Assembly: GCA_015655585.1 (NCBI GenBank)
Contig: JAATEV010000013.1
Location: 1-32,000 of the forward strand
Direction of reading: 5' to 3'
DNA: 32,000 bases
Source of the DNA: Terriglobales bacterium
Lineage (GTDB): Bacteria; Acidobacteriota; Terriglobia; Terriglobales; Acidobacteriaceae
Positions 1-32,000 of this stretch are shown here, in pieces. Numbering within the stretch: position 1 is the first letter of the stretch; each line of letters begins with the position of its first letter. The notes beneath the pieces are model-generated. The model made no database searches. It worked only from the letters and a program-made list of their open reading frames with translations, and was not told the DNA's origin. A program made the position numbers and the translations under genes.

Positions 1-77
1 GCAAGAACAACAGCAACAGCAAGAACAACAGCAACAGCAAGAACAACAGCAACAGCAACAGCAAGAACAAAGGCAAT
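1..77. repeat. Tandem 18-bp repeat GCAAGAACAACAGCAACA x3, then degenerate CAA/CAG/GAA copies
   Basis: Read directly: 1-18, 19-36 and 37-54 are identical; 55-77 is a partial variant copy. Confidence 0.9.
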
Positions 78-183
78 GAATCAGTCGCTTCGCCCTTCGG
101 GCTATGCGACGGCCTTCGGCAGAGTGGCAGTCGCTTCGCGATGGGGCTTTTGACGCCGGGCTGAAGCCCGGCTCTAATCCGAA
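78..183. repeat. REP-like GC-rich palindromic unit between microsatellite blocks
   Basis: The 12-mer CAGTCGCTTCGC occurs at 82-93 and 128-139. Hairpins: GCCC-TTC-GGGC (92-102) and a perfect 7-bp stem GCCGGGC-TGAA-GCCCGGC (155-172). The CTGAAGCCC core recurs at 25400-25409. Confidence 0.5.
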
Positions 184-261
184 GTGCAAGTGCAAGTGCA
201 AGTGCAAGTGCAAGTGCAAGTGCAAGTGCAAGTGCAAGTGCAAGTGCAAGTGCAAGTGCAA
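184..261. repeat. Perfect hexanucleotide microsatellite (GTGCAA)x13
   Basis: 78 nt of uninterrupted GTGCAA units read directly. It generates the artefactual KCKC and VQVQ ORFs in the track. Confidence 0.97.
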
Positions 262-314
262 AGGCAACGACAACAGCAAGTGCTTATGGGCTGGGGTAAT
301 GTATGGGTAGAGAA

Positions 315-369
315 GCGGGTTTCTCCGCTACGCAGCGCGATGGGGCCGCGCTGCTCCGGTCGAAATGAC
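315..369. repeat. REP-like unit (CTACGC ... GAAATGAC type)
   Basis: GCGG-N-CCGC hairpin at 315-328, then CTACGCAGCGCG ... GGTCGAAATGAC. Same layout as 7665-7702 (CTACGCTCAGGGTGCGGAATGAC). Confidence 0.5.
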
Positions 370-391
370 GGGTATTGGGGGTGGGTGTAGG

Positions 392-421
392 AACGGCAAC
401 GGCAACGGCAAGAACAACGGC
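392..421. repeat. Hexanucleotide repeat (AACGGC)x3, AAGAAC variant, AACGGC
   Basis: Read directly. Lies just downstream of the GAAATGAC element and 3' of the methyltransferase stop. Confidence 0.85.
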
Positions 422-458
422 GAGCGATACGGGTGGTTGTGGAGGCTCGGGAGGTTGT

Positions 459-1241
459 TCAGGCGGAGATCTGCGTGGTCTCCATTCTGCGGATCTCTTT
501 CTGGACCAGTTCGGGGCAGTTCGATTGCTCGTTGTTGAGACCTTTGCGGATGACGATGAGGTTGTGGAAGAAGGCGATCTCCACGATGTTCTGGTCGAAG
601 TAGCTGGGGGTGTACTGCGGGATGGGGTACTCCACGTGGTTGATGCCGTCGGCGAGGTTCTTGAAGAAGGTCATGAGGGTGTCGGGCTTGTTGATGCCGC
701 CTCCCCAGCCGGGCCAGTAGGAGGTCTGGGTGTCCTCAATGGAGTAGATGCCGTTGGGGCGGAGGAGGGGGAAGAGGACGTGGAAGGTGGCGATGACGTG
801 CTCGTTGAGGTGGCTGCCGTCGTCGATGATGATGTCGAAGCCGCCGTACTCGTCGGAGAGCTTGCGGAGGGCGACGGCGTCGGTCTGGTCGCACTGGCGG
901 ATATCGACGCGGTGTTCGCGGAAGTGGGTCTTGTCGTTGATGTCGATGCCGACGATCCGGCTCTTGCGGAAGAAGGTCTTCCACATGCGGAGAGATTCAG
1001 CCCCTTCCTTTGAGTCTTCGTAACCGCCGACGCCAATCTCAAGGATGTTGAGCCGCTTCTTTTGCAGGGAGTGGAAGTAGCGCTGGTAATGCTGGGTGTA
1101 CCAGTGCTTGCCCCATTTATCGGTCCCGTAGAGGAGCGCGAGGTAGTTGAGATTGTTGCGATAGACCATTTTGGCCATGGGGCGAAGGCTGTGGAGCACC
1201 GGCCGCGGAAAAGTGTTCTTCAGACTAGTCACAAAGCTCAT
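459..1241 (-). CDS. Class I SAM-dependent methyltransferase (sugar/macrolide O-methyltransferase-like)
   Basis: 260-aa ORF with N-terminal GTDKWGKHWYTQHY motif, SAM motif I ILEIGVGG, and DIIIDDGSH. Antisense ORFs are low complexity. Confidence 0.75.
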   Translation of the reverse strand: MSFVTSLKNTFPRPVLHSLRPMAKMVYRNNLNYLALLYGTDKWGKHWYTQHYQRYFHSLQKKRLNILEIGVGGYEDSKEGAESLRMWKTFFRKSRIVGIDINDKTHFREHRVDIRQCDQTDAVALRKLSDEYGGFDIIIDDGSHLNEHVIATFHVLFPLLRPNGIYSIEDTQTSYWPGWGGGINKPDTLMTFFKNLADGINHVEYPIPQYTPSYFDQNIVEIAFFHNLIVIRKGLNNEQSNCPELVQKEIRRMETTQISA

Positions 1242-1409
1242 ACAAGCTCCAGATATTGAAAAAGGGGAGAGTAGTGAGAAATATATCCGACAGGAAGGGC
1301 ATGTTCCAAGAGGGAGTGATGAAATTGTCTTGAATACATGGGAGATAGGGCGGCAGGGGTATCGTGGCCGGGGGAGGAGGAGGTGCGGGTCTGTTGTGGC
1401 GAGGGTTCT

Positions 1410-1418
1410 TGTTATACT
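1410..1418 (+). promoter_or_regulatory. Extended -10-like element TGT-TATACT, 9 nt upstream of the ispD ATG
   Basis: TGn + TATACT at 1410-1418. No Shine-Dalgarno in the 9-nt spacer tcgcaggtt. No good -35. Confidence 0.3.
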
Positions 1419-1427
1419 TCGCAGGTT

Positions 1428-2144
1428 ATGCGAGTATTTGTGATTTTACCGGCAGCAGGGATTGGAACGCGGATGGCCGCGAGTGGGGCGTCGACGGCGG
1501 CGCCGAAACAGTTTCTTGAGGTGGGGGGCGTTCCGGTGCTGGTGCGGTCGGTGCAGGCGTTTCTGGGAGTGCCGCGGGTGGATGCGGTTTGCCTGGCGGT
1601 GAGGGGCTCGGAACGGGAACGGGTTGGCGCGCAGATGGATGAGTACAAGCTGGGCGCGAGGGTGCATCTGGTGGAGGGCGGCGAGAATCGGCAGGGGTCG
1701 GTGGCGAATGCGCTGGCCGCGCTGGAGTGCGACGACGACGACGTGGTGCTGGTGCATGACGCGGTAAGGCCGCTGATTGACGCGGCGACGATTGAGCGGA
1801 CGATTGACGCGGTGGTGAAGCATGGCGCCGCGATTGTTGGGCTGCCGGCGGTGGACACGATCAAGCAGGTGGAGCGGACGGCGGATGGGGCGATTGTGAC
1901 GGCGACGGTGCCGCGGGAAAGGGTTGTCCATGCGCAGACTCCGCAGGGGGCAAGGTCTGGCTTGCTGCGGCGGGCGTTTGAGGAGGCCGCGGCGGATGGG
2001 TTCGCCGGGACGGACGAGGCGTCGCTGCTGGAGCGGGCAGGGATCGAGGTGGCGGTGGTGCAAGGGTCGGCTAGGAACTTCAAGATTACGCAGCCGGGAG
2101 ATATTGAACTGGCGGAGTTTTATTTGAAACAGACAAAGGCGTAA
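1428..2144 (+). CDS. ispD: 2-C-methyl-D-erythritol 4-phosphate cytidylyltransferase
   Basis: N-terminus MRVFVILPAAGIGTRM matches the IspD P-loop-like motif; VLVHDAVRP and AVDTIK are present. The track ORF from 1338 is trimmed to the internal ATG at 1428. Confidence 0.9.
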   Translation: MRVFVILPAAGIGTRMAASGASTAAPKQFLEVGGVPVLVRSVQAFLGVPRVDAVCLAVRGSERERVGAQMDEYKLGARVHLVEGGENRQGSVANALAALECDDDDVVLVHDAVRPLIDAATIERTIDAVVKHGAAIVGLPAVDTIKQVERTADGAIVTATVPRERVVHAQTPQGARSGLLRRAFEEAAADGFAGTDEASLLERAGIEVAVVQGSARNFKITQPGDIELAEFYLKQTKA

Positions 2145-2196
2145 CGGTGATCAAAATGATTTTTAAAAGCTGATAAGAGCTGATCTGGGAGAACTA

Positions 2197-2661
2197 GTGG
2201 CGGGTTTGATGGATGGTGGTGTGAAGCGTCCGTATTTGGGAGCGAACGACCCGAGGACCGAGAAGATCATCGGGGTGTTTTACGAGGTTTATAACGAGCT
2301 GGGATTCGGGTTTCTGGAGTCGGTGTATCGCGAGGCTATGCGGATTGCGCTGATGGAGGCTGGATTTCTTGTTGCTTGTGAAGTTCCTGTTCCGGTTCGT
2401 TTTCGAGGGCAGCTTGTTGGAGTGTTTCGGGCCGATCTGGTTGTGGATGAGGCTGTGATCCTTGAGTTGAAGACGGCTGATTCGATCAGCAAGGCGCATG
2501 AGGCGCAGGTGCTGCATTATCTGCGGGCGTCGGAGATGGAGATTGGGCTGGTGATGAACTTTGGGCCGGAGGCAAGGTTCCGGCGGGTTGAGATGCGGGG
2601 AGATCGTAAGAAAAGAATGCTGGACGATAGCGTCGAAGAGAACTGTGGCGTGGGAAGATAA
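2197..2661 (+). CDS. GxxExxY protein (PD-(D/E)XK nuclease-fold family, TIGR04256-like)
   Basis: GTG start. Signature GFGFLESVY = GxxExxY, with a D...ELK core (ADLVVDEAVILELK). Preceded by AT-rich spacer 2145-2196. Uses T-ending codons, unlike its neighbours. Confidence 0.8.
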   Translation: MAGLMDGGVKRPYLGANDPRTEKIIGVFYEVYNELGFGFLESVYREAMRIALMEAGFLVACEVPVPVRFRGQLVGVFRADLVVDEAVILELKTADSISKAHEAQVLHYLRASEMEIGLVMNFGPEARFRRVEMRGDRKKRMLDDSVEENCGVGR

Positions 2662-2665
2662 CCGT

Positions 2666-3283
2666 ATGGGAATGAGAATTGGTTATGGGTTTGACTCACA
2701 TGCGTTCAAGGCGGGTGTGCCGCTGGTGATTGGCGGGCTTGCGATTGAGCATCCGGAGGGGCTGGCTGGCCACTCGGATGGGGACGTGCTGCTTCATGCG
2801 ATTACGGATGCCTTGCTGGGGGCGGTTTCGGCAGGGGATATCGGAACGTTCTTTCCGCCTAGCGATCCTCGGTGGAAGGGCGCGGATTCGAGCGTGTTTC
2901 TGAAGACGGCGCTGGAAGAGGTGGCTACGGCCGGGTACAAGATCGTGAATATCGACTCGGTGCTGGTGATGGCGAAGCCGAAGATTGTGCCGATTGCGGG
3001 CGAGCTGCGGGAGCGTGTGGCGGAGCTGCTGGGCGTGAAGCCGGGCGAGGTCGGGATCAAGGCGAAGACTCCGGAGGGGCTGAACCAGGACCATGTTGCA
3101 GTGGCGCATGTGACGGTGTTGCTGGAGAGCGTGGTGCTGGGCGATGCTCCGGCGCGGATGGTGGCTACGGCTGATGTTGAGGACGAGATTGACTCGGTGG
3201 TGAAGGGGTTGGTGGGTGGGGCGAGGGATGTATCGGCGCTGGGACGGAAGCTTCCGGCGTTCGATACGGATGATCTGACGTAG
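2666..3283 (+). CDS. ispF: 2-C-methyl-D-erythritol 2,4-cyclodiphosphate synthase with about 50-aa C-terminal extension
   Basis: MRIGYGFDSHAF, GHSDGDVLLHA and DIG motifs. Start 2666 follows GGGAAG at 2652-2657; alternative ATG at 2672. The track ORF from 2561 overlaps the upstream gene and is trimmed. Confidence 0.9.
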   Translation: MGMRIGYGFDSHAFKAGVPLVIGGLAIEHPEGLAGHSDGDVLLHAITDALLGAVSAGDIGTFFPPSDPRWKGADSSVFLKTALEEVATAGYKIVNIDSVLVMAKPKIVPIAGELRERVAELLGVKPGEVGIKAKTPEGLNQDHVAVAHVTVLLESVVLGDAPARMVATADVEDEIDSVVKGLVGGARDVSALGRKLPAFDTDDLT

Positions 3284-3308
3284 CTTTTGAGGACTTGGGG
3301 AGGGTGCG

Positions 3309-4091
3309 ATGAAGAAGAAGCTGGATGCGCCGTCGGAGGGGACTGGGTCGAAGGGGTCTGGGTTGCGTGATATGGCTTCGTACTGCGGGCTTGTTGCGGT
3401 CTGGTTGTTTGCTACGACCTTTTGTCTTCAGAACGTTATGATTCCGTCGGCTTCGATGGCGAGCACGCTGCTGGTGGGCGATCATGTGATCGTCGATCGG
3501 GCGCGCTCGTTGCCGGAAGCGGGGTGGGCTAGCTTTTTGCCGCATCGTGAGATTCAGCGGGGCGATGTGATTGTGTTTTATAAGCCGCCGGTGGAAGAGA
3601 ATGGCGAACACATGTATCTGGTGAAGCGAGTGGTTGGGGTTCCGGGGGATCGGATTCGACTGAACCGTGGCGTTGTGACTTTGAACGGGGTGGCTCAGGA
3701 TGAGCCTTATGCGGCGAAGCCTACGGATAAGAACTACGATGCGTATCGGGATGAGTTTCCTTCAGTGACGCCTTCGGAGTTCGATGGGGTGACGGCGGAG
3801 TGGACGCTGGATCTGCCGGAGCATGTTGAGAATGGAGAGTTGGTGGTGCCGGCGGGGAGCTACTTTGTGATGGGAGACAACCGCACGAATAGCGTGGATG
3901 GTCGCTACTGGGGATTTGTTCCGCGGGCGAACATTGCGGGAAGACCCCTGTTTGTATATTGGTCGTTTCCTACGCCGAACGATCAGATGTATAAGACGAA
4001 GTTTTCGGAGCAGACGAGCTTTGCGTTGTATGAGGCGATGCACTTCTTCGATAAGACGCGGTGGAGCAGGACGTTTCATGGGGTGAAGTGA
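3309..4091 (+). CDS. lepB: Signal peptidase I
   Basis: N-terminal TM segment, catalytic Ser box SASMASTLLVGD, Lys box YLVKRVVGVPGD, and GDNRTNSVDGRYWG. SD GGGGAGGG lies upstream. Confidence 0.9.
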   Translation: MKKKLDAPSEGTGSKGSGLRDMASYCGLVAVWLFATTFCLQNVMIPSASMASTLLVGDHVIVDRARSLPEAGWASFLPHREIQRGDVIVFYKPPVEENGEHMYLVKRVVGVPGDRIRLNRGVVTLNGVAQDEPYAAKPTDKNYDAYRDEFPSVTPSEFDGVTAEWTLDLPEHVENGELVVPAGSYFVMGDNRTNSVDGRYWGFVPRANIAGRPLFVYWSFPTPNDQMYKTKFSEQTSFALYEAMHFFDKTRWSRTFHGVK

Positions 4092-4149
4092 TTCTGTATT
4101 GCTTATGTAATTTATATCGTTACAAATGATTTTTTGAGGACTTGGTGCT

Positions 4150-6060
4150 ATGAAGATCAGGCTTGGGCTGGTGTGTTTGTTGTTGATGGCTGTAGCGGGG
4201 AGGGCGCAGACGGCTGCGAATAATGCCCAGGCGGAGTATGTTCGGACGCACTATACGAAGGCCGAGTACAGGATTCCGATGCGGGACGGCGTGAAGCTGT
4301 ATGTGGCGGTGTATTCGCCGGTGGCGGGGATGTTTGCGGACAAGGGGCCGTATCCGTTTCTGATGACGCGGACGCCTTATGCTTGTTCTCCGTATGGCGC
4401 GGACAAGATGCCTCCGCGGCTGGGGGTGAGCAAGGAGCTGCTGGAGAGCGGGTACATCTTTGTTTGCGGGGACGTTCGGGGGCGGTACCAGAGCGAAGGG
4501 GAGTTTGTGGAGATGACTCCGCATATCGATGTGAAGAAGTCGCCGAAGGACGTGGACGATGCGAGCGATATGTACGACACGGTGGAGTTTCTGCTGAAGA
4601 ATGTTACGAACAACAACGGCAAGGTGGGGATTACGGGGATCAGCTATCCGGGGTTCTATACGTCGGCCAGTATTGCGGATTCGCATCCGGCGATCAAGGC
4701 GGCGAGCCCGCAGGCTCCTATGACGGACTTGTTTATGGGGGATGATTCTTATCATGGCGGTGCATTTATGCTGTCGGCTAACTATGGATTCTATGTGAAC
4801 TTTTTGCCGCAGAAGACACCGGTTTTGCCGGAGAAGAAGAAGCCGTTCGACTTCGGTACTCCTGACAGTTACAAATTTTATTTGCAGGCCGGGCCTACGA
4901 AGAATCTGGATGATGCGTTCAAGGGAACGAACTTTTTGTTTCATGACCAGTTGGTGCATACGACGTATGACGACTACTGGAAGAAGAGGAATCTTGCGCC
5001 GCACATGAAGAATGTTCGCGCGGCGGTGATGGTGGTGGGCGGGTGGTTCGATGCGGAGGATTTGTCGGGGCCATTCAAGACGTTTCATGCGATTGATGCG
5101 CTAAATCCGGGGGCAGTGAATACGCTGGTGGTGGGGCCGTGGACGCATGGAGGGTGGTCGGGCGGGGATGGCGACAGGCTGGGGGATGTTCGGTTTGGAT
5201 CGAAGACGGGCGAGTTCTTTCGGTCGGAGATCCAGTTTCCGTTTTTTGAGAAGTATCTGAAGGGGAAGGATGGGAGCTTGCTGCCTAAGGCTTATGTCTT
5301 TGAGACGGGGAGTAATGTGTGGAAGAAGTATGATGCGTGGCCTCCGCGGGCGGCGGTGGCGAAGACGCTTTATTTTCGCGCTGGGGGTGGGTTGAGCTTT
5401 GATGCTCCGGCGGAGAAGACGGGCATGGATGAGTATGTGAGCGATCCGGCGCATCCGGTGCCGTTTGTGAATTATGTAACCGATACGGTTCCACAACGGT
5501 ATATGGATGACGATCAGCGGTTCGCGGCGCAGAGGCCGGATGTGCTGGTGTATGAGACGGAGCCTCTGACGGAGGACGTGACGATTGCCGGGCCGGTGCG
5601 GCCGAAGCTGAAGGTGAGTTCTTCGGGGACGGACTCGGACTTTGTGGTGAAGCTGATTGATGTGTATCCGGATAACTTTCCGAGTCCGGCTACGGAGGAT
5701 GTGGGGAAGCGCCTGGTGGGCGCGCCTCCGGTGGTGATGGGCGGATATGAGCAGTTGGTGCGAGGAGAGCCGATGCGGGCGAAGTTTCGCAATAGCTGGG
5801 AGAAGCCGGAGCCGTTGACGCCGGGGAAGATGACAGAGGTGAATGCGGAGATGCCGGATGTGAACCATACGTTCGTGAAGGGCCACAGAATCATGGTGCA
5901 GGTGCAGAGCACGTGGTTTCCGCTGGTGGACCGGAATCCGCAGACATTTGTGGATATACCTTCGGCTAAGCCGGAACAGTTTGTGAAGGCTACGGAGAGG
6001 GTGTTTCGGAGTACGGGTGCGGCTAGCGGGGTGGAGGTGCTGGTGGTGCCTTCGCGTTAG
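4150..6060 (+). CDS. CocE/NonD family hydrolase (S15 X-Pro dipeptidyl-peptidase-like), secreted
   Basis: Signal peptide MKIRLGLVCLLLMAVAGRAQT, nucleophile box GISYPG, and long C-terminal beta-sandwich region typical of the family. Confidence 0.8.
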   Translation: MKIRLGLVCLLLMAVAGRAQTAANNAQAEYVRTHYTKAEYRIPMRDGVKLYVAVYSPVAGMFADKGPYPFLMTRTPYACSPYGADKMPPRLGVSKELLESGYIFVCGDVRGRYQSEGEFVEMTPHIDVKKSPKDVDDASDMYDTVEFLLKNVTNNNGKVGITGISYPGFYTSASIADSHPAIKAASPQAPMTDLFMGDDSYHGGAFMLSANYGFYVNFLPQKTPVLPEKKKPFDFGTPDSYKFYLQAGPTKNLDDAFKGTNFLFHDQLVHTTYDDYWKKRNLAPHMKNVRAAVMVVGGWFDAEDLSGPFKTFHAIDALNPGAVNTLVVGPWTHGGWSGGDGDRLGDVRFGSKTGEFFRSEIQFPFFEKYLKGKDGSLLPKAYVFETGSNVWKKYDAWPPRAAVAKTLYFRAGGGLSFDAPAEKTGMDEYVSDPAHPVPFVNYVTDTVPQRYMDDDQRFAAQRPDVLVYETEPLTEDVTIAGPVRPKLKVSSSGTDSDFVVKLIDVYPDNFPSPATEDVGKRLVGAPPVVMGGYEQLVRGEPMRAKFRNSWEKPEPLTPGKMTEVNAEMPDVNHTFVKGHRIMVQVQSTWFPLVDRNPQTFVDIPSAKPEQFVKATERVFRSTGAASGVEVLVVPSR

Positions 6061-6079
6061 GCATGTGTCCTGCCGGACG

Positions 6080-6160
6080 GGCCCGCTACGCGCGGGGCGG
6101 TCACTTCGTGACGTGTGTACCGGTTTGGGTAGGGTTGGATGTATGGGGCCTCGCTTTGCT
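6080..6160. repeat. REP-like element between convergent genes
   Basis: CCGCTACGCGCGG at 6083-6095, hairpin GTCAC-TTC-GTGAC at 6100-6112, and GGGGCCTCGCTTTGCTCGG resembling 342-360. Confidence 0.35.
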
Positions 6161-6174
6161 CGGCGTTTTGCTGC

Positions 6175-7491
6175 TTATGCCTTGGCGAAGGGGTGTTCTA
6201 ACGAGGGGCTTTGTGGGGTGAACATTTTGCCTCCGTCTTCGGTTACGTGCCAGTCGTCTTCGAGGCGGACGCCGAATTCGCCGGGGATGTAGATGCCGGG
6301 TTCATCGGAGAAGCACATGCCGGGGGCTAGTGGGAGGGTGTTTCCCTGAACAAGGTAGGGCCATTCGTGCATGTCCATGCCGATGCCGTGGCCGAGGCGG
6401 TGGCTGAAGAATTTGTAACCGGGGCCGTAGCCTGCGTCGGTGATGACCTTGCGGGCGGCGGCGTCGATGGCCTGACATTGGACGCCGGGGTGAGCGGCGG
6501 CGAGGGCGGCGGACTGGGCTTTGTGTACGATGTCGAAGACTTTGCGGGCTTTGTCGAGCTTGGGGCTGGTGGCGTCGCCGAGGACGAAGGTGCGGGACAT
6601 GTCGGACTGGTAGCCTTCGACGAAGCAGCCGTCGTCGATGAGGATGATTTCGCCTTCGCGGATGACCTGCGGCTGGAGGGAGCCGTGGGGGAGGGCGGAG
6701 TACTCGGCTACCTGGCAACTGGCTTCGCCGGTGACGCCGCAGCGGGCGTAGGCGAGGTCGATGAGGTTGGTGAACTGGCGGTTGGTCATGCCGGGCTGGG
6801 CGGATTTGTAAGCGGCCTCGTAGACCGAGAGGGTGATCTCGTTGGCTAACTGCATGTTGGCCAGCTCGGCGGGGCTTTTGGGGCCTCGGCAGCCCATAGT
6901 GATGGGGATGGCGCTGGTGGTGGTGAGGGTTGGGCCGGCGTGAGCGATGCCATCGGCGAAGACGTACTGGGTCCGCTCTTCTACGCCGATTTTTCCGGTG
7001 GAGATGCCGTTTTCCTTGAGGGCGCGGGCGAGGAGTTTGTAGGGGTCTTCGTTCTCGTTCCAGGTGTAGATGCGGGTGGAGGAGGCGGAGGGCAGGGTGG
7101 CGGGTTTGGCGTCGATGCGTTCGCGGACGCGGCCTTCTTCGAAGACGGGGCAGACGATGAAGGGGGCGCCTTTGGCGGGGAGGGTCCAGGCGAAGAGGCG
7201 TTCGGACTGGCCCCAGCGGAGACCGGTGAAGTAGGTGAGAGAGGTTCCGGTGGTGATGACGAGGGCGTCGATGTGGTGCTGGTGCATGAGAGTGCGGGCG
7301 CGGTCGAGACGCTGCTCGCGTTCGGCGAGGGTGATGGGGGTGGACTCGGAGGCTCGGTTGGTGAGGGCGGCTATGGCAGGCGGGAGATCGGCGGGCTGCG
7401 TGGTTTGGGAGCGGCGGGACTGGGCGGTCAGGGCGGCTGGCGCTACGGCTGCGGCGGCGGAGGTGAGGAGGAAGCGGCGGCGTGTGGTCAT
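6175..7491 (-). CDS. M24 family metallopeptidase (Xaa-Pro aminopeptidase/creatinase-N fold), TAT-exported
   Basis: Twin-arginine leader MTTRRRFLLTSAAAAVAPAALTAQ. M24 metal ligands lie in DDGCFVEGYQSDMSRT, HRLGHGIG, SDEPGIY and VRLED. Track start 7587 trimmed to ATG 7491. Confidence 0.85.
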   Translation of the reverse strand: MTTRRRFLLTSAAAAVAPAALTAQSRRSQTTQPADLPPAIAALTNRASESTPITLAEREQRLDRARTLMHQHHIDALVITTGTSLTYFTGLRWGQSERLFAWTLPAKGAPFIVCPVFEEGRVRERIDAKPATLPSASSTRIYTWNENEDPYKLLARALKENGISTGKIGVEERTQYVFADGIAHAGPTLTTTSAIPITMGCRGPKSPAELANMQLANEITLSVYEAAYKSAQPGMTNRQFTNLIDLAYARCGVTGEASCQVAEYSALPHGSLQPQVIREGEIILIDDGCFVEGYQSDMSRTFVLGDATSPKLDKARKVFDIVHKAQSAALAAAHPGVQCQAIDAAARKVITDAGYGPGYKFFSHRLGHGIGMDMHEWPYLVQGNTLPLAPGMCFSDEPGIYIPGEFGVRLEDDWHVTEDGGKMFTPQSPSLEHPFAKA

Positions 7492-7664
7492 GAGTGGAAT
7501 GATTTTAGCGGATGATGGATGGGATTTTTCAGTTTCGCATTGCGTTGGAAGTCTCTGCGTGTTGAGATAGGTGCTACCAGATTTCAAATTGATGAATGGC
7601 TTGGGTTAGGGATGTTCTGTCTGGCGTGAATTTCCTGAAGGTGTTGAGGCAGTTTGAAAGCAGA

Positions 7665-7713
7665 TTCTTCCCCCTTCGACTACGCTCAGGGTGCGGAATG
7701 ACAAAACAAAAGG
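7665..7713. repeat. REP-like unit (CTACGC ... GGAATGAC) with A-rich tail
   Basis: TTCTTCCCCCTTCGACTACGCTCAGGGTGCGGAATGAC followed by AAAACAAAAGG. Parallels 315-369 plus its flanking repeat. Confidence 0.45.
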
Positions 7714-7737
7714 CTCTGGTTGGCGAAGGGTGAAGGG

Positions 7738-8409
7738 ATGAGATTGGTTTTTGGAGTGGCGCTGGTTCTTGCAGGTGTGGCCGGGATGCAGGCGCAGCAG
7801 GCGGGCACGCCAGCGATAGTGCAGCCGGGCGCGCCGGGGCAGGCCACGAAGACGCTGCCTGCGGGGACTACGGGGAAGATTGCTCTGAAGCCTGCGAAGG
7901 CGGACATCGACTTTATGCAGGGCATGGTGATGCATCATGGGCAGGCGGTGGAGATGACCGCGCTGATCGAGGCGCGGACGCAGAACCCGGAGGTGAGAGC
8001 GCTGGGGAAGAAGATCAGCGTTTCGCAGACGGACGAGATGGGATATATGAAGCGGTGGCTTACGGCCCGGGGGCAAGCTCCGGAGATGCCGGGGATGGGC
8101 GGCATGGCCGGGATGGATATGGCGGGGATGGACCATAGCCACATGGATATGTCGATGCCGATGATGCCGGGGATGTTGACGCCTGCACAGATGGACGCGC
8201 TGCGGAAGTCGAGCGGGGCGGAGTTTGACCGGCTGTTTCTGACGGGGATGATTCAGCACCACACGGGCGCGCTGGTGATGGTGAAGGAGTTGTTTGATAC
8301 GCCGGGTGCGGGGCAGGACAGCGAGCTGTTCGACTTTGCTACGGACGTGGATAACACGCAGAAGGCCGAGATTCGGATTATGCAGGGAATGCTTAAGGAG
8401 AGACAGTGA
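7738..8409 (+). CDS. DUF305 domain protein with Met/His-rich insert, secreted
   Basis: Signal peptide MRLVFGVALVLAGVAGMQAQQ. Two DUF305 half-motifs, FMQGMVMHHGQAVEM and FLTGMIQHHTGALVM. Insert MPGMGGMAGMDMAGMDHSHMDMSMPMMPGM. ATG 7738 preferred over TTG 7720. Confidence 0.8.
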   Translation: MRLVFGVALVLAGVAGMQAQQAGTPAIVQPGAPGQATKTLPAGTTGKIALKPAKADIDFMQGMVMHHGQAVEMTALIEARTQNPEVRALGKKISVSQTDEMGYMKRWLTARGQAPEMPGMGGMAGMDMAGMDHSHMDMSMPMMPGMLTPAQMDALRKSSGAEFDRLFLTGMIQHHTGALVMVKELFDTPGAGQDSELFDFATDVDNTQKAEIRIMQGMLKERQ

Positions 8410-10331
8410 TGGCGGGACGCGGTTTGTGGAAGATGGCTGGGGTTGCACTTTTGACGGCTTTGCCGGTGTTGGCTGTGGCGCAGGCAGGTGGGGCGGCGGC
8501 CCCGTCGAATCCGCGGGCTGGATCGGATGATCCGCGTGTGGGGCTGAAGGCGGGATTGTATGATGCGGGCGAGGCACAGGCTGGGTTGGAGCGGCTGGTG
8601 TCGCTGCCGAAGCCGCCCTCGTTTAATCCGCCGCCGACTCCTCCGGCGAGCGCGGAGGGCGCGGCTGCGGCTCCGGCTGGGCTGGGGTATGCAAACTCGG
8701 ACATGGCGTTCGAGGGCAACCGCCTGTTTGTGGGGAACTATTACGGAGTGAATTTTTATGACATCTCTTCGCCGGAGAAGATTGGTCTGCTGACGTCGCT
8801 GGTTTGTCCGGGCGGGCAGGGCGATGTGTCGGTGTATGGGCATCTGCTGTTTATGTCGGTAGAGGCGGCGAACGGGCGGATGGATTGCGGAGTGCAGGGC
8901 GTGCCTCCTCCGGCGGGCTACCAGGCTCCGCCGCCGCTGACGGCTGCGGACAGGGCCGCGGGCAAGCGAGTGCCTCCGCCTCCGGCCAGCCCGGACCGGT
9001 TCCGTGGGGTGCGGATCTTCGACATCAGCGACCTGAAGAACCCGAAGCAGGTGGGTGCGGTGCAGTCGTGCAGAGGGTCGCATACGCATACGCTGGTGGT
9101 CGATCCGAAGGACAAGGACAATGTGTACCTGTACATCTCGGGTACGTCGTTTGTGCGGCAGGCGGAGGAGCTGGCGGGATGCTCGGGCGGCGATCCTAAG
9201 GACGATCCGAATACGTCGCTGTTCAGCATTGATGTGGTGAAGGTGCCGCTGGCGCATCCGGAGCAGGCGAAGATTGTGTCGAGCCCGAGGGTGTTTGCCG
9301 ATGACAAGACGGGCAATGTAAACGGCCTGTGGAACGGCGGCAATCATGGCGAGGGAACGCAGACGACCTCGCGGACGAATGAGTGCCACGATATTACGGT
9401 GTACTCGTCGCTGGGACTGGCGGCGGGGGCCTGCTCGGGCAACGGGATTCTGCTGGATATCAAGGACCCGGTGCATCCGGTGCGTATCGATGCGGTGAAC
9501 GATCCGAACTATGCGTTCTGGCACTCGGCTACGTTCAATAACGATGGCACGAGGGTGTTGTATACGGACGAGTGGGGCGGCGGCGTGCAGCCGAGGTGCA
9601 GAGAGACGGATCCGATGAACTGGGGCGCGGACGCGATCTTCAACCTCAATGGCAGGAAGCTGACGCTGGCGGGATACTACAAGATGCCGGCGGCTCAGTC
9701 GGAGAATGAGAACTGCGTGGCGCACAACGGATCGCTGATTCCAGTTCCGGGACGCGATATCGAGGTGCAGGCGTGGTATCAGGGCGGCGTGTCGATTGTG
9801 GACTTTACGGACCCGGCGCATCCGGTGGAGATTGGCTACTTCGACCGCGGGCCGATTGACGGCACGAAGAAGGTGACGGGCGGGTACTGGTCGGCGTATT
9901 GGTACAACGGCTATATCTACGGCTCGGAGATTGCCCGGGGCGTGGATGTGTTCAAGCTGGTGCCGAGCAAGTATCTTACGCAGAACGAGATTGATGCGGC
10001 TCGGGCGGTGCAGGTGGATTTGAAGAACGTGCAGAACCAGCAGAAGACTGTCTGGCCTTCGAGCCTGGTGGTGGCGAAGGCTTACGTGGACCAGTTGCAG
10101 CGAGGCGATTCGCTGGATGCAAAGCGGATTGCGGATTTGAACGATGCGATTGCGAACGCCGAGAGGTCGAACGAGAGCAAGAAGGACGTGGCCAAACTGA
10201 AGAAGCTGGCGTCGGGACTGGAGAAGGATGCCGGTTCGGCTAAGAGCCCGGCGGACGCGAAGAGGATGCGCGATCTGGCAGGGATTCTGAAGAAGCCTGC
10301 TCCTGTGAATGTTGCTATGGCGAAGCTCTAA
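8409..10331 (+). CDS. LVIVD-repeat beta-propeller protein, secreted, with Lys-rich helical tail
   Basis: Signal peptide. Repeated motifs of LVIVD type: LLFMSVE, VRIFDISDLKNPKQVG, ILLDIKDPVHPVRI, VSIVDFTDPAHPVEIGYFD, GVDVFKL. The ATG at 8409 shares 1 nt with the DUF305 TGA (alternative GTG 8406). Confidence 0.7.
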   Translation: MAGRGLWKMAGVALLTALPVLAVAQAGGAAAPSNPRAGSDDPRVGLKAGLYDAGEAQAGLERLVSLPKPPSFNPPPTPPASAEGAAAAPAGLGYANSDMAFEGNRLFVGNYYGVNFYDISSPEKIGLLTSLVCPGGQGDVSVYGHLLFMSVEAANGRMDCGVQGVPPPAGYQAPPPLTAADRAAGKRVPPPPASPDRFRGVRIFDISDLKNPKQVGAVQSCRGSHTHTLVVDPKDKDNVYLYISGTSFVRQAEELAGCSGGDPKDDPNTSLFSIDVVKVPLAHPEQAKIVSSPRVFADDKTGNVNGLWNGGNHGEGTQTTSRTNECHDITVYSSLGLAAGACSGNGILLDIKDPVHPVRIDAVNDPNYAFWHSATFNNDGTRVLYTDEWGGGVQPRCRETDPMNWGADAIFNLNGRKLTLAGYYKMPAAQSENENCVAHNGSLIPVPGRDIEVQAWYQGGVSIVDFTDPAHPVEIGYFDRGPIDGTKKVTGGYWSAYWYNGYIYGSEIARGVDVFKLVPSKYLTQNEIDAARAVQVDLKNVQNQQKTVWPSSLVVAKAYVDQLQRGDSLDAKRIADLNDAIANAERSNESKKDVAKLKKLASGLEKDAGSAKSPADAKRMRDLAGILKKPAPVNVAMAKL

Positions 10332-10352
10332 GAGTTCGTGGAGCTTTTTGGG

Positions 10353-10386
10353 AACCGGTCCTCTTTCGGGGGCCGGTTTTCTTTTG
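10353..10386 (+). terminator. Rho-independent terminator after the LVIVD gene
   Basis: Stem AACCGGTCC / GGGGCCGGTT (9 bp including one G-U), short loop, then TTTTCTTTT. Confidence 0.7.
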
Positions 10387-10413
10387 CATTGGGGAATGGT
10401 TTGCTCTGTGAAA

Positions 10414-10419
10414 TAGAAT
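10414..10419 (+). promoter_or_regulatory. -10-like hexamer TAGAAT, 7 nt upstream of the fbp ATG (possible leaderless start)
   Basis: TAGAAT-taaatgc-ATG. No SD in the spacer. No convincing -35. Confidence 0.25.
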
Positions 10420-10426
10420 TAAATGC

Positions 10427-11431
10427 ATGGCGATGATTACGACGGTGCAGCAGCATATCTTGCAGCAGCAGCAGGCTGCTTTGAAGGCTACGGGACGCGA
10501 GGCGTCGGGGACGTTTAGCTGGCTGTTGAGCGGGATTACGCTGGCCACGAAGATGGTGGAGGCGAAGATTCGCTCGGCTGGGCTGGGCGATGTGTATGGC
10601 GCGTTCGGCGCGGAGAATGTGCAGGGCGAACAGCAACAGAAGCTGGATGTGTATGCGAATCAGGCTCTGTTGCACTGCCTGGGGCTGCGGGACAGCGTGG
10701 CTGCGCTGGTGAGCGAAGAGGACGAAGAGCCGGTTACGTTCAACCGGGATGCGGAGACGGGGAAGTACATTATTGTGTTCGATCCGCTGGATGGGTCTTC
10801 GAACATTGATGTGAATGTGAATGTGGGGACGATCTTCAGCGTTCTGCGGAGGATGCCGGTGGAGATCGGCACGCTGGAGGAGTCGATTTTGCAGCCGGGG
10901 TTCCGGCAGGTGGCGGCGGGGTATGTGGTGTATGGGCCGTCGACGGTGCTGGTGTATACGACGGGGAACGGGGTGTTCGGATTTACGCTGGACCCGGCGA
11001 TTGGGGCGTTTGTGTTGAGCAACGACCGGATGACGATGCCGGAGCAGGGAAGCTACTACTCGGTGAACGAGGCGAATGCGGCGGGGTGGCCGGAGGAGTA
11101 TCGCGAGTATGTGGCGATGCTGCGTGAGGGTGGGCTGGGGAAGGAGTACAGCTCGCGGTATATCGGGAGCCTGGTGGCAGACTTTCATCGGACGCTGCTG
11201 AAGGGCGGAGTGTTTTTGTATCCGCCGACGCTGAAGCAGCCGAAGGGGAAGCTGCGGCTGTTGTATGAGGCGAATCCGCTGGCGTTTATCGCGGAGCAGG
11301 CGGGTGGAATGGCGACGAATGGAACGAAGAGGATTCTGGAGATCAAGCCGGAGGGGATCCATGAGCGGACGTCGTTCTGCGTGGGAAGCAAGCGGGAGAT
11401 GGAGGCTCTGATGGCGGTGGTGGGGAAGTGA
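10427..11431 (+). CDS. fbp: Class 1 fructose-1,6-bisphosphatase
   Basis: FDPLDGSSNIDVN metal-binding motif and GKLRLLYEANPLAFIAEQAGG; length 334 aa. Confidence 0.92.
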   Translation: MAMITTVQQHILQQQQAALKATGREASGTFSWLLSGITLATKMVEAKIRSAGLGDVYGAFGAENVQGEQQQKLDVYANQALLHCLGLRDSVAALVSEEDEEPVTFNRDAETGKYIIVFDPLDGSSNIDVNVNVGTIFSVLRRMPVEIGTLEESILQPGFRQVAAGYVVYGPSTVLVYTTGNGVFGFTLDPAIGAFVLSNDRMTMPEQGSYYSVNEANAAGWPEEYREYVAMLREGGLGKEYSSRYIGSLVADFHRTLLKGGVFLYPPTLKQPKGKLRLLYEANPLAFIAEQAGGMATNGTKRILEIKPEGIHERTSFCVGSKREMEALMAVVGK

Positions 11432-11679
11432 GCGAGTTTGAGGCAGTGGTGACGGACATCCGCGAAGAAAGGCGGGTGGAGGGACGACAGCGGTGGCAGA
11501 TGTCGCTGGACCGCACGGAGTTTGGCGCGGGGGCGGTGGGCGAGCTGGAGGCGGTGGCGAGGAGCGGGGCTCGGCTGGTGGTTCCGGTGCTGGCTACGGT
11601 TGTGGTGGATGGCGAGGTTTGGCACGTGGTGGAGAAGCCGTTGATGACGGGGACGGCGGTGACGGGACGCGTGGAGTGA
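11428..11679 (+). pseudogene. AlaX-L-type alanyl-tRNA editing protein, N-terminal beta-barrel portion only (83 codons)
   Basis: GTG overlaps the fbp stop (GTGA). SEFEAVVTDIRE ... LDRTEFGAGAVGE ... EVWHVVEKPLMTGTAVTGRVE follows the AlaX-L pattern FEATV...LDRT.FYP.GGGQ..D...G..V.G.ID. It stops where the HxxxH editing domain should begin, and the FYP/GGQ motif is degenerate. Confidence 0.45.
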
Positions 11680-11789
11680 TTTGGCAGAGCATTTCGGCTT
11701 TGAGTTGAAGGGGTGTTGCTGATACACTTGGTGATGTTGATCGGTAAGTGTTGCGCCCGCTGAAACGGTGTGCGATGCGCGATTGGTGG

Positions 11790-11865
11790 GGGGCTGTAGC
11801 TCAGTTGGGAGAGCGCCTCGTTCGCAACGAGGAGGTCAGCGGTTCGATCCCGCTCAGCTCCACCA
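11790..11865 (+). tRNA. tRNA-Ala (anticodon CGC), CCA encoded
   Basis: Manual cloverleaf: acceptor GGGGCTG/CAGCTCC with the G3:U70 Ala identity pair, D-arm GCTC/GAGC, anticodon stem CCTCG/CGAGG with loop TTCGCAA, T-arm AGCGG-TTCGATC-CCGCT, then ACCA. Confidence 0.93.
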
Positions 11866-11911
11866 TAGAAAACAAATCCTTAGATAGAAGATCCGGGGCC
11901 AAGAAGAGCCT

Positions 11912-11945
11912 GAAACAGCATGGAGCATACGCTGTTTCTTCGGTT
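11912..11945 (+). terminator. Hairpin plus T-rich tract downstream of tRNA-Ala
   Basis: 8-bp stem GAAACAGC / GCTGTTTC with 11-nt loop, followed by TTCGGTTCTT. It could also act for the convergent LysR gene. Confidence 0.4.
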
Positions 11946-12044
11946 CTTATGCTGTGTCTTCATGATTCATGAGGATAAGGGACGCCACTACTTTTGCTCT
12001 TACTTATCGCTTTCATCCCCTACAGTCATGCATCTCTGCGGTTC

Positions 12045-12959
12045 CTATCTGGGAATTTGGGATACGAGTTCGCTCACCCGCGAAAGAAACAGCTTCAAGA
12101 TGGGAGAAGGGTTCGCCTTGCGATAGCCGACCGATAGATCGATTTTTGGGCCCACACCTTCAAGAGGTCTGGTTACGACAGAAGCCGGAAGAAATGTCTT
12201 TGCGTAGAGGGGAAGAAGAGCAACGCCGCCGGTGGACGGGATGAGAGACATGACGCCGCCAAGATTATCGACCTCGTGGCTGGGCCTGATTTCAATGCCG
12301 CTGTCATGAAGAAACTTGTCGATTGCTCGACGTAGGGCTGGTTGCTTTCCGGAGATGCTGAGAGCTGTTCCAGAGATGCTGATGAAGGTCTCTCCTACTA
12401 GATCCTCAAGCCTGATTGCACTCCGCGTGGCGAGCGGATGATTCGAAGGCAGGAAGACCTCAAAAGATTCTTCGACAAGGGTTCGAAAGTCGAGCTCACT
12501 GCTGCCATCTTCCCTGCGAAGAAAGGCTATATCAATTCCTCCATGCAGGAGAGCGGTGGCGAGTTGAGGAGAGTTCTGCGTTGAGATCACTACGTGGATG
12601 TTTGGTAATTCGTCGCGGAGAAGTTTCAGGGCTCCGGGAAGCCATGTGTTGTCGTGGCCAATCATGAAGCCCAAGGCGAAAGAGGGTTTCGTCGGGAAGG
12701 CGATCTGCCGGGCGGATTGCACTGCTGCCTCTGCCTGAGAGAGCATGACTCGGGCGTGGTCCAGAAAGACTCGGCCTGCGGGCGTCAACTCGACGCCCTT
12801 CGCTCCTCTTACAAAGAGAGGCGTTCCCACTTCATCTTCAAGATCGCGGATCTGGCGACTTAAGGATGGCTGAGTTGTATGCAGCTTTTCTTCTGCTGCA
12901 AGCTTGAGGCTTCGTGCTTCGGCAACAGCGACGAAGTAACGAAGATGCCTGAGTTCCAT
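12045..12959 (-). CDS. LysR family transcriptional regulator
   Basis: N-terminal HTH MELRHLRYFVAVAEARSLKLAAEEKLHTTQPSLSRQIRDLEDEVG. Length 304 aa. Divergent from an SDR gene. Confidence 0.9.
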   Translation of the reverse strand: MELRHLRYFVAVAEARSLKLAAEEKLHTTQPSLSRQIRDLEDEVGTPLFVRGAKGVELTPAGRVFLDHARVMLSQAEAAVQSARQIAFPTKPSFALGFMIGHDNTWLPGALKLLRDELPNIHVVISTQNSPQLATALLHGGIDIAFLRREDGSSELDFRTLVEESFEVFLPSNHPLATRSAIRLEDLVGETFISISGTALSISGKQPALRRAIDKFLHDSGIEIRPSHEVDNLGGVMSLIPSTGGVALLPLYAKTFLPASVVTRPLEGVGPKIDLSVGYRKANPSPILKLFLSRVSELVSQIPR

Positions 12960-13160
12960 GTGTCACCTCTGCCCGGAAAGCATACCCCCTCAGCCTACAA
13001 AGCAATTTTACAGAGGAGATTTCGAGGCTATGTTCAGAGAAACTGTTCCTTCGACAGCGGAGATATCGCCGGAGCGTGGAGCCAGTATGACTCTGCTTGT
13101 TCCTAAACCTCTCTTCGCTTTGTTGAAGAACATCATTCGTCTGTAGAAAGGTGGAGACTT

Positions 13161-13904
13161 ATGTCTCAGTCATTGAAGGGAAAAGTTGCGCTGGTAACGG
13201 GTGGATCGCGTGGGATTGGCGCAGCAATCGCAAAACGGCTGGCCGCAGATGGAGCCAGCGTCGCTATCACGTATGCAAGGGATGCTAACTCAGCCTCTGT
13301 TGTGATTAAGACGATTGAGGATGCGGGCGGAAGAGCAGTTGCGATCCAGGCGGACGCGGCTTCGCCCGAAGCGGTCCGGGCTTCGGTCGAGAATGTGGTA
13401 GCTGCGCTGGGGAAGCTGGATGTTCTTGTGAACAATGCAGGCACAGCCATTCCAAAGCCATTTCTAGAGGCAACGCTGGAAGAGATGGACCAGATCATCA
13501 ATCTGAACATCCGCGGAATGTTTGTCACGACGCAGGCGGCCTTGAAGCACATGAATGATAACGGCCGGATCATCATGATCGGTTCGTGTGTTGGGGAACG
13601 CAACCTGACGCCGGGGCTGGCGGCCTATGCGGCGACCAAGGGCGCTGTGAAGATGTTTGCCCAGAGCTTGTCCAGAGAGGTTGGGGATCGAGGCATCACG
13701 GTTAACAACGTACAGCCGGGGCCGATCGATACGGACCTCAATCCTGCTGGCGGCGATTGGGCAGCTCCTCAAAAGGCGGTTACAGCGCTTAACCGTTACG
13801 GGCGTGTCGATGAGGTTGCCGCGCTGGTCGCATTTATCGCCAGTCCGGAATCTGCGTACATCACCGGGGCGAATCTGACTGTGGATGGCGGGACGAACGC
13901 CTGA
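13161..13904 (+). CDS. Short-chain dehydrogenase/reductase (FabG-like)
   Basis: TGGSRGIG cofactor motif, NNAG, catalytic YAATKGAVK. SD GGTGGAG lies upstream. Confidence 0.9.
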   Translation: MSQSLKGKVALVTGGSRGIGAAIAKRLAADGASVAITYARDANSASVVIKTIEDAGGRAVAIQADAASPEAVRASVENVVAALGKLDVLVNNAGTAIPKPFLEATLEEMDQIINLNIRGMFVTTQAALKHMNDNGRIIMIGSCVGERNLTPGLAAYAATKGAVKMFAQSLSREVGDRGITVNNVQPGPIDTDLNPAGGDWAAPQKAVTALNRYGRVDEVAALVAFIASPESAYITGANLTVDGGTNA

Positions 13905-13911
13905 GCAGTAC

Positions 13912-13955
13912 GGCCTCCTCGGCTATGGAGCTGAGGAGGCTGTCTCCTTGTTTTC
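13912..13955 (+). terminator. Hairpin downstream of the SDR gene
   Basis: GGCCTCCTCGGCT-atgg-AGCTGAGGAGGC, about 12-bp stem. The T tract TTGTTTT begins 7 nt after the stem. Confidence 0.5.
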
Positions 13956-14050
13956 ATTCGTTGCTCAAAAGAAAAGAAGGATGAAACTTCAAGAATAAGA
14001 TTGGTCTTGTGATGGGCACATCTGGCTGGATGGGATCGTGTGGAGTGGAG

Positions 14051-14917
14051 CTACCTGTAGGCCGCGTAGTAATACGAGACCGGTCCTGCCAGGCGTCTTT
14101 CATAGTGTTCGTGCGGCATGTGTACTGATTCTGAGCTGCCTAACATGAGGACTCCGCCTGGCTGTAAGACCTTGCGGATAGATGAAAAGATTGCATCCTT
14201 CGTCTTCCGATCGAAGTAGATCAGCACGTTTCTACACAGCACCAGATCGAAGAGACCAAGCTCCGTCATATCTCCGCGCAGGTCGAACGGTTCAAAGCGG
14301 ACCATCTCACGAATGCTTTTCTTCACCCTCCAGTCTGGGCCATCGCGGACGAAGTGGCGAGCCAGCGCATGAGCCGGGAGACCGCGGCTGATCTCGAACT
14401 GGATGTATCGGCCGCTTCTGGCCCTGTTCAGCATCTTTGTCGAGATGTCCGTTCCGAGAATCTCTACCTCCGAAGACGGAATGTTCATATCCTGAAGCAT
14501 CATTGCCAGGCTGTATGCTTCCTGTCCGGACGAAGAGGCCGCAGACCATATTCGAAGCTTGCGCCTGAAGCGCCTTTGTTCGAGGATGGCTGGAATAATC
14601 TGGCTACGCAGAGCCTCGAACACCGTATTGTCTCTGAAGAAGAGCGTCTCGTTGGTCGTCATTGCATCGACGATCTCCTGGATCAGATGCGAGCCTTTTT
14701 CCGCGCGCAGATGACGGCAGAGATCATCGAGCGTCTCCAGATTTAACTGCTGCACGAGAGGAAGCAACCTTGACTCCAGCAGGTAATGCTTATCTCCATC
14801 GAGGACAATGCCGGAGTTCTCATAAATGTACTGCTGCATGTATGTGTAGCTCTGCGGGGAGATTTTAGCCTCTACCGCGGGATGACGACGCTCTGCACGG
14901 ACGCTGGTGTTGGTCAT
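14051..14917 (-). CDS. cheR: Chemotaxis protein methyltransferase
   Basis: TNETLFFRD, SAM box IWSAASSSGQEAYSLAM, CRNVLIYF. The ATG at 14917 lies 2 nt after the cheB stop. Track start 15088 is trimmed. Confidence 0.9.
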   Translation of the reverse strand: MTNTSVRAERRHPAVEAKISPQSYTYMQQYIYENSGIVLDGDKHYLLESRLLPLVQQLNLETLDDLCRHLRAEKGSHLIQEIVDAMTTNETLFFRDNTVFEALRSQIIPAILEQRRFRRKLRIWSAASSSGQEAYSLAMMLQDMNIPSSEVEILGTDISTKMLNRARSGRYIQFEISRGLPAHALARHFVRDGPDWRVKKSIREMVRFEPFDLRGDMTELGLFDLVLCRNVLIYFDRKTKDAIFSSIRKVLQPGGVLMLGSSESVHMPHEHYERRLAGPVSYYYAAYR

Positions 14918-14919
14918 CT

Positions 14920-16050
14920 TCAAAGGGCCGTCTGCACTTGTCTCAAGATGCACGGGACAATCTCGTCCAGCCCCAGAACTGCATCTGCAAGTCCTGCGTT
15001 GGCAACGGCTCCGGGCATTCCCCATACCACGCTGGACTCGGCATCCTGAGCGATGATGCGGGCTCCGTTCTGCTTCAGCATGTCGCATCCGTTCAATCCG
15101 TCCTTGCCCATGCCGGTAAGAACTACGGCGATCACATCGCCTCCATAGACCTCGAAGATAGAGCGGAAGAGCACATCGACCGATGGCCGGCAGGAGTTCA
15201 CCGGAGCATCCTGGTTCAGGGCGATGGTGACTCCCTGTGGCTTGCGAACGGTGGTCATGTGATAGTTTCCGGGAGCGACGAGAGCCATTCCTGGAGCGGC
15301 GATCATCCCTTCGGTCGCTTCACGGACTTTGATCCTGCACTGTCCGTCGAGCCTTTCTGCAAGGAGCCGGGTAAAGAGCGGCGGCATGTGTTGAACGATG
15401 TAGATCGGTAGAGGGAAGTTCTCAGGGAATTGCGGCATCACCTGCGCGAGCGCCGTGGGGCCGCCGGTTGAGACTCCGATCACTACAGCCCTGATATGGA
15501 TGCGCCGTAGACTTCTTGGCGGAGCAACGGATGGCCTGATTGGCTGGCTGGCAGTCTGCCGGAAGCGTCTGCGCAGGGCTATGCTTTTTATCTTGGGAAG
15601 AAGCTCATCGCGCAGACTGGCAAGTGTGTCGTCGAGCTTGCCATCGTTCGATGACTTGGCTACATAATCGCTTGCTCCCAGCATCAGCGCGTTGATTGTA
15701 GCTGCGGCTCCGCGGTTGGTCAGCGTGCTGAACATGATGACTCTGATATGAGAGAAGCGCGGACGCATCTGGCGGAGTGTTTCGATGCCATCCATCAGGG
15801 GCATCTCCACATCCATAGTGACGACATCCGGCGCGACCTTCTCCATCATTTCAAGAGCTGCGATTCCATTTCTGGCCTCACCGACGACTTCCAACTCCTC
15901 GTCCGTACCAATCATCCTGGTGATGAGGCGGCGAATCACGAGAGAGTCATCGACGACCAGAACCCGGATTTTATTTGCCCGAGACGCCATCGTCCCGGAG
16001 CCCGTCGTTGAATTCATAGAATTCGTCGAACTGGTAAAGCTATCGATCAC
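14920..16050 (-). CDS. cheB: Chemotaxis response regulator protein-glutamate methylesterase
   Basis: Receiver IRVLVVDDS ... TMDVEMPLMDG ... YVAKS, and esterase triad boxes GVSTGGP, VQHMP, GMGKDG. GTG 16050 follows AGAGGAAG; internal ATGs at 16017 and 15990 are alternatives. Confidence 0.9.
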   Translation of the reverse strand: MIDSFTSSTNSMNSTTGSGTMASRANKIRVLVVDDSLVIRRLITRMIGTDEELEVVGEARNGIAALEMMEKVAPDVVTMDVEMPLMDGIETLRQMRPRFSHIRVIMFSTLTNRGAAATINALMLGASDYVAKSSNDGKLDDTLASLRDELLPKIKSIALRRRFRQTASQPIRPSVAPPRSLRRIHIRAVVIGVSTGGPTALAQVMPQFPENFPLPIYIVQHMPPLFTRLLAERLDGQCRIKVREATEGMIAAPGMALVAPGNYHMTTVRKPQGVTIALNQDAPVNSCRPSVDVLFRSIFEVYGGDVIAVVLTGMGKDGLNGCDMLKQNGARIIAQDAESSVVWGMPGAVANAGLADAVLGLDEIVPCILRQVQTAL

Positions 16051-16061
16051 GTTCTTCCTCT

Positions 16062-16178
16062 CTACCCCTGCGGCAGTATGCCCATCAGCCGAAGCTTCCC
16101 TATCACCATATCGGCCGTAAACGGCTTCATCAGATACTCGTTGGCCCCCGCGCTCAACGCTTGCGTCACTCTCTTCAT
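16062..16178 (-). pseudogene. C-terminal stub of a CheY-type receiver (38 codons; alpha4-beta5-alpha5 only)
   Basis: My own translation, absent from the track: MKRVTQALSAGANEYLMKPFTADMVIGKLRLMGILPQG. It matches the AGA-x-Y-l-x-KPF end of receivers. No DD pocket, phospho-Asp or Thr region is present in any frame of 16179-16229. Confidence 0.6.
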
Positions 16179-16229
16179 CGCTCTCCCTGGATGGAATCGT
16201 GATGCTGCATCATGCCTTGCTGCAAGGCT

Positions 16230-16697
16230 CTAATGACAGGCTCGCCGCAAGACGCACTGCGTATTCAGCACAAGCATCAGGCGGTCATCGAAACGATAGA
16301 CGCCCTCGATCATCTCTTTCCGCTCCTGCGGCATATTGTCGGGCGTGGGCTCATACGATCCGACCGGAACATCCAGCACATCGCCAATGCTATCGACCGA
16401 CAGGCTCACCACTCCATCCTCTGAACGGATGACGATATTCATCTCCTGCTGATCCTCTGGGAGCGGGCCTATGCCCAGACTTCTTCTTGCATTGATGGCA
16501 GTTACAATCTGGCCGCGCAGGTTGATCAGCCCCTGGATGACCGAGGGTGCAAGCGGAACCTCGGTCATCTCCTGATAGCGAATGACCTCTTGTACCTTGA
16601 CGACCTCGATCCCAAGGAACAGGTCTCCTACGTGGAATGTTGCGTACTGCTTTGTCGTGTTCTCGCTCTGCATGGATGCCGGCTCATAGTGGTTCAT
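16230..16697 (-). CDS. cheW: Chemotaxis coupling protein
   Basis: 155 aa. FHVGDLFLGIEVVKVQEV ... GLINLRGQIV ... typical CheW fold motifs. The ATG overlaps the cheA stop (ATGA). Confidence 0.9.
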   Translation of the reverse strand: MNHYEPASMQSENTTKQYATFHVGDLFLGIEVVKVQEVIRYQEMTEVPLAPSVIQGLINLRGQIVTAINARRSLGIGPLPEDQQEMNIVIRSEDGVVSLSVDSIGDVLDVPVGSYEPTPDNMPQERKEMIEGVYRFDDRLMLVLNTQCVLRRACH

Positions 16698-19336
16698 CGG
16701 GAGACTCCTACGGCGGAAGACCCATGCAATGTTCTGATGGAGGCGTCTCCGGCCAGATCTTTCATCGTCTGCAACAAGGCGTCACGATCGCCTCTGGGAA
16801 TCCAGGCATCGAATCCATAGGAGCCCAGTCCTTGTGGAGGCACCGCGGCCATCAGCACCTTATCGAGCAGCGCTACCACTGGAATCGATGCGGCTCCGCT
16901 CTTTTCACGAACCGCAGCGATCAGAGTCTGTGACTCCTTGCCGAAGGGATTGAGTCCCGTGGCGATTACTTCGGCCGTCTGCTGGAGAAGAAATGCCTGC
17001 GCCTCCGGCCAGGTCGCAGCCTCGTAGACGCGGTAGCCGGTTATTTCGAGATAGCTGCGCAGGAGCTCACGTACAGTCGATGAGGGGTCCACGATCAGCA
17101 CGCGTGCGGCATCCACCTTCGGAGTATCGGGATTCAGCAGCCAGTCATCGCCACAGATCTTCACGATCGTGTGCAGGTCGATCAGATCGGTTACCTTGCC
17201 TCCGATTACGGCAGAGCCGAGAAGCCCTCGCGCAGCGCCAGAGACTTTGACGGCAACAGTGTCCTCGATGATGTCTTCGATGTGATCGACAACGAGACCG
17301 ATGCTTCTTTGGCCATAGGCGAAGACAATGACGTACAGATCCTCCTGTTCGAAGCTTGTGTCTTTTCGCGTGCTGTCGAGCACGCTGGCCAGTGATATCA
17401 GAGGGAGGATGTTGTCGCGATAATGAATCACCGGAGCGCCGGAGGCGTATTCCATACGATTACGATCGAACTTTTCAAGACGCGCCACGGTGGAGAGTGG
17501 AACAGCCACGCGTTGGAATCGTCCTGCGCGAAACAGGAGAAAGCGCTGCTGTGCGGCGGCCTGAGGCGCTGCGGGCTTCTCTTTTCTTCCTGCGGATTGC
17601 CTTGCTTGTGGAACGATTCCAGCCAGCCGTGCTAATCCGGATACATCCAGGATGAGAGCGATCTTTCCATCGCCCATGATGGTCGCTCCCATGTAACAGC
17701 TCAGTCCGCGTAGCTGCTTGCCCAGAGGCTTCACCACGATCTCCTGCGTATCGCAGATGTCGTCGACGACGAGCCCAAGCTGCCGGTCTTCTGCCTGAAG
17801 CAAAACGATATTCACTACGTTATGGCTGTTGGGGGTAGTCCGGCCAAAGACCTGGCTCAGATAGATGAGCGGAAGCAGCTTGCCGCGATGATGATAGACG
17901 GCGGTTCCATGAACCGACTCGATCCTCTTGATCTGCTCCGGCCCCTCCAGTCGCACCAGCTCCAACAGGCTCGTCTGCGAGATGACGAATCTTTGCTCCC
18001 TCTTTCCATCCTGCCCGTTCAACGTAACGACCAGACCGGGAATAATCGCCAGCGTCAGCGGAATCTTGATGCGAACGGTGGTGCCATGTACCGGCTGATT
18101 GAAGACATCGACCGATCCGCCGATCCGTTCGATGTTGGTGCGAACCACGTCCATGCCAACGCCGCGACCGGAGATGCTCGTAATCTTCTCCGCGGTAGAA
18201 AATCCGGGATGGAAGATTAGCTGAATGGCTTCGGCGTCGCTCATGCTTGCAGCTTCTTCGGGGCGCAGCAGACGCTTCTCGATCGCCTTCCTACGGATCT
18301 TGTCCGCATTGATGCCGGCGCCATCGTCCGACATCATGATGTTCACGTGTCCACCCTCGTGATAGGCACGCAGGGAGATCTTCCCCTGAGGGCTCTTGCC
18401 TTTATGGATTCTTACATCCGGAAGCTCGATGCCGTGATCGCAGGAGTTGCGGACGATGTGGGTCAACGGGTCTTTGATGGCCTCGATCACGGTCTTGTCC
18501 AGCTCCGTACCGGCGCCCTCCATCTCGACCATGATCTTCTTTCCGCACTCGGAGGCGATGTCGCGGACTACGCGCGGCAGCTTGTTCCACACCACGCCGA
18601 TGGGCTGCATCCGCGTCTTCATGACGCCTTCCTGAAGCTCGCTGGTAATCAGGTTCAGGCGCTGGGTTGTGCCGTTGATCGCCGAATTGAGGACTGCCGT
18701 GTCCTGCAGCAACTGGTTCCGCGCAAGCACCAGTTCTCCCACCAGGTTCATCAGCTTGTCGAGCAGAGCTACATCCACGCGGATGGTCGAATCCGAGGCG
18801 AGGCTGGTTTTGGACTCGGATTCTCCAGTCGAAACTGCAACTCCTTCGTCTGAATCTTCCGAGGAGGCTGCCTGCGCCGAGTACGATAACACCTCCGGCT
18901 CAACCATCTTTGCCGCATCAGTCTGGAGTGTTGGGGCCGGTGTCTGGATGGGTTCCCTACTGTAGGCATCTTCCAGTTTTTTACGCAGCGGCTGGTAGAT
19001 GTCTGCACCTTCCGTACCCGTGTTCTCGATTGAACGCAGGATCTTCCTTACGGCGTCCACTGTTTCAAGGACGAGGGAGATCAGCTCCGGCGTTACCTCT
19101 CTCTGCTTCTCCCGCGCCTGGCTCAGAAGATTTTCAGCGATATGGCTGATGGAGCCGAGGATGGAGAAATCAAAGAACCCGCACGTCCCCTTGATGGTGT
19201 GGATCGTGCGAAAGATGCTCGCGATCAGCTTCTCGTCGCGTGGATTTCGCTCCAGCTCAACGATCTCCAGATCCAGAGTCTCCAGGTTCTCGTTGCTTTC
19301 GATCAGGAAATCTTTTACGTCTTCGTCCAAGACCAT
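16694..19336 (-). CDS. cheA: Hybrid chemotaxis histidine kinase: Hpt-dimerisation-HATPase-CheW-CheW-degenerate receiver, no P2 domain
   Basis: H box FRTIHTIKG, N box HIVRNSCDHGIE, G1 DDGAG, G2 GRGVGMD. Two CheW-like segments (about residues 435-575 and 600-735). C-terminal 136 aa are receiver-like but lack key residues. SD GAGAGGGG precedes the ATG. Confidence 0.9.
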   Translation of the reverse strand: MVLDEDVKDFLIESNENLETLDLEIVELERNPRDEKLIASIFRTIHTIKGTCGFFDFSILGSISHIAENLLSQAREKQREVTPELISLVLETVDAVRKILRSIENTGTEGADIYQPLRKKLEDAYSREPIQTPAPTLQTDAAKMVEPEVLSYSAQAASSEDSDEGVAVSTGESESKTSLASDSTIRVDVALLDKLMNLVGELVLARNQLLQDTAVLNSAINGTTQRLNLITSELQEGVMKTRMQPIGVVWNKLPRVVRDIASECGKKIMVEMEGAGTELDKTVIEAIKDPLTHIVRNSCDHGIELPDVRIHKGKSPQGKISLRAYHEGGHVNIMMSDDGAGINADKIRRKAIEKRLLRPEEAASMSDAEAIQLIFHPGFSTAEKITSISGRGVGMDVVRTNIERIGGSVDVFNQPVHGTTVRIKIPLTLAIIPGLVVTLNGQDGKREQRFVISQTSLLELVRLEGPEQIKRIESVHGTAVYHHRGKLLPLIYLSQVFGRTTPNSHNVVNIVLLQAEDRQLGLVVDDICDTQEIVVKPLGKQLRGLSCYMGATIMGDGKIALILDVSGLARLAGIVPQARQSAGRKEKPAAPQAAAQQRFLLFRAGRFQRVAVPLSTVARLEKFDRNRMEYASGAPVIHYRDNILPLISLASVLDSTRKDTSFEQEDLYVIVFAYGQRSIGLVVDHIEDIIEDTVAVKVSGAARGLLGSAVIGGKVTDLIDLHTIVKICGDDWLLNPDTPKVDAARVLIVDPSSTVRELLRSYLEITGYRVYEAATWPEAQAFLLQQTAEVIATGLNPFGKESQTLIAAVREKSGAASIPVVALLDKVLMAAVPPQGLGSYGFDAWIPRGDRDALLQTMKDLAGDASIRTLHGSSAVGVSR

Positions 19337-19354
19337 GACGACCTGCCCCTCTCG

Positions 19355-20128
19355 TTACACGCCTTCTCTTGCAGAACAGCACGTCCTTCCATGCCTAAAG
19401 CGGACGCGGTGATGTTCGGAATCTCTCCAGATGCAGACAGGAACGCACTCTATCGAGCTGACGGATAAATCCTTTAGAGAGCTCTCCTGTGAGCCGTGAA
19501 TGGCTGGAGATAACGGCACCGAGAGGTTTGCGGTTTTGGAGACGGCGTCGACCACCTTGCCCACCGAAGCGTCAAAGTCCGCTGCGAGCTCGGCCAGTTT
19601 CTTGTCGTAGGTGTTCTTGTTCTCTTCGATATAGATGGAGATTGCGAGGTCCATGTCCAGCATGATGGCCTGGGTGACGGCACGTATCATTTTGTTTGCC
19701 TTCTGCTGTCCCTCTTCCGGCGAGATTCCATTGCTATAGCTGTACCGGGTGATCGCGGCAAAGATGAAGTTCATGGTGAAGGTATAGCCGCCGATGTACC
19801 AACTGGGCTCAAGACCGATGCGGCTGTGCGTCAGGCCGATCTTGCGTACCGAGGCCACGTAACTCTCGTCGAAGCGGCCGGAGAAGAGGTTACGCCAGTG
19901 GCGTCCCTGGGCCTCGCGGGCGTGCGCCATGACCGCTTTGATACGCTCCGGCTCGGTTCCAAACATTCTGATCAGCTCAGGCCAGCGCCCCACATGGGCA
20001 TAAAAGCTCTCGAGCGCCTGAGGCAGCACCTCTTCAATGACAGGGAGAACCTCCTGCAGGGCAGAACGGGTTTCCTCGTTGACTGCAAGGAAATCAAGAC
20101 GGTTTTGAATCGCCAGATTCGTCGACAT
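19355..20128 (-). CDS. Sensor globin (protoglobin / HemAT-type heme domain) with truncated transducer tail
   Basis: ESFYAHV (B10 Tyr position) and KIGLTHSRIGLEPSWYIGGY (proximal His motif) match globin-coupled sensors. After about residue 170, LAADFDASVGKVVDAVSKTANL resembles the start of an MCP signalling module. The ORF ends 18 nt before cheA. Confidence 0.75.
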   Translation of the reverse strand: MSTNLAIQNRLDFLAVNEETRSALQEVLPVIEEVLPQALESFYAHVGRWPELIRMFGTEPERIKAVMAHAREAQGRHWRNLFSGRFDESYVASVRKIGLTHSRIGLEPSWYIGGYTFTMNFIFAAITRYSYSNGISPEEGQQKANKMIRAVTQAIMLDMDLAISIYIEENKNTYDKKLAELAADFDASVGKVVDAVSKTANLSVPLSPAIHGSQESSLKDLSVSSIECVPVCIWRDSEHHRVRFRHGRTCCSAREGV

Positions 20129-20476
20129 CTAAAGCCTCACGCGAAATGAAATTGGCCATATTTTGCGGAGGATCGATGCTTCATCCATGCGCCCGAATAC
20201 GTGCCACACAGACGATATCGTCAGGTTGAAAAAAAACCTTACGGGGTGGGGGTGGTAGATTTTTTTCTGTTTCGTCGTCCAAAGGGAGGTTTGGTACGTC
20301 TTTGTTGGATATCGACGCTATTTTGAGTGGTTGCATCGTGGTTTTGTGTGGGTGGAATGTGGCTGATTGGCGGCTGGGAAGGGTGGACTGACGGAAAATG
20401 TAGCGAACCTTAAGAAAACGTGAAATGATGAAGAACTCAAAATGAGAATTGATTCCCAAATTCATAGGAGAGACGT

Positions 20477-22420
20477 GTGAAAGCTGATCGGCGGCAGATT
20501 CTTAAGAGTGGTGTAGCTATTTTGGGCGCAGGTGCGCTGAACGCGCAGGAGTTATTTGGACAGGCCCGTCCAGCGGCGAAGGCGGCGGCGCATTCGGCGT
20601 CGAACTGTGCCTGTGAGACGGCGGCGGACGGATCGCCTCTGGATACGGGAACCAGCGAGATTGCTCCGGTTGTGGAGCGTTACCAGGTGGAACTGGCGGA
20701 CCTGAACCGTATCTTCCTGCCGGGTTCGGCGCTGCATCAGTCCAAGGTCGAGGCGTTTTATACCGGCCAGTTGCATCTGCTGGAGACGATCAACTTTGAC
20801 GCTCTCAGCCGGTCGGGCAAGGTGGATTACCTGTTGCTGCGCGCCAGGCTGTTGCAGGAGCAGAAGCAGTTGGCCGAGGATGCCAAGCAGGATGCCGAGG
20901 TTGCGGCGATTCTGCCGTGGCAGCAGGACGTATTCGGGCTGGAAGAGGCCCGGCGGCGTATGGATACGCTGGATGCGAAGAAGGCCGCGGCCACGCTGTC
21001 GGCGCTGACGACGAAGCTTGTTGCGGCCAAGCCGCCTGCCGGAGCGAACCCTGCGGTGCTGGGTCGGTCGGCTTCGCGGGTGCAGGAACTGCGGGGAGTT
21101 TTGCAGGAGTGGAACACGTTTTATGCGCTGTACGATCCGAGCTACGCGTTCTGGGTCTCTGAGGAGCTGAAGCGCACGGACGCGGCCCTGGGCAAGTATG
21201 CCGAGGCGCTGTTTGCCGCTTCGGGAGCGCCGGGGACTCTGGAGCCGGTTCCGAGCCTGCGTGGCGTTCCGGGCGGCGCAGCGGCTGGCGGCCGTGGCGG
21301 GCCGGGTGGCCGGGGCGGTGCGGCGGCTGGACGTGGCGCGGCTGGCGGTCGTGGACGGGCGCGCAGCAATGCTCCGCTGGGCAGCGAGGAGGAGATTGCC
21401 GGTATCGGACCGGTGGGCAGCGAGGCGCTGACGGCAGAGCTGCGCCAAGCATGGATTCCTTATACGCCGGAGGAGCTGATTGTGCTGGCGAACAAGGAGT
21501 TCGACTGGTGCGATAAGGAGATGCTGAAGGCAACGGCGGAGATGGGCTTTGGCACGGACTGGAAGGCCGCGCTTGAAAAGGCGAAGAACGACTATGTTGA
21601 GCCGGGCAAGATGATCTACTGGGTCCGCGACAATGCTCGGGACGCCGTTGCCTTTATGGAGGCCCATGAGGTGCTGACGATCCCGGCAGGGGTGAAGCAG
21701 GACTGGTGGGAACAGGCGATGACTCCGCAGCAGCAGTTGGTCAACCCGTTCTTTACGGGGGGCGCTACGATCCAGGTCTCTTCGCCGGCCAGCAGCATGA
21801 CGTATGAGGAGAAGCTGGCCAGCCAGCGCGCCAACAACATCTACGAGGGCTATGCCACGGTGTTCCACGAGCTGGTTCCGGGGCACCACATGCAGGGCTA
21901 CATGAGCGCCCGCTACCGCACGTACCGCCGCGGCTTTGCCAGCGCTGGGCCGTTCTGGAGCGAGGGCATGGCATTCTACTGGGAGATGCTGATGTGGGAC
22001 CTGGGATGGTTCCGCACGCCGGAGCAGCGCGTGGGTGCGTTGTTCTGGAGGAAGGAGCGTTGCGCGCGCATCATCTTCTCGGTGAACTTCAACCTGAAGA
22101 AGATGACGGCCCTGGAGTGCGTGAAGTTCCTGATGGATCGCGTGGGGCATGACCGTCCCAGCGCCGAGGGCGAGGTGCGCCGTTCATTCAACGGATCGTA
22201 CTCGCCGATCTACCAGTGCGCTTATATGCTGGGCGCGTTGCAGTTCTATGCGCTGCACAAGGAACTTGTGGGAGGGGGCAAGATGTCGAATCGCCAGTTC
22301 CACGATGCGTTCTATCGCGAGGGCAATATGCCAATCGAGATGGTGCGCGCCGCGATCTCGGAGGTTCCGCTCACCCGGGATTACCAGAGCAAGTGGAAGT
22401 TCTACGGCAACCTTAGCTAA
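20477..22420 (+). CDS. DUF885 family protein (HExxPGHH metallo-motif), TAT-exported, with Gly/Arg/Ala insert
   Basis: GTG start after AGGAG. Twin-arginine leader KADRRQILKSGVAILGAGA. HELVPGHHMQ motif. Confidence 0.8.
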   Translation: MKADRRQILKSGVAILGAGALNAQELFGQARPAAKAAAHSASNCACETAADGSPLDTGTSEIAPVVERYQVELADLNRIFLPGSALHQSKVEAFYTGQLHLLETINFDALSRSGKVDYLLLRARLLQEQKQLAEDAKQDAEVAAILPWQQDVFGLEEARRRMDTLDAKKAAATLSALTTKLVAAKPPAGANPAVLGRSASRVQELRGVLQEWNTFYALYDPSYAFWVSEELKRTDAALGKYAEALFAASGAPGTLEPVPSLRGVPGGAAAGGRGGPGGRGGAAAGRGAAGGRGRARSNAPLGSEEEIAGIGPVGSEALTAELRQAWIPYTPEELIVLANKEFDWCDKEMLKATAEMGFGTDWKAALEKAKNDYVEPGKMIYWVRDNARDAVAFMEAHEVLTIPAGVKQDWWEQAMTPQQQLVNPFFTGGATIQVSSPASSMTYEEKLASQRANNIYEGYATVFHELVPGHHMQGYMSARYRTYRRGFASAGPFWSEGMAFYWEMLMWDLGWFRTPEQRVGALFWRKERCARIIFSVNFNLKKMTALECVKFLMDRVGHDRPSAEGEVRRSFNGSYSPIYQCAYMLGALQFYALHKELVGGGKMSNRQFHDAFYREGNMPIEMVRAAISEVPLTRDYQSKWKFYGNLS

Positions 22421-22430
22421 TTGACGGAGA

Positions 22431-22482
22431 GCGCCCGCTGGTCTGCCCCTAAGTATGGACTTGGGGGTTGGTCGGCGGGCGC
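22431..22482 (+). other. Two-tier GC-rich hairpin downstream of the DUF885 gene
   Basis: Outer stem GCGCCCGC (22431-38) / GCGGGCGC (22475-82). Inner stem CCCC(T)AAGT-atgg-ACTTGGGG (22446-66). No T tract. Confidence 0.35.
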
Positions 22483-22551
22483 GATTCGCAGTAGTCTGAG
22501 TCCTAGAGTCTTGGATTCTTAGAGTCTGGGAGTCGTAGAGGAAGATAACGA

Positions 22552-23136
22552 ATGTTGCGTGAGGACGGCGTCAGGATCATCCGCAGCAGGACGCCGGAGT
22601 CGGCGGCCATGTCGGCAAATGTGAAACGGGCGATGGCGATGACCGCCAGACTGAACCGGTTGACGTTTGAGGATGCGGATGAGGTTCGAGCCTTGTTCAG
22701 CGAACTTATCGGTAAAAAAGTAGACGAGAGCTTTTTGCTGATTCCGCCGTTCTATACGGCGGGTGGGGACGAGATCCGCGTGGGGCGGAATGTTTTCGTG
22801 AATCAGAACTGCACGTTCTATGACCTTGGCGGCCTGGACATTGCGGACGATGTGATGATCGGGCCGAACGTGAGCCTCATCACGACGGGCCATTCCCTTG
22901 AACCTTCCGAACGCCGCTCCGTCACAATCGGAAGGCCGATTGTGATTGAGAGAAATGTATGGATTGCAGCGGGCGCAACGGTCATTGGCGGGGTGACTGT
23001 TGGGGAGAATTCGGTGGTAGCTGCGGGAGCGGTCGTCACGAAGGATGTTCCGCCGAATACTCTGGTTGGAGGAAATCCGGCGCGGGTGATTCGTTCGATT
23101 GGCGATGAGGGAAGAAGCATCGATCCGGGAGAGTGA
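22552..23136 (+). CDS. Sugar O-acetyltransferase (maltose/galactoside acetyltransferase-like, left-handed beta-helix)
   Basis: Mac-type N-terminus, hexapeptide repeats (IGPNVSLIT, IERNVWIAAGATVIGGVTVGENSVVAAGAVV), GGNPARVIR. SD GAGGAAG. Confidence 0.8.
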   Translation: MLREDGVRIIRSRTPESAAMSANVKRAMAMTARLNRLTFEDADEVRALFSELIGKKVDESFLLIPPFYTAGGDEIRVGRNVFVNQNCTFYDLGGLDIADDVMIGPNVSLITTGHSLEPSERRSVTIGRPIVIERNVWIAAGATVIGGVTVGENSVVAAGAVVTKDVPPNTLVGGNPARVIRSIGDEGRSIDPGE

Positions 23137-23188
23137 GCGGAAGTTCAAACCGCGATACTGTTGACGGTTAGAATGAGAAGACGCATGA

Positions 23189-23217
23189 GCCGGACTTATC
23201 TGAGGTCCGGCGTTTTT
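23189..23217 (+). terminator. Rho-independent terminator after the acetyltransferase gene
   Basis: 9-bp stem GCCGGACTT / AGGTCCGGC (one G-U), 5-nt loop, then GTTTTT. Confidence 0.7.
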
Positions 23218-23243
23218 GCATGGCACGGCAGAGGAGGAGAGAT

Positions 23244-24104
23244 ATGGCGCCGCAGGTTAGCTTCGATGGGTTGAGGGTGCTTTCGCTGGAGTCGCGGAGA
23301 GCGGTGGAGGTGGAGAAGCTGATCCGGACGTATGGCGGGGAGCCGTTTGTTGCGCCGTCGATGCGCGAGGTGCCGCTGGAGTCGAATACGGTGGCTCTGG
23401 AGTTTGCCGGGCGACTGTTGCAGGGGGAGTTCGATCTGGTGGTGTTTTTTACCGGGGTGGGGCTGCGGGCGTTGTTGCAGATTGTGGAGACGAAGTATGA
23501 GCGGGAGGCGTTTCTGGAGGCCTTGCGGAAGGTGAAGATTGCGGCGCGTGGGCCGAAGCCTTTGGCGGTGATGCGCGAGGTTAACTTGCAGGCGGAGGTG
23601 ACGGCTCCGGAGCCGAATACGTGGCGGGAGTTGCTCGCTGCGCTGGATGAGAAGTTCGGCGGAGAACTGCGCGGGTTGCGGGTGGCGGTGCAGGAGTATG
23701 GGGCTTCGAATGTAGAGTTTCTGGAGGCCCTGAAGCAGAGGGGCGCGGTGGTGACGCAGGTTCCGGTGTACCAATGGGCTCTGCCGGAGGACGTTGGGCC
23801 GCTGCGGGAGAGCGTGCAGAGGATTGCGAGTGGGAAGGTGGATGTTCTGCTGCTGATGACGGCGGTGCAGGTGGTCCATCTGTTCCAGATTGCGCGGGAG
23901 CTGGGGCGCGAGGATGAGCTGCGGGCAGGGTTGGCTGCGATTGTGGTGGTGTCGATTGGGCCGACGACGACGGAGGAGCTGGGGAGGTATGGGTTGAAGC
24001 CGGACTTTGAGCCCTCGCACCCGAAGATGGGGTTCATCGTGAATGAGGCGGCCCAACATGCGGACAGGCTGTTGAAGGAGAAGACTGCGGCCCGGTCGCT
24101 TTGA
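23244..24104 (+). CDS. hemD: Uroporphyrinogen-III synthase family protein
   Basis: LRVLSLESRRAVEVEKLIRTYGGEPFVAPSM and a second half-domain ... VVSIGPTTTEELGRYG, as in HemD-like proteins. ATG 23244 follows GAGGAGGAG. The ATG at 23220 abuts the terminator. Confidence 0.6.
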   Translation: MAPQVSFDGLRVLSLESRRAVEVEKLIRTYGGEPFVAPSMREVPLESNTVALEFAGRLLQGEFDLVVFFTGVGLRALLQIVETKYEREAFLEALRKVKIAARGPKPLAVMREVNLQAEVTAPEPNTWRELLAALDEKFGGELRGLRVAVQEYGASNVEFLEALKQRGAVVTQVPVYQWALPEDVGPLRESVQRIASGKVDVLLLMTAVQVVHLFQIARELGREDELRAGLAAIVVVSIGPTTTEELGRYGLKPDFEPSHPKMGFIVNEAAQHADRLLKEKTAARSL

Positions 24105-24186
24105 GGTAGCTGCGGCTTTGGCCGCGATAGGTTGGTGGGATTTTTCTTCTGAAGAGGGTGGGTGATTCTCCTGCTGGATGCGGGCT

Positions 24187-24213
24187 TATTCCTGTGCGCC
24201 TTTTTGCCGATAA
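24187..24213 (+). promoter_or_regulatory. Sigma-28 (FliA)-type -10 box GCCGATAA with poor -35
   Basis: Perfect GCCGATAA at 24206-24213. The tetramer 15 nt upstream is TATT (2/4 versus TAAA). Confidence 0.3.
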
Positions 24214-24244
24214 GGGTTCCAACGCGAACCGGTTCTCGGGGGAT

Positions 24245-24271
24245 TCAAGGGATTGGGGCGGTTGCCGATAG
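24245..24271 (+). promoter_or_regulatory. Sigma-28 (FliA)-type promoter candidate TCAA-N15-GCCGATAG upstream of cheY-cheX
   Basis: TCAA at 24245-48, 15-nt spacer, GCCGATAG at 24264-71 (7/8 versus GCCGATAA). Lies 47 nt before the cheY start. Confidence 0.45.
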
Positions 24272-24318
24272 AGCTTAGAAGCAGCATATCCATGGAGCAC
24301 GGCAAGGGAGGACGGCAA

Positions 24319-24717
24319 GTGAAGGCATTGATTGTGGACGATTCGGCGATGATGCGGAAGGTGGTCGAGAGGGCTTTGCGGCAGGCGGGCGTGAACCTGA
24401 CGGAGGTGGCGCAGGCGAACAATGGCGCGGAGGCGTTGGAGATATTGCGTGAGGCTGCTAGCAGCCAGAACGGGATTGACTTGATCTTCAGCGACATCAA
24501 TATGCCGGTGATGGATGGGCTGGAGTTTGTGGAGAAGCGGAAGGAAGAGGGGCTTGCGCCGGGGGCTCCCGTGGTGATGATTACGACGGAGGGAAGCTCG
24601 CCGCTGGTGATGCGTGCGCTGGCCGCGGGGGCGAAGGGATATATCTGCAAGCCGTTTACGACGGATCAGGTGAAGGCCTGTGTGATGCCGCTTTTGAGTG
24701 CGGCTTCGATGGCGTGA
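24319..24717 (+). CDS. cheY: Single-domain chemotaxis response regulator
   Basis: KALIVDDS, FSDINMPVMDG, VVMITTEG, YICKPFT: all receiver key residues are present. GTG 24319 follows AAGGGAGGA; in-frame ATG 24292 is the alternative. Confidence 0.88.
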   Translation: MKALIVDDSAMMRKVVERALRQAGVNLTEVAQANNGAEALEILREAASSQNGIDLIFSDINMPVMDGLEFVEKRKEEGLAPGAPVVMITTEGSSPLVMRALAAGAKGYICKPFTTDQVKACVMPLLSAASMA

Positions 24718-24758
24718 GATCTGGTCTTGAATCGAAATTGGGAAGGGGGAGATAGAGC

Positions 24759-25265
24759 ATGGCGACTGCGGTGCATGGAAAGCTGGATGGCGTCACGATG
24801 GCGATGGTGACGGATACGGGGTATCTGGACCAGGCCGTGGAAGAGGTGTTCGGGATGATGCTAGGCGTCTCGGTGGAGAGCGTGGGGCGGGAGGAGACGG
24901 GGCTTGAGGACGAGACTACGATGATGACCGCTATGGTGGGATTAGCCGGTGCGGTGAGTGGAACGTGCGCGGTGCTGGTGCGTGAGGCGGGGGCGATCCG
25001 GATGGCCGGCGGCATGTCGGGGATGGATCTGGATGCAGTGGACGATACGGTGCTGGATGGGTTGGGTGAGATCAGCAATATGCTGGCGGGTGCGTGGAAG
25101 GCCAAGATTCCGGAGCTGAATGTTGCGTGTATGCTCTCGGTGCCTACGGTGGTGACGGGGACGCAGTATGTGGTTCACCGCAAGGCTCCGGCATTTTTGA
25201 GCGAGCGGAGCTATCGGATGGAGGAGCATTTTTTTACCGTGCGGGTGTATGGGGTGATCCAGTAG
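24759..25265 (+). CDS. cheX: CheX-type CheY-P phosphatase
   Basis: 168 aa. The GEISNMLAG motif (GExxNxxxG) is characteristic of the CheC/CheX family. Directly follows cheY. Confidence 0.75.
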   Translation: MATAVHGKLDGVTMAMVTDTGYLDQAVEEVFGMMLGVSVESVGREETGLEDETTMMTAMVGLAGAVSGTCAVLVREAGAIRMAGGMSGMDLDAVDDTVLDGLGEISNMLAGAWKAKIPELNVACMLSVPTVVTGTQYVVHRKAPAFLSERSYRMEEHFFTVRVYGVIQ

Positions 25266-25354
25266 GGAGTATCGACAATTTGTTTTGAAAGGGTGGGGTT
25301 TCAGCTCTGTCGAAGAGTGTTCTGAAAGATCGGTATTGCCTCTTGCGGCATTCC

Positions 25355-25425
25355 CTCGGCGACTAAAGTCGCGTTGATTGCGTGAGATTTACGGCGGGAC
25401 TGAAGCCCCGCCCTTTCAAAACAGC
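25355..25425. repeat. REP-like palindromic elements between convergent genes
   Basis: Hairpins GCGAC-TAAA-GTCGC (25359-72) and GGCGGG-actgaagc-CCCGCC (25393-412), followed by CTTTCAAAAC. Shares the CTGAAGCCC core with 161-169. Confidence 0.5.
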
Positions 25426-25451
25426 AGTATCCGCGCATTTTTGTCGTGGGT

Positions 25452-26981
25452 TTATTGGACGGTGGTGTCGAAGACGCCTGTTTCTACTATGTTGTTGTGC
25501 TTCATCTGGACGAAGATTCGGTAGCGGCCGGACGAGGGGAAACCGTAGGGGAACTCGACGATGTTTGAGAGCGGCTGCTGGCTCATGCTCATCTTCATGT
25601 TGGGGTCTTTGCTCATGTCCATATTGGGGTCCATGCTCATGCCGGGCGAGGATTGTGCGTTGCCTGTGTCCTGATTGGCGAGCATGAGGGAGACCATGTC
25701 GGCGGAGCCCTCGGGGTGGGTGTGGGCGAAGACGGTGCCGTCGGTTTTGACGAAGGCGGCGTGTCCGGCCATGCCGAGGTAGGGCTGCATGGCGGTGGCG
25801 GGCTTGCCGGTGGGGTCGAGCAGGCGGAAACGGAAGCTGTAGGCGGTGTTTGCGGTGATGGATGCGGGACGGTCCCAGTGCATGGTGTAGCCGTCGGGGA
25901 GCTTATAGGTGTTGCCTAGTTCTTCGGCGCTGACGGGTGGGGGGAGCGCGGACGCGTCTTCGGGGCTGAGTGGGCCGCCGGTCATGGTGGCGGGGATGGT
26001 GAGTTTGGCTACGAGAGTCTCGGGGAAGCCGTTGGCGTGGACTACGTCGGCGTAGAGGGAGTAGTCGCCGGGGGGCATGGCGGGGAGCGCGATTTGGAAG
26101 TGGTTGTCGATGAGGGCGGGGTGGAGATGGAAGGCCGCGTCCATCTGGGGCCAGCGGATGGCGTAGAGATGCATGAGGTGGCCGTGGTCGGGGACGAAGT
26201 CGTCGCTGGAGCGCGGGGTTGGATGGCGGTGCCAGTCGTCTTCTTTTTCGGTCTGGGAGAGGACGTTGAGCTGGAGCTGGTTGCCGTTGAGGACGGGTTC
26301 CATGGTGAGGGGACGGAAGACGTTGAGGGAGTAACCGGCGGCTTCGACGTTCCACCATCTGGCTGCGGCGAGCACGATGATACCCATGAAGAGGAGGCTG
26401 GCCGCGGTGGCGTAGAGGGCGCGGCGGCGGCGGGCGGGAGAGGGCATGTCTCCGGGGGCCAGGCGAGCCTCGCGGACGGAGGCGGCGACGATGCCGGCCA
26501 TGCTGAGGACGAGGAAGAGGCCGAGCAGACCGAGGGTGAGTCCTGTGCCGCGCTGCATCCTGAGGGTTGCGAGAGCGACGGCGGCGACGGGAACGGAGAC
26601 GGTCTGGCTGCCGGAGGGGCCGGTGATCTGAAAGCGAACCTGCCAGGAGCCGGAGCGCATGAGCCAGAGGCTGCCGGTGTAGAAGGCCGGGTCGGCGGCT
26701 GAGACCTTCATAGGATCGGAGGTGGGTGGGTGTTTCGAGGCTTCGCCGGTGAGGGGGAGGGGCGTGATCTGGATTCCATCGATGGGTGCGCCGATGGAGC
26801 GGGCTTCGATGGCGGCGACGCCGGGGATGACGGTTGGCATCCGGATGGTGACGAAGAGCTTGTAGGGACCGGCGGAGACCTGCTCGAAGACGTCTTTGCT
26901 GCCTACATGGGCTTGGGCGGGACGCGGGGCTACGGCGAGGACGAGAAGCAGGAGGAGAAGACAGCGGGAGAGGGGCTTCAT
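25452..26981 (-). CDS. Bitopic periplasmic protein: N-terminal His-start domain, 2 TM helices, two YtkA/FixH-like His-rich Ig-fold domains, Met-rich loop
   Basis: Signal peptide ...APRPAQA followed by HVGSKD. TM pair LTLGLLGLFLVLSMAGIVAASV / ALYATAASLLFMGIIVLAAARWW. DHGHLMHLY...FHLHPAL and GMAGHAAFV...FAHTHPEG. GMSMDPNMDMSKDPNMKMSMS. ATG 26981 overlaps the upstream stop (ATGA). Track start 27209 is trimmed. Confidence 0.7.
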   Translation of the reverse strand: MKPLSRCLLLLLLVLAVAPRPAQAHVGSKDVFEQVSAGPYKLFVTIRMPTVIPGVAAIEARSIGAPIDGIQITPLPLTGEASKHPPTSDPMKVSAADPAFYTGSLWLMRSGSWQVRFQITGPSGSQTVSVPVAAVALATLRMQRGTGLTLGLLGLFLVLSMAGIVAASVREARLAPGDMPSPARRRRALYATAASLLFMGIIVLAAARWWNVEAAGYSLNVFRPLTMEPVLNGNQLQLNVLSQTEKEDDWHRHPTPRSSDDFVPDHGHLMHLYAIRWPQMDAAFHLHPALIDNHFQIALPAMPPGDYSLYADVVHANGFPETLVAKLTIPATMTGGPLSPEDASALPPPVSAEELGNTYKLPDGYTMHWDRPASITANTAYSFRFRLLDPTGKPATAMQPYLGMAGHAAFVKTDGTVFAHTHPEGSADMVSLMLANQDTGNAQSSPGMSMDPNMDMSKDPNMKMSMSQQPLSNIVEFPYGFPSSGRYRIFVQMKHNNIVETGVFDTTVQ

Positions 26982-28156
26982 CGCTGCACGCTCCGCATCC
27001 AGCGGCCGAAGTTCAGGCCGAGCCAGGTTCCGATGGAGCCGTAGATGGAGGCTTGAAGGAGGCCGAGGAAGAGGGGAAGTCCGTGGTCGGGCTGGAAGAA
27101 GATGCGGAGGCGATCGACGCCGTTGGGGCGCGAGTTGTAGTCGAAGTACATGGTTCCGAAGAAGCGGTTCTGGGAGGCTTTGGAGAGGAGGAAGCTGGCG
27201 AAGGGCCACTCGACGGCTACGAGGACGGTGATAAAGAGAAAGCCGGAGACGAGGGCGATCTTCCAGGGCTTCCAGGTCTTTGTGTGTTGCCAGAGAAGGT
27301 CGAGGGCGATGGCCGGGACGAAGATGAGGACGGGGAATTTGGCCGGGACCATGTGGGTGACGGGATAGTAGACGGGGCCGAGTTTGGGCTGGGCGGGGAA
27401 GAGCGGGAGGATGAGGATTTCGCCGATGGCGAAGAGGGTGTAGACGGCTGCGGCGGAGGTGGCGGCCCAGCGGTGGCGCGAGGACTGCGAGAGAACGGCG
27501 AAGACGATGGGCAGGGCGATGCTGAGGGCGATGTAGGAGCTGACGGAGTGAAGCTGGACGTCCCAGGTGTACTCGATGAGGAAGAACATCTGGCCGGCTG
27601 TGATGAGTCCGCCGATGTAGAGGAAGAGGAGCTGGAGGGCTTTAAAGGACGCGCTGGAGGAGTCAGTTGCGGCGCGGTTCATGGCGGCGAGGATGAGGAA
27701 GAGGACGCCGACTCCGACGGCACGCATACCGAGGATGAGGAGGGTGTGGGGCGGGCTGACGATTTTGACGTCGAGGCCGTAGGCGTTGTGCCACCAGTTG
27801 TCGAACGGGGCAGAGGTGAGCATGGCGATGCCTCCCCAGGCGGCGATGAAGGCTCCGAGGGGGGCGCGGAAGCCGAGGACATTGACGGAGGCGGTTTTTA
27901 ATTTTGCAGAAGAGTTGAAGGTAGTTGCGAGGATGAGATAGCCGCAGATGATGGCGGCGATGACTCCGCAGGCGTAGATGGCCATGTGGGCGGGCGTCCA
28001 GAAGGTGTCGCGGCCGATGGAGCGGTGCCAGGAGACGTCCCATGCGCCTCCGATGGAGGCGGAGGTGACGGCGAGTGCGCCGAGCCAGATGTACCAGGGG
28101 GTGGCTGAGGTCTCTGCCGAAGCAGAGGAGTGGGCGGGAAAGGTGGTGGCGGCCAT
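26978..28156 (-). CDS. Polytopic membrane protein of unknown function (about 10-12 TM) with conserved-looking Trp/His motifs
   Basis: 392 aa, hydrophobic throughout. WDVSWHRSIGRDTFWTPAHMAIY and FDNWWHNAYGLDVKIVSPPH. SD GGGAGA precedes the ATG. I do not recognise a named family. Confidence 0.65.
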   Translation of the reverse strand: MAATTFPAHSSASAETSATPWYIWLGALAVTSASIGGAWDVSWHRSIGRDTFWTPAHMAIYACGVIAAIICGYLILATTFNSSAKLKTASVNVLGFRAPLGAFIAAWGGIAMLTSAPFDNWWHNAYGLDVKIVSPPHTLLILGMRAVGVGVLFLILAAMNRAATDSSSASFKALQLLFLYIGGLITAGQMFFLIEYTWDVQLHSVSSYIALSIALPIVFAVLSQSSRHRWAATSAAAVYTLFAIGEILILPLFPAQPKLGPVYYPVTHMVPAKFPVLIFVPAIALDLLWQHTKTWKPWKIALVSGFLFITVLVAVEWPFASFLLSKASQNRFFGTMYFDYNSRPNGVDRLRIFFQPDHGLPLFLGLLQASIYGSIGTWLGLNFGRWMRSVQR

Positions 28157-28282
28157 GCGTTCTCCCAGGGGGCTTTCTGCTGCGATTTTATCTTGCGAGA
28201 GATGAGGGGAGTTGGAGGTGTGTGTGGGGGGCGAGGTTTTCTGCGATGTTGAGAACTGTTGCTTGTTTGCCGGATGTATTTT

Positions 28283-28312
28283 GCAAAAATCTTATCGGCC
28301 GGTGATTTTTGC
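28283..28312. promoter_or_regulatory. Perfect 9-bp inverted repeat GCAAAAATC-N12-GATTTTTGC in a divergent promoter region
   Basis: Read directly. A third ATTTTTGC copy lies at 28346-28353. Embedded in the most AT-rich stretch of the window. Confidence 0.4.
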
Positions 28313-28486
28313 GATAAAGTGAAATAACTATTTTCTAAAAAAATAATTTTTGCTGTAAGTGTGCGTGCGATCCGGTTGGGATTCAGGCGGATTTGTATTT
28401 TCTGTGGAGCCTTCGGCTGGCATGGGCACTTGCGGGTTGTAGCTCATTTTGAACCTCATTTGAATGTAAGGAGTGCTAGTTCGACG

Positions 28487-30064
28487 ATGATCTCCAGGCG
28501 CGATTTTCTGATGCGGGTAGGGCAGGCGGGTGGTTATAGCGCGGCGTTTGCGGCGGTGCAGTCGCTGGGGCTGATGCCGATGAAGGGCGCGCAGGCAGAG
28601 CCGATTGCGGCGGCGGCGGGTTCGGGCAAGGGCGTGAAGGTGGTGGTGCTCGGCGGCGGCATTGGAGGGCTGGTCTCAGCCTATGAACTGAAGAAGCTGG
28701 GCTACGAGGTGACGCTGCTGGAGGCTCGCGAGAGGCCGGGCGGACGCAACTGGACGGGTCGCAATGGGACGAAGGTCGAGTTTACCGATGGGACGGTGCA
28801 GACGATCCAGTGGGAAGAGGGGAACTACCAGAACCTTGGGCCGGGGCGGTTGCCGAGCACGCACTGGACGATGCTGGGATATTGCCGTGAGCTGAATGTT
28901 CCGCTGGAGGTGGAGGTGAATACCTCGCGGTCTACGCTGTTGCAGAGCGATACGGCGAACGGTGGGAAGACGGTTCCGCAGCGGAAGGCGATCAACGATA
29001 CGAGGGGGCATGTGTCGGAGCTGCTCTCGAAGTGTATTGCGCAGGGGGCGCTGGACTCGGAGTTGACGAAGGAAGATCGCGAGCGGATGACGTCGTTCCT
29101 GAAGGTCTATGGGCCTCTGAACGCGCAGGGCGCTTATGTGGGGTCGGACCGCGCCGGATACAAGACGCCGCCGGGAGCGGGGACGCAGGTTCCGGTGCCG
29201 GAGGTTCCGCTGGATATGCGGACGCTGCTGGATGAGGACTTCTGGTCGTCCCTGTTTGCGGAAGAGACGTGGGACTGGCAGGCGACGATGATGCAGCCGG
29301 TGGGTGGGATGGACCGGATTCCGTATGCGTTTGCCAAGGCGCTGGGGCCGATTGTGAAGTTCAACGCGCCGGTGACGGAGATTCGCAAGACGGCGAAGGG
29401 CATGCGCGTGGCGTACAAGCAGGCCGGTGCAGAGAAGCAGATTGAGGCGGACTACTGCGTGATTGCGATTCCGTTCTCGATCCTGAAGAAGATTCCGAAC
29501 GATCTCTCGGAGCCGTTCAAGAAGGTGATCGATGAGAGCCAGCAGGCCTCGGCGTACAAGATTGCGTGGGAGAGCAGGCGGTTCTGGGAGCAGGATTACA
29601 ACATTTATGGCGGGCTGTCGTATGTGAAGCAGGGGCCGAGCCCGATCTGGTATCCGTCGGCGCGGCTGATGCACCCGACGGGCGTGGTGGTTTCGGGTTA
29701 TACGGATGAGCAGAGCGGGAACTTCGCCGCGCTGACGTTGGAGCAGAAGTTTGCGGCGTCGCGTGGGTCGATTGAGAAGCTGCATCCGGGGCATGGGAAG
29801 GAGCTGAAGAATCCTGTGTTCTGCGGGTGGAAGCGGATTCCGTGGAATGAGGGCTCGTGGATTCGCGGCTACGGCGGGACGAGCGGGTATGATGTGGTCA
29901 TTCAGCCGGATGGGCCGTTTGTTCTGGCAGGCGACTGGGTGAGCCATGTGGTGGCGTGGCAGGAGGGCGCAGCGTTGAGCGCTCGCCGCGCCGTTGGATT
30001 GATTGCGGACAAGGTGAAGATGGCGAAGTTGACGACGACCTCTTCAGAGACTGTGGCGAGTTAG
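28487..30064 (+). CDS. Flavin amine oxidase family protein (L-amino-acid/monoamine oxidase-like), TAT-exported
   Basis: Twin-arginine leader MISRRDFLMRVGQAGG. Dinucleotide fold VVVLGGGIGGLVSAYELKKLGYEVTLLEARERPGGR. SD AAGGAG. Track start 28361 is trimmed. Confidence 0.85.
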   Translation: MISRRDFLMRVGQAGGYSAAFAAVQSLGLMPMKGAQAEPIAAAAGSGKGVKVVVLGGGIGGLVSAYELKKLGYEVTLLEARERPGGRNWTGRNGTKVEFTDGTVQTIQWEEGNYQNLGPGRLPSTHWTMLGYCRELNVPLEVEVNTSRSTLLQSDTANGGKTVPQRKAINDTRGHVSELLSKCIAQGALDSELTKEDRERMTSFLKVYGPLNAQGAYVGSDRAGYKTPPGAGTQVPVPEVPLDMRTLLDEDFWSSLFAEETWDWQATMMQPVGGMDRIPYAFAKALGPIVKFNAPVTEIRKTAKGMRVAYKQAGAEKQIEADYCVIAIPFSILKKIPNDLSEPFKKVIDESQQASAYKIAWESRRFWEQDYNIYGGLSYVKQGPSPIWYPSARLMHPTGVVVSGYTDEQSGNFAALTLEQKFAASRGSIEKLHPGHGKELKNPVFCGWKRIPWNEGSWIRGYGGTSGYDVVIQPDGPFVLAGDWVSHVVAWQEGAALSARRAVGLIADKVKMAKLTTTSSETVAS

Positions 30065-30081
30065 AGGGATTGGAGCGAGAG

Positions 30082-30573
30082 ATGAAGAGCAGAAGCTTGA
30101 TGATGACGGCGGCGTTGCTTGCGGCTTCGTGTGTGGCGCAGGCCCAGACGGTGGTGAAGCATCTGCAGCCGAATGAGTCGTCTCCGATTGCGAACGGCGT
30201 TTGGGCGGGGGACACGCTGTATCTGAGCGGACAGCTTGCTTCGCCGGTGACTCCGGCCGATCCGGCGAAGGGGACCGCGGCGGTGTATGGCGATACGAAG
30301 GCGCAGTCGCTGAGCGCGTTGAAAAAGATTCAGGCTTTGCTGAAGGAGCAGGGTCTGGATATGAAGGACGTGGTGAAGATGACGGTGTTCCTTGCGGGCG
30401 ATCCGGCGAAGGACAACAAGCTGGATTTTGCGGGATTGCAGGCGTCTTATACGCAGTTCTTCGGGACGAAGGACCAGCCGAACAAGCCAGCGAGAAGCGC
30501 AGTGCAGGTGGCGGCGCTGGCCGCTCCGTGGGCGCTGGTTGAGATTGAAGTGATTGCGGTGAAGAGCAAGTAG
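30082..30573 (+). CDS. RidA/YjgF/UK114 family protein with Sec signal peptide
   Basis: MKSRSLMMTAALLAASCVAQAQ leader, YLSGQLA, and C-terminal RSAVQVAALAAPWALVEIEVIAV. Track start 29956 is trimmed. Confidence 0.8.
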   Translation: MKSRSLMMTAALLAASCVAQAQTVVKHLQPNESSPIANGVWAGDTLYLSGQLASPVTPADPAKGTAAVYGDTKAQSLSALKKIQALLKEQGLDMKDVVKMTVFLAGDPAKDNKLDFAGLQASYTQFFGTKDQPNKPARSAVQVAALAAPWALVEIEVIAVKSK

Positions 30574-30576
30574 AGG

Positions 30577-30612
30577 GGAGGGCGTTGGTGGGACGCCCTT
30601 CTGCCGTTTATC
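30577..30612 (+). terminator. Hairpin after the RidA gene (weak T tract)
   Basis: Stem GGAGGGCGT / ACGCCCTTC, 7-nt loop, followed by TGCCGTTTATC. Confidence 0.35.
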
Positions 30613-30778
30613 GGACGTCTATGGCGTGGCCGCTATTCGCCCGCGCCCGCGTGCCTATCCTAACGTTGTGTCCGTATGATAGAAAAAGGCTTTCGCGCTG
30701 GATCGGCTCTCCTGGATCTTGTCTGGTGACGATAAAGAACAACTGTGACCTGGATGGTCGATTTGAGGAGATTTAAGA

Positions 30779-32000
30779 ATGGCTGAAGCAACTTGCGATA
30801 TTGGTTTGATCGGTCTGGCGGTGATGGGCCAGAACCTGGTCCTGAATATGAACGACCACGGATACAAGGTAGCGGTGTTCAACCGTACTGTGTCGAAGGT
30901 GGATGATTTTCTGAACGATGAGGCGAAGGGGACCGAGATTGCTGGAACGCACTCGGCCGCGGAGCTGTGCGCGTCTCTGAAGCTGCCCCGGCGCGTGATG
31001 CTGATGGTGAAGGCGGGCGAAGTGGTCGATCAGACGATTGATTATCTGCTGCCGCACCTGGAGAAGGGCGACATCATCATCGACGGCGGCAACTCGCTGT
31101 TTACCGATACGAACCGGCGCACGAAGGAGCTGGCGGAGAAGGGGATTCTGTTTATCGGCACGGGCGTTTCGGGTGGCGAAGAGGGCGCGCGGTTCGGTCC
31201 TTCGATCATGCCTGGCGGAAATCCCGCTGCGTGGCCGCATGTGAAGGACATCTTCCAGGCGATCTCGGCGAAGGTCGAGGACGGCACTCCGTGCTGCGAC
31301 TGGGTGGGCGAGGACGGCGCCGGCCACTATGTGAAGATGGTGCACAACGGAATCGAATACGGCGACATCCAGTTGATCTGCGAGGCGTACCAGCTTCTGA
31401 AGGACGGGCTGGGACTGACGGCGGATGAGTTTGCCGAGGTGTTTACCGAGTGGAACAAGGGCGAGCTGGACAGCTACCTGATCGAGATTACGGCGACGAT
31501 CTTTGGCAAGAAGGACGAAGATGGCCAGCCGGTGGTCGACAAGATTCTGGACACGGCGGGGCAGAAGGGAACGGGCAAGTGGACGGCGATCTCGGCTCTC
31601 GACCTGGGAATGCCGGTGACGCTGATCGGCGAGAGCGTGTTTGCACGCTGCCTGTCGGCGTTGAAGGACGAGCGCGTGGCCGCGGCGAAGGTGCTGGAAG
31701 GGCCGAAGAAGGTGCTGACGATCTCGGAGAAGAAGCAGTTCATCGAGGACGTGCGGCGGGCGCTTTACTGCTCGAAGATGGTGAGCTACGCGCAGGGATA
31801 CATGCTGCTGCGCGCGGTGGAGAAGGAACAGAACTGGAACCTGAATATGGGCGGCATCGCGCTGATGTGGCGCGGCGGCTGCATCATCCGCAGCATCTTC
31901 CTGGGAGACATCAAGGCTGCGTTCGATAAGGACGCCAAGCTGCAGAACCTGCTGATGGATGAGTTCTTCTCGAACGTGCTGAACAAGTATCAGATGTCGT
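30779..32000 (+). CDS. gnd: 6-phosphogluconate dehydrogenase (decarboxylating), 3'-partial at window edge
   Basis: My own translation: MAEATCDIGLIGLAVMGQNLVLNMNDHGY ... GAGHYVKMVHNGIEYGDIQLI ... GTGKWT. Open to position 32000 and absent from the ORF track because no stop lies in the window. SD GAGGAG sits 8 nt upstream. Confidence 0.92.
   Translation, partial: MAEATCDIGLIGLAVMGQNLVLNMNDHGYKVAVFNRTVSKVDDFLNDEAKGTEIAGTHSAAELCASLKLPRRVMLMVKAGEVVDQTIDYLLPHLEKGDIIIDGGNSLFTDTNRRTKELAEKGILFIGTGVSGGEEGARFGPSIMPGGNPAAWPHVKDIFQAISAKVEDGTPCCDWVGEDGAGHYVKMVHNGIEYGDIQLICEAYQLLKDGLGLTADEFAEVFTEWNKGELDSYLIEITATIFGKKDEDGQPVVDKILDTAGQKGTGKWTAISALDLGMPVTLIGESVFARCLSALKDERVAAAKVLEGPKKVLTISEKKQFIEDVRRALYCSKMVSYAQGYMLLRAVEKEQNWNLNMGGIALMWRGGCIIRSIFLGDIKAAFDKDAKLQNLLMDEFFSNVLNKYQMS

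Follow-up and report, generated by a model that had tools for sequence, protein, structure and literature searches.

The chemosensory gene cluster described here, which is located in a window of 32,000 nucleotides (the whole stretch of DNA that was analysed) from a Terriglobales bacterium, raises the question of what a pathway with intact-looking adaptation enzymes can do next to a globin gene that ends early and a cheY of 38 codons. An earlier note made from the sequence had proposed two answers, (a) a pathway caught in decay or (b) a rewired system in which a stand-alone sensor globin signals to the kinase through extra CheA modules. The anatomy it gave, six minus-strand units running from the globin gene through cheA, cheW, the cheY stub and cheB to cheR, is reproduced in order and spacing by the ORF coordinates and by Pfam (Table 1). 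Searches with Pfam and by receptor homology found no match to PF00015 across the whole 32-kb window and, of the core set of MCP, CheA, CheW, CheY, CheB and CheR, the MCP is absent and the operon cheY is reduced to 38 codons. A scan for promoters and terminators provided no signal exceeding the shuffled expectation. Judged from comparison with related loci, the cluster would be a degraded copy of a common acidobacterial F5-type operon of the order cheA-cheW-mcp-cheY-cheB-cheR, a reading to which we assign a probability of about 0.8. Rather than a novel type of signalling system, it is an ordinary operon minus its receptor and most of cheY.

Table 1. Features of the chemosensory locus and its surroundings, in positions of the window.
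Feature	Position	Strand	Remarks
tRNA-Ala(CGC)	11790-11865	+	left boundary, probable integration site; ARAGORN, Rfam
Low-skew, lower-GC segment (LysR, SDR, che cluster, globin fragment)	11866-20200	.	probable island remnant; right end uncertain, could reach ~23200
cheR, intact	14051-14917	-	Pfam CheR_N + CheR
cheB, intact, receiver + methylesterase	14920-16050	-	Pfam; 2 nt to cheR
38-codon ORF, cheY 3' remnant (last ~36 codons)	16062-16178	-	11 nt to cheB
Spacer, putative deletion junction	16179-16229	-	51 nt
cheW, intact	16230-16697	-	51 nt to 38-codon ORF
cheA, intact	16694-19336	-	ATGA overlap with cheW; F5-like architecture
Globin ORF	19355-20128	-	257 aa; 18 nt to cheA
Read-through tail of globin ORF, codons 202-257 + stop	19355-19525	-	no receptor homology in any frame
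Chemoreceptor 5' part, codons 1-201, intact sensor globin + first ~25 transducer-module residues	19526-20128	-	Pfam, profile
CheY-like single-domain response regulator, intact	24253-24717	+	Pfam Response_reg E 7e-26
CheX phosphatase	24759-25265	+	Pfam CheX E 1e-17

The kinase at the center of the cluster belongs to a family of hundreds of acidobacterial CheAs, among which its domain succession appears to be the standard one. CheA (880 residues) contains Hpt, H-kinase_dim and HATPase_c domains followed by two stretches matching CheW, and its C-terminal region, where Response_reg stays below threshold (16.6 bits vs a cut-off of 30.2), aligns collinearly with homologous proteins in which PF00072 is above threshold, P0122 (72% identity) being one of them. 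This receiver-like domain had been described as lacking every phospho-transfer residue, which holds for the equivalents of the phospho-Asp, Thr and Lys but not for one acidic residue that is kept in the sequence VDPS. Some 300 columns, among them H46 and the kinase boxes, do not vary in 18 family members, and CheA preserves all of them. The duplication of the CheW (P5) domain, which is a feature of the F5 class, can be aligned throughout these 18 proteins, and the form with two CheW domains and a degenerate receiver that they have in common also fits the 120 CheAs listed, judged by their length and their Pfam domains. Since both modules are found family-wide in intact operons, they are not adaptations to the loss of a receptor, and we regard them as ancestral family traits. 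The closest relatives of CheA share 72–75% of its residues (L086, L093), and CheW (Pfam E 7e-28) is 72–78% identical to its counterparts in the same two loci and in L087. The proposal of an undescribed chemosensory class is incorrect for CheA, whose architecture matches that published for the F5 class of the Wuichet-Zhulin scheme (PMC10782961), and the assignment to this class is consistent with its domain composition. Examples of the class (Azospirillum brasilense Che1, Rhodospirillum centenum Che1 and the CheA of Azorhizobium caulinodans) exhibit the same succession of Hpt, dimerisation, ATPase and two CheW domains, no P2 being detected on CheA, and a receiver-type end to which the C-terminal region of CheA may correspond, in operons with cheW, cheY, cheB and cheR. 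In contrast, the receiver of the acidobacterial branch is devoid of the phospho-Asp, Thr and Lys, and the copy in the window has in addition lost the MCP and most of cheY.

The nature of the lesion following cheW becomes apparent in a comparison with related operons, where the order is cheA-cheW-MCP-cheY-cheB-cheR with one or more MCP genes placed between cheW and cheB. In operons of Terriglobia and Bryobacterales (L006-L018, L049, L077, L080; Acidisarcina polymorpha CheA, P0135), CheA, CheW, CheB and CheR are 47–59% identical to the proteins of the window and CheA architecture and gene order (cheA-cheW-...-cheY-cheB-cheR) are the same, but they contain their MCPs and a cheY of about 124 residues, and a truncated globin upstream of cheA is found in none of those examined. 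An MCP after cheW and a cheY of this length are present in all operons with extended CheA for which enough downstream sequence is available; the cheY of one locus (L033) reads as frameshifted. What is missing from the window between cheW and cheB is the MCP together with the first ~87 codons of cheY. The 38-residue ORF matches Response_reg at positions 84–109 of 111 only, and it aligns with the C-terminal 'AL-AGANEY-MKPFT' region of the ~124-residue CheYs from 11 related operons at 50–61% identity, which confirms the proposed 38-codon remnant of the operon cheY. The acidic pocket, phospho-Asp and Thr of a full receiver fold are absent, and a translation of the 51-nt spacer did not align to CheY. 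The stub is a singleton; at this position the relatives have an intact cheY and the window genome has the sole degraded copy, an outcome that the earlier note had said would settle on decay. As the stub is found at the canonical position of cheY, the operon must once have had the ordinary layout.

In the loci of the closest relatives of CheA (72–75%), the next gene begins about 40 nt after cheW and no globin is encoded within 366 nt upstream of cheA. Of this next gene, L086 and L093 each contain 20 nt before their sequence breaks off, the latter (75% identity, 2.8 kb, ending just past cheW) being the sole closer relative from the metagenome scan, and in a CheA relative at 62% identity cheW is followed by a PAS gene. 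A nucleotide alignment of the post-cheW spacer and the region upstream of cheA with L086 and L087 did not locate breakpoints, and among the relatives compared, no sister or ancestral genome was found to carry an intact operon at the exact site of the window. The lesions, which we infer to be deletions from an ancestral full operon, are for this reason deduced from relatives at 50–75% identity.

The second truncated gene is located upstream of cheA. Protoglobin is the sole Pfam domain of the globin ORF (E 7e-39, residues 6–171), with MCPsignal being absent, and a profile of globin-MCPs built from 95 full-length homologues and comprising 449 positions covers it over positions 1–195 only, in agreement with the earlier estimate that about 25 residues of the transducer module are left. 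Over residues 1–201, full-length homologues show 52–62% identity (62% in P0002, 444 residues), and an alignment with the HemAT sensor domain (1OR4) reveals that the proximal-His motif H-x-R-I-G-L-x-P-x-W-Y is kept. The ORF thus has the N-terminal sensor globin, the globin fold and the heme-pocket motifs of HemAT-type receptors (Bacillus subtilis HemAT and 'globin-coupled sensor proteins' of ~450 residues in Alphaproteobacteria and others), but instead of their C-terminal PF00015 signalling domain of ~250 residues with its kinase-control hairpin it carries a non-homologous tail of 56 residues. No match of this tail to receptors was found in any frame with either the profile or tblastn, and its composition is non-coding-like, with a flat GC content of 0.52/0.54/0.57 at the three codon positions, vs 0.57/0.39/0.74 in codons 1–201. 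The named and top-ranked homologues all measure 444–450 residues and contain PF00015, while the shorter entries in the list mostly originate from very short contigs, and the 257-residue form constitutes a singleton cluster and the sole truncated copy among close relatives. The anticipated pattern of intact relatives and one degraded copy is thus found here as well, with the difference that the relatives do not occupy the same position, the close homologues being orphans located elsewhere. Both this ORF and the 38-codon one are pseudogene remnants and are best marked as pseudogene fragments in the annotation. The reading of decay is in this way supported for the two truncated genes, as related operons and globin homologues are intact and the copies in the window are singletons.

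Several other histories of the globin gene were considered and rejected. A resemblance of 'LTGELSKGFIRQL' to an MCP C-terminus surviving out of frame found no support in a search with the full-length profile with all filters off, and the negative result of this search after the break speaks against an internal deletion that kept the receptor 3' end. Had the che cluster inserted into a globin-MCP gene already resident, a 3' receptor fragment would be expected downstream of cheR, where none is found. Finally, a tandem duplication or circular permutation of a cheA-cheW-globinMCP-cheY ancestor, as in L011 and L013, is contradicted by globins that are only 26–28% identical to that of the window, and neither a cheW nor another che remnant is present upstream of the globin, which also speaks against such single-event models. 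In the literature searched, no relevant report of a truncated globin sensor next to CheA was found.

The remaining four genes are in a different state. CheB and CheR, which had been noted to look intact, give full-length Pfam matches; the former keeps every column that is invariant in 10 sequences (DD34-35, D80, K132, the Ser of GVSTGGP, the His of QHMP and the Asp of GMGxDG) and the latter all 74 columns that are invariant in 8 sequences. Across the 5.1 kb of cheA, cheW, cheB and cheR we detected no frameshift, stop or other lesion. The earlier note does not consider that receptors from other loci can serve CheB and CheR. Also absent from it is a pair of genes at a distance of 4.1 kb from the che cluster, embedded in host-like DNA, that encode a CheY-like regulator and CheX (GC3 skew +0.57 and +0.58). 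The regulator has the fold, acidic pocket, phospho-Asp, Thr/Ser and Lys of a complete CheY receiver and shows 38% identity to E. coli CheY and 55% to a regulator adjoining a CheX-like gene in L032. The claim that there is no intact CheY consequently holds for the operon but not for its neighbourhood, and in view of this pair it may be too strong to speak of the pathway as decaying.

As a self-contained unit, the pathway is presumably no longer functional. Whether the four intact genes share this fate is less certain, and we consider it somewhat more probable than not that they are also functionless or on their way out. A tentative alternative, to which we give appreciable but lesser credence, holds that CheA, CheW, CheB and CheR are maintained and work with unlinked chemoreceptors and with the CheY-like regulator and CheX (24253-25265) as possible partners in trans. 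It would account for four genes without frameshift or stop that have kept all family-invariant residues, and for the intact regulator and phosphatase nearby; moreover, three related loci with CheB and CheR contain no MCP within 7 kb, suggesting that unlinked receptors are normal. It is opposed by the finding that every extended-CheA operon that could be checked has kept its own MCP and cheY, by an identity of only 37–45% between the regulator and the cognate operon CheYs of relatives, and by the composition of the CheY/CheX pair, which is that of the host while that of the che cluster is not, so that the two did not co-evolve. This alternative and the preferred reading of a degraded operon assume the same origin and differ on present function only.

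It is very unlikely that the truncations are artefacts of assembly or binning, where collapsed or chimeric contigs would hide a full receptor and cheY. The sequence is a metagenome-assembled contig with abrupt shifts in composition at ~11.8 kb and ~20.2 kb, and receptor signalling domains, which are repeated in genomes, are hard to assemble, as might be reflected in the breaks of L086 and L093 after cheW. However, a Logan contig (SRR10968246) of 9938 nt, obtained with a second assembler, albeit possibly from the reads that also underlie the first assembly, is 100% identical over 12929–22866 and reproduces both junctions and the right-hand change in composition. Additionally, the junctions lie outside conserved receptor sequence and are not flanked by repeats, and the left composition boundary is no more than 5 nt away from the 3' end of the tRNA, the point at which synteny with host relatives stops as well, which is a biological and not an assembly signature.

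The rewired system, with the 257-residue globin as a stand-alone oxygen or redox sensor acting on CheA via either the pseudo-receiver or the second CheW domain, with CheB or a distant regulator receiving the output, can draw on an intact globin domain with its heme-binding motifs, on the shared orientation of the globin gene and cheA at a spacing of 18 nt and on the occurrence of globin-containing receptors in this operon type (L011, L013), but it is highly improbable, since the globin-cheA arrangement is a singleton, with no globin in the 366 nt upstream of cheA in the closest CheA relative, the globin breaks off within the first transducer-module helix and is followed by 56 codons that look non-coding, the two CheA modules coexist with normal MCPs in intact operons and hence do not substitute for a receptor, and the position of the cheY stub attests to a formerly ordinary layout. 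We find it equally hard to credit that the truncated globin would be a newly minted stand-alone heme sensor acting directly on an F5-type CheA by way of either of these two modules, generating a receptor-less oxygen-responsive kinase with output to CheY/CheX or CheB.

Under the preferred reading of a degraded operon, a single deletion from just after cheW to around codon 88 of cheY would have removed the receptor gene or genes of the operon together with the phospho-accepting part of CheY, leaving a 38-codon tail of cheY with an ATG start that arose by chance. Upstream of cheA, an unrelated gene for a globin-coupled chemoreceptor would have retained its 5' 45% after a second truncation that eliminated its signalling domain, so that the ORF would now run on through 56 non-coding-like codons until it meets a stop by chance, 18 nt short of cheA. 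As a signalling system, the locus would be of little importance, since the operon type is well described and this copy of it is broken. If, on the other hand, the four intact genes are expressed and work with host receptors and the CheY/CheX pair, it would represent a partial chemosensory module that was grafted onto a resident pathway.

The cluster is part of a segment that is tRNA-linked and compositionally foreign, a property absent from the earlier note. Homology with Edaphobacter-like relatives of the host (L088-L091) stops at 11870, where these genomes carry the nuo operon. The GC content of the segment is 0.54–0.57 vs 0.61–0.65 in the host, and its GC skew is close to zero vs an extreme +0.3 in host DNA. 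In the che genes, the GC3 skew ranges from –0.17 to +0.11 vs ±0.5 to 0.74 in flanking housekeeping genes of either orientation. The boundary at tRNA-Ala(CGC) together with the near-zero skew indicates that the cluster probably represents what is left of a genomic island, and that it was probably acquired horizontally next to the tRNA gene. With known tRNA-linked islands the segment shares a location directly 3' of the tRNA, a distinct composition and the absence from this site in close relatives, and in E. bradus the same tRNA-Ala(CGC) is occupied by an integrase island. It differs from them in an undefined right boundary and in lacking an integrase among the ORFs scanned in the window, an excisionase and flanking direct repeats, since the 3' end of the tRNA does not recur in the window as an attR-type repeat with up to 3 mismatches allowed; no IS remnant was found in the window either, and the junctions showed neither repeats nor IS ends nor att sites. 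The cluster was probably taken up by an Edaphobacter-like genome, 3' of the tRNA gene, within an island that has since lost its integrase and is eroding. It may serve as an example of gene-cluster erosion following a probable horizontal transfer into a soil acidobacterium. The literature searched contained nothing relevant on GC skew in Edaphobacter. A high skew is common to the relatives of the host too, and against such a strong strand asymmetry, DNA of foreign origin is readily recognised.

The che cluster consists of six closely spaced units on the minus strand, whose order and spacings were all recovered as an earlier note had described them (see table). We assign a probability of about 0.8 to the interpretation that this locus represents an F5-type operon which has degraded and was probably acquired by horizontal transfer. 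Deletions would have left a globin fragment and a stub of cheY as remnants, while the second CheW domain and the pseudo-receiver of CheA would be inherited from the ancestral form of the family. In cheA, cheW, cheB and cheR no lesion is visible. The products of cheB and cheR are complete in Pfam searches, with DD34-35, D80 and K132 all retained in CheB, along with the esterase-site Ser, His and Asp, and 74 of 74 invariant columns in CheR.

Features of the che cluster and its surroundings
Feature	Position	Strand	Remarks
tRNA-Ala(CGC)	11790-11865		downstream of FBPase gene; start of low-skew segment
cheR	14051-14917	-	last unit
cheB	14920-16050	-	2 nt to cheR
38-codon ORF (cheY stub)	16062-16178	-	11 nt to cheB
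cheW	16230-16697	-	51 nt to 38-codon ORF
cheA	16694-19336	-	ATGA overlap with cheW
globin ORF	19355-20128	-	18 nt to cheA
CheY-like single-domain response regulator, complete	24253-24717	+	DD pair, D in 'SDINMP', T, 'KPF' motif
CheX phosphatase	24759-25265	+	3' of CheY-like regulator

The globin ORF encodes, as previously proposed, a receptor without signaling domain, for which Pfam detects Protoglobin but no MCPsignal. Its globin domain is intact and retains the heme-pocket motifs of HemAT. The 257-residue protein is a singleton among 395 homologues, and the best other matches (62%, 59%, 52% identity and lower) are full globin-coupled receptors, mostly of 444–450 residues with PF00015, with P0003 as a shorter homologue of 397 residues. 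A profile of 95 full-length homologues covers the ORF over profile positions 1–195 of 449 only and its match stops at residue ~201 (window ~19526), past which neither the profile with all filters off nor tblastn found a match in other frames up to cheA. Positional GC is flat in codons 202–257 (0.52/0.54/0.57, compared to 0.57/0.39/0.74 in codons 1–201), and this tail looks like read-through into non-coding DNA. We conclude that the globin ORF derives from a receptor gene by truncation. Its closest homologues are orphan genes, none of which adjoins cheA; the setting of one of them is mobile, including an integrase, TraG and a toxin-antitoxin pair. Some related operons (L011 4589-6526, L013 10278-12341) encode, between cheW and cheY, a longer MCP with a globin domain; globin-coupled receptors are therefore native to operons with extended CheA, although these globins share only 26–28% identity with that of the window.

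For comparison, 80 genome loci of relatives were collected with the CheA alignment. Extended-CheA operons among them follow the order cheA-cheW-[one or more MCPs]-cheY-cheB-cheR, with an MCP after cheW in all 12 operons whose sequence extends downstream of cheA by 3.9 kb or more, and a CheY of about 124 residues. The 38-codon ORF is, in agreement with its initial assignment, a cheY remnant: its Response_reg match is restricted to positions 84–109 of 111 and its alignment with the relatives' CheY is confined to the final ~36 residues ('AL-AGANEY-MKPFT...') at 50–61% identity, while the spacer upstream does not align to these proteins. The MCP gene or genes and about 87 cheY codons are therefore missing from the stretch that joins cheW to cheB. 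Of the 45 loci whose flanks were good, 41 contain a linked MCP; of those encoding both CheB and CheR, none lacks CheY and three lack a linked MCP. In the closest relatives L086 and L093 (72–75% identity in CheA), a new gene begins ~40 nt past cheW, and in L087 (62%) a PAS-domain gene follows; L086 contains no globin in the 366 nt upstream of cheA. The contigs of L086 (3608-3628) and L093 (2757-2777), which originate from different samples, end at the identical nucleotide, located 20 nt inside the gene that follows cheW, suggesting that a repeated or hypervariable receptor gene breaks these assemblies. In the MAG L033 (7001-13389), cheA, cheY and cheB seem to be interrupted by splits or frameshifts, which may reflect sequencing or assembly errors instead of decay, and the locus was for this reason left out of the degraded relatives.

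Small frameshifts are excluded as explanation of the truncations since neither a full receptor nor a full cheY would fit into the cluster. An assembly artefact is very improbable: although both assemblies may share reads, a Logan contig, assembled independently from SRR10968246, matches window 12929-22866 with 100% identity and runs through both junctions, around which no flanking repeats were found, making misassembly unlikely.

The architecture of CheA is not aberrant. Pfam identifies Hpt, H-kinase_dim and HATPase_c domains, two CheW stretches and, below threshold, Response_reg. The homologues listed, including Acidisarcina polymorpha and MAGs of Acidobacteriaceae, Granulicella and Bryobacterales, comprise 773–980 residues and span the full length of the protein. 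An alignment of 18 sequences shows the second CheW and, at the C-terminus, the receiver-like domain in collinear arrangement throughout; the window's CheA departs from none of the ~300 invariant columns, among them the Hpt His and the kinase boxes. In the Terriglobia branch as a whole, the canonical phospho-Asp, Thr and Lys are missing from the receiver-like domain, and the window's CheA has 'LNP' instead of 'LDL', as do its nearest relatives P0122 and P0123. The pseudo-receiver is accordingly ancestral and lies outside any recent decay. Two CheW domains are found in about 8% of CheAs, almost all of them of the F5 class, in which, as in some other classes, CheA ends in a CheY-like domain (Berry et al., PMC10782961). 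The layout, which had been considered undescribed, is thus a known one, with the F5 class assigned by architecture only, and the locus defines no new chemosensory class. The rival proposal of a rewired system, where the globin would signal to CheA, is scarcely credible in light of the ancestral CheA extras, the non-coding-like globin tail and the singleton status of the 257-residue protein.

Housekeeping genes (ispD, ispF, peptidases, FBPase, hemD, protoporphyrinogen oxidase) flank the che region, and the FBPase shares 89–91% identity with Edaphobacter proteins. Host-like DNA (window 1-11800 and 23200-32000) displays a strong overall GC skew of about +0.3 independent of gene orientation, and its GC3 skew ranges from +0.5 to +0.74 for genes on the plus strand and from –0.57 to –0.70 for those on the minus strand, the M24 peptidase gene among them. 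This extreme skew is common to the Edaphobacter-like relatives L088 and L092; a literature search found nothing specific on GC skew in Edaphobacter. The che genes show a GC3 skew of –0.17 to +0.11 and a lower GC content. Alignment with four host-relative contigs stops at 11870; in those genomes the nuo operon follows the tRNA, in the window LysR, SDR and the che cluster. In E. bradus (L092 13454-14964), the same tRNA precedes an integrase, an excisionase-like HTH_17 gene and DNA of ~0 skew. In this lineage the tRNA thus has the appearance of an integration hotspot, and we infer that the che cluster resides in a segment horizontally acquired there. Neither an integrase nor an att repeat of this segment was found in the window, and its right end is uncertain due to the intermediate skew of the DUF885 and hexapeptide transferase genes, the former with values between those of host and che cluster. 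The DUF885 protein (20477-22420, plus strand) contains a Gly/Ala/Arg-rich low-complexity insert at residues ~255–300 (GGAAAGGRGGPGGRGGAAAGRGAAGGRGRA).

A distance of 4.1 kb separates the globin start from the complete CheY-like regulator, which is located in host-like DNA on the strand opposite to the cluster. Similar CheY/CheX pairs are found beside che operons of other Terriglobia (for example in L032, 55% identity), and CheX-like genes in several further loci. The host consequently has chemotaxis-type output components, which leaves room for CheA, CheW, CheB and CheR, the surviving components, to act in trans; that these four genes still function is conceivable, if somewhat doubtful.

Several long ORFs belong to no meaningful Pfam family (8406-10331, plus strand; 7606-8577, minus strand; within 25452-28156, minus strand), one encoding 641 residues. 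Three have no Pfam match at all and ORF 25452-27209 has a single sub-threshold partial PS-DH match (19.9 bits with a cut-off of 23.7). Some may be spurious, the DNA being GC-rich and skewed.
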